A stretch of 64,000 bases of DNA, from contig NC_091285.1 in NCBI RefSeq assembly GCF_032444005.1, positions 293,508,001 to 293,572,000 on the forward strand, in the 5' to 3' direction. Positions within the stretch are counted from its first letter, which is position 1; each line of letters opens with the position of its first letter. This stretch comes from Ranitomeya imitator (taxonomy: Eukaryota). The translations under genes and the position numbers were made by a program. Of the stretch, positions 1 through 64,000 are shown piece after piece. Below the pieces are notes generated by a model. The model was not told the DNA's origin, made no database searches, and was given only the letters and a program-made list of their open reading frames with translations.

Positions 1-430
1 GTGCCGGCCGGCGGGCGCACTGCGCATGCGGCCGCCATTTTGAAGATGGCGGCGCCCACCGGGAGACACGAGGAGCATCGGGGGAGCTAGGTGAGTATTG
101 GGGGGCCACCTGGGACCCCTTTTCTCTGTCCTCCGATGTGCGATCACATCGGAGGACAGAGAATTTAAAAAGAGATCGCTTTTTTTTTTTTTTTGCGATC
201 GCCGGTAAACGGTTAATTACCGGCGATCGCAAATGCGGGGTGGGTTAAAAACCCCCCGAATCATGTTCTCTGGGGTCTCGGCTACCCTCGGCAGCCGAGA
301 CCCCGGAGAAAATCGGCCTCTGGGGGGCGCTATGGACTTTTTCCACAGCGCCGTTAATTAACGGCGCTGTGGTTTAAGTACCCTTAGCGGCCGCCGTTAA
401 AAGGCGTATCGGCGGTCGCTAAGGGGTTAA
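1..430. mobile_element. Right end of a non-autonomous TTAA-flanked DNA transposon (piggyBac/T2-like MITE)
   Basis: GC-rich palindromic sequence ending AAGGGG|TTAA (427-430); the left end is outside the window. Confidence 0.5.
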
Positions 431-999
431 ACATATTAGATGTATAGCATGGCATTAACCGAGGGAGAAAACCACAGCATGTTTTATATCAATAAGAAGA
501 GGTTAGCTAAGTGTTTTATTTCCAGTTATTAATGGTGTTTCAGGGTTTCTGAATATTAATATTAATCACTTTATGAAGGCTTTCACATACAGTATACTTG
601 CCTTTTCTCTCTACTGCCTAAATATTATCAGAGAGCCATAAGTTACATTCACAGTGTACATTTTGGCATATTTGCCATGAAAGCTCAAAGAAGGTATACT
701 TTTGTCCACTTTAAAAGGTATACATTAGAATACTTTTTTATCGTATAGAATAATTTGTATCAAATAATTTCCTAGCCTATACAAAGAATATAAATTAGTC
801 AAACACAAACTAAAATTGCCCTGCATTTTACAAAAAAAGTTTTAATTCTTCTGAATTTTCTGCAATTTGCTTTCTGCCAATTCAGCAAGATGGTAGCAAG
901 TTAGATGCCATTTTATTGAGTTGTAAATAATTGAAAAAGGGGTTAAAAGCCCACCTTTTGCTCTGTATTTCTCCTTAGTCCCTGTGTCACACTACATTC

Positions 1000-1277
1000 A
1001 CATTGTAGGATTGCCACTTCCAATAGGTGGCACTAGAGATCAAGATCTCTTCCTCTCTGAAGAGATAATTTGCATAATTAGCAAATTACCCAGAGGAGCA
1101 TTGTGGCTTTAAGTCTTTTCATCTTGGCTTGCTTAGCATGTCGATCTCCACAAGGAGAAACGATACTTCTTGGATAACGGTCTGACGACTCTCACACAGC
1201 CAAATCAGATCTCCGCTTTGCACCAACGAGGGGCACTACCCTGAAAACCAGTATCTGCAAATTGAGATTCTGGTTTG
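1000..1277 (+). repeat. Fragment of a repeat carrying a degenerate type I hammerhead-like motif, cut off at the Gypsy LTR junction
   Basis: TTTGCA-ccaacga-GGGG cacta CCCT-GAAA-accagta-TC-TGCAAA at 1217-1261; the core deviates from CUGANGA. Confidence 0.35.
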
Positions 1278-1475
1278 GCCATCCTTATAGCCTGTGGTTT
1301 CCTTCTTTATTTTGGGTCGTCCCTTTGGCTCTAGCTGTTGTGTCTCCATTCCCCCGAGGTCCTGCTCCTAACACTCCCTGTATAGGGGGTGATTCCATCT
1401 GGTCCGCTCGACCCCGGGGGCTCTAGAGTCACGACCCAGAGGGTCCACTCTCAGATTTCTGTCCGAATACTTACA
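1278..1475 (+). repeat. 5' LTR remnant (last 198 bp only)
   Basis: Matches 6387-6584 with 2 substitutions by eye and ends in TTACA; the first ~628 bp of the LTR are missing. Confidence 0.95.
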
Positions 1476-1488
1476 GGAAGCAAAGGCC

Positions 1489-2499
1489 ATGGACCCCGCT
1501 GGGGCCTCTGCTACGCAAAAAGAGCTACTCTTTTTGCGGGAGAATCAGTCCCGTATGATGTCCTTTATGAAGGCTATGGATTCTCGTTTGTCCACGCTCC
1601 TGTCCTCCGATCCTGGCAACGCCGCTCTACTCATTGGCTTACAGCAAGAGTTAGCTCAGCAGCGTGACACCCAGGCCCATATACTTAGTTATATGTCTTC
1701 TATTGACGATCGGCTGCTTTCCATCCAGACAGCCGCTTCTACGTCTGCTCCTGCTTCCCACCCTCCACCCCGCTTGGCTAAACCGCCTCGGTACAATGGG
1801 GATCCTAAGTCCTGCCGAGGATTTCTAAACCAATGCCGTCTTCACTTTGAGCTTCTGCCCCAGCATTACCCGACGGATCGGTCCAAAGTTGCGTTTTTGA
1901 TTTCCCATCTAGAGGGTGACGCCTTGGCATGGGTTAATCCACTCTGGGAGCGAGACGATCCCCTAGTCTCCCGGTTGTCTGAATTTTTGGAGACTTTCCG
2001 TCTTGTCTTTGACGAACCTGGACGACTGGCCTCTACAACTGAAGCCCTATTCTCTCTCCATCAGGGATCGTTATCCGTAGGCCAGTACGCTATTCAGTTC
2101 CGCACCCTCTCCTCTGACTTGGGCTGGAACAATGAGGCGTTGGTGGGTGCTTTCTGGCGGGGTCTCTCTGGGCGCATAAAGGATGAGTTAGCTGGTCGGG
2201 ACACCCCTACGGTTTTGGAGGAATTAATTTCCTTAGCGACCCGTATTGACCTTCGGTTCCAAGAACGCGCTCGCGAGCGGAGGTCTCTTCGTCCTTCTTC
2301 TGCCACCCGTAAGCCACTCAGTCCACAGCCTAGAACCTCCTCTCAGGCGTCCGCACCGGAACCTATGCAAGTGGACCGTCTTAAAATGTCCGAACAACGT
2401 CGTAAAGAGAGGCGCACTCAGGGGTTATGTTTTTACTGCGGAAGTGCTGCTCATTTATTGCGCTCTTGCCCTGAACGTCCGGAAAACTCCTCCGCCTAG
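1489..2499 (+). CDS. gag: Gag polyprotein (336 aa) with capsid-like domain and CCHC zinc knuckle
   Basis: [15 protein letters not shown] motif, EPMQVD motif, [14 protein letters not shown] knuckle; PEG10/RTL1-like Gag; ATG 13 nt after the LTR. Confidence 0.93.
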
Positions 2500-2526
2500 G
2501 TCAGGTAAGAGAGGCCTCCCTAGGTG
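2481..2526 (+). promoter_or_regulatory. Putative -1 ribosomal frameshift signal (gag-pol)
   Basis: G_GAA_AAC at 2481-2487 in the gag frame, 5-nt spacer, then stem CGCCTAGG(2493-2500)/CCTAGGTG(2519-2526); the -1 frame is open into the protease. Confidence 0.7.
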
Positions 2527-5500
2527 TGTGTGATTCCTCTCAACCCCTTACTTTGTCCGTTCTTTTGCATATTGCGGGCAAGGGCGTTTCTCTGGATGCG
2601 TATGTGGATTCGGGCGCTGCAGGGAATTTTATTAGGTTGGAAGAGGTTTTGAAATTCTCCGTTCCAGTCAGAACCTTAGAGGCTCCTGTGATTCTAGCAT
2701 CTGTGGATGGTAAACCTTTACAGGAGACCATTACTCAAGTGACACTTGAGGTGGAACTTCAGGTTGGGGCTCTGCACAAGGAGAGAATTGCATTTTATGT
2801 TTTAGCGGGTCTGTCTCATCCTATGCTCTTAGGTCTTCCTTGGTTACGGAGCCACGAGCCCATTTTAGATTGGCGCAATGGTAATATCTTGCGCTGGGGT
2901 GAGCTTTGTCGGGAACGTTGTCTGCTGCCGGTGCGTCCTGTGGGATATTCCTCTAATTCTTCTCCTTCTTCTTCCTTTCCCGCCTTACCCTCTGTCTACA
3001 GCGCTTTTTCTGATGTCTTCAACAAGAAGGAGGCTGAGGAGCTTCTGCCTCACCGTCTCTATGATTGTCCCATAGATCTCGTGCCTGGAACTAACCCGCC
3101 CAGGGGCAGAATCTATCCTCTCTCTCCTGCTGAGACTCAAGCTATGTCTGAGTACATTCAAGAAAATCTTGCTAAAGGTTTCATCCGCAAGTCTTCTTCT
3201 CCGGCCGGAGCAGGGTTTTTTTTCGTGAAGAAGAAAGACGGTTCCCTCCGTCCCTGCATTGATTATCGAGGCCTAAACAACATCACGGTGAAGAACAAAT
3301 ATCCTCTGCCACTCATTCCGGAACTCTTCGACCGTCTTCGGGGTGCGCAAATCTTTACCAAATTAGATCTACGTGGCGCATACAATCTGGTTCGTATTCG
3401 TGCAGGAGATGAGTGGAAGACCGCCTTCAATACGCGTGACGGTCACTACGAATACTTGGTTATGCCGTTTGGTCTCTGCAACGCCCCCGCGGTTTTCCAG
3501 GAATTTGTGAACGATGTATTTCGGGATCTTCTCTACTCCTCAGTCGTGGTTTACCTTGACGACATCCTCATCTTCTCTCCGGATCTCTCCACTCACAGGC
3601 GAGATGTCCGCTGAGTCCTGCAAAGGCTAAGAGAGAATCATCTGTTCGCTAAGATTGAAAAGTGCGTCTTTGAACAGTCCTCTCTTCCCTTCCTTGGGTA
3701 TATTGTCTCACGATCTGGCTTAGAGATGGATCCAGAGAAGGTTTCTGCTGTCCTGAATTGGCCTCGTCCTCTTGGAACAAAAGCAATCCAATGTTTTCTT
3801 GGCTTTGCCAACTACTATAGACAATTTATTCCTCATTTTTCTTCCATGACCAAGCCTATCTCTGCCCTAGTTCGCAAGGGAGTCAATTCCAGCCTTTGGA
3901 CCCCTGAGGCTGAAGAGTCTTTTTTGTCCCTTAAACAAAGTTTCGCTACGGCCCCTGTGCTTCATCGTCCTGATGCTAATAGACCGTTTGTCCTTGAGGT
4001 CGACGCATCTTCTATTGGAGCTGGAGCAGTACTTTTGCAAAGATCTTCGTCCGGACGTTTGGTGACCTGTGGTTTCTTTTCTAAAACTTTTTCCGCTCCT
4101 GAGCGTAACTACTCTATAGGGGATAAGGAGCTATTGGCTATCAAGCTAGCCTTGGAAGAATGGCATTATCTTCTTGAAGGGTCTCTTCATCCATTCATCA
4201 TTTACACTGACCACAAGAATCTGGCCTATATTCAGTCTGCCCAAAGACTAAATCCACGACAAGCCAGATGGTCTTTATTCTTCGGACGATTTGAGTTTGA
4301 ACTTCATTTCCGACCTGGAAATAAGAATGTCAAAGCAGATGCTCTTTCGAGATCCTTTCAACCTCAGGACATGGAGGATTCTCCGGCTCACATCATTGAT
4401 CCTGCGAGGATCGTCACTCTTGCTCCTCTAAGAGTGATTCCTACTCCTCCTGGCAAGACTCTTGTGGCTAATCAAGACAAGGAGAGAGTTTTACGTTGGG
4501 GTCACTCCTCCAAAATTGCAGGACATGTAGGAGTCAAGAAGACACTGTCTCTTATCTCTCGGCACTACTGGTGGCCATCTCTCCGTCAAGACGTCACCAA
4601 ATTCATCGCTTCTTGTCCTTCTTGTGCTAAAAATAAAGTCCCTAGGCAGCTTCCCTCCGGTCTCCTGCATCCTCTGCCTGTGCCTTCCGTTCCATGGAGT
4701 CATATCGCTATGGACTTCATCACTGATCTACCTTCTTCCTTGAATTGCTCTGTCATCTTGGTTGTTGTAGATCGGTTCTCTAAAATGGCTCACTTCATCG
4801 CTTTGCCTGGTCTGCCTTCCGCTCCTGAGTTGGCAAAGATCTTTTTACACCAAGTCTTCCGTCTTCATGGTTTTCCACATCATATTGTCTCAGACCGTGG
4901 AGTACAATTTACCTCACGTTTTTGGAGAGCTCTCTGCAGTCTATTAAAGGTTAACTTGGACTTCTCTTCCGCCTATCACCCTCAGTCCAACGGACAAGTG
5001 GAGCGAGTTAATCAAGTTCTGACTACATATCTGCGACACTTTACCAATGCACACCAAGATGACTGGGTCTCTCTTCTCCCTTGGGCTGAATTCTCTTACA
5101 ACAATCTTCCCAGCGAGTCTTCCTCCAAATCTCCCTTTTTCATAGTCTATGGTCAACATCCGAACATTCCTCTTCCTGTTTCTCTTTCCTCGGGGGTACC
5201 GGCAGCGGATTTCTTGTCCCGGGAATGCTCTACGATTTGGAATGAGACCAAAGTGGCTCTTGAGAAAGCTAGCCTTAATATGAAAAGGTTTGCTGACAAG
5301 AAGCGTTTGGATGCTCCGCCATATTCTCCGGGTGATAAAGTTTGGCTCTCCTCTCGCTATATCAAGCTTAAAATTCCCTCTTACAAACTGGGTCCTCGCT
5401 ACATTGGTCCTTTTCCTATCTTGAGTCGCATTAATGATGTCTCTTATAAGTTGAAGCTACCTGCCTCTTTGCGCATCCCCAATGCCTTCCATGTGTCTCT

Positions 5501-5921
5501 TCTTAAACCCGCAGTCTTTAATTGTTTTCACTCCGCTACCTCTTCCTCTCCTCAGCCCTGTACTTCTGATGGAATCTTTAATGTTAAAGATATTCTTGCC
5601 AAAAAAGTAGTTAGGGGTAAAACTTATTTTTTGATTGATTGGGAGGGATTTGGCCCTGAGGAGAGGTCCTGGGAGCCCTGAGAGAACATCAACGCTTCCC
5701 TTATCATGAAAAGATTCCTTTCTAGCCTTAAAAGGAGGGGGACTAAGGAGGGGGGTACTGTCACGCCCGCACATACTTACCCGGCTTCTCCCATCCCTCG
5801 GCGCGCTCACGATCTTGTCCCGCGCCGCTCTGCCTCCTCCTTTGCCGGCTCTCGGCGTCTGGTCTCTTCGCGCATGCGCGGTCGCGTCTCCCCCGTCGCT
5901 GAGCCTTCTGGGAGGTCGTGA
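2481..5921 (+). pseudogene. pol: Pol (PR-RT-RH-IN-chromodomain) in a single frame with two in-frame TGA stops
   Basis: VDSGA protease, YLDD RT, DAS RNaseH, HHCC and DDE integrase, YFLIDWEGFGPEERSWEP chromodomain; stops at 3612-3614 and 5679-5681; no frameshift seen. Confidence 0.93.
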
Positions 5922-6584
5922 CCCGGTGGCTCCGCCCCAACATGGCAGCGCCCATCGAGTGTTTCTTCCCGGCGTCTTCCTAGGTAAGACGCCTTTGCTT
6001 TGTAGGTGCACTGTCTGCCGTCAGTGTCCCTATGCCCTAGGCTCCCCTGTACCAGTGTCTTTTCTCAGCCCAGTCCTTGCTTTGTCTCTGTATCCTGCTA
6101 GTCCGTGTTCCTGTTGTATTCTGCCAGTCCGTGTTCCTGCTGTATCCTGCCTGTCCGTGTTCCTGCTGTATTCTGCCAGTCCATGTTCCTGCTGTATCCT
6201 GCCAGTCCGTGTTCCTGCTGTGTCCTGCCAGCCCGTGTTCCTGCTGTATCCTGCCTGTCCGTGTTCCTGCTGTATCCCGCCAGTCCGTGTTCCTGTTGTA
6301 TCCTGCCGGTCCGTGTTCCTGCTGAGTCCTGCCGTTCCGTGTTCCAGACATTCTTTCAGTTAAGTCTTGTTTTCCTATTATTCCCTGCCATCCTTATAGC
6401 CTGTGGTTTCCTTCTTTATTTTGGGTCGTCCCTTTGGCTCTAGCTGTTGTGTCTCCATTCCCCCGAGGTCCTGCTCCTAACACTCCCTGTATAGGGGGTG
6501 ATTCCATCTGGTCCGCTCGACCCCAGGGGCTCTAGAGTCACGACCCAGAGGGTCCACTCTCGGATTTCTGTCCGAATACTTACA
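5759..6584 (+). repeat. Complete 3' LTR (826 bp)
   Basis: Starts TGTCAC just after the polypurine tract and ends TTACA. Confidence 0.92.
6088..6345. repeat. 26-bp minisatellite inside the LTR (about 9 full copies plus partial flanks)
   Basis: Unit GTCCGTGTTCCTGCTGTATCCTGCCA repeated at 26-bp period from 6101 to 6334. Confidence 0.95.
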
Positions 6585-7989
6585 GCTGTATTTGCTTATT
6601 GATCTCATAAGAAGCTGTATAATGTATATATAAGATACAAGTGGATATAGATAGCATAAAAACATACATATAAAGATTTTTTTTACAGTCAAGAGAGTAT
6701 TATACTGAGAAATATAAGCATCAGCTATACATTAACATAAGGAAGAATTACATTAATTGATAGTGTGAATGGATGATGGTCAAACATGACGAAAAACATA
6801 CAGTATATATTGATTAGAGGGTAGATTAAACAATCTCATTAAGATAATCAGGATGCAAAAATTATCATTTCTATATCAGGAAGGTTTCTTGTTGTCTTAA
6901 CTTCTGTAATCTACTGGAAACATCCTCTGGGACTTGTAGATAGATACTGTGGATAATTTGCTGAAATCAAAGCTTTGAATTTGAGTCTAATGTCTAGACA
7001 CACTATGTGAACCAATATATTCATTAAAGTGATATTGATTCTTTTGCAGAATTGGTGAATCATATATGTTGCAGCCAACATCTCCTTCCACCCACATTCA
7101 CAGTTCACAGTTCACAGTTCATCCTCCTCCTTGCTAAATGCCACCTGCAAACTGGCTCTTTGATTATTCTACACTAACTCCTGCTCAGTATATATCTTCT
7201 ACAGCTTACTTTTTTGGGGGATCAGCAGCGCTTCTTCAAATTTTTCTAAATTTGTTCTTACTATTTATCAAATTTTGATTTCCTTTGTAATATGGAGCAG
7301 CCAGAAGAGGGTGGAAATAGCAAAAAGGTAATTTTTTTCACAGTCTTGACCTCAATGTCTTATGGCTGTGGCTGTGTACAGTGTGCAATGAAAGGCTGGA
7401 TTTAACCCTTTAACCTGCAAGTGATTTCTTCACTTTACAAGTAGTTTGGTGAGATAAATATTCAGTTAATTTTCATTTTGCTGAATCACTGCCCACTGGG
7501 ATGCAGTATCAATTTGATTCAACATGTTTGTGATTTTTTCATTGTTAAATGTATGAGAAAAATAGGTAAATCAAACTTTTCTTGCATTTTATGGACCAAT
7601 GACTCAACAAAATGGTAAAACAGGCTAAATCCTAACAGATCTGAGCATAAAGCTCCAAATTTCCATTTAGAAACTATTTGTAATCACTCACACTTGATGT
7701 GTCCAAGCAATGTCCTAAATAGAGTCCGATGGGCCTGTGTGAAATATTTGGACCTGACCCACTCTCCCCCCCCTGCATTTTGGTCACATATATGGGCCGT
7801 TGTAGCATTTAAAATCCTATAAGGACATACATGTTGCCACTCTTCCCAAATTAGGTAGTAATGTCCCCCATCCTGTACTAATAAACCCTTCCAGTCTATT
7901 CTGGTATATATGTCTCTCATCTTTGGCCCTTCGATATGCATGTCCTCTATCCTGTGCTCATCCTGATATATCCCCCATCCTGGTATATA

Positions 7990-8525
7990 CAGCTCTGGCA
8001 AAAATGAAGAGACCACCACATAAAAACCCTGTCATGGGCAGCCCAATCTCCAGACCTGATCCCCATTGAAAACCTCTGGAATGTAACCAAGAGGATGATG
8101 GATAGTCACAAGCCATCAAACAAAAAAGAACTGCTTACATTTTTTGCGCCAGAAGCAGTGTGAAAGACTGGTGGAAAGCATGCCAAGACGCATGAAAGCT
8201 GTGATTAAAAATCATGGTTATTCCACAAAATATTGATTTCTGAAACTGAGTTAAAACATTAGTATTGTTGTTTCTAAATGATTATGAAGTTGTTTTCTTT
8301 GCATTATTTGAGGTCTGAAAGCACTGTTGTTTTTTTTTATTTTGACCATTTCTCCTTTTCTGAAAAAAAAAATACAAAATGTATTGCTTGGAAAGTTGGT
8401 GACATGTTATCAGAAGTTTATAGAATAAATGAACAATTTACATTTTACTCAAAAATATACCTATAAAGAGAAAAAAGAGAGAAACTGAAAATTTTGCAGT
8501 GGACTCTTAATTTTTGCCAGAGCTG
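7990..8525 (+). mobile_element. Internally deleted Tc1-like element (MITE-size)
   Basis: TIR CAGCTCTGGCAAAAAT/ATTTTTGCCAGAGCTG, TA on the left; retains SPDLxPIENLW-coding sequence; same derivative as 51779-52314. Confidence 0.85.
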
Positions 8526-9765
8526 CATGTCCCCTGTTCTACTGCTGTTCTTAAATGCATAAAAAATGATTATACTCAACTTCTTTGGCTCCATCGCCGC
8601 ACAACATCATGTTCTAAAGTCGGCAGCTGACTTAAGCGTGCAAGTGACGGGCAGTGCATGATATCACTGCCACTCGTAGCCAATGACATGCATGCTAAAA
8701 TCAGCTGCCGACCTCTGATTGCTCGCAGGCCTCTACCCTGCAATACACATCAGCTGAATATGCGTCCTCGTATACACGTCCTGCAGAGGTGTGCTCTGGC
8801 ATCAGCAGGTCCCCACCCCCACAGGCCCGATCGTGGTCCCCTGTGTTCAAGAAATGAGATTCATAAAAGATATTGAGCTAATTTATGCTTAAATGAAAGT
8901 AAGTCAACTGATGACATAGATTTCAGAAAATTCTTACAATTTCACCTGCTGTCTCTTTTTATGTTTTTATAGGTCCTCTTTAAGTTGGGATTTCCATTGG
9001 TAGAAGTCTGACATATGTGGGACCTTTAGTTGCAGAACTGGGGAATTTGAAATGGGAACAATCATTGTGATTAGGAATTATTCCTTGAATGGCAGACAAT
9101 AGATGCTTGACTTGCATGATATCTTCAACATATGTTTGTTATTTTTAGTGAAATAGTTAAAAAGTACTTCATGCCAGAGCAGCATAGGTCGATACAATCA
9201 CTTGTTTTCCATCTTTTTAATAGGATTGCACTGCTCAACATTCACTTATTTTTGTAAACTCTACATTAACCAGAAAAAATCTTTTTTACTATGCAAGGGA
9301 AAGAAAGCATTTGTCTGTTTTAACAGATGTGAAATTCTCTTTGTTGAACAACATGCACAAATCAAGAACGTGCAAATTTGATATGCGCATACTTGATGTG
9401 GTATTCTAAATTTAACTATTTTCCCCTATTATTTAGCTTATAGAAAAATAGTTGTCGTAAAATGATTCATACATATAAATGAATTGGAGTGCACATAGCA
9501 TTTGATGTTCTGGTGTTCATCTAGGACCCGTTGTACAATTACAATATTTTAAATCCATCTTGATTAATACCACATCTGCACAACTCCGGATTACCATAAA
9601 TTCTGAGTCTAGATTTTCCTGACATGTTTATATGCGTTATTGCCCTCTTTTACTTGAAATATGTGCTCGTTTCCACTTTTACAATTTCACTCTGCAAAGT
9701 TATTGCTGAGTTTGGCCAGAAATCACATTAACTAAATATTATGGAACTCGGTATAAATAAACTTC

Positions 9766-11034
9766 TGCTATAATGAATCATAACAATGCAAAATATCATA
9801 AAATACTAGTATTAATATTGACATTCAGGTATAAAGAAAGAGAAATACTATGACAAATCGCCATCATTTGTAAGAGATGCTAAAGAATTGAAAGTCTGTT
9901 TAAATTTCATCCCGAGAATGCAAATTATTATATTACATGAGTTGTATCTGACAATACAAGACTAGATATTAAGATAACTTTATTTCTATTAAATTAATTA
10001 TCTGTCCATTTGGAAACAGCAAGGACAGCTTTGCAGGCTTTTCTTCTCCACACTTACGCACAATACAAAGGCTTCTCCTGCATTTAAAGGGACACTGTCA
10101 CCTGAATTTGGAGGGAACAATCTTCAGCCATGGAGGCGGAGTTTTTGGGTTTTTGATTCACCCTTTCCTTACCCGCTGGCTGCATGCTGGCTGCAATATT
10201 GGATTGAAGTTCATTCTCTGTCCTCCATAGTACACGCCTGCACAAGGCCTTGAATCAAACACCCAAAACCCCCGCCTCCCTGGCTGAAGATTGTTCCCTC
10301 CAAATTCAGGTGACAGTGTCCCTTTAAAGAGCATCTTTCATCAAAGTTTTCAAGTTGAACTGGACACACTATGCAATATTGGCTGCATAGCAGAATAAAA
10401 AATGTTTTATTTTTTTATTTTGTCTCTCTGTTGCAGATATTAGTAATCAAATTATTTGGCACGTAATGAATTAACTTATGTTAAGTTCAAATGGGTGTTA
10501 TCAGATAGCATCTCATGCAGTGAGAAGTACATGACACCCCACCCAGAGAAAAGTATCTAATAACACCCACTTAGATGTAATGTAACCATCATTTTAATTT
10601 TTAATTCATAAATCTACATTACAAAAGAAAATAAGAAACTTTGTAATATATTTTATCAGAAAAATCTGCTTCTTTATTCGCCAAGACTGATCAATCAGCT
10701 TATCTTCAAAATCCTCAATTCACTTAGGCACAATATTAAGTGTGGAGAAGAAAGACCAGCAAAACTGTCCTTGCTGTCTCCAAACGGGCTGAAAACTCAT
10801 TTATTAGAAATAGAGTTTTCTTAATATCTAATCTTGTATTATGCCAGACGCAACTCATGTAATTTAATTGTTTGCATTCTTGGGATGAAATTGAAACAGA
10901 CTTTCAATTCTTTAGCATCTTTTGCAAATGATGGCAATTTGTCATAGTATTTGCTTTCATTATACCTGAATGTCAATAGTAATACTAGTATTTTATGATA
11001 TTTTGCATTGTTATGATTCATTATAATTATAGCA
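9766..11034. repeat. Long AT-rich inverted repeat: arms 9766-10056 and 10737-11034
   Basis: Reverse-complement match, roughly 85-90% identical by eye over the outer ~200 bp. Confidence 0.85.
10088..10323. mobile_element. TTAA-flanked T2/Kolobok-type MITE (236 bp)
   Basis: TTAA TSD at 10084-10087 and 10324-10327; ~73-bp TIRs starting AGGGACACTGTCACC, first 43 bp perfect. Confidence 0.88.
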
Positions 11035-11223
11035 ACAGATGACATCGAGCCCACAGGTTAGTAATGGAGAGGCGTCTGTAAGACGCCCCCATTACTAACC
11101 CCATAGTCAAATGTAATAAAGACACAGCAACAATAAAGTCCTTTATTTGAAATAAAACTCCCCACCTTCTTTTACCCACTTATTTAAAAAAAATAAAATA
11201 AAAAACACCATATTCCTCACCTG

Positions 11224-11492
11224 AAGACACAAAAGCGCACAGAGAGGTCAAAAAATATTCTGTTGTAAAAAGTCACAGTAAATAAGCAAGTGCTAGTCAA
11301 AAAATGAAAAAATACAGGGTATTTAGTTAATACATTTTTTTGCACTAGCACTTGCTTATTTACTGTGACTTTTTACAACAGAGTATTCTTTGACCTCTCT
11401 GTGCGCTTTTGTGTCTTCAAGTTCTTTGGTGGTGTGAACAGGTTTCTACAGACTTTTTCACTGTGCAAGTAGCCCATGTGTTTTTGGTTTTC
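11224..11492. mobile_element. Short fold-back insertion with long TSD inside a palindromic MITE remnant
   Basis: TTCCTCACCTG at 11213-11223 and 11496-11506 (14 bp with 1 mismatch); 76-bp inverted arms 11222-11297 and 11344-11419. Confidence 0.75.
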
Positions 11493-13790
11493 ATGTTCCT
11501 CACCTGTCTGAGAAGATAATCCATATCTGTCCCTCAAAGAATTCCACTCTGCTACATCTGGGTGGTTTGTGCACTGGCATGATGCGAGCACTCAGAATTA
11601 TCCCACAATGCGAGTGGTGCCATAAGTGAGGTGACTGAGAGTTCATCAGCTTTGAACTCCGGTGCCCCTTCTCTCTTCAGCGCTACACACTGCAGGATGC
11701 CGAAGGTGTGCTCTGCTTGATGTGGAAAGTGATCACATCTCTGACTGCTGTCCAAATCATCCAGATCATCATGGGACAAATATGGATTATCTTCTCGTCA
11801 AACAGGTGAGGAATATGGCGTTTTATTATTTTTTGTCTTTTACAGGGGACACTGGGCATCGATCGGCAGAAAGGTGAGTGTAACTTTGCTTTTTTCTTTT
11901 TCTTTTGTGAAAAAATTTGTAAAAGAGCATTTGGAGTATTTATTTGAAACAAATAACTTTTTCCTTGCTATGTCTTTATTCCAATCCGACTATGGGGTTA
12001 GTAATAGGGGTGTCTTACAGAGGCCTCTTACTTACTAACCCCTGGTTTGATGTCAGAGACCATAAAACAGCTGAAATCAACCTCAAATCTATTACTCCAC
12101 TTCCCACCAGAGCAAGTGAGAAGAGCTGGCCAAAGTGCCAGAATTGACCATCTAAGTGCTGCGGGCTGCTATTTTTAGTATTTTTAGGTTTGGGAAGGCC
12201 AATATCCATGACCCTTTCCTAGTCTCAGAACACTAGTCCCTAACTGTCTACTTTAGCTTGGCTAGTTGCAAAAAATGGGGGGGACGCCACGCTATTTTTT
12301 TTAATTATTTATTTAAATAATAAAAAATATGGTGTGAGACCCCTCTAGATTTGATAACCAGCCAATACAAAGCTGATGGCTAGGGGGTTGCAGCTGCCGA
12401 TGTCAGCTTTACCTGCACTCGTTATCAAAAATAAAGAGGAACCCACTTCTTATTTTTAAATAAATTTATTTGTAGCACAGGCGCCAGCTGATGAATGCTC
12501 TTATCAGTGGGGCCTGTTCTCACTGCTATCAGTGAAAGCACGTGTAGGATGGTGAGAGTATTACCCTCATAAGCCGATGCCTGTGACCAGTATTAACCTT
12601 TTTGCCACCAGTCAGAGCTGCTGGTTCACATGTTGTCATCTGACAGAGTGGGAACCGCAGTGATCTAATCGACCGTAATGATGATACCGCCGATGAAAGC
12701 CAGTGTTTAGTGCACTGTCACTAATGGGTAACAATGAATGTTCGGGCCCCCATTCATCTGAATGGGGACCTGGTTCGTATTCGAGTTCAGGCACCATTCT
12801 GGTACCCAAGCCAAACTTTTTTAATATGTTCGGCCGAATCCGCTAGACCCAAATATGCACGGGTTTACCCATCTCTGGTGAAGACAGATCTTCCCATTAC
12901 AGGTAGGAGATGGCAATTGGTGCTCACAAGAATCTATGGAGGAAACAGGCCTGGATTTAGGGGAGCACGAGCCCTGGGCCACCTACCAAGTGGGGGCCTC
13001 CCACCAATATATGAATAAATATCTCAAAACATGTAAAATACGCGTCTCTTTGCTGTGAACCATTTCTAATGATAAGGATCATTTAACAAAAGAGGAACTA
13101 TTGAAAGTGTAGGGACCTGGCCTACATCTCAGTGGCTGGCGCAGAGCAGCAGAGTCCTGGCACCTGAACTGCATCAGCATCCACTGACCTGGCTAGCCTA
13201 GTCAGTTTTCCTTAGTGCCCTCCCTGTACCTAATGCTTAGCTTATGGCACGCGGCAGCCTTCTACCTATTCAGCTATATGATCGCTCCCTCGGATTAGAT
13301 CAGATGAGAGTTTGTTCAGCGACCTGCGAGGAAGGAGATGGAGCCACGATGTCGGCGCAAGAAAAGGATTCTCCACCGCGGAGCACGGCAGAACTAAAGA
13401 TCCAGAGGTGAAGTGGTTCAGTCTTCACACAGTGTTGCGGTGGGTGAGTATGATCTCTGTCTGTCACTGTGTGTGTGTCTGTCTGTTTATCTTTCTTGAA
13501 GCTCCTGTCCTACACAGTACCATACTGTATATACAGGTCCACACTATATCCTGCATTACAGTGTGTATGTGTATACTGTATGCATATATAGTGTACCTGT
13601 TTACATTATAGTGCTGTGTATACACTTTATACAGCCCATCAGCCTCTATTCTATATACAGCCAGCACAGCAACATCCTCTGATATATACAGGTAAACAGC
13701 CTCTGATATACTGTATACAGCCTCTGATGTATACAGCCCGGCAGCAGCCCCTCATATATATACAGCCCAGCAGCAGCTTCTAATATATGC

Positions 13791-14020
13791 NNNNNNNNNN
13801 NNNNNNNNNNNNNNNNNNNNNNNNNNNNNNNNNNNNNNNNNNNNNNNNNNNNNNNNNNNNNNNNNNNNNNNNNNNNNNNNNNNNNNNNNNNNNNNNNNNN
13901 NNNNNNNNNNNNNNNNNNNNNNNNNNNNNNNNNNNNNNNNNNNNNNNNNNNNNNNNNNNNNNNNNNNNNNNNNNNNNNNNNNNNNNNNNNNNNNNNNNNN
14001 NNNNNNNNNNNNNNNNNNNN
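13791..14020. other. Assembly gap (230 N)
   Basis: Run of N. Confidence 1.
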
Positions 14021-14125
14021 TCTATATATATAATTGTCTAAGGGTTTTTCCGTCTGTCTGTCTGTCTGTCTGTCCTGGAAATCCCCCCGTCTTTGACATG
14101 CATATTCTAGAATACTATATATATA

Positions 14126-14748
14126 CTAGATTGTGGCCCGATTCTAACGCATCGGGTATTCTAGAATATGCATGTCCCCGTAGTATATGGACAATGATGA
14201 TTCCAGAATTCGCGGCACACTGTGCCCGTTGCTGATTGGTCGAGGCAACCTTTATGACATCATCGTCGCCATGGCAACCATTATGACATCTACGTCGATA
14301 CTGTGCCCGTCGTTGAATCAGAAACGTGAGATGTCTACGTCCTTTATGACATCATCGTCGCTGTGCCCGTTGCTGATTGGTCGAGGCCGCCAGGCCCGAT
14401 TCTAACGCATCGGGTATTCTAGAATATGCATATCCCCGTAGTATATGGACAATGATGATTCCAGAATTTGCGGCAGACTGTGCCCGTCGCTGATTGGTCG
14501 AGGCAACCTTTATGACATCATCGTCGCCATGGCAACTATTATGACATCATCGTCGCTGTGCCCGTTGCTGATTGGTCGAGGCCTGGCGGCCTCGACCAAT
14601 CAGAGACGCGGGATTTCTACGTCGATGCTGTGCCGGTCTCTGATTGGTCGAGGCCTGGCGGCCTCGACCAATCAGAGAGCCGGGATTTCCAGGACAGACA
14701 GACAGACAGACAGACGGAAAAACCCTTAGACAATTATATATATATAGA
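14126..14748 (-). mobile_element. Non-autonomous Helitron-like element with an internal 258-bp tandem repeat
   Basis: Minus strand begins A|TCTATATA and ends CCCGAT..ATCGGG hairpin plus CCACAAT-CTAG|T; repeat copies start near 14140 and 14398. Confidence 0.6.
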
Positions 14749-14759
14749 TATACAGCCCA

Positions 14760-15610
14760 GCAGTGTGAAGCAGAAGGACTGTTAAGACAAATGAATCAGC
14801 TTGAAATTGTTATTAACACCACCTTGTGGAGTGACATCCTGCAAAGAACAGATGCTGCTAGTAAAAATCTACAACACGCAAAACTCGATCTAAACACTGC
14901 TGTGACGTCACTGACGAGCTTAAAAAACTATGTCGCATCAAAGCATGACTCCTTCAAAATTTATGAGAACAAGGCTAAGAGCTGTCAGGTTCATCTGAGT
15001 ATGTTCAGACGATAACTCGACACAGGCGTCGAAACGTGTCTCAATCCATTGGATTATGGTCATACAGAAGAAGTACAACTCAGCCCTTCTGAAAAATACA
15101 GAACAGAAGAAACAGAATTTCTTGGCTATCATTCATTTATTGCTTCTCTTGACCAACGTCTTCAAGCATATAAAGATATATCAAGCAAATTAAGCTTTTT
15201 TAGCCATCTGAAAGAACTGTCTTCAGGCGGGCTTAAGGCCACAGCAGAGCAACTCGTCAGGTCTTATTCAAATGACTTGGACATTACGTTTATCGATGAA
15301 CTGTGTCAGTTTGTAACATTTGCCAATTTATTCACAGACGAGGAGCCAAAAGATATCAGCATTGAACTTTTCATGTACAAGCTTATCATTGAAAAGGGTG
15401 CGCAGGACACTTTCCCAAATATTGAGATAGCTCTAAGGATGTATCTAATTTTGATGGTAACAAACTGCAGTGGTGAACGTTCCTTCTCAAAACTCAAGTT
15501 AGTTGAAAACCGATTAAAGACATCCATGAAGCAGGAACGACTTGTAAATTTGGCTATCATGAGCATCAAATTGGATTTTAGTGACATCATTAGTGATTTT
15601 GCAGCACAAG
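14760..15610 (+). pseudogene. hAT transposase C-terminal fragment (ZMYM1-like type) with hATC dimerisation domain
   Basis: FPNIEIALRMYLILMVTNCSGERSFSKLKLVENRLKTSMKQERL; frameshifted relative to the upstream block; possible element end CAGGCCTGGATTT at 12946. Confidence 0.85.
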
Positions 15611-16642
15611 ATGGATTTCTTCATCCCAGATATCATTTTAATCAGTATAGTATCAGCAATATGACAATTTCTGTAGTTTACTTAGCAAAATCCTGCTGAC
15701 ATGTTCACTTTGATTTCACACCTTTTGCAGTCTAACAATGAATTTGCAATAAGTTTTCACATAAATGTAGAATTTACAGCAACTTTGCAAATGATTTAAT
15801 ATTTCACAAATGAGTCATTAAGAATGACTGCACATCCAGGACTGATTTGCTATAAAGCTGGGATTTTAATACATTGATAATTAGAATTTTTAACTTTTTT
15901 ATCTGTAATAAATCATTAATTCTAAGATACTGTACATGATTATGAAAAAGCTATGACGACCATGTTATTTATACCACATTTATCAGAATGGCACATTTGG
16001 CATAATAAAATTGACTCAAATAGTGAGGCATGTTATGTACAATTCTGATCTGTTTCACATACACAAAATCATGTAATAGTTGGAGCACATGTCATGTTAG
16101 CTTTATTACAATTTTTTTAACAAATCTCCCAACAAATTTCATATATGATGTTTTTCTTTTCAACTGCTTGTGATATTGCATTGCTTGAAAGCTATTTTTA
16201 ATATTCATTTTTTAATTGAGTTTTTGTGCATTAATATTTTCTTTAGGCAATTTTCCATCCACACTTTATAATTGAGCAACCAATCATTTTATTCTGCATA
16301 CAGTATGGCAGTGTAATGTAACTGTATTTTCACTACATAAATTGTGGATGATAGAGATTAGCTTGTGTCACATTTGTCTCATATTCTATACCAATGAAAT
16401 ACCATATTTCAAAGCTGATGAAGACTTTGGTTGTTGAGTTTCTTCATGTGATCAAATTTTTCTTGCAATTCCATTTTAGCAGAGAATGTACCATATATGT
16501 CATGAATTATTTAGTTTGGAACAGATATTGAAAAAAAGTCATTCTTATTAAGGATGATGAAATTAGACGGTGGTTTATTCAACGCGTTTCAAGGTCAGTG
16601 CGACTCCTTCTTCAAGAATTCCACATACAACATGATGATGAG

Positions 16643-19600
16643 TGCTTTGAGTGCCACCCTGCTGTGAATATGGTTCTTCTTCCAAAACTGTCCTTTGGCT
16701 GGACAGTTGTTTGCTTGGCCACTGTTAGTACAGGAACCCACCCTCCAACCATGTATAGACAACTAGCCTGAAAATGATGTAAATGGTCCCTGTTCCTTCT
16801 CCTCTTCTTCCTGTGCCACCACCTCATCCTTCGTTGCCTGAAGCTTTTTTCAAGCAGGCATAGAAGTGGTATAGCAATGCTCATAATGATGTAATCACAG
16901 CTGGCCATGTTGGTGAAGTACCCTAAGCAGTGCAACATGGCACACATCTTGCATGGAGGCCCACTCGGTAGAAGTCATGTTATGCCACAGAGTGACTCAC
17001 TCATGCGTGCTGACGCTGAAACTCCACTATTGCCTGCTGCAGCTAACATGGTCTCTACAGCATATGCAAGGTAGAGTTCCACCTTGTGGGAATGTCACAT
17101 ATGAGGTGGTGAGTTGGAAGGCAGAAGTGATGTTGCAGTGCCGACAGGCTAACAGCATCAAGATGGGAATGCCGAAAGCGCATACAGGCGGCCTACATTT
17201 TCAGCAGCAGATCTGACAAATTGGGGTAAATTGTAAGGAAGCTCTGCACCAACAAATTCAACATATGCGCCAGGCAAGTGATGTGTGCCAAACTGGCTAG
17301 GCCAAGGGCTGTTATGAGATTTGACCTATTATCGCACAAAACCAGGCTGGGCTTGAGGTTCAGTGGCACCAACCACTTTGTTGTTTGATCCCCAAAAACA
17401 GCTACTGCGCAAAGTGGGATTTTTCCCCCACACAGATGAGTTTCAGAATAGACTGCTGTCGTTTCCCCTGGATGTTCTTAAGTGGGTGGTTCAGGTGTTT
17501 TGCTGATCAGATGAGAAGGAAGTCGAGGAATCGGCGTAGAAGGAGGAGGCAACATGGACAAATAAACGTCAAGCAATGCTTAGTGGTGGTAAGATATGCA
17601 GGGGACAGTTAGAGAGATGTAATGTCCCTGGCTATGCTTACTGGTCCACATATTGGTGGTTATGTGGACCTTGCCACTGATGGAGTAGCGCAGTGCATAT
17701 CTTATTTTGTCCACAACATGTATGAGCAAGGCAGGGATGGCCTGCCTGGAAAAGTAGTGGCGGCTGGGAATCGTGTACTGTGGGAAAGTTACTGGCATCA
17801 GTTTTATAATACTGTCCATTTCCACTAGCCATAATGGCAGAATTTCAAAGGCAGGAATTTTGAAATACTGTCGTTCAGGACCATGGCGCATGGATGGGTA
17901 GGGGGGTACTTTCTCTTTCTCTCTAGTGTTTGGGGGATGGACACCTGAATGCTTCCATGGGATGGGATGGAGATGCTCGGTGACACTGCTGGTGATGGTG
18001 TTCTCACATCTTCTCGTTACAGTGAGCCAGGTGGCCCTGTTGATTGGGAGCAGGAGGAAGAGGACGATAATGCAGCAGAAGAGGAGTCTCAGATCTTTCC
18101 TGTTTTTTTCAGGTGTGTGCTCCACTACAGCTCTTATTGTAAATTTAGATGCCTTGTCATGCATGTGGTGCTCAGATTCAGAATATTTATGCCTTGCTTC
18201 AGGCTCTGATGGCGCAGCGTGGAAGCCACCCGTCTCTAGTCGTCAGAACATTGCCTGAAAAAATGCCAGGCCAGGGAGCTCCTTTGAGCTGGCTTTCGTT
18301 TGCTTAGTTCCTTGGCACGGTGGGCAGTAGCAGTCGATGTACTGGCTGCTGTGCTTTTACTCCCTACTCCCTCTTTTGCTGTGCATCTGGGACAGCGTGG
18401 CCACTTCCCATTCTTCTAAACTGCGCACATCACACTGATGGCCTTCACTCCATGTGAGGTCTTGGAGGTGGTATATGCTTCAATATTTGTCTGAGACCTC
18501 CCACCAGACTAAGGCTTATGTTAATTAGTACTGGATCCTACATGCCCTTAAAACTCATCGGATTAGAGCCCGGGAGATGCATGTTTTAAAAATATTAGGT
18601 TTAGATTCCCATTAAAAAAGGTATACATTGTCATGGCTGTTTGGATCTCATGAATTGGCCAAATTGTGCACTAATTATCTTAATTTTCTAAGTACATTTA
18701 ATATAGCAATAAGACAGTCTAAACTTCATATTTTCAATGCTTACATAGATCTTAGAACTCATCGAGCGCTGCGATATTGTGTAATTTGTATACTAGGCAT
18801 TCAAAGCAGCATGCACCTGTTCATACTTGCTTTGTTTTGTTCAGTGGTGCCCGTCAGTGGTGTAAGTCTATCTCTTATATATCTGTTACATGTATGTCTG
18901 AACCCTCTGCCACAAGTTTTATTTATGTTGCAAGGTGTCACCATACTTGCACTGCAGACTGAGATTGGGACATGTGTCCTGTTCAACATTAGTGAATCTG
19001 TGACTTGTGGTTCTGCCCAGCCAAAGAAACGTTTCTTACTGCAGAGGATTGGTTATTACTTGTATTATTACTTGCATTGAGTTATCTGCTATGAGCTTTG
19101 GATAGAGCCACACCATATTAAACCCCCCTGCTAGTTATAGGTTGTTACTAACTCTGGTGTCCTGAATTGTGTACCCTGTATCTTGAATTACTTCCTTACC
19201 TTGGTTTGTGTTTCTGACTACCATAACTGCCTTACTCTTCTGCCCCTAACATTGACCTCCAGGTTTTCACCTACTTGCATCTTAACTATTCTTCACAAGA
19301 ATGCTCCACCATATAGTAGCCACACTGTGTACTATATATTTTTAAATTTGGGAATGCCACAAAACATTGGGAAAGGCAAATAGAATGAACAAACTGCGTT
19401 GGAGTATAACAATGACTGGGTGCGGCTGGTCTACTTTTATAGTCGGCCAAAGGTACAGACAAATCCTGTGAGATCCATGCCTGCATAATTTTAATGAATG
19501 TGAACTTGCCCAAGTTTGACTGTGGACAGGTGGATGCTTCTGTCTGTGATCACACCACCTGAGATGCTAAACACATGTTTCGACAGCACATTTGCCACAG

Positions 19601-22600
19601 GGCAGGCCAGCACCTACAAAATGTAAAGGACAAGCTCAGGCCATATGTCAACTTTGGAGACCAATCACGTGGAGACACCTACTCTTCCATCATGTTGTTG
19701 AAACGCTGGTGTCGGATGTTATAGTGTGCTGAGGAAGGTTTTCCACATTTCCGCCATGCTAACTCTCCTTTTCGTGATGGTAGCAGTGCTCCAGCTGTGT
19801 TGCTGAATTCCTCCTCCTCTGCCTTGTTCTTCCACTAATCACCCTTTGTCAGGAAGGAATGCTGTCAGCAGTGCATCTACCAGTGTGCACTTGTATTCCC
19901 ACATTTTCCAATCCTGCTCCAATGACAGAAGTTAGAATGGCACATTGTCCTTGAAGTGGGGATCTAGCAAGGAATCCACTCAGTAATCAGTCTTGGTAAC
20001 AATCCGGGTAACTCGGCGGTCATTGCACAGGCACAGAAACATGTACTGGCTTGTGTGCCAAACTGCTCAGAGGCAACAACAAGCTCTTCTCGGTGAGAGG
20101 TGTATTGTCTGGATTCACTGTATCCTCCACAGTGACTCTCCAATGATGCCTGTGAGCTGCTTTGAGTGCCACCCTGCTGTGAACATGGTTCTTCTTCCAA
20201 AACTGTCCTTTGGCTGGACAGTTGTTTGCTTGGCCACTGTTAGTACAGGAACCCACCCTCCAACCATGTATGGACAACTAGCCTGAAAATGATGTAAATG
20301 GTCCATGTTCCTTCTCCTCTTCTTCCTGTGCCACCACCTCATCCTTCGTCGCCTGAAGCTTTTTTCAAGCAGGCATAGAAGTGGTATAGCAATGCTCATA
20401 ATGATGTAATCACAGCTGGCCATGTTGGTGAAGTACCCTAAGCAGTGCAACATGGCACACATCTTGCATGGAGGCCCACTCGGTAGAAGTCATGTTATGC
20501 CACAGAGTGACTCACTCATGCGTGCTGACACTGAAACTCCACTATTGCCTGCTGCAGCTAACATGGTCTCTACAGCATATGCAAGGTAGAGTTCCACCTT
20601 GTGGGAATGTCACAAATGAGGTGGTGAGTTGGAAGGCAGAAGTGATGTTGCAGTGCTGACAGGCTAACAACATCAAGATGGGAATGCCGAAAGCGCATAC
20701 AGGCGGCCTACATTTTCAGCAGCAGCTCTGACAAATTGGGGTAAATTGTAAGGAAGCTCTGCACCAACAAATTCAACATATGCGCCAGGCAAGTGATGTG
20801 TGCCAAACTGGCTAGGCCAAGGGCTGTTATGAGATTTGACCTATTATTGCACAAAACCAGGCTGGGCTTGAGGTTCAGTGGCACCAACCACTTTGTTGTT
20901 TGATCCCCAAAAACAGCTACTGCGCAAAGTGGGATTTTTCCCCCACACAGATGAGTTTCAGAATAGACTGCTGTCGTTTCCCCTGGATGTTCTTAAGTGG
21001 GTGGTTCAGGTGTTTTGCTGATCAGATGAGAAGGAAGTCGAGGAATCGGCGTAGAAGGAGGAGGCAACATGGACAAATAAACGTCAAGCAATGCTTAGTG
21101 GTGGTAAGATATGCAGGGGACAGTTAGAGAGATGTAATGTCCCTGGCTATGCTTACTGGTCCACATATTGGTGGTTATGTGGACCTTGCCACTGATGGAG
21201 TAGCGCAGTGCATATCTTATTTTGTCCACAACATGTATGAGCAAGACAGGGATGGCCTGCCTGGAAAAGTAGTGGCGGCTGGGAATCATGTACTGTGGGA
21301 AACCTACTGGCATCAGTTTTATAATACTGTCCATTTCCACTAGCCATAATGGCAGAATTTCAAAGGCAGGAATTTTGAAATACTGTCGTTCAGGACCATG
21401 GCGCATGGATGGGTAGGGGGTACTTTCTCTTTCTCTCTAGTGTTTGGGGGATGGACACCTGAATGCTTCCATGGGATGGTATGGAGATGCTCGGTGACAC
21501 TGCTGGTGATGGTGTTCTCACATCTTCTCTTTACAGTGAGCCAGGTGGCCCTGTTGATTGGGAGCAGGAGGAAGAGGACAATAATGCAGCAGAAGAGGAG
21601 TCTCAGATCTTTCCTGTTTTTTTCAGGTGTGTGCTCCATTACAGCTCTTATTGTAAATTCAGATGCCTTGTCATGCATGTGGTGCTCAGATTCAGAATAT
21701 TTATGCCTTGCTTCAGGCTCTGATGGCGCAGCGTGGAAGCCACCCTTCTCTAGTCGTCAGAACATTGCCTGAAAAAATGCCAGGCCAGGGAGCTCCTTTG
21801 AGCTGGCTTTCGTTTGCTTAGTTCCTTGGCACGGTGGGCAGTAGCAGTCGATGTACTGGCTGCTGTGCTTTTACTCCCTACTCCCTCTTTTGCTGTGCAT
21901 CTGGGGCAGCGTGGCCACTTCCCATTCTTCTAAACTGCGCACATCACACTGATGGCCTTCACTCCATGTGAGGTCTCGGAGGGGGTATATGCTTCCATAT
22001 TTGTCTGAGACCTCCCATCAGACTAAGGCTTATGTTAATTAGTACTGGATCCTACATGCCCTTAAAACTCATCGGATTAGAGCCCGGGAGATGCATGTTT
22101 TAAAAATATTAGGTTTAGATTCCCATGAAAAAAGGTATACCTTGTCATGGCTGTTTGGCTCTCATGAATTGGCCAAATTGTGCACTAATTATCTTAATTT
22201 TCTAAGTACATTTAATATAGCAATAAGACAGTCTAAACTGCATATTTTCAATGCTTACATAGATCTTAGAACTCATCGAGCGCTGCGATATTGTGTAATT
22301 TGTATACTAGGCATTCAAAGCAGCTTGCACCTGTTCATACTTGCTTTGTTTTGTTCAGTGGTGCCCGTCAGTGGTGTAAGTCTATCTCTTATATATCTGT
22401 TACATGTATGTCTGAACCCTCTGCCACAAGTTTTATTTATGTTGCAAGGTGTCACCATACTTGCACTGCAGACTGAGATTGGGACATGTGTCCTGTTCAA
22501 CATTAGTGAATCTGCGACTTGTGGTTCTGCCCAGCCAAAGAAACGTTTCTTACTGCAGAGGATTGGTTATTACTTGTATTATTACTTGCATTGAGTTATC

Positions 22601-22853
22601 TGCTATGAGCTTTGGATAGAGCCACACCATATTAAACCCCCCTGCTAGTTATAGGTTGTTACTAACTCTGGTGTCCTGAATTGTGTACCCTGTATCTTGA
22701 ATTACTTCCTTACCTTGGTTTGTATTTCTGACTACCATAACTGCCTTACTATTCTGCCCCTAACATTGACCTCCAGGTTTTCACCTACTTGCATCTTAAC
22801 TATTCTTCACAAGAATGCTCCACCATATAATAGCCACACTGTGTACTATATAT
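16643..22853. repeat. Tandem segmental duplication with period 3514-3515 bp (16643-19339 vs 20158-22853)
   Basis: Near-identical blocks and paired ORF calls offset by 3515 (17385/20900; 16947/20462); about 98-99% identical in the part compared by eye. Confidence 0.95.
19340..21800 (-). pseudogene. Degenerate ZBED-type hAT transposase (partial second copy at 16643-18290)
   Basis: Translated motifs IPSRHYFSRQAIP, TTNMWTSKHSQGHYISLT, CNVPTRWNSTLHML and LLDPHFK; many stops and frameshifts. Confidence 0.8.
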
Positions 22854-23029
22854 AACCCAAGGTGTCCAGTGTAAGTCCAGATCTCTGTATAGAGATTAAA
22901 GAGTATTGTCAGGGTTCACCTTGGGCCAGTAAAGTGGAGGCTTGATCCAAGTCTTTCCATAGAAGTCCAGTTAAGAGCTGCTATTCTTAAAGATGCAGTG
23001 AGTCATTATACTGTCTATCTAACAGAATC

Positions 23030-24452
23030 TTTAAAAAAAATCAGAAAATCATATTGCATGATTTTTACATACTGTAAGTAATTTAAATTTTATTATTATT
23101 TATCAAATAAGTATTTGATACAATAGAAAGCAAAAGTTAATATTTGGTACTGAAACCTACTGTATGTTTGAAATTACAGAGGTCAGACATTTCTGTAGTT
23201 CTTGACCAAGGTTGCACACACTGCAGCAGGTATTTTGGCCCACTCCTCCATACAGATCTTCTCCAGATCTTTCTGGTTTTGGGGATGTTGCTTGGCAACA
23301 TTGAGTTTCAACTCTCTCAAAAGATTTTCTATTGGGTTCAAATATGAAGACTAACTACACCACTCCAGGATCCTGAAATGCTTATGGAGCCACTCCTTAG
23401 TTGCCTTGGCTGTGTGTTTCTGGTCATTGTCATGCTGGAAGACCCATCTTCAATGCTCTTACTGAGGGAAGGAGGTTGTTGGCCAATATTATGCTATACA
23501 TGACCATCTTCCCTTCAACATGGTGCAGACATTCTATACCCTTTGCAGAAAAGCAACCCCAAAGTATTATGTTTCCCCCACCATGCTGCTCGGTTGGGAC
23601 GGTGTTCTTGGGGTTGTACTAATCCTTCTTCTTCATCCAAACACGACAAGTGGAGTTGATACCAAAAAGTTTTATTTTGATCTTATCTGACCACATGACC
23701 TTCTGCTATGCCACTTTTGAATCATCCCAATGGTCATTGGTGAGCTCCACAGGGGCTGGACATGAGCTGGCGTGAGTAGGGGGACCCTGCAAGATTTTAA
23801 CTCATAACGGTGTAGTGTGTTAGAAACGGTAATATTTGAGACTGTGGTCCCAGGTCTTTTCAGGTCATTTACCAGGTCCTCCTATGTAGTTCTGGGCTGA
23901 TTTCTTACCTTTCTCAGAATCATCCATACCCCACCAGGCAAGATCTTGCATGGAGCCCCAGACCGAGGAAGATTGACAGTCATCTTGTGTTTCATTGATT
24001 TTCTTATAATTGTGTCAACTGTTGTTGCCTTCTCACCAAGCTGCTTGGTTATTGTGCTGTAGCTTATTCCAGCCTTGATCAGGTCCGCAATTTTGTCCCT
24101 GGTGTCCTTAGCTCTTTGGTCTTTGCCATGGTGGAGAGTCTGAAGTGTGATTTGAGTGTGTGAACAGGTGTCTTTTATACAGGTAATGAGTGCAGAGTAG
24201 GAGGGCTCCTTAAAGAGAAACCAACAGGTCTGTTAGACCCAGAATTATTGCTGGTTGGTAGGTGATCAAATACTTATTTCATGCAATTAAAATGCAATTT
24301 AATTGATTAAAAATCATACAATGTGATTTTCTGTTTTTATTTTTAGATGCTGTTTCTGTTAGTTGAATTGCACCTTCGATAAAAATTACAGACCTCCCCA
24401 TTCTTTGTAGATGGGTAAAATTGCAAAATCGGCAGTGTATCAAGCATTTATT
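23030..24452 (-). mobile_element. Degenerate Tc1-like transposon remnant
   Basis: AAATAAGTATTTGA / TCAAATACTTATTT repeat motifs and decayed transposase on the minus strand; boundaries approximate. Confidence 0.7.
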
Positions 24453-25839
24453 TGAATGAATAGGTATGAATTATCTTATGCTCACTGTGAAGTGAGCGGT
24501 GACCATAACAACTTTCTGTATAACCCTAATAACTGAAAGCAAACAGCTGCTGGAAAATAAAACATTAAAACATTATCTTCTCTCTATAGCTACTGCTCTA
24601 GTACGCCAGTTAAAAAGGAATTAAACACTGTTTACCTGATTATTTCTATATCTGAAGATACACATCATTTTTGGATATAACAATTTCGCTTTAAATCGGT
24701 ATCTGATAAGAAGCACTAGGGCTTAAAGGCTACAAATGGTAACTATTACCAGTAAGGTACAAACATACTTTTGTACAATCTTAAATGAAGCATAGAAATA
24801 TCTTACATATTTTTAGATTTTTAGATCCTGGGGCTGCATTTATATTTTTGAGTGTATTAATTATTCATCAGATCAGTAGTAAAGTGCTGTGTGACTTAAA
24901 CAGCAAAATTCAATTAAGGCGTCTTCAAGGTGAAAAGAAATATTTCTTGTCTATGAATAAAAAGGTGTTCATGAAATAAAATACAGAAAATTGATAAGTT
25001 TCATCTGTCACTACAGTGAAATGTCTTTTCCTCTCTCCTTAAAATCCTCAAGGGATAATTTAAATTCATAGACTAATAGGGTAAAAGTGTGAAACTGCTC
25101 ATGAAACACAAGGAAACTGTTAATTTAATTGCAGATTGTGAAAATAACAAGTCATATGCAGTTAATAAGATCATCAGCATTCAGGTCCACATAGATTTGA
25201 AATGTTTTCCCATTAACAACTGCTTGTCTGTAAATTATTATCAAGACACTCATTTTCAAGTTTGTGTTGGAGACATTATAAAATACAAAGGGCATTTTCA
25301 TTAATTACTTTCAGTCTGACTACCTCACTCTTAATTAACATCTATTTTGGTTTATAGTATTGATTGTATCAGACTCAGGATGTGGCAGAAACGTGTACAG
25401 TAAAGGAGAATGGTCAAAATGTCCTTCATGGAAGACAGTGGAACAACCATATTGACCTTCACATAATATATTGAACTAATGCATGAAACTTACCTAAAAG
25501 GTTGCACCCATCTTGACAAGAGATCACCTATGCAAAAGATAAGTAATAACCGGCTGATCCCTGGGGGTTTGGCTGCTCGGACCCCAATGAGTGCAGTGCT
25601 TTCATGATATTACTCTGTTCATTTTCTATGGTAGCTGAGCCCTGTACTTGGCTTTCTCTGGCAGCCCTGTCCTATCTAAAACTAACCTAAACTGGAAAAA
25701 TTGAGCACTTTTCAATAAGAACTGTTCTCAATGTTTCATTCATCCAAAGAGGCTATAAAAAAGGTATTTGGCTCATGTAAAACAGCATGTATTAGGGGTA
25801 TTATTATTATTTAGTTACATAAGAAAGGCTTTACAATAA

Positions 25840-26326
25840 GGCTGGGGTCACACTTAACGTATGAAAAATCGGTCCGAGTCTCCATGCCGAGAGTCGCACG
25901 AGTGTTCTACATATGGTCATCCTTGTGTAATGCATTTGCAATGTGATGATGCGATTTTCTCACACCTATGTGTCCATATGACATCTATATGACATGCGTA
26001 TGGCTTTACATTTCTTACTGCTTTTCCCCATTGAATTTAATGGCTCAATGGGCTGAAATGAGGAAAATGTCTGCGTATTTGTTGCAAGCTAGACGTATGG
26101 TCCATGTGGTGTCCGAATTTTTTTCGCACCCATAGCCTTGCATTGGCGAGTCTCAGGCGATATATGCGTACAATAACAGCATGCTGTGATTTCAAACTCA
26201 CATTGAATACGCCTGAGAAAAATACGGTGATGTGAGCTGCCCCATAGATTAACACTTGGGCCAAGTGCTATGGGATGTTTTCTCGCATAGTACTTGTCCG
26301 TACTCTACGGTAGTGTGACCCCGCCC
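25840..26326. mobile_element. PIF/Harbinger-like MITE
   Basis: TIR GGCTGGGGTCACACT / AGTGTGACCCCGCCC with TAA/TTA flanks. Confidence 0.7.
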
Positions 26327-26739
26327 TTAGTATTAGACTTTTATTTGCAATGCTCTAAAGAAAATAATGATAACCATAAAGGGCATTAAAAGTGTGTGCA
26401 CTTGCAATATGCATTGTTCCAAGTGGACAATTGCAGGGTGCTCATCCAGGTGCCTACTGAAAACCCCAGTGGTTACCATCTTGGTACACCTATGAAGTTC
26501 AGCCACTCATTACAGTGCAATACCATGCATGGCGGTAAACAGAACAGGTGATCTAATGGTCGCACAATTGAGTCCTTAAAGGGCTTAAAATTAAATAGAA
26601 AATAAATGTATTTCAAAATCTAAATAAAATATGAAAATTCTAATTCACTCCCTTTTTCCCAGTTTTAAAAATAAAGGAATAAAAAACATATATTTGCTAT
26701 CTCTGAATCTGTAAGAAATCGATCAATCAAAATATCAAA

Positions 26740-29700
26740 TTAACTTCTTTCTGACATCAGATGCAATAATCCGTGCCTGTGTCCTGGACCTATTTGACCA
26801 GAGACGGATTATTGCGTCTGAGCTATAGTCCATGCACATGGGGGGGAGGAGCGCGGGCGATCACCACCGACTGTCACAAACCACACCCGGCACTTTAACC
26901 CCCGAAATGCAGCAATCTAACTTGATCGCAGCATTCCGGAAACCAGCAGAGGGATGAAAGCCCATCTGCCTTTCGATCAGAGTCCCCGCAGCATGGTCCC
27001 GATCGTTGCCATGGTGACCCCATGTCGTCATAAATACATCCGGGTCACCAGGCCTAGCAAACTTGCCGATCATGCCCAATGCATGATCAGCAAGTTTGTC
27101 TGTCAGTGCAGAGCTGACAGCTTCTGCAGCATGGGGATGCTGCTTCTTCTCCATGCTGTAGAAGCGATCAACATGACAAAATGGTAGTCCCACATAAGGA
27201 CACAGTGGAAAAGTTAGAAAAAAGTAAAAAAAAAAAAAGTTTTTTAGATAACTTTACAAATATTTACAATTTTTTAAAAAATAATAATAAAAAAATCTAA
27301 AGATATTGTATCTCTAAATAAATATTTGAATTAAAAAAATGCCCACATATTTTGTATCAACACATCTGCAACAACCCGACCTATAAAACTTTTCCACTAG
27401 TTAACCCCTTTAGTGAACACCATAAAAAATCAATAAAAACAAAGCAAAAAACCTTGCTTTATCATACCGCCAAACAAAAAGTGGAATAAAATGCAATAAA
27501 AAAGACCAATATAAATAAACATGGCACCACTGAAAACAAGATTTTGTCCCACAAAAAACAAGCCAGCATACAGCTCCATCAGAGGAAAAATAAAGTCATA
27601 GCTCTCAAAATAAAGTGATGAAAAGATAATTATTTTTTCTATAAAATAGTTTTTATTTCATAAAAGCGCCAAAACATAAAAAAAAGATATAAATGAGCTA
27701 TCACTATAATAGTCCCGACAAGAAAAATAAAACTGCCTTATCACTTTCACTACACACAGAACGGCATACCCCATCCCCCCCCCCATCCCCCGCAAAAAAA
27801 AATAAATCCCTAATTGCTGGTGTTTATTTGTTTTGCCTCACAAAAATTAGAATAGAAAGAATAGAAAGCGATAAAAAAAAAGTCATGTGTCCGAAACTGG
27901 TACCAATAATAATTGTAACTTGTCCTGCAAATAATAAGACCTCACATGACTCTGTGGGCCAAAATATGGAAAAATGATAGCTCTCAAAATGTGGTGATGC
28001 AAAAACTATTTTTTGTAATAAAAAGTGTCTTTTAGTGTGTGACAGGAGCCAAACATAAAAACCCGACATAAATCTGGTATTGCTGCAATCGCACTGACCC
28101 AAAGAATAAAGTTGCCTAATTGTCTATACCGCATGAGAAACAGCGTAAAAGATAAATAAAACCAATTCTTCACATGCTGTTGATTTTTTCATTCTGCCTC
28201 CCAAAGATCGCAGTAAGGCTTGACGCACATTTATCCTGGGTTCTGCGCTGAGCGCTTATACCGGAGTTTTCGTGTGAATCTCTGAAACACGTGATTCAGA
28301 TGGAATCTCTGGCGCAAGATTTCCTATAATGAGGCAGATGGAGGCACTGTGGACGTCGTCTGACCTGTGATCCGGCGGTGTTCATCTTTTTAGGATTGCA
28401 TAAAAGTGCTGTTGGCAACAGTTTTGTGCACTTCTGAAATGGACACCGCTGAACAGAGGCCAGACGAAGTCAATATTAACTCTGCTGCCTCATTATAGTG
28501 AATAATGAGACAATGATAAATGGTCTGAGGAGTGCAGGAAAGAGACACAGATGAGAGATGGGGTTAAACCACAACGCGTTCGACATCAGGTGGATGTTTC
28601 ATCAGGTGGATGTTTATTCATCTGTGGAAACGCGTTGTGGTTTGACCCCATCTCTCGTCTGTGTCTCGTTCCTGCTCTCGTCAGACTGTTTATCATTGTG
28701 TCATTGCTCCCATCCTCCATTGGAGGTTCTCGGCTGGAGCTGTGGTGGAGACCTGACATCCTGCCCACCCCTGGGCTGCTTCCTAAGCACTCCTATATGA
28801 CCGCTCATCACTGACTCTCATTTCATTACAGTGAATGGCTCCCTCAGGGGTTTCATCTGAATCACGTCACTCAGATGGAAACCCCAAAGCAAGTGCTCAG
28901 CGTAGAGCACCCAATCATTGTGATCCCAAATGTTATGTAAAATGCTCTTAATAAAAGCTTCAACTCAATCCACAAAAAAAGCAATTTCCCACTCAGATCT
29001 GTCATCTGTTAGTGGAAATATAGGGGGCTTCCACATTAGTGGTAGCACAAAGGCTCTGTAAAAGTGAAATGGCTCCTCACCCGGCAAAAGAAATTCAGCA
29101 AATTGTCCGCTCCCAAATCCAAATGCCCCGCTCCCTTCTGAGCCCCACAGTGTACCTAAACCACATAATGCATCCACATTTGCTATTTCTGAAGTGATGA
29201 GAGCCCGTCTACCTTACGGGTGCATGCCTCCAGAAGTACGGGCTGAGCATAACATACTGGTGACTGGAACCTACTGGTTATTACAGCATACTGGTCACTG
29301 CAACAGAAGTTTGCAATTTTTCAGTTGGCAACATTCACTGCTGCTTGCTTCTGGAAAATACCATTGGAGTCAAAATCATCACTACACCTGTAAATAAATT
29401 TCCCAAGAGGTATAGTTTCCCAAATGGGGTCAATTAAGGGGAGATTCTGCTCTTCAAGCAACTAAGGGCTCTGTATATGGAGTCCGCAAACTGTTCTAGG
29501 AAAATCTAAGCTCCAGGAGGAAAATTCCTCCCGAGTCTCTTCATACGGCTAAGAAGTACTGTACAACCACATATGAGGTATTGCCATGTTCAGTAAGTTC
29601 AGTAATAGTGGGACAAATTTTTGTGTCATTTTTACCCACTTCTTGTGTGAAAATATGAAATTTTGGGCAAATACAAAATTTTGGTGGTAAAAATGTAGTT

Positions 29701-30966
29701 ATTTTGTTTTCACTGCCCAATGGTATAAAATTCTGTGACAATGGTGTCAATATGATCACTGCACCCCTATATGAATTCATTGAGAGGTGTAGTTTGTAAA
29801 ATGGGATCAAATAAGGAGGGTTCTGCTGTTCTGACTTCTCATGGGCTCTCACAGTGGATCATGGCACCTGCAAACCATAACAGTAAAATCTAGCACGCCT
29901 TGCCTTCTGAGCTTTGCACTGTGCCTGAACAATATTTCCCGATTACATGCAGAGTGTTTTGCGCACTCAGGAAAAAATGGACCTCAGTTTCTTGTAAAAA
30001 AAATTCCTATTAGCTCTTAGAAAAATTAAAAACTTGGGGCTAAAACAACATTTTAATGGTAAAAACTTAATTTATTCTTTCTTCACCGCTCATAAAACTC
30101 TGTGAGGCACTATGTGACAATATGATCACTGCGCCTTTAGATGAATTCATTGGGTAATGTAGTTTGTAAAATGAGGTCACACATAGGGGGTTTATGTCGT
30201 TCTGGCACCTCAGGGGTTTTGCCAATGTGACATGGCACCTTTAAACCATTCCAGCAAACTCAGAACTCCAATATGGCACCTCTTCCCTTCTAAGCATACT
30301 CAGGAGAAAGTGCCAAATAAATTGTATGGTGCTATTTCTCCTGTTACCCTTATGAAAATGCAATATTTTGTGATAAAAACATATTTATAGGGAAAATTAG
30401 ATTTTTATGGTTCAATATTATAAACTTCTGTGAAGCACCAGAGAGTCCAATGTGCTCACAACACATCTAGATCAGTTCCAGGAGGGGTCCAGTTTCCAAA
30501 ATGGTGTCACTTTTGGGGGATTTTCACTGTTTAGGCACATCAGAGGCACTCCAAACGCAACATTGCGTCTGCCAATTGTTCCAGCAAATTTTGCATTCAA
30601 AAAGTCAAATTGCGCTCCTTCCCTTCCAAGCTCTGCCGTGCACCCAAACAATGGTTTTCTCCCTCATATGGGGTATCTGTGTACTCAGGAGAAATTGCAC
30701 AAACAAATTTTGTCGTTAATTTTTTCCTGTTACCCTTTTCAAAATAAAAAAATTTTAATCTGAAGTTAATTTTGGGGTAAAAAAAAGTTAAACGTTCATT
30801 TTTTTTCCACATTCCAAATATTCCTGTAAAGCACCTGAAGGGTAAATAAACTTCTTGAATGTAGTTTTGAGCACCTTGAGGGTAAAGAATGGTGTCACTT
30901 TTGGGTATTTTAATTCATATAGACCCTTCAAAGTGACTTCAAATTTCAACCCTTATAACTTCCTAA
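26740..30966. mobile_element. Large degenerate non-autonomous element with ~390-bp internal repeats, same family as 45063-49811 in opposite orientation
   Basis: 30440-30950 is the reverse complement of the 45560-46100 repeat sequence; boundaries approximate. Confidence 0.7.
28504..28822. mobile_element. Fold-back insertion with a hammerhead motif and 14-bp TSD
   Basis: TCATTA(T/C)AGTGAAT at 28490-28503 and 28823-28836; inverted arms 28504-28580 and 28629-28705; HHR-like motif on the minus strand at 28569-28609. Confidence 0.75.
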
Positions 30967-31619
30967 TAATGATGAACACATGCAGGGATTGCCTGACCGG
31001 TAGGGAATCCCCACATGTATTCAGGCTGTCTAGCAGCTGCATATCATATAGGAGGAATGTGGAAACCACAAGAAAAAACGACCATACGGCAAAAAAGCTA
31101 TAAACAATAAAAACAACTCTTTATTAAATACAAACATTAAAATGAACGGACAAAAATGGAACACAGATGTGGGGATAGTGTGGGTCACAACACAAATACT
31201 ACCACGTACAATTACGACGTGCAGGCCCAACATAGACTCCCTACCTGGAAAGATGTAAGTATGGGGAGTGGACACCACTAAAGCAGAATGGCTGCGATGA
31301 ACTTAATAGTACAGAATAGACACATAATCCCTGAAACACCATACAAACGGCATATATCCCTCATTAGGAAGAAGCTGCTATGTCCATGTATATATGAGGA
31401 GTGCAAGTGCACATAATGCGGATGTACAGGGAAAATGAACCAAAATCATCATCAGGACGCAGTCATAGCTGCATAAGTCTCATAGAACCAAGAGGAACCC
31501 AGGATAGTGCCAATAACGCCCATGCAGCACACAGCACATGCTGTAAAAATATCTATGAGGTTACCTGGTCCAAGATGGTATCTAGCCGGGTGTCGGATAG
31601 GTGGCCCGCACGTCTGAAT

Positions 31620-31660
31620 CCCGACGCGCGTTTCGGAGCCGAGGCTCCTTCGTCAGGGGG
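31620..31660 (-). ncRNA. Minimal type I hammerhead ribozyme
   Basis: Minus strand CCC-CTGACGA-A-GGAGC CTCG GCTCC-GAAA-CGCGCG-TC-GGG: complete core and GUC cleavage triplet. Confidence 0.85.
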
Positions 31661-32555
31661 CGTGTCAGAGAGCCGGTGCGCCCGGCTTTAAATACGCGAT
31701 CGCGCCGATATCAGCGGCGGCTTCCGCCGGAAGTGACGCACGTATCGCCGTGACAACCGCTGCTCCACAGCGGCGGCGACGTCATGCCGGGGCGTCGCCA
31801 TAACCATGGCAACCGCTCGAGCATATAGACGCCGCGGGCCGCCAGGAGCAGCGGCGTCCAGCGAACATGCGTACAGGCAGAGCCGTGGCTGATAGGAGAT
31901 AGCGGTAAGAACAAACCGCTGCCTGCAAGTAAGGAGATAACTGCCCAAAAACGGGGAAAGGTAAAAAGGAATAAAGGAAGCGAGTAATGACAACACTACT
32001 CTGCCGAGGAATAACTCACAGGCACAATGGAAAAATACCAAATAAATGAGTGTATAATAAACATAAGAGGCCCCCTATATAAGACACTCCTTACTCGGCC
32101 ATAACACCAAAAGCGCATATAACCATAGGCGCACCCGCAAAGCCTCACATAAAAGACAAAGTTCACAAAGTGCCACATAGCACCATACATTAAGGAAAAT
32201 GCATAGAAAAACAAATACAAATACCGTAAATGTGAAAAACCCTCCAAAAAACAAACGTAAACAAAATAATAAAAAATAAAAAATAATACAAACAAAAAAT
32301 AACAGAAATAACAAAAATCAGAAATGACATAAAATACAATAAAGCATGACCGCAGAATATCCAGAGGGATAGATGTAAATATTACTCCGACGACTATCTT
32401 GCGTAAAACTTCACATGATAGGCACGATGGAACTTGGATCCAGGCAGCATGTCATCCGACAATCCAAATAATACATATATCTAAGAAACACAAATAAAAC
32501 AAAGTTAAAACAAAAATAGATATAAAAACAAACGTGGATGCATCCGGTCGTATGC

Positions 32556-33356
32556 TGTTGTGAATTCTGTGGCAGAGCTCCCTCCTGTGGTCACAAGTGG
32601 TACTTCGGCTGATTCTCTCTGTGAGCTTCCGTTGGTGGAGGGAAGTGGTACTGCGGCTTCTGAGTTTCCTCCCTCAGGTGATGTGGTGAGGTCGTTAGGT
32701 GCTGCTCTACTTAACTCCACCTAGTGCTTTGATCCTGGCTTCCTGTCAATGTTCCAGTATTGGACTTGTTTTCCTCCTGGATCATTCCTGTGGCCTGCTG
32801 CTCTGCATAGCTAAGTTTTCCTTTGCTATTTTGTTTGCTTTTCTTCTGTCCAGCTTATCTATTTGTTTGCTGGAAGCTCTGGGACGCAGAGGGTGTACCT
32901 CCGTGCCGTTAGTTCGGTACGGAGGGTCTTTTTGCCCCCTTTGCGTGGTTTTTAGGGTTTTGTGTTGACCACAAAGTTACCTTTCCTATCCTCGCTCTGT
33001 TCAGAAAGTCGGGCCTCACTTTGCTAAATCTATTTCATCTCTACGTTTGTCTTTTCATCTTAACTCACAGTCATTATATGTGGGGGGCTGCCTTTTCCGT
33101 TGGGGTATTTCTCTGAGGCAAGGTAGGCTTATTTTCTATCTTCAGGCTAGTTAGTTTCTCAGGCTGTGCCGAGTTGCATAGCTAGCGTTAGGCGCAATCC
33201 ACGGCTGCCTCTAGTGTTGTTGGGTAGGATCAGGGATTGCGGTCAACAGAGTTCCCACGTCTCAGAGCTCGTTCTATGTTTTTGGATTATTGTCAGATCA
33301 CTGTGTGTGCTCTGACCTCTATGTTCACTGTGGTACTGAATTGCCTAATCATAACA
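32556..33356. mobile_element. Solo LTR (801 bp) inserted in the Penelope tail
   Basis: TGTTGTGA...TCATAACA termini; flanks GTATGC/GTATAC (1 mismatch); no coding sequence. Confidence 0.8.
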
Positions 33357-33390
33357 GTATACCCAACCACCCCCTGTACCGTGATCAAAA

Positions 33391-34848
33391 TCACAGAAAC
33401 GACGCAAAACTAATGGTCTCATTAAGTCCATGAGGATGGACGCTATTAAGCGTCCATATCCACCGAGTCTCAAGCTGTGCCAACCGTTGCGAGATATTAC
33501 CTCCCCTTATATTCGTTTCAATCATATCGATACCCTTGACACGCAGTACACTGCTGTCGCACTTATGATGTGTCTTGAAATGTCGGGGTATCGTTTTGAG
33601 TAGATGGTCCTCCGTTTCCAACGCAGCTGCCTCAATACCCCGAACATGCTCCCTCACCCTGATTTTTAATTGCCTTGTCGTGAGCCCTATATAAATCAAT
33701 GGGCACGGGCAGGACGCATAATATATGACATTCCTGGACGTGCATGTGATGCATTTCTTAATTTTGAAACTTTTTTGTCCAGTCGAGTCAATAAATGTGT
33801 CCTCCCTCACGATATTTTTACAGGCTATGCATTTACCACAGGTACGACAGCCACCACTCGGTTTATAGCATGGATCATTAAGAAATGTCTCTGGTGATTT
33901 ACCGATGTAGTGGCTGCGCACCAAATGGTCACGCATATTTTTCGCCCTACGAAATGTAATCATAGGCCGGTCAGGTATAATTTTGGCCAGTGTTGAATCA
34001 GTCCTCAGGATGGGCCAAGTATGTTCAAGGGCAGTGCGGATAGCTCCCGCGCGTGAATTGAAATTAGTCACGAATCTGGTCACATCAGACCCTTTGCCCC
34101 TATCCTGACCCCCATATAATAGTGTGTCCCTAGTGCTGTGTGTAGCACGGAGGTATGCTCGTTTTATGGAGCGGTTACTGTACCCGCGTTCCCTAAAACG
34201 AGACTTAAGAACCTCCGCCTGTACCTCAAATTCGGCATTGGTAGAACAGATACGACGTATCCGTAAAAATTGTCCTACTGGGACCGAACGGACCATATGT
34301 GCTGGATGGGAGGAGGAAGCATGGAGGAGCATGTTGGTGGCAGTAGGTTTTCTATATACGGTAGTTTGAATGGTATTGGCCCTATCCCTAGTCAGCCTCA
34401 CATCAAGAAAATCAATAGTCGAGCCATTAGATGTAGCTGTCAATTTAATGTTCCTGTCATTGACATTAAGGGCGGTTACAAAGTCAGAGAACGTACCCTG
34501 ATCGCCCTGCCAGATAACGAGGATGTCGTCTATGTAGCGCGTCCAAAGAAGGACGCGCTCCATAGACGACAGACTCTCTGACCGTAGGAGGTCCCTCTCC
34601 CACAGCCCCAGGAACAGATTAGCATAGGAGGGCGCAAAGGCCGCTCCCATGGCTGTTCCCTGGAGCTGCAGGAAGAAGGACCCCCTAAACGTAAAGAAAT
34701 TGTGCATCAAAGTGAACCTCAACATTTCCAATAGGAAATCTCGAAAATCATGGGAACAATTGGATGTGGAAAGAAAGAACTCTGTGGCCGCCAAGCCATC
34801 CTCATGGCGAATGCTAGTATACAAAGATTCCACATCCATTGTTTCCAT
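33391..34848 (-). CDS. Penelope-like reverse transcriptase plus GIY-YIG endonuclease (N-terminally truncated, 485 open codons)
   Basis: MDVESLYT, GTAMGAAFAPSYANLF and RYIDD motifs; Cys-rich linker CRTCGKCIAC; VIYYASCPCPLIYIGLT..REH. Confidence 0.92.
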   Translation of the reverse strand: METMDVESLYTSIRHEDGLAATEFFLSTSNCSHDFRDFLLEMLRFTLMHNFFTFRGSFFLQLQGTAMGAAFAPSYANLFLGLWERDLLRSESLSSMERVLLWTRYIDDILVIWQGDQGTFSDFVTALNVNDRNIKLTATSNGSTIDFLDVRLTRDRANTIQTTVYRKPTATNMLLHASSSHPAHMVRSVPVGQFLRIRRICSTNAEFEVQAEVLKSRFRERGYSNRSIKRAYLRATHSTRDTLLYGGQDRGKGSDVTRFVTNFNSRAGAIRTALEHTWPILRTDSTLAKIIPDRPMITFRRAKNMRDHLVRSHYIGKSPETFLNDPCYKPSGGCRTCGKCIACKNIVREDTFIDSTGQKSFKIKKCITCTSRNVIYYASCPCPLIYIGLTTRQLKIRVREHVRGIEAAALETEDHLLKTIPRHFKTHHKCDSSVLRVKGIDMIETNIRGGNISQRLAQLETRWIWTLNSVHPHGLNETISFASFL

Positions 34849-34954
34849 GATAGTAAAAAAAAAATAGAAATAGAAATAGAAAATACATATGAAAGATATC
34901 AGCAATAGTGGTATGAAATTTCATTCCTTTTGTTCAAACCTAAATAAAGTGATA

Positions 34955-35660
34955 AAAAGGAATGAAATTTCATACCACTATTGCTGATAGCTTTCATATG
35001 TATTTTCTATATGTATTTTTAGTGCATCTTTCCATTCTGTTGTGCGATAAAATGCATGCAGTCACGATCTGTAGGACCTTTTCATTTATCATGTGACTCT
35101 GCCAGATTGGCTGTATGCCTGTTTTTTTTTTTTTTTTTTTGAAGGTTAGAACAAAAGGAATGACATTTCATATCACTACGTTTGATATTTTATATATGTA
35201 TTCTTTATATGTATTTTTATTGTACCTTTCCATTCTGTCTTGTGATAAAATGCATGTAGTTGCGATCTGTAGGACCTTTCTATTTATCTATTTCTATCAT
35301 GTGATTCTGATAGAGTGTGTGATAGGTCCATTTTTTCTATATAAGCAAGACTGAATGTGGGTTTTATATGGGCATCAATAAGATCCTGTGTGATCGAAAC
35401 ACGTTGCCTATATTCATGTAACCACCTGCGCCCTGTTTACTCTGTAAGGATGTCCGTTTTAATGAAGTTGGACTAATAAAGAATTTTGCCATTTTATTGG
35501 AGCTGGAGTTTCCACGTTTTCGTATACTGCAATTGCTTGGCGTCTTGGTCTGGACGAATCTCCGTGCTCAATTATCTATGGTCTGGTTGGTGAGCTGGCT
35601 GCGGCTTATAGCCGATTTTTTTCTATTGCAGACGCATACAGTGACTGCAGACTTGTACCC
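34955..35660 (+). repeat. Penelope-type tail / pseudo-LTR-like segment in inverted orientation with a decayed hammerhead
   Basis: Begins with the right arm of a 56-bp inverted repeat; GATC ctgtgt GATC-GAAA-CACG-TT-GCC at 35382-35408; AATAAA near 35476; right boundary approximate. Confidence 0.5.
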
Positions 35661-35944
35661 AAAGCTGACAACCTCTTGAAGTAGAGATCAATAATTTCAC
35701 AATATATTGTAATTCCTAAGTATTGCACAAATAATCAAAAGATTGCAGATTCTAATTCACCAAGGAACTATGCAAAAATAGTTAAATATATTCTAAAAAT
35801 ATTAGAAAGGTTTAACTCCTTTACGACCTTGGGATTTTCCAATTTTTTGTCCTAATTTTTTGCTCTGTTTCCTCCCAGAGTCATAACTTTGTTTAATTTT
35901 GCCGTCAATATGACCATGGTTTGGACCTGTTTTGCTGCATTCGG

Positions 35945-37175
35945 GCCAGCATAGCTTGTCATCATTCACGGAGCAATGAATTGTGAACTATATCAGAAAA
36001 TTCGAAAGGAAAATTTCAGAACATCTATCTTTGAGGTGAATTTTAAGACAAAATGTGTCATTGTCATGTCTCATGATTCAATCTGGCAATCTTGTGGGTG
36101 TCTGCTGGTGTCTCTATCCGTTGAGCCATTTAGATGTCTTGGAGCTGATTTATTTTTGCCTTTTGTCCACTCAGTTCTTACAGCAAGTGTTTTCTATTTT
36201 CTATTTGCTCTATCCTATCACTCTGCAGGGCCTTCTATTTAAACCTCACTGCTTCCTCTGTTCCCTGCTGGAGATAGCTTACAACTACCCAGTTTGGTGG
36301 TGAAGGAGTAGCGCTTATATGTGACAGTCAGTTGGTGTTTACTCTAGGAATAATCTGCGTGGTTTTGGTACTGTGCGTATCCTCTCCCATTTGGTTGATC
36401 GCACCTACTGTTTCCTTGTCTTCTTCTTTGTTGTTTCATGAGCATTTTTGTAAGATTGCAGTTTCCTTTCATCCCAGTCTGTTTTCCCAGTCTTTCTGGT
36501 TTGTGCTTTCTGTTTCTTGTAAGTCCTATACCTCCCTGGGTGAGGGAAGAATTAGTTCAGTGTGCTTTCAGGAGCATACAAATGTTGGAGACCCAGGCTT
36601 CTCTACCTGTAAGAGCACCCCTGGGACAGGGATAGTGAGGGCCCCAGATTCAGGTACAGTTACAGGCCCCCCTCTTACTTCAAAATGACACATCGTGAAA
36701 GTCATGCACCAAGACAATGACTCAAAGTAAGCAAGTCGTTCTTCAAAAAAAGGTCAAAGAAGAATAAAGTTAAAGTTTTAGAATGGTTGAGTAAAAGTCC
36801 TGAACTTAATCCTATAAAAATGTTATTGAAGAGCCTGAATCAAACGATTCATGGGAGAAAACACACCATAATAACAGAGATGAAGCTGTTTTACATGGAT
36901 GAATTATCTAGAATTCCTTGAAGCCGATGTGCAGGGCTAATGAACATAATGGAAATATTAAGATGCAGTTATTGCTGCACAAGGGATTCAAACCAAATAC
37001 TAGGTGCACATACTTATGCCACTCACAGATATGTGATATTGTATAATTTTAATTAAATGACAAGTCTAATATTTCTCCCTCATTTGTTTTGTGAAAAGCT
37101 GATGATGTTTTGGTTAAAATTTATGTAGAAGTAAGATCAATTCTGAACGGTTTGCAAGTTAGTTTCAAGCAACAG
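35945..37175 (+). mobile_element. Degenerate Tc1 3' half interrupted by a solo LTR
   Basis: Decayed QDND and SPELNPI-type motifs on either side of the LTR. Confidence 0.7.
36062..36700. mobile_element. Solo LTR with 5-bp TSD
   Basis: GTCAT at 36057-36061 and 36701-36705; starts TGTCATG and ends CGTGAAA (mutated CGTGACA). Confidence 0.7.
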
Positions 37176-37382
37176 TTATACATTATACTAAGTGAAATAA
37201 AACCTGTTATCTTCTCATAGGAACCTTGACAACACACAGTTGAATATTGCAGCTGCTATTTTCTTCATTTAAACTATATAAAGATACATGAAGTTTAGTA
37301 GATAAATAACTATTTCACCAAGAACATAAGTACTATCAAGGATATCATTTGCTTGTTAAATGTTTCTGAACTGTTTTCATAA

Positions 37383-37709
37383 AGGTACCTTCACACATAA
37401 CGATATCGTTAACGATATCGTTGCTTTTTGTGACGTAGCAACGATATCGTTAAGGAAATCGTTCTGTGTGACAGCGACCAACGATCAGGCCCCTGCTGGG
37501 AGATCGTTGGTCGCTGAGGAAAGTCCAGAACTTTATTTCGTCGCTGGACTCCCTGCAGACATTGCTGGATCGGCGTGTGTGACACCGATCCAGCGATGTC
37601 TTCACTGGTAACCAGTGAAGTAACCAGTGGTACATACGCTCTACATACAGTGGTACATACGCTCTAGTACATCTATGGGGGTGATGTACTATTATCACTT
37701 CTATCCTAT

Positions 37710-37748
<39 letters not shown>

Positions 37749-40421
37749 TCTTTCTCTTCCCTGACATTTTGCCCTCCCTTTCTCTAGCTCTGAATAGGAT
37801 TCTGGTCCAAGGATGGGAGAAGAAGACGGACTCGCAATTGATATCATATTGAAACCTGGAGCACCCGAGAATATAAAACTGAATGTTGTATGGACTTAAA
37901 ACTCTATAGGGGTTAACGGTATGCCCATAGCCCACTATTATGTCTAAACCTCTACTGGGGGGATGAATTGTCCCTCTGGGAATGCAAGCTTTTTTTCAAA
38001 ATATTATGTAAATTAAGGTTCATGGACTTATGATGATTGAGGAAATACTGTTATGTATATACAATGTTAGCGTCCATGACATTTGTGCCCTTATAGATCT
38101 AAGGTGATAGGATGTGTGCCTTCGTGCACTGTGGGACCTATATCCTGAGCGCCCCTACTGTATATATCTAACATCAATATTTGCGCCACATGGGCCCATG
38201 TGGGCTCTAAGTAAGTACACATAGGCATTGTGAAGTGTGGGGACTGAACTGTAAACACTTCCAATGGGAGTAAGGCGCTGGCGCATTTAGGACAAAGGGA
38301 CAATGGTGATATATGCATCCACTGATGGTATTCTAGCCACCTGGGCCGGATTAGGCCTAGGTGACCAAACATGCGCACTATGGACGGTGGGGACAGTACC
38401 TTCGGGGTGCCCCTAACGGATCAAAGATAAGTGCGTACTTGAGACATAGGGGGATACTATGTCGGACGTATGCTACGTCAGGACTTATGCCAACTGCGCC
38501 CACACAGGCCTCAAGCGATGATGCATACTTACGGCATACTGGGAGGAATATAACCTCTGGGTTCTCCATGTAACAAAAGCGCACGCGCATATGTAACTAA
38601 GGGGAATTCTGGAGTACGCATTTGGCGGGGGCACTTATGGTATATGCGCCCACTCGGGCTCTAATCAATCACGCCTGCGCAATACATACTGTGGGGTTGT
38701 GACGCCGAGCGCTACTAATAGACTGGAGGCGCCGGCATATCCACATTACAAGGAAATCTCCGATGTATATTAGTTATGATAATTGGGATACGCCATTTGC
38801 GCCCAGATGGGCTCCACAGGAGTGCGCGTGCGCATTGTATGCGGGGGGATGTTCTCTCAAGCACTTTTGAAGTTTAGTTTAATTGTGGTACAAAAAGTGT
38901 AGAAGCACTAACGGCAATAGGAGTACCTTACCGCAGGTTTCCTAGTCCAAAACATAAAACCTAAGATATGTAGGCACCCCCGGGACTTGAATGGGTGCGC
39001 AGGCGCACACCACAACATGAGAAGTCCGTGTGAGGCGTGTCTTAGTACTCCGCTCCTGGCACAAGTGAAGTAACCCATGTGACCAGTGAGCTCCACTTCC
39101 GGGGTAGCAGCGTACAGATGCATCCGCAAAGCCGCACAGCTGCGTCTCTCAGCTGAAACATGATCATGATTTAAGGTATCTATAAATAGACACAATTGAG
39201 TAACCTCAGACAGTACCACCTTGAGAAAGACACAGGGTGTGTCGGAACGCGTGGGTCCAGTAATCATGCCCGGACTGTAGCAGTGCACATAGGACCTTGA
39301 TGACGGTAGTGGACTTGGAGACGGCATAGGGTGAAGTATGACCAACTCGCCATTTAGGCAATACACCTTTTACCTGTCACCTCCAGGGTTGAAGGAAGCA
39401 TTTATGTGTTAATCTGTGTTCCTTGATATGCTCTGCACAAAACCCTTTTTGCAGAGGCTCACAGTAGCAGGGATCTCTTTATATATATGAGGGCAATTGG
39501 CTTTAGCACTTCAATGATTTTAGAGTGAAACTACCACACTGTGAGGTGCCATATATGCCCTAAGGACCACCAAGGTCCACGCAGAAGGGGTATACATACC
39601 TAGTGCATGGAAATAATAGGAAGTATAACCTTGGGTCTTCCCTGTATCAAATTATAATATACTACACAGCCGGGCATTTCTGTTATGTTTAATGTATATT
39701 GCTATATACTATATGATATTTGGATCTAATTGTTTGTTCAATGTGGAACAAGTTTTAAATGTTTTTATTAGTGTGTTCTGTCTGTTTTTTCTTTGGTGTG
39801 TCAAATAAAATTTGGTAATTTTTTGAATAGTATTTCTTTGTCTTGTGGTTGATCCTACAAGTATATGCATGTACCTGTTTCTTTATGGTTTTTCACTGGT
39901 AACCAGGGTAAACATCGGGATACTAAGCGCAGGGCCGCGCTTAGTAACCTGATGTTTACCCTGGTTACCAGCGTAAAAGTAAAAAAAACAAACAGTACAT
40001 ACTTACCTACCGCTGTCTGTCCCCGGCGCTCTGCTTCTCTGCACTCCTCCTGCACTGGCTGTGAGCGTCGGTCAGCTGGAAAGCAGAGCGGTGATGTCAC
40101 CGCTCTGCTTTCCGGCCGCTGTGCTCACAGACAGTGCAGGAGGAGTGCAGAGAAGCAGAGCACCGGGGACAGACAGCGGTAGGTAAGTATGTACTGTTTG
40201 TTTTTTTTACTTTTACGCTGGTAACCAGGGTAAACATCGGGTTACTAAGCGCGGCCCTGCACTTAGTAACCCGATGTTTACCCTGGTTACCCGGGGACTT
40301 CGGGATCGTTGGTCGCTGGAGAGCTGTCTGTGTGACAGCTCTCCAGCGACCAAACAGCGACGCTGCAGCGATCGACATCGTTGTCGGTATCGCTGCAGCG
40401 TCGCTGAGTGTGAAGGTACCT
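37383..40421. mobile_element. Harbinger-like MITE split by a 2276-bp insertion (37616-39891)
   Basis: TIR AGGTACCTTCACAC / GTGTGAAGGTACCT with TAA TSD; the insert is flanked by TTCACTGGTAACCAG at 37601-37615 and 39892-39906. Confidence 0.85.
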
Positions 40422-40926
40422 TAAGTCATATGCAATTATTCAGTTTGAGTATTGATCTAATTAGGATAAATCAATAATCATGACTTCTGCAGATTTTTCT
40501 AGGGTTTGAAAGATGGATAAGAAATGATTAAAAGAAAAGCAGATTTGTAAGACAATTTAGAGAAATCTAAAGTGAAAATTCATATCTGGAGGATCTTTTG
40601 CAAAAATAAAAGCATGTAGTGCTGCATACTGCAAGCATCATTGTCGGGTGTTTATCTGAGCAATATATGCACTATTTATCTAGGCATGATATAACAATAT
40701 GTAAGCACTGCTTGAATATTTTTATCTTAGCATTGCACACCAATTTCTAATTAAAGTATGTAGCACATGTCTAATAATTGTATGGCACTTGCCATTGTTG
40801 TGTCAATCAATATAACCTTGCATTATCTGGATATATTATTATTCACCTGAACACTTAGTTGAGGCTGGTTTGAAATAATTTTGGAAATGTGTGAGCTGGG
40901 TATCGAAGGACAACACTGTACAATTA

Positions 40927-41285
40927 GGCAATGTGCACACATTGCGGATTTTGCTGTGGATCTGCAGCTGTTTTCCATGCGGTGTACAGTACCATGTAAA
41001 CGTATGGAAAACAAAATCCACAGTGCACATGCTGCAGAAAAAAACACGCGGAAATGCAGGGTTGTTTTTTCCACAGCATGTCAATTCTTTGTGCGGATTC
41101 CGCAGAAGTTTACACCTGCTCCTCAATAGGAATCCACTGGTGTAAAACCGCAGGTGGAATCCGCACAAAAACAGCTGTAAATCTGGGGCAAATCCGCGGG
41201 TAATCCGCAGTGTGGATTACCTGCGGATTTTGCAAAAACAGTGCGGAAAAATCCGCACACCAATCCGCAACGTGTGCACATAGCC
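40927..41285. mobile_element. Harbinger-like MITE (359 bp)
   Basis: TIR GGCAATGTGCACACATTGCGGATT / AATCCGCAACGTGTGCACATAGCC with TTA TSD. Confidence 0.8.
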
Positions 41286-43046
41286 TTAAACAATGTGTAC
41301 ATTAGATTCGAGTGAGCACTTTTTTTAAAAAAATTGTTATAATACTAGTAAACTATTTAATTTATGAAAACATTATTTTCTAGTTATATTCTTGAGAATA
41401 AAAGACAGTATCAAATGGTTTGCACTATATTAACATAATATTTGAAAAATGTTATTTATGTGATAGGATTGAAATCTGTATTCCGTTGTGTTAACACTTT
41501 GCAATCATGTACCATTGTTTTTTGTGATATTATAGCATGACCTCATTGAGTGAACGCAGACACTAACATCAGGATTGATTCAGTATTCAGGAAATGTTTT
41601 CAATTAGTTTATCAACACCTTATGCAGACATGACATCCTAATTGTGTTTTAACTAAATTGGATAGAATATTAAATGAATTCTATAACTAGAGTTTAGTGT
41701 TTCCTGTTGTATCTTGATACATATATTCTCTTTGCCATGTTAAAACTTTCAAATTTGTAATTTAGACAATTCAGACTTTGAAAATTCTCTCAACGTTATA
41801 CAAATACAAACAATATTGACTGGTCTGTACTTACTGGATCAGATCACCCCACACCCTCAAAGAAAAGACTCAAATAAACTGCAGATTTAATTATTCTTAC
41901 CAAAATAATGTTACACTTGTCATGATTTAGCATTATAACATGTGAGAATAAGTAATTATTATGACAGTTAAAGATGGTGGAGTGTTGTAAAAAGAAATGC
42001 CATGGTCTTTTATGATCTAATAGTGTTCCAACGAGGCCACACAGTGAAACATTAAATTGTTTAATGTATGAATTAACCTGAATTAAAACAATGAGCTCTT
42101 CACACTGCTACAGTTCATTTAACAAAGATCATTGAGAAGCAAGGAAAGGGAAAACTGTATACACAAGAGGCATTACATATTATCGAGATTAGCAAAACAT
42201 TTTGCAGCTGTCTATTCAACGTTTTTACAGTTATGTATATCTACATTTTATTTTCTATTATTTCAGACACACACACTTACTTTACCAGCATGCTTTTTGA
42301 GGCTCATATCCATTTGCGAGAAAAACGGAAGAGTGCAATTCGATAAAAAATCGGATTGCACTCGAACCAATGTTATTTAATGGGTGACATCTCATCTGTG
42401 ATTTTTTTTCTCAGCTGAAATCGGACTGAGAAAAAAAATCACAGCAAGCCGCGATTTGCTGCATATCTCGGACGAGACTCGCCAATGCAAGTCAATGGAT
42501 GCGAGAAAAAAAACACACAACACTCGCAAAATGCCAGGTCATTTTCTCATGCTCCAGAGTTCAGCGCAGGCCAGGCTGTGAGGGAGCGCAGCTTCAGTGA
42601 GGGCACTGCTAGTCACCGAAGCTCCACTCTCTGCTTCCCCTCATTCACCAATAGTTTTCAGCCAGGGCGGTCGCATCTTGGCACAGTCCTGGTTGAAAAC
42701 TGTATATCCCGCAGATATGGATTATGGCGTGGGACACAACTACGGACAGGAATGGTATATTGGTGGTTTATTATTTTACTTTTATTACAGGAGATCGAGG
42801 GCAGCGCAAGAATTTGGAGTAACAAGGAAATGGTCAAACTGTGCTGTGTTTTATTTCATTAAAAGACTTTATTCTGGCTGTGTCTTTATTTCACATTTAC
42901 CAACTATAGAATTAGTAATAAATAGGTGTCTTATTGATACCTCTCCATTTCTAAGCTGGGCTTGATGTCACCTTTCAATACAAACGTGACATCAATCCCA
43001 CAACTATTACTCCACTTGCCACCGCTACAGGGCAAGTGGGAAGAGC

Positions 43047-44675
43047 AAGCCAATATGCTAAATGACTTTTTTTCATCAGTATTTACAAAAGAAAATCCCA
43101 TGGCAGACAATATGATCAGTGATAACAAAAATTCCACATTAAGTGTCACCTGCTTAACCCAGCAGGAAGTATGGCGGCGTGTAAAAATCACTAAAATTGA
43201 CAAATCTCCGGGCCCGGACGGGATACACCCTCGAGTACTGCAGGAATTAAGTACAGTCATTGATAGACCATTATTTTTAATCTTTAAAGACTCCATAATA
43301 ACAGGGTCTGTGCCAACAGGACGGGCGTATAGCAAATGTGGTGCCAATATTCAAAAAGGGGACAAAAACCGAACTCGGTAATTATAGGCCAGTAAGCTTA
43401 ACCTCTACTGTGGGTAAAATCCTGGAGGGCATTCTAAGGGATGCTATACTGGAGTATCTAAAGAGGAATAACCTCATGACCCAGTATCAGCACGGGTTTA
43501 CTAGGGACCGTTCATGTCAGACTAATTTGATCAGCTTCTATGAAGAGGTAAGTTCCGGACTGGACCAAGGGAACCCAGTAGATGTATTGTATATGGACTT
43601 TTCAAAAGCTTTTGATACGGTGCCACAGAAAAGGTTGATACATAAAATGAGAATAATGGGAATTGGGGAAAATATGTGTAAGTGGGTTGAAAGCTGGCTC
43701 AGGGATAGGAAACAAAGGGTGGTTATTAATGGAACACACTTGGACTGGGTCGCAGTTAGCAGTGGGGTACCACAGGGGTCAGTATTGGGCCCTCTTCTTT
43801 TTAACATATTTATTAATGACGTTGTAGGGGGCATTCAGAGTAGAATTTTAATATTTGCAGATGACACTAAACTCTGCAGGGTAATCAATACAGGGGAGGA
43901 CAAGTTTATATTACAGGATGATTTATGTAAAATAGAAGCTTGGGCTGATAAATGGCAAATGAGCTTTAATGGGGATAAATGTAAGGTCATGCACTTGGGT
44001 AGAAGTAATAAGATGTATAACTATGTGCTTAATTCTAAAACTCTGGACAAAACCGTCAATGAAAAAGACCTGGGTGTATGGGTGGATGACAAACTCATAT
44101 TCAGTGGCCAGTGTCAGGCGGCTGCTACTAAGGCAAATAAAATAATGGGATGCATTAAAAGAGGCATAGATGCTCATGAGGAGAATATAATTTTACCTCT
44201 ATACAAGTCAATTGTTCGACCACACTTAGAATACTGTGCACAGTTCTGGTCTCCGGTGTATAAGAAAGACATAGCTGAACTGGAGTGGGTTCAGAGAAGA
44301 GCAACCAAGGTAATTAGAGGACTGGGGGGTCTGCAATACCAAGATAGGTTATTACACTTGGGGCTATTTAGTTTGGAAAAACAAAGACTAAGGGGTGATC
44401 TTATTGTAATGTATAAATATATGAGGGGACAGTACAAAGACCTTTCTGATGATCTTTTTAATCATAGACCTGAGACAGGGACAAGGGGGCATCCTCTACG
44501 TCTGGAGGAAAGAAGGTTTAAGCATAATAACAGACGCGGATTCTGTACTGTAAGAGCAGTGAGACTATGGAACTCTCTGCCATATGATGTTGTAATGAGT
44601 GATTGGTTACTTAAATTTAAGAGGGGACTGGATACCTTTCTGGAAAAGTATAATGCTATAGGGTATATATACTAG
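43047..44675 (+). pseudogene. CR1 ORF2 reverse transcriptase region with one frameshift near 43317
   Basis: NDFFSSVFTKE and KSPGPDGIHPRVL in one frame, PIFKKG onward in another. Confidence 0.9.
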
Positions 44676-44893
44676 ATTCCTTGATAGGGCGTTGATCCAG
44701 GGAACTAGTCTGATTGCCGTATGTGGAGTCGGGAAGGAATTTTTTTCCCAATGTGGAGCTTACTCTTTGCCACATGGGTTTTTTTTTGCCTTCCTCTGGA
44801 TCAACATGTTAGGGCATGTTAGGTTAGGCTATGGGTTGAACTAGATGGACTTAAAGTCTTCCTTCAACCTCAATAACTATGTAACTATGTAAC
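43047..44893 (+). mobile_element. 5'-truncated CR1 LINE
   Basis: RT motifs YMDFSKAFDTV, GVPQGSVLGPLLF and FADD; 3' tail of TATGTAAC octamer repeats; no TSD. Confidence 0.93.
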
Positions 44894-45725
44894 TAAGTGC
44901 TGGAATTGGGGCATCTTAGAGATGTGCCTTTTCTGGGGCAGCTGATTGCTGATAGCCCCTTCCTAGGCTATTAATATCAGCCCGAGCTGTCTGCATAGCC
45001 TTTGCTGGTTATTAATTATGGGGGAACACCACATCATTTTTTGGGTCGGTCCCCCATTTTAACCCCTTTACCCCCAAGGGTGGTTTGCACGTCAATGACC
45101 AGGCCAATTTTTACAATTCTGACCACTGTCCCTTTATGAGGTTATAACTCCGAAATGCTTCAACGGATCCTGGTGATTCTGACATTGTTTTCTCGTGACA
45201 TATTGTACTTCATGATAGTGGTAAAATTTCTTTGATAGTACCTGCGTTTATTTGTGAAAAAAACAGAAATTTGGCGAAAATTTTGAAAATTTCGCAATTT
45301 TCAAACTTTGAATTTTTATGCAATTAAATCACAGAGATATGTCACACAAAATACTTAATAAGTAACATTTCCCACATGTCTCCTTTACATCAGCATAATT
45401 TTGGAACCAATTTTTTTTTTTGTTAGGGAGTTATAAGGGTTAAAAGTTGACCAGCAATTTCTCATTTTTACAACACCATTTTTTTTTAGGGACCACGTCT
45501 CATTTGAAGTCATTTTGAGGGGTCTATATGATAGAAAATGCCCAAGTGTGACACCATTCTAAAAACTGCACCCCTCAAGGTGCTCAAAACCACATTCAAG
45601 AAGTTTATTAACCCTTCAGGTGTTTAATAGGAATTTTTGGAATGTTTAAATAAAAATGAACATTTAACTTTTTTACACAAAAAATTTACTTCAGCTCCAA
45701 TTTGTTTTATTTTACCAAGGGTAAC

Positions 45726-47890
45726 AGGAGAAATTGGACCCAAAAAGTTGTTGTCCAATTTGTCCTGAGTACGCTGATACCCCATATGTGGCAGTAAACC
45801 ACTGTTTGGGCGCATGGGAGAGCTCGGAAGGGAAGGAGCGCTATTTGACTTTTCAATGCAAAATTGACAGGAATTGAGATGGGACGCCATGTTGCGTTTG
45901 GAGAGCCACTGATGTGCCTAAACATTGAAACCCCCCACAAGTGACACCATTTTGGAAAGTAGACCCCCTAAGGAACTTATCTGGATGTGTGGTGAGCACT
46001 TTGACCCACCAAGTGCTTCACAGAAGTTTATAATGCAGAACCGTAAAAATAAAAAATCATATTTTTTCACAAAAATTATATTTTTGCCCCCAATTTTTTA
46101 TTTTTCCAAGGGTAAGAGAAGAAATTGGACCTTAAAAGTTGTTGTCCAATTTGTCCTGAGTACGCTGATACCCCATATGTGGCAGTAAACCACTGTTTGG
46201 GCGCATGGGAGAGCTCGGAAGGGAAGGAGCGCAGTTAGACTTTTCAATGCAAAATTGACAGAAATTGAGATGGGACGCCATGTTGCGTTTGGAGAGCCAC
46301 TGATGTGCCTAAACATTGAAACCCCCCACAAGTGACACCATTTTGGAAAGTAGACCCCCTAAGGAACTTATCTAGAGGTGTGGTGAGCACTTTGACCCAC
46401 CAAGTGCTTCACAGAAGTTTATAATGCAGAACCGTAAAAATAAAAAATCATATTTTTTCACAAAAATTATATTTTTGCCCCCAATTTTTTATTTTTCCAA
46501 GGGTAAGAGAAGAAATTGGACCTCAAAAGTTGTTGTCCAATTTGTCCCGAGTACGCTGATACCCCATATGTGGCAGTAAACCACTGTTTGGGCGCATGGG
46601 AGAGCTCGGAAGGGAAGGAGCGCCGTTTGACTTTTCAATGCAAAATTGACAGGAATTGAGATGGGACGCCATGTTGCGTTTGGAGAGCCACTGATGTGCC
46701 TAAACATTGAAACCCCCCACAAGTGACACCATTTTGGAAAGTAGACCCCCTAAGGAACTTATCTGGATGTGTGGTGAGCACTTTGACCCACCAAGGGCTT
46801 CACAGAAGTTTATAATGCAGAGCCATAAAAATAAAACAAAATTTTTTTCCCACAAAAATTATTTTTTAGCCCCCAGTTTTGTATTTTCCCTAGGGTAACA
46901 GGAGAAATTGGACCCCAAAAGTTGTTGTCCAATTTGTCCTGAGTACGCTGATACCCCATATGTGGGGGGGAACCACCGTTTGGGCGCATGGGAGGGTTCG
47001 GAAGGGAAGGAGCGCCATTTGGAATGCAGACTTAGATGGAATGGTCTGCAGGCGTCACATTGCGTTTGCAGAGCCCCTAATGTACCTAAACAGTAGAAAC
47101 CCCCCACAAGTGACACCATTTTGGAAAGTAGACCCCCTAAGGAACTCATCTTGATGTGTTGAGAGCTTTGAACCCCCAAGGATTTCACTACAGTTTATAA
47201 CGCAGAGCCATGCAAATAAAAAATATTTTTTTTTCCACAAAAATTATATTTTAGCCCCCAGTTTTGTATTTTTCCAAGGTTAGCAGGAGAAATTGGACCC
47301 TAAATGTTGTTGTCCAACTTGTCCTGAGTACGCTGATACCCGATATGTGGGGGGGAACCACCGTTTGGGCGCATGGGAGGGCTCGGAAGGGAAGGAGCAT
47401 CATTTGGAATGCAGACTTAGATGGATTGGTCTGCAGGCGTCACATTGCGTTTGCAGAGCCCCTAATGTACCTAAACAGTAGAAACCCCCCACAAGTGACC
47501 CCATATTGGAAACTAGACCCCTCAATGAACTTATCTAGATGTGTTGTGAGAACTTTGAACCCCCAAGTATTTCACTACAGTTTATAACGCAGAGCCGTGA
47601 AAATAAAAAATCTTTTTGTTTTCCCACAAAAATTATTTTTTAGCCCCCAGTTTTGTATTTTCCCAAGGTAACAGGAGAAATTGGTCCACAAAAGTTGTTG
47701 TCCAATTTGTCCTGAGTACGCTGATACCCCATATGTTGGGGTAAACCCCTGTTTGGGCACACAGGAGAGCTCGGAAGGGAAGGAGCACTGTTTTACTTTT
47801 TCAACGCAGAATTGGCTGGAATTGAGATCGGACGCCATGTCGTGTTTGGAGAGCCCCTGATGTGCCGAAACAGTGGAAACCCCCCAATTA
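45726..47890. repeat. Internal tandem array of a ~385-393-bp unit (about 5.5-6 copies)
   Basis: GAAATTGG(A/T)CC anchor recurring at roughly 390-bp spacing; repeated ORF calls at 45707, 46098 and 46489. Confidence 0.92.
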
Positions 47891-47897
47891 TAACTGA

Positions 47898-48049
47898 AAC
47901 CCTAATCTAAACACACCCCTAACCCTAATTCCAACGGTAACCCTAACCACACCTCTAACCCTGACACACCCCTAACCCTAATCCCAACCCTATTCCCAAC
48001 TGTAAATGTAATCTAAACCCTAACCCTAACTTTAGCCCCAACCCTAACT
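47898..48049. repeat. Degenerate (CCCTAA)n telomere-like tract
   Basis: Multiple AACCCTAA/CCCTAA units running into the gap. Confidence 0.8.
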
Positions 48050-48346
48050 NNNNNNNNNNNNNNNNNNNNNNNNNNNNNNNNNNNNNNNNNNNNNNNNNNN
48101 NNNNNNNNNNNNNNNNNNNNNNNNNNNNNNNNNNNNNNNNNNNNNNNNNNNNNNNNNNNNNNNNNNNNNNNNNNNNNNNNNNNNNNNNNNNNNNNNNNNN
48201 NNNNNNNNNNNNNNNNNNNNNNNNNNNNNNNNNNNNNNNNNNNNNNNNNNNNNNNNNNNNNNNNNNNNNNNNNNNNNNNNNNNNNNNNNNNNNNNNNNNN
48301 NNNNNNNNNNNNNNNNNNNNNNNNNNNNNNNNNNNNNNNNNNNNNA
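48050..48346. other. Assembly gap (297 N)
   Basis: Run of N. Confidence 1.
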
Positions 48347-50124
48347 AAATGGAAATAAATACATTTTTTTTTATTTTTCCCTAACTAAGGGGGTGATGAA
48401 GGGGGGTTTGATTTACTTTTATAGCGAGTTTTTTAGCGGATTTTTATGATTGGCAGCCGTCACACACTGAAAGACCCTTTTTATTGCAAAAAATATTTTT
48501 TGCAATACCACATTTTGAGAGCTATAATTTTTCCATATTTTGGTCCACAGAGTCATGTGAGGTCTTGTTTTTTGCGGGACGAGTTGACGTTTTTATTAAA
48601 AACATTTTTGGGCACGTGACATTTTTTGATCGCTTTTTATTCCGATTTTTGTGAGGAAGAATGACCAAGAGCCAGCTATTCATGAATTTCTATTGGGGGA
48701 GGCGTTTATACCGTTCCGCGCTTGGTAAAATTGATAAATCAGTTTTATTCTTCGGGTCAGTACGATTACAGCGATACCTCATTTATATCATTTTTTTATG
48801 GTTTGGCGCTTTTATACGATAAAAACTATTTTACAGAAAAAATTATTATTTTTGCATCGCTTTTTTCTCAGGACTATAACTTTTTTATTTTTTGCTGATG
48901 ATGCTGTATGGCGGCTCTTTTTTTGCGGGACAATATGACGCTTTCAGCGGTACCATGGTTATTTATATCTGTCCTTTTGATCGCGTGTTATTCCACTTTT
49001 TGTTCGGCGGTATGATAATAAAGCGTTGTTTTTTGCCTCGTTTTTTTTTTTTTTTCTTACGGTGTTTACTGAAGGGGTTAACTAGTGGGACAGTTTTATA
49101 GGTCGGGTCGTTACGGACGCGGCGATACTAAATATGTGTACTTTTATTGTTTTTTTTTTTTTATTTAGATGAAGAAATGTATTTATGGGAATAATATATT
49201 TTTTTTTTTTCATTATTTTGGAATATTTTTTTTTATTTTTTTTACACATTTGGAAAATTTTTTTTTTACTTTTTTACTTTGTCCCAGGGGGGGACATCAC
49301 AGATCAGTGATCTGACAGTTTGCACAGCACTCTGTCAGATCACTGATCTGACATGCAGCGCTGCAGGCTTCACAGTGCCTGCTCTGAGCAGGCTCTGTGA
49401 AGCCACCTCCCTCCCTGCAGGACCCGGATCCACGGCCATCTTGGATCCGGGGCTGGAGGGAGCAGGGAGGGAGGTGAGACCCTCGCAGCAACGCGATCAC
49501 ATCGCGTTGCTCCGGGGGTCTCAGGGAAGCCCGCAGGGAGCCCCCTCCCTGCGCAGTGCTTCCCTGCACCGCCGGCACATCGCGATCATCTTTGATCGCG
49601 GTGTGCCAGGGGTTAATGTGCCGGGGGCGGTCCGTGACCGCTCCTGGCACATAGTGCCGGATGTCAGCTGCGATAAGCAGCTGACACCCGGCCGCGATCG
49701 GCCGCGCACCCCCCGTGAGCGCGGCCGATCGGCTATGACGTACTATCCCGTCCAGGGTCAGATAAGCCCAGGGCACCTCGACGGGATAGTACGTCTAAGG
49801 TCACAGAGGGGTTAATAGCCAGAAAAGGCCAGGTATACAGCTGCGAGCTGATATTAAGCTCCATGAGTATTACCCCATTCCCAGGCTGTAAACATGTGCC
49901 CCCAGTCACTAGCTTTCACTGTGCTGGTTTTGAAAACTGCACAGGAGCCCACACCATTGTTTTCCAAAAAAAATAATCATTTATTAATTAATCAATCAAT
50001 CAATCACATGTCCAATAATTTGCACATGCACTGTACTTATTGTATTTGTCACTGACATCACTATATCTACCTATTCTATATGAATTTTCTGTATGTAATC
50101 CACCTCTTCTATCCTGTCTATATA

Positions 50125-51733
50125 CAGGTCCTTCTCAAAAAATTAGCATATAGTGTTAAATTTCATTATTTACCATAATGTAATGATTACAATTAAACTT
50201 TCATATATTATAGATTCATTATCCACCAACTGAAATTTGTCAGGTCTTTTATTGTTTTAATACTGATGATTTTGGCATACAACTCCTGATAACCCAAAAA
50301 ACCTGTCTCAATAAATTAGCATATCAAGAAAAGGTTCTCTAAACGACCTATTACCCTAATCTTCTGAATCAACTAATTAACTCTAAACACATGCAAAATA
50401 TACCTGAGGCTTTTATAAACTCCCTGCCTGGTTCATTACTCAAAACCCCCATCATGGGTAAGACTAGCGACCTGACAGATGTCAAGAAGGCCATCATTGA
50501 CACCCTCAAGCAAGAGGGTAAGACCCAGAAAGAAATTTCTCAACAAATAGGCTGTTCCCAGAGTGCTGTATCAAGGCACCTCAATGGTAAGTCTGTTGGA
50601 AGGAAACAATGTGGCAGAAAACGCTGTACAACGAGAAGAGGAGACCGGACCCTGAGGAAGATTGTGGAGAAGGACCGATTCCAGACCTTGGGGAACCTGA
50701 GGAAGCAGTGGACTGAGTCTGGTGTGGAAACATCCAGAGCCACCGTGCACAGGCGTGTGCAGGAAATGGGCTACAGGTGCCGCATTCCCCAGGTAAAGCC
50801 ACTTTTGAACCATAAACAGCGGCAGAGGCGCCTGACCTGGGCTACAGAGAAGCAGCACTGGACTGTTGCTAAGTGGTCCCAAGTACTTTTTTCTGATGAA
50901 AGCAAATTTTGCATGTCATTCGGAAATCAAGGTGCCAGAGTCTGGAGGAAGACTGGGGAGAAGGAAATGCCAAAATGCCTGAAGTCCAGTGTCAAGTACC
51001 CACAGTCAGTGATGGTGTGGGGTGCCACGTCAGCTGCTGGTGTTGGTCCACTGTGTTTCATCAAGGGCAGGGTCAATGCAGCTAGCTATCAGGAGATTTT
51101 GGAGCACTTCATGCTTCCATCGGCTGAAATGCTTTATGGAGATGAAGATTTCATTTTTCAGCACGACCTGGCACCTGCTCACAGTGCCAAAACCACTGGT
51201 AAATGGTTTACTGACCATGGTATTACTGTGCTCAATTGGCCTGCCAACTCTCCTGACCTGAACCCCATAGAGAATCTGTGGGATATTGTGAAGAGAAAGT
51301 TGAGAGACGCAAGACCCAACACTCTGGATGAGCTTAAGGCCGCTATTGAAGCATCCTGGGCCTCCATAACATCTCAGCAGTGTCACAGACTGATTGCCTC
51401 CATGCCACGCCGCATTGAAGCAGTCATTTCTGCCAAAGGATTCCCGACCAAGTATTGAGTGCATAACTGAACATTATTATTTGTTGGTTTTTTTGTTTGT
51501 TATTAAAAAACACTTTTATTTGATTGGATGGGTGAAATATGCTAATTTATTGAGACAGGTTTTTTGGGTTATCAGGAGTTGTATGCCAAAATCATCAGTA
51601 TTAAAACAATAAAAGACCTGACAAATTTCAGTTGGTGGATAATGAATCTATAATATATGAAAGTTTAATTGTAATCATTACATTATGGTAAATAATGAAA
51701 TTTAACACTATATGCTAATTTTTTGAGAAGGAC

Positions 51734-51736
<3 letters not shown>
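50125..51736 (+). mobile_element. Full-length Tc1-family transposon (1612 bp) with 200-bp TIRs
   Basis: TIRs 50125-50324 and 51537-51736 with no mismatch seen; TA flanks; AATTAGCATAT direct repeat at both ends of each TIR (IR/DR layout). Confidence 0.97.
50454..51458 (+). CDS. Intact Tc1 transposase, DD34E (334 aa)
   Basis: HTH N-terminus, GRKR motif, FSDESKF, QHDLAPAH and WPANSPDLNPIENLW; 34 residues between the second D and the E. Confidence 0.96.
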   Translation: MGKTSDLTDVKKAIIDTLKQEGKTQKEISQQIGCSQSAVSRHLNGKSVGRKQCGRKRCTTRRGDRTLRKIVEKDRFQTLGNLRKQWTESGVETSRATVHRRVQEMGYRCRIPQVKPLLNHKQRQRRLTWATEKQHWTVAKWSQVLFSDESKFCMSFGNQGARVWRKTGEKEMPKCLKSSVKYPQSVMVWGATSAAGVGPLCFIKGRVNAASYQEILEHFMLPSAEMLYGDEDFIFQHDLAPAHSAKTTGKWFTDHGITVLNWPANSPDLNPIENLWDIVKRKLRDARPNTLDELKAAIEASWASITSQQCHRLIASMPRRIEAVISAKGFPTKY

Positions 51737-51778
<42 letters not shown>

Positions 51779-51781
<3 letters not shown>

Positions 51782-52311
51782 CACTGGCAATAATTAAGAG
51801 GCCACCACATCAAAACCCCATCATGGGTAGCCCAATCTCCAGACCTGAACCCCATTTAAAACCTCTGGAATGTAATCAAGATGATGTTGGATAGTCACAA
51901 TCCATCAAACAAAGAACAACTGCTTAAATTTTTGTGCCAGAAGCAGTGTGAAAGACTGATGGAAAGCATGCCAAGACGCATGAAAACTGTGATTAAAAAT
52001 CATTGTTATTCCACAAAATATTGATTGCTGTACTCTCCTTAGTTAAAACATTAGTATTGTTGTTTCTAAATGGTTATGAACTTGTTTTCTTTGCATTATT
52101 TGAGGCCTGAAAGCACTGGGGTTTTTAAATTTTGACCACTTTTCTTTGTTAGAAAAAAAAATACAAAATTTATTGCTTGGACATTTAGAGACATGTTGTC
52201 AGAAGTTTATAGAATAAAAGAACAGTTTAAATTTTACTCAAAAATATACTTATAAAGAGAAAAAACAGAGAAACTGAACATTTTGCAGTGGTCTCTTAAT
52301 TTTTGTCAGAG

Positions 52312-52314
<3 letters not shown>
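51779..52314 (+). mobile_element. Internally deleted Tc1-like MITE (second copy of the 7990-8525 derivative)
   Basis: Same TIRs and same internal deletion junction; flanked by (TA)n. Confidence 0.85.
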
Positions 52315-52349
<35 letters not shown>

Positions 52350-52551
52350 TACAGACCAAAAGTTTGGACACACGATTGGACACACCTTCTCATTTAAAGA
52401 TTTTTCTGTATTTTCATGACTATGAAAATTGTAAATTCACGCTGAAGGCATCAAAAGTATGAATTAACACATGTGGAATAATATACTTAACAAAAAAAGT
52501 GTGAAACAACTGAAAATATGTCTTATATTCTAGGTTCTTCAAAGTAGCCAC

Positions 52552-53526
52552 TAGGGTTGAGCGACTTTTATTTTTATAGGGTCGAGTCGGGTTTCACGAA
52601 ACCCGACTTTCTCAAAAGTCGGGTCGAGTGAAATCGGCCGATCCTATAGAAAAGTCGGGGTTGGGGTCGGCCGAAACACGAAACCCAATGCAGTGCAATG
52701 GGATACTAATGGTTCCCAGGGTCTGAAGGAGAGGAAACTCTCCTTCAGGCCCTGGGATCCATATTAATGTGTAAAATAAAGAATAAAAATAAAAAATAGG
52801 GATATACTCACCCTCGGACGCGCCCTGGTTCTAGCCAGCAGCCTTCCTTCCTAAGAATGAGCAAGTGAAGGACCTTTGATGACGTCGCGGCTTGTGATTG
52901 GTCGTGTGACCGCTCATGTGACAGCTCACGCGACCAATCACAAGCCGCGACGTCACCGCAGGTCCTTCACTCGCTCATTCTTAGGAGGGGAGACTGCCGG
53001 TTAGAACCAGGGCGCGTCCGAGGGTGAGTATATCAATATTTTTTATTTTTATTCTTTAAAATAGGGATATACTCACCCTCGGACGCGCCCTGGTTCTAAC
53101 CAGCAGCCTTCCTTCCTAAGAATTAGCAAGTGAAGGACCTTCGATGACGTCGCGGCTTGTGATTGGTCGCGTGACCGCTCATGTGACCGCTCACGCGACC
53201 AATCACAAGCCGCGACATCACCGCAGGTCCTTCACTCGCTCATTCTTAGGAGGGTAGACTGCCGGTTAGAACCAGGGCGCGTCCGAGGGTGAGTATATCA
53301 ATATTTTTTATTTTTATTCTTTATTTTACACATAAATATGGATCCTGATACTGATTCCCGATATTGCAAAAATATCGGAACTCGGTATCGGAATTCCGAT
53401 ACCCGATAAGAAGATCGCCGACCTCATGGCCAACGCCACACAGGGATCGGGTCGGGTTTCATGAAACTCGACTTTGCCAAAAGTCATCGACTTCTGAAAA
53501 TGACCGATCCGTTTCGCTCAACCCTA
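52552..53526. mobile_element. hAT-type MITE (975 bp) with 8-bp TSD
   Basis: TIR TAGGGTTGAGCGA / TCGCTCAACCCTA; TSD GTAGCCAC at 52544-52551 and 53527-53534. Confidence 0.92.
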
Positions 53527-53756
53527 GTAGCCACCTTTTGCTTTGATGACTGCTTTGCACACTCTTTGCATTCTCTTGATGAGCTTCAAGAGGTAGTCAC
53601 CGGAAATGGTTTTCACTTCACAGGTGTGCCCTGTCAGGTTTAATAAGTGGGATTTCTTGCCTTATAAATGGGGTTGGGACCATCAGTTGTGTTGAGCAGA
53701 AGTCGGGTGGATTCACAGCTGATAGTCCTACTGAATAGACCGCTAGAATTTGTATT

Positions 53757-54809
53757 ATGGCAAGAAAAAGCAGCTAAGTAAAGAAAAACGAGTGGCCATC
53801 ATTACTTTAAGAAATGAAGGTCAGTCAGTCTGAAAAATTTGAAAAACTTTGAAAGTGTCCCCAAGTGCAGTTGCAAAAACCATCAAGCGCTACAAAGAAA
53901 CTGGCTCTCATGAGGACCGCCCCAGGAAAAGAAGACCAAGAGTCACCTCTGCTTCTGTGGATAAGTTTATCCGAGTCAGCAGCCTCAGAAATCGCAGGTT
54001 AACAGCAGATCAGATTAGAGACCAGGTCAATGCCACGCAGAGTTCTAGCAGCAGACACATCTCTACAACAACTGTTAAGAGGAGACTTTGTGCAGCAGGC
54101 CTTCATGGTAAAATATCTGCTAGGAAACCACTGCTAAGGACAGGCAACAAGCAGAAGAGACTTGTTTGGGCTAAAGAACACAAGGAATGGACATTAGACC
54201 AGTTGAAATCTGTGCTTTGGTCTGATGAGTCCAAATTTGAGATCATTGGTTCCAACCACCGTGTCTTTGTGCGATGCAGAAAAGATGAACGGATGGACTC
54301 TACGTGCCTGGTTCCCACCGTGAAGCATGGATGAGGAGGTGTGATGGTGTGGGGGTGCTTTGTTGGTGACACTGTTGGGGATTTATTCAAAATTGAAGGC
54401 ATACTGAACCAGCATGGCTACCACAGCATCTTGCAGCGGCATGCTATTCCATCCGGTTTGCGTTTAGTTGTACCATCATTTTTTTTTTCAACAGGACAAT
54501 GACCCCAAACACACCTCCAGGCTGTATAATGGCTATTTGACCAAGAAGGAGAGTGATGGGGTGCTACGCCAGATGACCTGACCTCCACAGTCACCAGACC
54601 TGAACCCAATCAAGATGGTTTGGGGTGAGCTGGACCGCAGAGTGAGGGCAAAAGGGCCAACAAGTGCTAAGCATCTCTGGGAACTCCTTCTAGATTGTTG
54701 GAATACCATTTACGGTGACTAACTCTTGAAGCTCATCAAGAGAATGCCAAGAGTATGCAAAGCAGTCATCGAAGCAAAAGGTGGCTACTTTGAAGAACCT
54801 AGAATATAA
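53757..54809 (+). pseudogene. Tc1 transposase pseudogene
   Basis: WSDESKF, QDND and SPDLNPI motifs; frameshift just after the ATG and several stops. Confidence 0.9.
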
Positions 54810-55343
54810 GACGTATTTTCAGTTGTTTCCCACTTTTTTGTTAAGTATATAATTCCACACGTGTTAATTCATAGTTTTGATGCCTTTAGTGTGAATTTAC
54901 AATTTTCATAGTCATGAAAATACAGAAAAATCTTTAAATGAGAAGGTGTGTCCAAACGTTTGGTCTGTACTGTGTATATATCTATGTATATGTATATATA
55001 TATATACTGTATATATATATACATATATATATATATGTGTGTGTGTTTTGACGAATATTTCCTTTGAACTTTCAAAACGATGTGTAAATGACAGAGAGCT
55101 GCTGTATGTAAAAGCCCATGTTAAAATCACATTGCAATTGGATAGCAATCGCAATGCACTTGGATGTAAATTAGATGCTAGGTGTGAAAATCACATTGTA
55201 CTCGCATGACACTGGTCTGACACTCGCATTGTACTCATCCATTTTTTCGGTACGGAAATCGGACCTTTTTTTCTTGCATATGGGTGTAAGCACTTAGTGG
55301 AAGGATACCCTTGTGGAATCCAAGAAAACAAGGGAAGAACTTA

Positions 55344-57325
55344 CAGTGCCTTCCAAAAGTAATCGTAGCACCGTGAACTCTTCTATAGTTTTTCATATTA
55401 GACCTACAAACCTAAATTTTTTTTATTGGGATTTTATGTGATATACCAACACAAGCAAGAAAATATTTGTAAAGAAAATAATTCATGGCTTTCTAACCAT
55501 TTTAGAGATATAAATCTGAAAATTGTGATGTGCATTTGTATTCAGCCCTCTGTAGTCTGATACACTAAAGTAAAATCCTGAGTGACAAATTGCCTCCAGA
55601 ATACACATAATAATGAAATTTAATACACTTGTGTGCAATTTATCCTCAGTATAACTGCAGCAGTTATGTGAAGTGTCAGAGGTTTGTTTGAGAACATTAG
55701 ACATCAAACAGCATCATGAAAACCAAGGAACACACAAGACAGGTCAGATATAAAGTTGATGAGAGGAGTAAAGCTAGTTTAACCCCTTACATTTACAACA
55801 ATGTTGGCCTCCCTCCCTTTGATGTGGGCTCCGGCAGTGAGCCCACATCTTTCCAGGGACATGTCAGCTGTTTTGAACAGCTGACATGTGCCCGCAATAG
55901 CCGTGGGTCTAATCGCGATCCACCCGTGGCTATTAACCAGTTAAATGCCGCTGTCAAACTCTGACAGTGACATTTATATTGTGCTTCTGGCAATCTGGGC
56001 CGGAAATGCGCACACCGGTAACCCCCGTCATGTGATCACGGGTCACTGGTGTGTTGGAATGACAACTGGAGATCTCCTGGGGACCTCTATGGTTGTCAGT
56101 GCCTGCTTGCTGTGGGCGCCACCCAGTAGTCAGCGCTCATAGCAAGTCAGTAAGGCTTCCGTCACACTAGCAGTATTTGTTCAGTATTTTACATCAGTAT
56201 TTGTAAGTCAAAACCAGGAGTGGGTGATAAATACAAAAGTTGTTCATATGTTTCTATTATACTTTTCCTCTAATAGTTCCAATCCTGGTTTTGGCTTACA
56301 AATACTGATGTAAAATACTGGCCAAATACTGCTAGTGTGACGGCAGCCTAAATCTGCTATATAGAGACGATCTGAACATTGCCTTTATACAGCTATAGCT
56401 ATAGCAGTTTCTAGTCTCCTATGGAGACTATTGAAGCATGCCAAAAGCAAAAAAGAAAAATGTTTTAAAAAAAATAAAAAAAATAAAAAATATAAAAGTT
56501 CAAATTACCCACCTTTCGCCCCATTCAAAATAAAACATTAGAAATAAAATCAAGCATGCACATATTTGGTATCAACACATTCTGAATTGCCCAATCAATC
56601 AATAAAAAAATTAACAAGGATTAACCTGATAGCTAAAAGGCAAAACAAGAAAAAAAGAAAAGCGCTAAAATTACATTTTTTTGGTTGCCGTGACGTTGCA
56701 TTAAAATGCAATACCGGCAATCACAAGATCATATCTGCACTGAAATGGTATTAAAAACATCAGCTTGGGAAACAAAAATAAGCCCTCACTCAACCCGAGA
56801 TCACCAAAAATGGAGACGCTACAGGCATCAGAAAATGATACAATTTTATTTTAACAAAGTTTGGAAATTTTTATTCACCACTTAGATAAAAAGAACCTAC
56901 ACATGTTTGGTGTCTATGAACTTGTAATGGCCTGGAGAATCATAATGGCAGGTCAGTTTTAGAATTTAGTGAACCTAATAAAAAAGCCAAACAGAAAACA
57001 TGTGTGGGATTGCACTGTTTTGCAATTTCACTGCACTTTGAATTTTTTTCCCATTTTCTAGTACACAATATCATGAAACCAATCTCTCACATGGCCATAT
57101 TGACAGAAAAATAAAAGAGTTATGGCTCTGGGAAGAAGGGGAGCGAAAAATGAAAATGCAAAACCGAAAAAGCTCTCGGGTTAAGACGTTAAATTATAAA
57201 CAAATTGTCCAAACTTTGAAAATCTAATGAAGCACTGCTTAAGCCATCATCCAAAAATGGAAGGAATATGGTACAACTGTAAATTTATTAAGACGTGACC
57301 ATCCATCTAAACTGACATCCCAGAC
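55344..57325 (+). mobile_element. Tc1 5' fragment interrupted by a TTAA MITE (55783-57188), which itself contains a Harbinger-like MITE (56154-56348)
   Basis: CAGTGCCTTCCAAAAGT start; MKTKEHTRQVR coding resumes after 57192; TTAA and TAA TSDs. Confidence 0.75.
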
Positions 57326-58144
57326 CTGGACTTTGCACAATTCAAAGATAGGGCCATTCAGGTGCTTCATGAACCAAATTCCAGCCACACAGTGCCCCCT
57401 AGGCACCCAGTAATCAACTATCATAAAGAAGCAGCATCCTTCCATCAGGTCCCTGTTGAGGCTGACACACAGACTTTAGATGATGACCCCTCCGCAGGAC
57501 TGCACCTCCAGGTTAAGGAACTGACCAAAAGTGTGGCTACACTAACCAAAATTGTGCAGTCCATGCAAGTGCCCCCAAAGGAGAAGATCCAGTTGTCCTA
57601 CAGTCCAGGAGGATGCAGGCCTGAGGACCCGCCCTAGAACAAGAAGTAAAATTGTTATTAATGTAATGTTGTGCACCTGAAAAAAGTTTGCACTTGTTTT
57701 ATATAATGTTCAAGAAAGAAACCTCCCTGCCATATGTTCCTGCAACGATTAAGAAATTACCTCCCATAAAGGGAAGCTCAAGTTTACATATGTTTAACCT
57801 TTATATCAACAATTGCAAAAAATGTTTGCATGTCTTTTAATAACTTGTAACTGTTGTGTTCTTTTCCCAGTAGGTAATTAGAACATACAATACCATTTTG
57901 ACTCCAGGCCAGAAGGGGGAGCTCTACATCTGACTTCATGGGAGCTGCTCTCTGGTCAGGAGGAGGAGTTAGTTACTAGGCAGTTGCTAGGCAGTTGGGA
58001 AGAATTAGTCAGTTGGTGCTGGACAGCAGACTGGAGCAGTCTGAGGCAGAAGGAAGGGTGAGAGGCCGTACAGCGGGTGAGAAGACCGAAGTTGTGTCAT
58101 ACTCTAGGAGGCACAGCAGAAACCGGTAGGACAGCTTGACTACA
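57326..58144 (+). mobile_element. Internally deleted Gypsy-like fragment (gag piece fused to 3' UTR/LTR-like sequence)
   Basis: Gag-like LDFAQFKDRAIQVL..QVKELTKSVATL, followed by LTR-like sequence cut by the next element. Confidence 0.5.
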
Positions 58145-59033
58145 TGTGACGCCCAGGAGACCGGGGTACCCAGCACCGGACCAATGGGGTCTGTCTCTTG
58201 AGGGAGATGTCACGGGTGGCTTGACCCGGTGCTGTGGCCTCAGGCAATGCACAGTGTAAGGGGTATCATGAGGGAACAGGCACTTACTTGATCAGCAGCA
58301 GGTTCTCTCAGCGGTGACGATCCCGATCCTGGATAGATGGCTATTGTCCAAATGAAAGTCTGAGGCACTGAAACGTTTAACCAGTTTACTTCAACATAAA
58401 GGGATTTACAACCAGTCCTGTCACCGGAGTCTGTATGGGAACTCTGAGTTACTTTGACCCTGCCGGGGTCTTCGCCTCTTATTGTACGCAGTTTCTGTGT
58501 GGCCCTGCTGCTGTATGTGAACTGGCTGCCGGCCCAATCTGTCCCCTCTGGGCCCTGGTTCGATGGGCAACCCGAGTCCTTTTATCGGCTTACCCCCTCC
58601 AGGAGTACCGCTGAACTCTGTGTCTGTTGCTGCTTCCGGCCCTAGTGAAGCTGATATCACCTCACGTTTTTCCGGTTGCTGTATTATATATAATGAATAC
58701 AGCCACGGATCCGGTATCCGTCTTTGCGCCTGTTCTGGGTAGGGATTAATGCTACCCGGTTCTCACAATGTCGTTTTTCTCTGTCCCTTTTCTCCTCAGG
58801 CCGGTGATTTAGGCCTGGAAACCGTCATAGGGCTGTTAGAAATTCAGCTGTATGACCTCTCACTTTCAGCTCCTTAGCCCAACTGCCAGTTCTTCTCTCA
58901 GACCAGAATGGATCAAGGGGAGTCTGTGGAGCTCCCCTTTCTGGCCGGAGGTGGTAGTGCAGTCTTGCTATTTTAGTATTTGTATTTAGTGTCAGTAACT
59001 GTTTTTGTGGCAAATACCCCTAGGGGTGCCACA
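58145..59033 (-). repeat. 3' LTR (889 bp)
   Basis: Minus strand TGTGGCACCC...GGGCGTCACA termini adjacent to the PPT at 59034-59041. Confidence 0.85.
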
Positions 59034-60388
59034 TTCCCCCTTAGTTAAGAACAGTACTCCGGGACTGTGGGACGATAACATTTTGAAATAACAATTAATA
59101 TGTACAGAGTCTTAAAAATGAAAAGTTACAAAAACCACTCAAGGAAACAAAAATAGAGTTCTGTAAAAAGTCACTTCAAATAGCGTCCATTAATACAGTT
59201 CTATCCTTGAAGGTACTAGGAAAGGCACTGCACTTTGTGTCCAAGAATTTAGCTCCATTTTTCCAACGGAGTTACCAATATAAAGTCTAAAGAAAGTTCA
59301 AAAAGCAGTCTTTCCGGAGCTTTGATTTAGTGTCTCCGGGCTGATAAAACGTTCAAGAATATGCAATAAGTTCATGCAGACAAGTCTCTGTAGGTACTGG
59401 GCTTAAACGTTGCAGAATGATAACAATGACTACAGTTTTATAGTTGGTAATCCGCATACCTGGCCGGTAATTGACCCTGGGTACTACGCTGTGATCTACG
59501 TAATAGCGGTGTCTCTTCATGTGGTGTACTACTGTCTACTGCGGATGTAGTATCTGCCCGCTCTGCTAAAGATAATTCCATGACTATGGAGTTGGCAAGT
59601 CCACAGTGAATGGGATTACTCTGATCAGGAATCTGTTCTTCCTGGCCTGGAACCTCCCGTAGTACGGGGTCAGCCTCTTCCTGTCTTGGGACTTCTGGTA
59701 TTGGGTTCGGTGTTGGGTAAAAGGCCACCATGGGAACCACTACTGCACCATGGTATGTTAGTAGGGTTTTGGGAAAGTCTCCTATACAGGTGTGATACAT
59801 TTCCTCTTCTTTTTCCTTTACTGGTTGGACCTGCAAGGGTTGAATAACTTCTGGTTCTGGCTGGACAACTTCTGGCTCTTTCAATGCTTCCGGACATAAT
59901 TTAAGATTGTCTCTTGACACTAGTACAGATGTTAAGCCTCCGTTTTTGCTAATGAGACACATTTTAGGATTATCCATTCTTGTTGGTAAAACTGTGTAGG
60001 GTACGGCTTCCCACTGATTGTCTAGTTTATTGGTTCGACGATTTCTCTTGAGCACTTGGTCACCCGGTCTTAATGGGGTCGCTAGAGCATTCTGGTTGAA
60101 AGTTCGCTCTTGTCTTTCTCTAGTTTGCTGAAGGCTTCTTTCCACACTCTCTTGCACTTGGCGATACTGCTTTTGCCGTATGATATCCCAATTGGAGTCT
60201 TGAACTTCTGCGTCTGGTTTCAGAATTCCCATTTCTAGATCGATTGGTAATTGGCCGGGTCTTGCACGCATAAGGTAAGCTGGGGTGCAGTTGGTGGAGC
60301 TCACCGGGACATGATTATACAGATCCACCAAGTCAGGCAATTTCTCTGGCCATTGATTCCTTTCTGTCTCAGGTAAAGTCTTTAGTAG

Positions 60389-62253
60389 TATCTCTAAACA
60401 GCAAAAGCACAAAAAGAGGATTCAGAGATCCTCCAAAAATTAGAAAAAACAGCAGCAAAACACGGCAGAGGTTCTTACCTGCCTAGGCCTCCAAACAAAT
60501 GCACTAACAGGATGCAGTGGACCCATGTGGTAAAATAGAAACACAGGTGCAGCATAACCGATGACACAGCCACTTACCAGCTACCAAACTAATGGAGGGG
60601 GTGGCTGCTTGGCACAAGCTGCACATAAAAACTTGCATGTGGCGCTGTTCACACAATGGAGATGCACAGCATCCAGGCAGGACTAGTAGTGACACCCTTC
60701 TATTAGATCAGGCGGGCCTGCCCAGCGCTATCCAAATGCACCCCATGTGCACAGACACCACAGTTTACAAGCAGAAAATGGGCCCAACTGCACCCCGAAA
60801 AAAAGTGCAAAAAACACATAAAAAAAAAATATTATGTGAGGTATTGGTTTATATTCTGGCCAAAATACGCAAGCTCATAACCCACATCAAGGGTCCTCCC
60901 GCTTATGAGTCCTATCTCTAAACAGCAAAAGCACAAAAAGAGGATTCAGAGATCCTCCAAAAATTAGAAAAAACAGCAGCAAAACACGGCAGAGGTTCTT
61001 ACCTGCCTAGGCCTCCAAACAAATGCACTAACAGGATGCAGTGGACCCATGTGGTAAAATAGAAACACAGGTGCAGCATAACCGATGACGCAGCCACTCA
61101 CCAGCTACCAAACTAATGGAGGGGGTGGCTGCTTGGCACATAGCTGCACATAAAAACTTGCATGTGGCGCTGTTCATACAATGGAGATGCACAGCATCCA
61201 GGCAGGCCTAGTAGTGACACCCTTCTATTAGATCAGGCGGGCCTGCCCAGCGCTATCCAAATGCACCCCATGTGCACAGACACCACAGTTTACAAGCAGA
61301 AAATGGGCCCAACTGCACCCCGAAAAAAAGTGCAAAAAACACATAAAAAAAAATATTATGTGAGGTATTGGTTTATATTCTGGCCAAAATACGCAAGCTC
61401 ATAACCCACGTCAAGGGTCCTCCCGCTTATGAGTCCTATCTCTAAACAGCAAAAGCACAAAAAGAGGATTCAGAGATCCTCCAAAAATTAGAAAAAACAG
61501 CAGCAAAACACGGCAGAGGTTCTTACCTGCCTAGGCCTCCAAACAAATGCACTAACAGGATGCAGTGGACCCATGTGGTAAAATAGAAACACAGGTGCAG
61601 CATAACCGATGACGCAGCCACTCACCAGCTACCAAACTAATGGAGGGGGTGGCTGCTTGGCACATAGCTGCACATAAAAACTTGCATATGGCGCTGTTCA
61701 CACAATGGAGATGCACAGCATCCAGGCAGGCCTAGTAGTGACACCCTTCTATTAGATCAGGCGGGCCTGCCCAGCGCTATCCAAATGCACCCCATGTGCA
61801 CAGACACCACAGTTTACAAGCAGAAAATGGGCCCAACTGCACCCCGAAAAAAAGTGCAAAAAACACATAAAAAAAAAAATATTATGTGAGGTATTGGTTT
61901 ATATTCTGGCCAAAATACGCAAGCTCATAACCCACGTCAAGGGTCCTCCCGCTTATGAGTCCTATCTCTAAACAGCAAAAGCACAAAAAGAGGATTCAGA
62001 GATCCTCCAAAAATTAGAAAAAACAGCAGCAAAACACGGCAGAGGTTCTTACCTGCCTAGGCCTCCAAACAAATGCACTAACAGGATGCAGTGGACCCAT
62101 GTGGTAAAATAGAAACACAGGTGCAGCATAACCGATGACGCAGCCACTCACCAGCTACCAAACTAATGGAGGGGGTGGCTGCTTGGCACATAGCTGCACA
62201 TAAAAACTTGCATGTGGCGCTGTTCACACAATGGAGATGCACAGCATCCAGGC
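60389..62253 (-). mobile_element. Non-coding tandem-repeat insertion: 3.55 copies of a 524-526-bp unit with a 13-bp TSD
   Basis: Unit starts at 60389, 60913, 61437 and 61963; AAGTCTTTAGTAG at 60376-60388 and 62254-62266. Confidence 0.95.
61360..61434 (-). ncRNA. Candidate atypical HDV-like self-cleaving ribozyme (also at ~60836-60910 and ~61886-61960)
   Basis: Manual fold: P1 CTCATAA/TTATGAG, P3 CCC/GGG, L3 TTGACGT, P4 GTATTTT/AGAATAT, J4/2 CCAA; P2 imperfect. Confidence 0.4.
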
Positions 62254-64000
62254 AAGTCTTTAGTAGGTCTATTACAATATGGTTCATCTTCTCGCATAAG
62301 CCGTTTGTTTGTGGATGATAGGCCGTCGTCCGGATCTTTTTGCAACCATACATATTACAGAATTCTCTGAAGATCTCTGATTCAAAGGCTGTACCTTGGT
62401 CGGTGAGAACCTGTTCTGGATATCCATGGGGTCTACAAAAGTACGTTTGGAACGCTTTGGCTGCTGTTTTTGCTGTCAGATCTTTTACGGGTCCTACTAC
62501 CAAGAAGCGTGAATAATGGTCCACGATGGTCAAGGCATAGACATAGCCGGACCGGCTTGGTGTCAACTTCACGTGGTCTATGGCTACAAGTTCAAGTGGT
62601 TGTTTGGTGATAATGGGCTGCAGTGGTGCTCTTTGGTTCTTTTGATCGTTTCTTCTGAGGTTGCACGGGCCACAGTTTCTGCACCACTGTTCGATTGATT
62701 TTCTCATCCCGACCCAATAAAATCTTTCTCTTAGAAGTACTTCTAACTTTTTCCAACCGAAGTGACCAGCACCATTATGGTAAGCTTCAAGGACCATCTT
62801 CACATCTTGTTTAGGCACGATAATCTGCCAAACCAATTCATGTGTTTTCGGATTGGTGTACCTTCTACAGAGCTTCCCTTGATACAGGAACATTTTGCCT
62901 CTCTCTTTCCAGAGTTGATGTGTCTCTTCTGGGGCATCCTTATTGGGATATGCACTTTGCTCAGTCAGCAGTTCCTTCACCAACTTCACAGCCGGATTGC
63001 TGTCTTTGGTGTCAGCCCATCTATGGTGTGCTAACGGATTAAAATTCACCTCTTGTTGTTTCTGATAGGTACTTGACTGATGATGTTTTGCCTTGGGATG
63101 ATGGAAGGCTGGTAGTTCAATTTCTTCAAGCTCCCCCGTTTCTTCTTCTACATCTCTCAAGTGTGGCATCCGGGATAGGGCATCGGCATTTCCATTCTTG
63201 CGACCTGCTCGATACTTGATTATGAAGTTGTAATTAGATAACCGGGCTATCCATCGCTGTTCTAACGCACCTAATTTGGCTGTGTCCAGATGGGTCAACG
63301 GATTGTTGTCAGTATAGACAATAAATTCTGCAGCGGCCAGATAGTGTTTGAAACGTTCAGTCACAGCCCAAACTACTGCCAGTAGTTCCAATTTGAAGGA
63401 GCTGCAATTTTCTGAATTTCTTTCAGTTGGCCGGAGCTTTCTACTTGCAAAGGCGATGACTTTCTCCCGACCTTCTTGCTTTTGTGACAGCACCGCTCCT
63501 AGTCCCACATTACTGGCATCGGTGTAGAGGATGAAAGGTTGATGGTAATCTGGGTATGCCAGAACCTCTTCTCAGGTTAGTGCCTTCTTTAGTTGTTCAA
63601 AGGAGTCTTCCCTTTCATCGTTCCACTGAAAAGGAGGGTTTCGGTTTGAAGGTTTCTTCGTCTGCCCTACCAAGGCGTCTTGCAAGGGTGCTGCCAACTT
63701 GGTAAATCCTTTTATAAATCTGCGATAGTAACCCACCAATCCCAGGAATTGCCTCACTTCTTTTGCGTTGGTAGGTCTTGGCCAATCCCTTATGGCGCTT
63801 ATTTTCTCGGGATCCGGTGCTACTCCCTCCGAACTCACGATGTGTCCCAGGTACTGTACCTTTGGCTTGAGAAGGTGACATTTGGAAGGCTTGATTTTCA
63901 TGCCATACCTGGATAAGGCTTCGAACACTTCTGCCAGGTCTTTTAAGTGTTGTTTGTAAGTCTTTGAGTAGACGATCACATCATCTAGGTACAGGAGGAC

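What the first reader, a model, noticed from the sequence alone, without database searches (positions are those of the whole stretch)
60376..62266. Retrozyme-like array: 3.55 tandem copies of a ~525-bp non-coding unit inserted in one event into a Gypsy integrase
Seen: a perfect 13-bp TSD; removing the insert restores the integrase frame exactly; copies are about 99% identical; no ORF, LTR, TIR or poly(A). On the minus strand the array starts mid-unit (5' truncation) and ends at a unit boundary. Established: non-LTR retrozymes are tandem copies of 150-400-nt hammerhead RNAs with TSDs, attributed to reverse transcription of circular or multimeric RNA. No hammerhead is present here. Inference: a new retrozyme-like family copied by rolling-circle target-primed reverse transcription.
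Basis: partly seen in the sequence, partly recalled or inferred. Interest (0 to 1): 0.85.

Follow-up and report, generated by a model that had tools for sequence, protein, structure and literature searches.

The report
Ribozyme-free tandem retro-insertion in frog Gypsy
A young 1.9-kb insertion made of 3.55 head-to-tail copies of an abundant non-coding 525-bp frog repeat splits a Gypsy integrase gene; it was most likely pasted in by reverse transcription of a multi-unit RNA in the style of Penelope-like elements, has no ribozyme, and nothing shows an RNA circle.

Summary
At 60389-62253 there are 3.55 tandem copies of a 524-526-bp unit, bounded by a perfect 13-bp duplication, AAGTCTTTAGTAG. They sit inside a minus-strand Gypsy integrase. 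Contigs from three public runs carry the same Gypsy sequence without the insert and skip exactly 1878 bases.

The unit belongs to an abundant, diverged family found in runs labelled as at least five organisms (A-E), so it is not a single-locus sequence. It has no conserved ORF, LTR, TIR or terminal poly(A). It has no hammerhead or any other Rfam ribozyme, although the same search mode does find a minimal hammerhead in this window's Penelope copy.

My reading is a single target-primed reverse-transcription event that copied a multimeric RNA, most likely borrowing Penelope-like element (PLE) machinery. That makes it a ribozyme-less relative of animal non-LTR retrozymes. By definition it is not a retrozyme.

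The rolling-circle or circular-RNA idea has no support. Copy 1 carries 5 of the 7 differences between copies (p about 0.02), including two CpG decays. That fits a heterogeneous multimeric template better than one circle.

The PLE link is circumstantial, because no partner element was found. The RNA strand is unresolved.

Unchecked notes from this scan report HHR retrozymes with 13-14-bp TSDs and another ribozyme-free tandem family (437 bp) elsewhere in this genome.

The parts
60376..60388 (.). Left copy of the 13-bp target-site duplication AAGTCTTTAGTAG. On the minus strand it encodes LLKT of the integrase.
60389..60912 (.). Copy 1 of the unit (524 bp). It is the most divergent copy, with 5 private differences including two CpG-to-CpA changes.
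60913..61436 (.). Copy 2 of the unit (524 bp), with 1 private substitution.
61437..61962 (.). Copy 3 of the unit (526 bp), with 1 private substitution and a longer A-run.
61963..62253 (.). Partial copy 4 (first 291 nt of the unit as read on the + strand). In full copies, the unit's only TAGTAG lies 5 nt past this break point (for example 61209-61214).
62254..62266 (.). Right copy of the 13-bp target-site duplication.
62267..63508 (-). Host Gypsy pol upstream of the insert: RNase H, integrase zinc-binding domain and rve core, which ends 15 residues before the break.
59441..60375 (-). Host Gypsy pol downstream of the insert: integrase C-terminal region, in the same frame as the upstream piece.
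63575..63979 (-). Host Gypsy reverse-transcriptase C-terminal part, in a separate ORF. The pol is also interrupted between 63509 and 63571.

Best explanation
This is one young retro-insertion of a multimer of an abundant, non-coding, roughly 525-nt repeat family.

Proposed mechanism: an endonuclease made a 13-bp staggered cut in a Gypsy integrase. A reverse transcriptase primed on one nicked strand and copied 3.55 consecutive units of a multi-unit RNA, most likely a read-through transcript of a genomic tandem array of the same family. Copying started at a fixed position in the unit that has no homology to the target. At the far end, the cDNA was joined to the other target overhang at a patch of microhomology.

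The most likely enzyme is that of a Penelope-like element (PLE: RT plus GIY-YIG endonuclease) acting in trans. That makes the unit a ribozyme-less, non-autonomous PLE hitch-hiker. It works like an animal non-LTR retrozyme but lacks the hammerhead that defines one.

Shown: the insert, the TSD, the empty-site form, family abundance, absence of known ribozymes, unequal divergence between copies, and microhomology at one junction.

Inferred: the RNA intermediate, the PLE enzyme, the multimeric linear template, and the RNA strand. I lean about 60:40 to the minus strand, which would put the start at ...GTTTAGAGATA and the 5' truncation at the TAGTAG microhomology.
For: 1. A 13-bp perfect TSD and an exact empty-site form in three runs. 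Thirteen bp does not fit the TSDs I know for integrases (4-6 bp) or DNA transposases (up to about 11 bp); it does fit TPRT elements with variable TSDs. This comparison is from my own knowledge. PMC8557442 states that PLE TSD length is variable.
2. A head-to-tail multimer with a partial first unit is the standard PLE insertion layout. [quoted passage not shown]
3. [quoted passage not shown] Here the left junction has no microhomology: 54% of unit positions score as well.
4. At the right junction, the unit's own continuation, CAGGCCTAGTAG, resembles the TSD. Only about 2% of unit positions score as well, and the unit's single TAGTAG sits there. This is typical of microhomology-guided 5' joining.
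5. The family is abundant and diverged. In run X1, 2691 contigs laid at 90% likeness or better: 1044 at 99% or more, 899 at 95-99% and 748 at 90-95%. Unit words occur in runs labelled as at least five organisms (A-E) and 10 studies, including runs of only 6-29 million letters. A 488-nt contig from organism B crosses a unit junction in the same register.
6. Copy 1 carries 5 of 7 differences (binomial p about 0.02), including two CpG decays. This is expected if the template was a transcript of a heterogeneous genomic array.
7. A PLE with RT and GIY-YIG motifs, a minimal type I hammerhead and an inverted/tandem 5' structure lies in the same window.
8. Unchecked scan notes report hammerhead retrozymes with 13-14-bp TSDs in this genome.
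Against: - No sequence similarity links the unit to the only PLE copy available, and no autonomous partner was identified.
- The optional PLE hallmarks, an inverted arm and a 30-40-bp tail, are absent.
- The nick sites are only moderately AT-rich and do not fall on an ATT motif.
- I could not retrieve other genomic copies, so a shared terminus across the family is unproven. The loose ends near the left boundary (positions 60386, 60406, 61971) partly resemble each other and may be subfamily variants rather than insertion ends.
- Transcription is only suggested, by runs whose RNA status is a guess.
Confidence: 0.5

Rival explanations
1. The unit is processed to a circular RNA of about 525 nt by an unrecognised ribozyme or a host nuclease/ligase, and a reverse transcriptase ran round the circle 3.55 times during target-primed reverse transcription.
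For: - The multimer has near-identical copies 2-4.
- The unit RNA folds much better than shuffles on both strands, z -4.9 and -3.4.
- Rolling-circle copying is the model usually given for hammerhead retrozymes (PMC7229834; preprint 10.64898/2026.07.22.740005).
- A 10-bp hairpin starts right at the unit boundary on the minus strand. In organism B contigs a variant changes A7-U to G.U, which keeps the pair (my reading).
Against: - No hammerhead, HDV-type, twister, pistol, hatchet or hairpin match at E up to 10 on either strand, even on a 788-nt query.
- No CUGANGA core even with one mismatch allowed.
- The proposed HDV-like fold lacks a canonical P1.1 and J4/2, and its P1 hairpin is not in the minimum-free-energy fold.
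- Copy 1 differs from copies 2-4 more than equal decay of identical copies allows (p about 0.02).
- Contigs in the probable RNA runs are short, diverged and shallow. They do not look like one dominant species.
- A circle is not needed to obtain tandem inserts (PMC11167929).
Confidence: 0.12
2. A conventional LINE (L2, CR1, RTE or L1 type) mobilised the unit in trans, either as a SINE-like or satellite transcript. The multimer comes from a multimeric transcript or from end-to-end template jumps between monomer RNAs.
For: - TSD length fits LINE TPRT, and there is microhomology at one junction.
- One strand is A-rich (35% A, 19% T).
- A 6-bp stem-loop lies about 25-45 nt from the minus-sense end, as in stringent LINE tails (sequence).
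- A LINE-type RT ORF is present in the window at 43338-44675.
- A high-depth contig in X16 shares only the first roughly 68 nt of the unit and then continues into other sequence. That could be a partner's tail.
Against: - No terminal poly(A) or 3' microsatellite.
- No tRNA, 7SL or 5S head.
- No similarity to any LINE in the window.
- As far as I know, head-to-tail multimers are not the usual product of LINE-driven SINE insertion.
Confidence: 0.17
3. The array reached its present size after insertion. A unit of about 1.55 copies, or a monomer, was inserted and was later amplified in place by unequal crossing-over or replication slippage. This rival concerns copy number only and is compatible with any insertion enzyme.
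For: - Copies 2-4 are almost identical while copy 1 stands apart, as expected if an inner unit was duplicated recently.
- Unequal crossover is a known source of retrozyme arrays (preprint 10.64898/2026.07.22.740005).
Against: - The B half existed only once in a 1.55-unit insert. Its two differences between copy 1 and copies 2-3 would then need extra steps.
- Multimeric register is a family property, seen in another organism's contig.
- The scan's notes describe young multimeric insertions of related kinds in this genome (unchecked).
Confidence: 0.12
4. DNA-level capture. A fragment of satellite or extrachromosomal circular DNA of this family was ligated into a staggered double-strand break, with no RNA intermediate.
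For: - The family is abundant and tandem.
- One junction shows microhomology.
- No RNA-specific mark such as a poly(A) tail is present.
Against: - A clean 13-bp duplication with no deletion or filler is not what end-joining capture usually leaves (my knowledge).
- The other junction has no microhomology.
- Scan notes report TSDs of 13-16 bp at other tandem insertions in this genome, which points to an enzyme with a fixed stagger (unchecked).
Confidence: 0.05

Closest known systems
Animal non-LTR retrozymes (Cervera & de la Pena 2020, PMC7229834; Li, Clavereau & Pollet 2026 preprint)
   Same: - Short non-coding unit in head-to-tail copies. The reported consensus range of 51-972 bp covers 525 bp.
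- Discrete insertions with TSDs longer than 4 bp.
- Low GC (47% here).
- Abundant in amphibians, and found together with PLEs.
   Different: - The defining type I hammerhead is absent from every unit on both strands.
- No circular RNA has been shown.
- No detectable similarity to a PLE pseudo-LTR.
Non-autonomous Penelope-like elements such as Chlamys-dependent MRC1, and hammerhead-free PLE clades Naiad/Chlamys (Craig et al. 2021, PMC8557442)
   Same: - No ribozyme.
- Pseudo-LTR or multicopy head-to-tail insertions.
- 5' truncation.
- Mobilised in trans by TPRT.
   Different: - Those elements are in green algae and invertebrates and share their 3' ends with an identified autonomous partner. No partner is identified here.
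- The canonical vertebrate PLE clades (Poseidon, Neptune) carry hammerheads.
Poseidon PLE of Anolis, in vitro (Frangieh et al. 2024, PMC11167929)
   Same: - A multi-copy RNA template.
[quoted passage not shown]
- A hammerhead that is dispensable for insertion.
Together these predict the kind of insert seen here.
   Different: - That work describes an autonomous 3-kb element.
- It shows AT-rich ATT cleavage preference and a 'tail' signature, neither of which is evident at this site.
Newt satellite 2 and similar transcribed amphibian satellites
   Same: A tandem, transcribed, non-coding amphibian repeat of a few hundred bp.
   Different: - Satellite 2 carries a hammerhead.
- It was described as satellite blocks rather than TSD-bounded insertions.
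TRIM / tandem LTR-element arrays
   Same: An A-B-A-B-A-B-A layout that begins and ends with the same 291-bp module.
   Different: - The TSD is 13 bp, not 4-6 bp.
- The ends are TA...CA or TG...TA, not TG...CA.
- No primer-binding site or polypurine tract abuts the module. I checked this by eye on the sequence.

Membership tests
Non-LTR retrozyme | Type I hammerhead ribozyme in each tandem unit | tested here: not met
   Rfam at E up to 10 on 3 kb and on 788 nt, both strands, gave no ribozyme. A descriptor scan allowing one core mismatch gave 0 hits. The same Rfam mode finds a minimal hammerhead at 31620-31659, E 0.2.
Non-LTR retrozyme | Head-to-tail copies of a short non-coding unit, bounded by a TSD longer than 4 bp | tested here: met
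   3.55 units of 524-526 bp and a 13-bp TSD. No conserved ORF.
Non-LTR retrozyme | Unit-length circular RNA in vivo | not testable with these tools
   Only assembled contigs of runs whose RNA status is a guess were available. Contigs cannot show circles.
Non-autonomous Penelope-like element | Partial-tandem or multicopy head-to-tail insertion with 5' truncation and a TSD of variable, often long, length | tested here: met
   A partial unit followed by three full units, on either parse, with a 13-bp TSD. Criteria taken from PMC8557442.
Non-autonomous Penelope-like element | Sequence similarity to an autonomous PLE, usually at the 3' end or pseudo-LTR | tested here: inconclusive
   No similarity to the rest of the window, including its one 5'-truncated PLE. 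Other PLE families of this genome could not be fetched.
Non-autonomous Penelope-like element | RT start junction without homology to the cleaved target | tested here: met
   The left junction scores at the median of all unit positions. This holds only if the minus strand is the RNA sense. Criterion taken from PMC11167929.
SINE / LINE-dependent retroposon | Pol III-type head (tRNA, 7SL, 5S) and a poly(A) or LINE-derived 3' tail at the insert end | tested here: not met
   No tRNA, no Rfam match, no terminal A-run or microsatellite, no shared tail with LINEs in the window.
LTR element / TRIM | TG...CA terminal repeats, a 4-6-bp TSD, and PBS and PPT | tested here: not met
   The TSD is 13 bp, proven by empty-site contigs. 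The ends and internal borders lack these motifs (sequence).
   No hit to any HDV-type Rfam family at E up to 10. By hand, a P1-like hairpin, a 3-bp GGG/CCC stem and a P4-like hairpin can be drawn, but no canonical P1.1 and only a 4-bp P2. The hairpin is not in the MFE fold. No covariation data were available.

The most novel reading that the evidence does not exclude
The unit boundary is a genuine RNA processing site made by an undescribed self-cleaving motif, or by a host-enzyme-dependent cut-and-ligate signal. In that case the family would be a new class of ribozyme-bearing, circle-forming retroelement in vertebrates, parallel to hammerhead retrozymes.
Probability: 0.08. Interest if true: 0.85.

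Novelty: new variant of a known kind. Interest (0 to 1): 0.4.

Why it matters
If the PLE link holds, this is a clean natural case in a vertebrate showing that retrozyme-style tandem retrotransposition does not need the hammerhead. That agrees with in-vitro work on an Anolis PLE, where hammerhead mutants insert normally, and with hammerhead-free PLE clades in invertebrates and algae.

It also points to a blind spot. Current retrozyme surveys find families by their ribozyme, so ribozyme-less hitch-hikers of this kind go uncounted in large amphibian genomes. There they may be annotated as satellites or unknown repeats.

The insert is young and both junctions are intact. It is therefore a useful specimen for working out how PLE-type integration starts (no homology) and ends (microhomology).

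Tried and rejected
- TRF found nothing because the period exceeds its 500-bp limit; the repeat finder recovered the array.
- Fetching other genomic copies failed by every route:
  - The 109-aa ORF of the unit has no homologue in the protein collection.
  - The window's intact Tc1 transposase is not on record.
  - The best Gypsy pol relatives are only 49% identical over most of the query (74% over 21%), so this genome is not in that collection.
  - A metagenome scan with a 19-mer returned seven chance matches of 19-23 nt only.
  - The scan's own index gave nothing by sequence.
- Read laying could be used only once, and most loose ends were not shown. The distribution of insertion ends across the family therefore remains unknown.
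- Readings rejected:
  - LTR/TRIM, because of the TSD length and missing motifs.
  - Helitron and DNA transposons, because of the 13-bp TSD and absence of TIRs.
  - tRNA-, 7SL- or 5S-derived SINE.
  - A coding gene.
- The inverted matches between the unit and the Gypsy flank (19-23 nt, 78-89% complementary, not collinear) are at chance level (E 0.33).
- A TSD for the window's Penelope copy could not be found.
- The tandem-like repeats with 330-377-bp spacing at 29367-30522 carry no hammerhead.
- RNA polarity could not be settled. The minus-sense reading fits 'no homology at the start, microhomology at the 5' joint'. The plus-sense reading fits the A-rich strand, the absence of TTTT runs (not significant: expected 0.6) and a GAUGC-ACA-GCAUC stem-loop just before the right end.
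Full report
**What is there**

Between 60389 and 62253 the + strand carries four in-register copies of one unit. Start-to-start spacing is 524, 524 and 526 bp, and the last copy stops after 291 nt, giving 3.55 units. TRF reported nothing only because its longest period is 500.

The array is bounded by AAGTCTTTAGTAG at 60376-60388 and again at 62254-62266, a 13 of 13 match. The unit occurs nowhere else in the 64-kb window.

The copies differ at seven substitution or indel columns, plus the length of one A-run.

**The host gene and the empty site**

The flanks belong to a minus-strand Ty3/Gypsy pol.
- 63575-63979 matches reverse transcriptase.
- 62267-63508 matches RNase H, the integrase zinc-binding domain and the rve core, which ends 15 residues before the break.
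- 59441-60388 continues the integrase C-terminal region.

The insert plus one TSD copy is 1878 bases, which is 3 x 626, and the two ORFs share one genomic frame.

Against homologue P0003, the upstream piece ends ...IDLLKT on residues 386-391. The downstream piece starts LLKTLPE on residues 388 onward. The 13-bp duplication therefore repeats the LLKT codons, and the homologue is continuous across the break.

Independently, contigs of 3180, 1836 and 836 nt from three public runs join 60375 to 62254. They skip exactly 1878 bases, with 13 letters common to both sides. These contigs are other copies of a very abundant Gypsy family. They show what the target looked like, not that this locus is polymorphic.

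**The unit is a family, not a local oddity**

Words of the unit occur in runs labelled as at least five organisms (A-E) and about ten studies. Some of these runs hold only 6, 21 and 29 million letters of contigs, which normally happens only for high-copy repeats.

In the best DNA run, 2691 contigs laid on the stretch at 90% likeness or better: 1044 at 99% or more, 899 at 95-99% and 748 at 90-95%. Internal-deletion and replacement variants were present as well.

A 488-nt contig from a second organism crosses a unit junction in the same register. The head-to-tail arrangement is therefore a property of the family.

Several runs guessed to be RNA hold 20-40% of the unit's words. Their contigs are short, diverged and shallow, and the RNA label is only a guess. 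Transcription is therefore suggested, not shown.

It does not settle the second (a shared 3' end).

**No ribozyme**

Rfam searched at E up to 10 on 3 kb, and again on 788 nt with laxer filters, returned only chance-level miRNA, lncRNA and riboswitch rows on either strand. The same mode finds a minimal type I hammerhead (E 0.2) in the tail of this window's Penelope copy, so the method can see such motifs.

A descriptor scan for CUGANGA with one mismatch allowed, a helix II of 3 bp or more, and then GAA, found nothing. No tRNA-like gene is present.

A 10-bp hairpin, a GGG/CCC stem and a small hairpin can be drawn. There is no canonical P1.1, P2 has only 4 bp, no HDV-type Rfam family matches, and the hairpin is not part of the predicted minimum-energy fold.

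The unit RNA does fold better than shuffled controls on both strands, z -4.9 for minus and -3.4 for plus. This is compatible with a structured RNA but is not diagnostic.

**What the junctions say**

At the left junction, the sequence that precedes the boundary inside the array bears no resemblance to the target; 54% of unit positions score as well.

At the right junction, the sequence that would have continued the unit, CAGGCCTAGTAG, resembles the TSD AAGTCTTTAGTAG. The unit's only TAGTAG lies 5 nt past the break, and about 2% of positions score as well. One end is therefore a clean start and the other a microhomology-guided joint.

The array reads A-B-A-B-A-B-A, so it parses identically on both strands as a partial unit followed by three full ones. 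A single copy cannot fix the polarity.
- If the RNA is minus-sense, reverse transcription began at ...GTTTAGAGATA without homology and ended by microhomology-guided 5' joining.
- If the RNA is plus-sense, the target overhang annealed to an internal UAGUAG region and synthesis ran to a 5' end at UAUCUC.

I lean about 60:40 to the first, because it matches both LINE-type 5' junctions and the PLE rule of non-homologous initiation.

**What the copies say**

Five of the seven differences are private to copy 1, the copy next to the clean junction. Copies 2 and 3 have one each and copy 4 has none. If four identical copies had decayed independently, finding at least five of seven in copy 1 has probability about 0.02. 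Two of the copy-1 changes are CpG-to-CpA, a DNA-level mutation signature rather than a polymerase error.

There are two simple explanations:
- the template already contained different units, for example a read-through transcript of a heterogeneous genomic array or successive RNAs; or
- copies 2-4 were duplicated or homogenised after insertion.

Either way, this is weak evidence against one circle copied 3.55 times.

**Most likely mechanism**

A 13-bp stagger does not fit the TSDs I know for integrases or DNA transposases (my knowledge). There are no TIRs, LTR motifs or poly(A). Target-primed reverse transcription is the best fit.

Among TPRT elements, the Penelope-like elements are the ones known for several matching traits:
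- partial-tandem and multicopy head-to-tail inserts, 5' truncation and variable TSD length;
- whole clades without hammerheads;
- non-autonomous hitch-hikers that make multicopy head-to-tail insertions (PMC8557442).

[quoted passage not shown] Animal hammerhead retrozymes are now argued to be non-autonomous PLE derivatives, with units of 51-972 bp (preprint 10.64898/2026.07.22.740005).

A PLE with RT and GIY-YIG motifs, a hammerhead and an inverted/tandem 5' structure lies in this same window.

Unchecked notes of this scan report the following in this genome:
- many hammerhead retrozymes with 13-14-bp TSDs;
- one ribozyme-free 437-bp tandem family;
- a roughly 500-bp fold-back family with a 16-bp TSD.

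I therefore read the array as a ribozyme-less, non-autonomous PLE-type element, with confidence about 0.5. The insertion-by-TPRT part alone is near 0.85.

**What is missing**

- No similarity to the window's PLE.
- No identified partner.
- No inverted arm or tail.
- No proof of a shared family terminus.

The loose ends in probable RNA contigs cluster near the left boundary (60386, 60406, 61971). Two of them resemble each other, so they may be subfamily sequence rather than independent flanks.

A high-depth contig in X16 shares only the first roughly 68 nt of the unit and continues into other sequence. This may be a related element or the partner, and it deserves a look in the assembly.

**Comparison and novelty**

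The element behaves like an animal non-LTR retrozyme but fails that family's defining test, the hammerhead. It should not be filed as one.

It matches the layout criteria of non-autonomous PLEs, but the partner-similarity criterion is untested.

I found no paper describing ribozyme-free retrozyme-like tandem elements in amphibians. Current surveys detect families through the ribozyme. I rate it a new variant of a known kind, of moderate interest.

The reading that would be truly new is an unknown self-processing motif and a circular RNA. It stays open at about 8%.

Noticed in passing
window 31620-31659 (-), with ORF 33391-34905 (-) and repeats at 34863-35288: A 5'-truncated Penelope-like element. 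Its 504-aa ORF has RT (YIDD) and GIY-YIG-like motifs. A minimal type I hammerhead (Rfam E 0.2, below gathering) sits in a CpG-rich tail about 1.7 kb downstream. Inverted (72-96 nt) and direct (136 nt) repeats lie at its 5' end, the typical PLE fold-back/partial-tandem layout. No TSD could be identified.
   Followed up: partly
The exact protein is not on record in the public gene-position collection.
   Followed up: partly
window 29367-30522: Four copies of a 79-nt segment spaced 330-377 bp apart (63-80% identity). This is an old, decayed tandem repeat just downstream of the Penelope tail. No hammerhead was found by Rfam at E up to 10.
   Followed up: partly
window 3726-5681 (+) and 1489-3614 (+): A second, different Ty3/Gypsy element whose long pol ORF carries RNase H, integrase, an SH3-like domain and a chromodomain.
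   Followed up: no
window 43338-44675 (+): A 445-aa ORF with a strong RVT_1 match (E 1e-33), probably a LINE reverse transcriptase. It has no similarity to the 525-bp unit.
   Followed up: no
run X16 contig touching window 60386-60454: A high-depth contig in a probable RNA run shares only the first roughly 68 nt of the unit (diverged) and continues for more than 240 nt into unrelated sequence. A second contig has a similar continuation. This may be a related element or the autonomous partner.
   Followed up: no
window 63509-63571 (-): The host Gypsy pol is also interrupted between its RT ORF and its RNase H/integrase ORF, so this copy was already, or is additionally, defective apart from the array insertion.
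   Followed up: no
window 13791-14020 and 48050-48345: Two runs of N (230 and 296 bases). I left them untouched.
   Followed up: no

What the first reader, a model, noticed from the sequence alone, without database searches (positions are those of the whole stretch)
61360..61437. Candidate atypical HDV-like ribozyme at each monomer junction, with the cleavage site at the insert's 3' end
Seen (minus strand): gga-CTCATAA-GCGGGAGGA-CCC-TTGACGT-GGG-TTATGAG-CT-tgc-GTATTTT ggcc AGAATAT-aaa-CCAA-TACCTCAC, which follows the HDV order P1, P2, P3, L3, P3', P1', J, P4, J4/2, P2'. L3 differs from the CPEB3 loop UUCACGU at one base (G for C), and the base after P1' is C instead of G, so the P1.1 pair is swapped but retained. 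U20, G25 and a CNAA J4/2 are present. The insert ends at AGATA, 1-3 nt upstream of the predicted scissile bond. Weak points: P2 has only a 4-bp core (GAGG/CCTC), and P1 opens with C-G or A-C instead of G-U. Inference: self-cleavage defines the monomer, and a descriptor that fixes the C-G P1.1 pair would miss it.
Basis: partly seen in the sequence, partly recalled or inferred. Interest (0 to 1): 0.9.

Follow-up and report, generated by a model that had tools for sequence, protein, structure and literature searches.

The report
HDV-like ribozyme candidate in tandem retroelement
A 524-base repeat that copied itself into another mobile element carries, at the start of each unit, an RNA fold matching the hepatitis-delta-type self-cutting ribozyme; related copies in several species support the fold, but cutting has not been shown.

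Summary
On the minus strand, 61433-61360 threads onto the HDV-like double pseudoknot, and the motif recurs at 61959-61886 and 60909-60836. It belongs to 3.56 tandem 524-526-bp monomers (60389-62253). These were retroposed with a 13-bp target duplication into the integrase domain of a Ty3/gypsy pol gene; an empty-site contig confirms this.

A descriptor loose enough to admit the motif is expected about 1e-3 times per window by chance. Contigs from four organisms improve the fit:
- The family consensus turns the weak 4-bp P2 into 6 bp and a P4 wobble into U-A.
- P1 shows compensatory changes at three pairs and P3 at one.
- The L3 core, the P1.1 partners, and C, A, A of J4/2 do not vary, while J1/2, the N of CNAA and linkers do.
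- In the most distant organism only this block still aligns.

The retroposed 3' end lies 3 nt upstream of the predicted cut.

Against:
- There is no cleavage or RNA-end data, and no Rfam hit.
- The first pair is C-G, not G.U, and P1.1 is reversed and shows no covariation.
- One abundant variant breaks P1 and P3.

Verdict: probably (about 0.6) a genuine atypical HDV-like ribozyme in a retrozyme-like non-autonomous retroelement. That would be a new variant of a known kind.

The parts
60389..62253 (-). Retroposed insert: 1865 bp, 3.56 head-to-tail monomers of 524-526 bp. It is 5'-truncated at 62253 and its 3' end is ...AGAGATA at 60389.
   Evidence: Searches show four monomers differing only by singleton changes, about 0.4%. 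In one search an empty-site contig skips 60376-62253.
62254..62266 (-). Upstream copy of the 13-bp target-site duplication CTACTAAAGACTT. The adjoining 5' junction shows microhomology with the monomer (ctacta..g.c.t).
   Evidence: Sequence. The joint has 13 letters that fit both sides.
60376..60388 (-). Downstream copy of the 13-bp target-site duplication.
61360..61433 (-). Candidate HDV-like ribozyme, middle copy. Helices: P1 61433-61427 with 61404-61398; P2 61424-61419 with 61365-61360; P3 61417-61415 with 61407-61405; P4 61392-61386 with 61381-61375. L3 is 61414-61408. P1.1 is G61412-C61397. J4/2 is C61371 C61370 A61369 A61368. The predicted cut is between 61434 and 61433.
61886..61959 (-). 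Candidate ribozyme, first copy in RNA sense; identical to the middle copy.
60836..60909 (-). Candidate ribozyme, last full copy. L3 reads UUGAUGU: the C preceding the conserved G is changed to U at a CpG.
61434..61447 (-). The last 14 nt of the preceding monomer (GUUUAGAGAUAGGA), just upstream of the predicted cut. It is conserved together with the ribozyme block in the most distant organism. The retroposed 3' end falls inside it, after AGAGAUA.
   Evidence: organism J contigs fit 61357-61447..
61463..61531 (-). Two short stem-loops near the monomer's 3' end (GGCAGG..CCUGCC-like and GGAGGAUCUCUGAAUCCUC). I infer these may be a recognition site for a partner reverse transcriptase.
   Evidence: One search shows the stem-loops in all four monomers. 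The function is inference only.
59438..64000 (-). Host element: the pol gene of a Ty3/gypsy-type LTR retrotransposon (RT, RNase H, H2C2 zinc finger, integrase core). The insert interrupts the integrase core in the same orientation.
   Evidence: One search gives Pfam matches for ORFs 62078-63508 and 63572-63979. One search gives the reading frame around the insert.

Best explanation
The minus-strand RNA of this 524-nt repeat carries an atypical HDV-like (double-pseudoknot) self-cleaving ribozyme at the 5' end of each unit.

Proposed mechanism: the array is transcribed as part of a longer RNA, here probably the gypsy element's own transcript, which runs the same way. The ribozymes cut 5' of C61433. 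Each cut releases a unit that begins with the ribozyme (5'-OH) and ends ...AGAGAUAGGA with a 2',3'-cyclic phosphate. A reverse transcriptase supplied in trans by a non-LTR or Penelope-like element copies such RNA at a nicked target. The RNA is either an incompletely cut multimer or a ligated circle read round and round. This produces tandem copies, a 13-bp target duplication, a fixed 3' end and a 5' truncation joined through microhomology.

Shown:
- The insertion anatomy.
- The fit to the fold.
- The comparative support for P1, P2 and P3 and for the invariant core.

Inferred:
- Catalysis.
- The RNA strand.
- Circularisation.
- The identity of the partner enzyme.
For: (1) All elements of the fold occur in the right order and spacing. 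P1 is 7 Watson-Crick pairs abutting P3'. P3 is 3 bp. L3 is 7 nt, U-U-G-A-C-G-U, with the conserved U...CG. One P1.1 pair is possible. P4 is a hairpin. J4/2 reads CCAA and P2' follows it. The features were compared with the descriptor in PMC6326823.

(2) The chance expectation is about 1e-3 per window for the window copy and about 8e-11 per nt for the consensus.

(3) The family consensus repairs the weak points. Position 61423 is U in 98-100% of contig depth in runs X1 and X9, and in 91-100% in X30 and X20, which makes P2 GUGAGG/CCUCAC. Position 61380 is A in 67-90% of depth where it is covered, which makes a U-A pair in P4.

(4) There are compensatory changes in P1 and P3.
- 61430 A>G goes with 61401 U>C, and 61429 U>C goes with 61402 A>G. 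All four changes sit in one contig of organism G.
- 61428 A>G goes with 61403 U>C. Both are about 30% of depth in organism B and at most 1% in organism A.
- In P3, 61417 C>U goes with 61405 G>A, assigned to one organism J contig by their identical depth (10.3).

(5) No variant reaches 4% at L3 positions 61413-61411 and 61409, at C61397, or at C61371, A61369 and A61368. In contrast, these do vary: the N of CNAA, the last L3 base, J1/2 (also in length) and the linkers beside P4.

(6) In organism J only 61357-61447 still aligns. In all four runs alignments break within 3 nt of the end of P2'.

(7) The retroposed 3' end is 3 nt from the predicted cut, a coincidence of about 1% by chance. A second contig with an unrelated flank ends at the same nucleotide.

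(8) No hammerhead core is present and no other Rfam ribozyme matches on either strand.

(9) The monomer RNA is unusually structured: z = -4.5 in minus sense against -3.4 in plus sense.
Against: - There is no cleavage assay. All runs were available only as contigs, so RNA ends and strand could not be read.
- The first P1 pair is C-G, not the G.U or G-C of the standard descriptor.
- The P1.1 pair is reversed (G in L3, C after P1'), and both partners are invariant, so there is no covariation for it.
- About 3 nt lie between P1.1 and P4 and 3 nt between P4 and the catalytic C, more than the 0-2 reported for R2 ribozymes.
- No Rfam HDV-type model matches even at E<=10 on 106 nt.
- One high-depth organism J contig (record 16, depth 54.3) has three uncompensated changes in P1' and P3'.
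- A nested helix, 61431-61425 with 61398-61392, competes with P1. In the G-C variant the nested fold containing it reaches -21.9 kcal/mol.
- Two of the P1 changes are at CpG sites and could recur without selection.
- Most covariation rests on marginal frequencies, not on linked sequences.
- The 3-nt offset between the insert end and the predicted cut needs an extra assumption.
- The window's own copies carry the P2 mismatch, and one carries an L3 change, so they may be poor cutters.
Confidence: 0.6

Rival explanations
1. The conserved block is a structured but non-catalytic RNA or DNA element of the repeat, and the likeness to the HDV fold is coincidental. Examples would be a hairpin bound by the partner reverse transcriptase, or a packaging or promoter element. 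The monomer ends would then be set by where reverse transcription starts.
For: The covariation in P1 and P3 proves only a hairpin. P2 has no double compensatory change and P1.1 has none at all. A competing nested helix is as stable as the ribozyme fold. Rfam finds nothing. The first pair and P1.1 are not canonical. The insert ends 3 nt before the predicted cut, and 14 nt upstream of the cut are conserved as well.
Against: A plain hairpin does not explain several features together. A 6-bp complement to the bulge lies exactly after an invariant C-N-A-A. The U...CG loop is invariant. The conserved block ends at the last base of P2' in four organisms. The joint chance rate of these features is very low. 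The window copy and an organism B subfamily keep P1 but not the competing helix.
Confidence: 0.27
2. The functional RNA is the plus strand. The constant terminus TATCTCTAAAC... would be its 5' end, set by a promoter or an unrecognised ribozyme lying upstream. The block would then be a 3'-terminal tail like those of SINEs and LINEs.
For: In plus sense the block follows an A-rich stretch and ends the unit, as SINE tails do. The plus strand also folds better than shuffles, z = -3.4. If the common P1' variant UUACGAG sits with CUCAUAA, that gives A.C on the minus strand but G.U on the plus strand; linkage is unknown.
Against: Target-primed insertions keep the 3' end and lose the 5' end. In plus sense this insert would be complete at its 5' end and cut mid-unit at its 3' end. 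The frequent A61421>G change keeps P2 only on the minus strand, as G.U. No ribozyme family matches the plus strand. The minus strand folds more stably.
Confidence: 0.08
3. It is an ordinary satellite or segmental duplication that happens to contain a chance match. No RNA function is involved.
For: A loose descriptor is expected to give tens of chance hits in a genome of several Gb.
Against: The array is a discrete insertion with a target duplication and an empty site. The family is highly repeated in several organisms. The block is the best conserved part, and its variation follows the helices.
Confidence: 0.05

Closest known systems
HDV-like ribozymes at the 5' end of non-LTR retrotransposons and their non-autonomous derivatives (R2, RTE, Baggins, L1Tc/NARTc, R2 and R2/R1 SIDEs)
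   Same: Both place a double-pseudoknot ribozyme at the 5' end of a retroposed unit. It frees the unit from a co-transcript that the element does not promote itself. Both show a target duplication, 5' truncation and a fixed 3' end. In both, J1/2 and P4 vary while the core does not. The cut need not coincide with the DNA junction (PMC3414825, PMC3774820, PMC6765202).
   Different: Here the units sit head to tail in multi-copy inserts with a ribozyme at every joint. No partner element sharing the ends was found in the window. The first pair is C-G and the P1.1 pair is reversed. No Rfam HDV-type model matches.
Animal non-LTR retrozymes (tandem repeats with type I hammerhead ribozymes)
   Same: Both are short non-coding units in tandem, flanked by target duplications longer than 4 bp. 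Both are very abundant and patchily shared among related species, with strongly structured unit RNA. In both, self-cleavage would leave ends that a tRNA ligase can join into circles (PMC7229834, 10.64898/2026.07.22.740005).
   Different: There is no hammerhead core on either strand. The candidate ribozyme is of the HDV type. The unit of 524 nt is longer than the 170-400 nt reported. Circular RNA was not tested.
Mammalian CPEB3 ribozyme
   Same: L3 has the same length and, from recall of the CPEB3 sequence, near-identical letters; the paper read here gives only U20, C22, A23 and G25. P1.1 has one strong pair next to a U-U. J4/2 is four nucleotides of the form C-N-A-A (PMC4836649).
   Different: CPEB3 is a single-copy intronic element of mammals with a G1.U36 wobble and a C22-G pair. 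Here the pair is G-C the other way round, the first pair is C-G, and the setting is a repeat family. The Rfam CPEB3 model does not match. The likeness is best read as convergence on the same fold.

Membership tests
HDV-like self-cleaving ribozymes | P1 of about 7 bp whose 3' strand directly follows P3' | tested here: met
   P1 is CUCAUAA/UUAUGAG, 7 Watson-Crick pairs. Compensatory changes occur at pairs 4, 5 and 6.
HDV-like self-cleaving ribozymes | 3-bp P3 closing a 7-8-nt L3 with the conserved U...C-G (U20, G25) | tested here: met
   CCC/GGG closes UUGACGU. No variant reaches 4% at the U-G-A and G positions. One organism J contig (linked by identical depth) has a compensated P3 pair.
HDV-like self-cleaving ribozymes | P1.1: L3 nucleotides pair with the two bases after P1' (canonically C-G) | tested here: inconclusive
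   One pair is possible, but reversed (G61412-C61397), next to a U-U as in CPEB3. Both partners are invariant, so there is no covariation.
HDV-like self-cleaving ribozymes | P2 pseudoknot of at least about 5 bp between the stretch before P3 and the 3' end | tested here: met
   The window copies have 4 bp, a mismatch, then 1 bp. The family consensus has 6 bp, GUGAGG/CCUCAC, at -10.6 kcal/mol. Only wobble-compatible changes were seen; there is no double compensation.
HDV-like self-cleaving ribozymes | J4/2 with the catalytic C followed by N-R-A | tested here: met
   J4/2 is CCAA, with CUAA in 19-36% of depth. C, A and A are invariant.
HDV-like self-cleaving ribozymes | G at +1 forming a G.U (or G-C) pair at the cleavage site | tested here: not met
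   Position +1 is C61433, paired with G61398, and it is invariant in all runs. The standard descriptor fixes G1-Y.
HDV-like self-cleaving ribozymes | Site-specific self-cleavage 5' of P1, dependent on the J4/2 cytosine and on divalent ions | not testable with these tools
   This needs a transcription and cleavage assay, or raw RNA reads. Only contigs were served.
Animal non-LTR retrozymes | Tandem non-coding units inserted with a target duplication longer than 4 bp | tested here: met
   There are 3.56 units, a 13-bp duplication and an empty-site contig.
Animal non-LTR retrozymes | Type I hammerhead ribozyme in each unit | tested here: not met
   There is no CUGANGA core in the array and no hammerhead match at E<=10.
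Animal non-LTR retrozymes | Unit-length linear and circular RNA in tissues | not testable with these tools
   Runs guessed to be RNA hold family contigs, including one 527-nt contig of which about 200 nt fit the array. Contigs cannot show circles, ends or strand.
Non-autonomous non-LTR elements with a 5' HDV-like ribozyme (SIDE/NARTc type) | 3' end shared with, and recognised by, an autonomous partner element | tested here: inconclusive
   The 3' tail occurs only in the array within this window, so no partner was found here. The rest of the genome was not searchable.
CPEB3 ribozyme | Sequence and structure match to the curated family model; single-copy intronic locus | tested here: not met
   There is no Rfam match. 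The sequence is a high-copy repeat.

The most novel reading that the evidence does not exclude
A retrozyme-like family of tandem non-coding retroelements, abundant in several related animal genomes, uses an HDV-type ribozyme instead of a hammerhead. The ribozyme has a natural core variant (C-G first pair, reversed P1.1) that standard descriptors and Rfam models cannot see. Its unit RNAs circularise and are copied round and round by a borrowed reverse transcriptase.
Probability: 0.3. Interest if true: 0.75.

Novelty: new variant of a known kind. Interest (0 to 1): 0.62.

Why it matters
If the cut is real, three things follow.
- It extends the retrozyme way of life (tandem, self-cutting, possibly circular RNA parasites of retrotransposons) from hammerheads to the HDV fold.
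- It supplies a natural test of two features usually treated as fixed in that fold: the G at +1 and the C-G polarity of P1.1.
- It shows that descriptor and covariance-model searches miss whole high-copy families.

It would also give a worked example of a ribozyme-bearing parasite sitting in sense orientation inside an LTR retrotransposon and using its transcript.

Tried and rejected
- **Rfam.** Searched at gathering score on the whole window, at E<=10 on 6 kb, and on the 106-nt block alone. There were no matches of any family on either strand.
- **Hammerhead.** No core motif is present in the array. A tRNA-derived SINE head was also ruled out.
- **Further family sequences for a linked covariation test.** Exact-pattern scans of metagenome and viral contigs found nothing. 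No other copy or 3' tail exists in the window. A covariance model or R-scape-type test was therefore not possible, and the covariation rests on the per-position tables.
- **Nested minimum-free-energy folding of the block.** This is uninformative: z = 0.6 on the minus strand and -1.0 on the plus strand. It cannot represent pseudoknots.
- **Shifting P1 outward so that the cut coincides with the insert end (G61436 as +1, G.U first pair).** Rejected. It needs a 10-bp helix with an A.C mismatch and consumes the P1.1 bases, which the fold's geometry does not allow (inference from PMC3774820).
- **A competing nested helix (61431-61425 with 61398-61392) as the true target of the covariation.** Rejected as the main structure, because the window copy and the organism B subfamily preserve P1 and not this helix.
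- **Taxon of the host.** It could not be narrowed through the protein atlas.
Full report
**What is there**

The window is soft-masked, CpG-depleted eukaryotic DNA full of mobile elements. On the minus strand, 60389-62253 is a head-to-tail array of 3.56 monomers of 524-526 bp. The four monomers differ only by singleton changes, about 0.4%, several of them at CpG sites.

The array interrupts the integrase core domain of a Ty3/gypsy-type pol gene that runs the same way. It is flanked by a 13-bp direct duplication, CTACTAAAGACTT, at 62254-62266 and 60376-60388. A 3180-nt contig in public run X15 carries the same gypsy sequence but skips exactly 60376-62253, with 13 letters fitting both sides. This is the empty site, so the array is one discrete insertion of 1865 bp.

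In minus sense the insert starts in mid-monomer at a stretch of microhomology with the target (ctacta..g.c.t). It ends at ...GCTGTTTAGAGATA. This is the pattern left by target-primed reverse transcription: a fixed 3' end and a truncated 5' end joined by microhomology.

**The observation**

It recurs at 61959-61886 and at 60909-60836, and the last of these has CG>TG in the loop. Mapped on the HDV fold, the elements are:

| Element | Coordinates (minus strand) | Sequence or note |
|---|---|---|
| P1 | 61433-61427 with 61404-61398 | 7 Watson-Crick pairs |
| J1/2 plus P2 5' strand | 61426-61418 | |
| P3 | 61417-61415 with 61407-61405 | |
| L3 | 61414-61408 | UUGACGU |
| P1.1 | G61412 with C61397 | beside a U-U |
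| P4 | 61392-61386 with 61381-61375 | |
| J4/2 | 61371-61368 | CCAA |
| P2 3' strand | 61365-61360 | |

I wrote a descriptor just loose enough to admit this: any Watson-Crick P1.1 pair, any first pair, P2 of at least 4 bp and P4 of at least 5 bp. It hits only the two intact copies on either strand of the window. In first-order Markov sequence with the window's composition, the 5' half occurs at 1.2e-6 per nt and the 3' half at 5.9e-3 per trial. That gives about 7e-9 per nt, or about 1e-3 per window. The descriptor was fitted afterwards, so the true look-elsewhere cost is larger. A multi-gigabase genome would still hold tens of chance hits at this stringency, so the fit alone is not enough.

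**Comparative evidence**

The family is very abundant in several coded organisms: small skims of 5-30 million letters already hold 40-60% of its words. I laid contigs of four runs (organisms A, B, G and J) on 61330-61470.

- Position 61423 is U rather than G in 91-100% of depth in all four runs (98-100% in the two deep DNA runs). P2 is then GUGAGG/CCUCAC, six Watson-Crick pairs at -10.6 kcal/mol as a duplex.
- Position 61380 is A in 67-90% of depth in the three runs that cover it, turning a U.G in P4 into U-A.
- At consensus quality (P2 of at least 6 bp, P4 of at least 7 bp) the chance rate falls to about 8e-11 per nt.

Second, P1 covaries at three pairs.

| Pair | Changes | Where seen |
|---|---|---|
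| 61430-61401 | A>G with U>C | one organism G contig (record 11), together with the next pair |
| 61429-61402 | U>C with A>G | same contig; it reads CUCGCAA/UUGCGAG where the window reads CUCAUAA/UUAUGAG |
| 61428-61403 | A>G with U>C | both about 30% of depth in organism B, both at most 1% in organism A |

Loose ends show further 5' strands (CUCGCAA, CUCACAA) lying behind J1/2 stretches of different length and sequence. That is why many alignments break at 61418-61422.

Third, one organism J contig (record 14) appears to carry both 61417 C>U and 61405 G>A, a compensated P3 pair. The two changes are linked to that contig by their identical depth of 10.3, which is an inference.

Fourth, the variation follows the pattern expected of the fold.
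- No variant reaches 4% at L3 61413-61411 and 61409, at C61397, or at C61371, A61369 and A61368.
- The N of CNAA (C or U), the last L3 base, J1/2 and the linkers beside P4 vary freely.
- The common P2 changes (A61421>G, C61362>U) keep pairing as G.U on the minus strand only.

Fifth, in organism J only 61357-61447 still aligns at 80% identity. In all four runs alignments break within 3 nt of 61360, the last base of P2'.

**Limits of that evidence**

- Apart from the two single-contig cases, linkage is unknown. The tables give marginal frequencies weighted by contig depth.
- The 61430 and 61401 changes are at CpG sites and could recur without selection.
- One organism J contig of high depth (record 16, 54.3) has 61402 A>C, 61403 U>C and 61405 G>C without partners. 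This breaks two P1 pairs and one P3 pair.
- P2 shows no double compensation, and P1.1 shows no variation at all.
- A nested helix, 61431-61425 with 61398-61392, competes with P1. In the G-C variant the nested fold containing it reaches -21.9 kcal/mol, similar to the sum for the ribozyme fold. However, the window copy compensated in P1' rather than in this helix, and the organism B subfamily disrupts the helix while keeping P1. I therefore read it as an alternative conformer, not the conserved structure.
- Rfam gives nothing on either strand, even at E<=10 on the 106-nt block alone. There is no close sequence relative among curated HDV-type families. Those models do not encode the pseudoknots and are known to miss divergent members, so this counts against kinship with a named family more than against the fold.

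**Position in the element**

The predicted cut is 5' of C61433. The retroposed insert ends at the equivalent of 61437, 3 nt upstream. A hit falling within 3 nt of that end by chance has a probability of about 1% for a 524-nt unit.

A second contig in run X15 joins the same terminus (...TAG|TATCTCTAAAC on the plus strand) to 243 nt of unrelated sequence (loose end at 60386). That sequence is absent from this window. At least two insertions therefore appear to share this end, although with only contig tables a divergent family variant cannot be excluded.

Moving the cut to the insert end would need a 10-bp P1 with an A.C mismatch and would use up the P1.1 bases. I rejected that option. In R2 elements the ribozyme's cut and the DNA junction often differ, because the reverse transcriptase sets the junction (PMC3774820). 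A 3-nt offset is therefore tolerable, but it does require that assumption.

The 14 nt upstream of the cut are conserved with the block. Two small stem-loops lie 25-95 nt before the unit's 3' end. These are candidates for the enzyme's recognition site, by inference only.

**Which strand**

Four points favour the minus strand.
- The insertion polarity: a fixed end at AGAGATA and a truncated opposite end with microhomology.
- The G.U-only changes in P2.
- The greater stability of the unit RNA in minus sense: -191.9 kcal/mol, z = -4.5, against -151.1 kcal/mol, z = -3.4.
- The absence of any ribozyme match on the plus strand.

None of these is proof. All runs were available only as contigs, so strand, ends and circles could not be read.

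**Mechanism proposed**

The array has no evident promoter and lies in sense inside a gypsy element. Ribozyme-bearing RTE and Baggins elements are likewise reported to rely on co-transcription downstream of LTR elements (PMC6765202).

Co-transcription followed by cleavage at each ribozyme would release 524-526-nt units with a 5'-OH and a 2',3'-cyclic phosphate. These are substrates for the tRNA ligase that circularises hammerhead retrozyme RNAs (PMC7229834). Either an incompletely cut multimer or a circle copied repeatedly would give several near-identical units in one insertion, as seen here. The 13-bp duplication points to a nicking endonuclease of a non-LTR or Penelope-like partner. No partner sharing the tail is present in the window.

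**Comparison with what is known**

The element works like the 5' HDV-like ribozymes of non-LTR retrotransposons and of their short derivatives, the SIDEs and NARTc (PMC3414825, PMC3383444). Its genomic habit is that of animal retrozymes, which are defined by hammerheads.

It fails two membership features. It lacks the G at +1 of the HDV descriptor, and it lacks the hammerhead of retrozymes. Its L3 and P1.1 resemble CPEB3, but it is not a CPEB3 family member. Three full-text searches found no report of tandem, retrozyme-like repeats carrying an HDV-type ribozyme. The library does not hold the original 2009-2011 surveys, so an earlier description cannot be excluded.

**Verdict**

I put about 0.6 on a genuine, or recently genuine, HDV-like self-cleaving ribozyme. 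I put about 0.27 on a conserved structured element that does not cut, and the rest on plus-strand or chance readings. The window's own copies carry a P2 mismatch, and one carries an L3 change, so they may be weak even if the family master copy is active. If real, it is a new variant of a known kind.

Noticed in passing
window 45596-47800 (+): A second tandem array of about 5.6 units of 385-392 bp lies about 0.9 kb downstream of a reverse-transcriptase ORF (43338-44675, Pfam RVT_1). It has no Rfam match, and my HDV descriptor does not hit it. It contains CTGATGTG...TTGAAAC, which is not a proper hammerhead core.
   Followed up: partly
window 1278-6585 (+): An apparently complete Ty3/gypsy element. 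It has 199-bp direct repeats at 1278-1476 and 6387-6585, gag, protease-RT and RNase H-integrase-chromodomain ORFs, and a 26-bp tandem repeat (about 14 copies) at 6036-6397 just before the 3' repeat.
   Followed up: partly
window 61431-61425 with 61398-61392 (-): A 7-bp helix competes with P1 and P1.1. It reads CGCAAGC/GCUUGCG in the G-C variant and forms 6 of 7 pairs in the window copy. It could be an off-state of the candidate ribozyme, like the alternative pairings known for HDV.
   Followed up: partly
run X15, contig of 527 nt (record 15) laid on 62038-62234: A contig of about monomer length with high word depth (887) lies in a run guessed to be RNA. Only about 200 nt of it fit the array at 80% or more. 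It suggests an expressed, diverged subfamily, or a collapsed tandem or circular form.
   Followed up: no
window 60386-60391 and the second insertion seen: Both insertion sites read ...TAG|TATCTC on the plus strand (AGAGATA|CTA in minus sense). This may be a target preference of the nicking enzyme, or 3 nt that belong to the element. Two sites are too few to tell.
   Followed up: no
window 16643-18201 and 20158-21715; 7984-8524 and 51773-52313: There are long direct repeats. One pair is 98-99% identical at 3.5 kb spacing. Another is 81-95% identical at 43.8 kb spacing, probably copies of other mobile elements. A Tc1/mariner transposase ORF lies at 50391-51458 and a hAT dimerisation domain at 15049-15699.
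   Followed up: no
window 13791-14020 and 48050-48345: Two runs of N (230 and 296 bases). They were left as they are.
   Followed up: no
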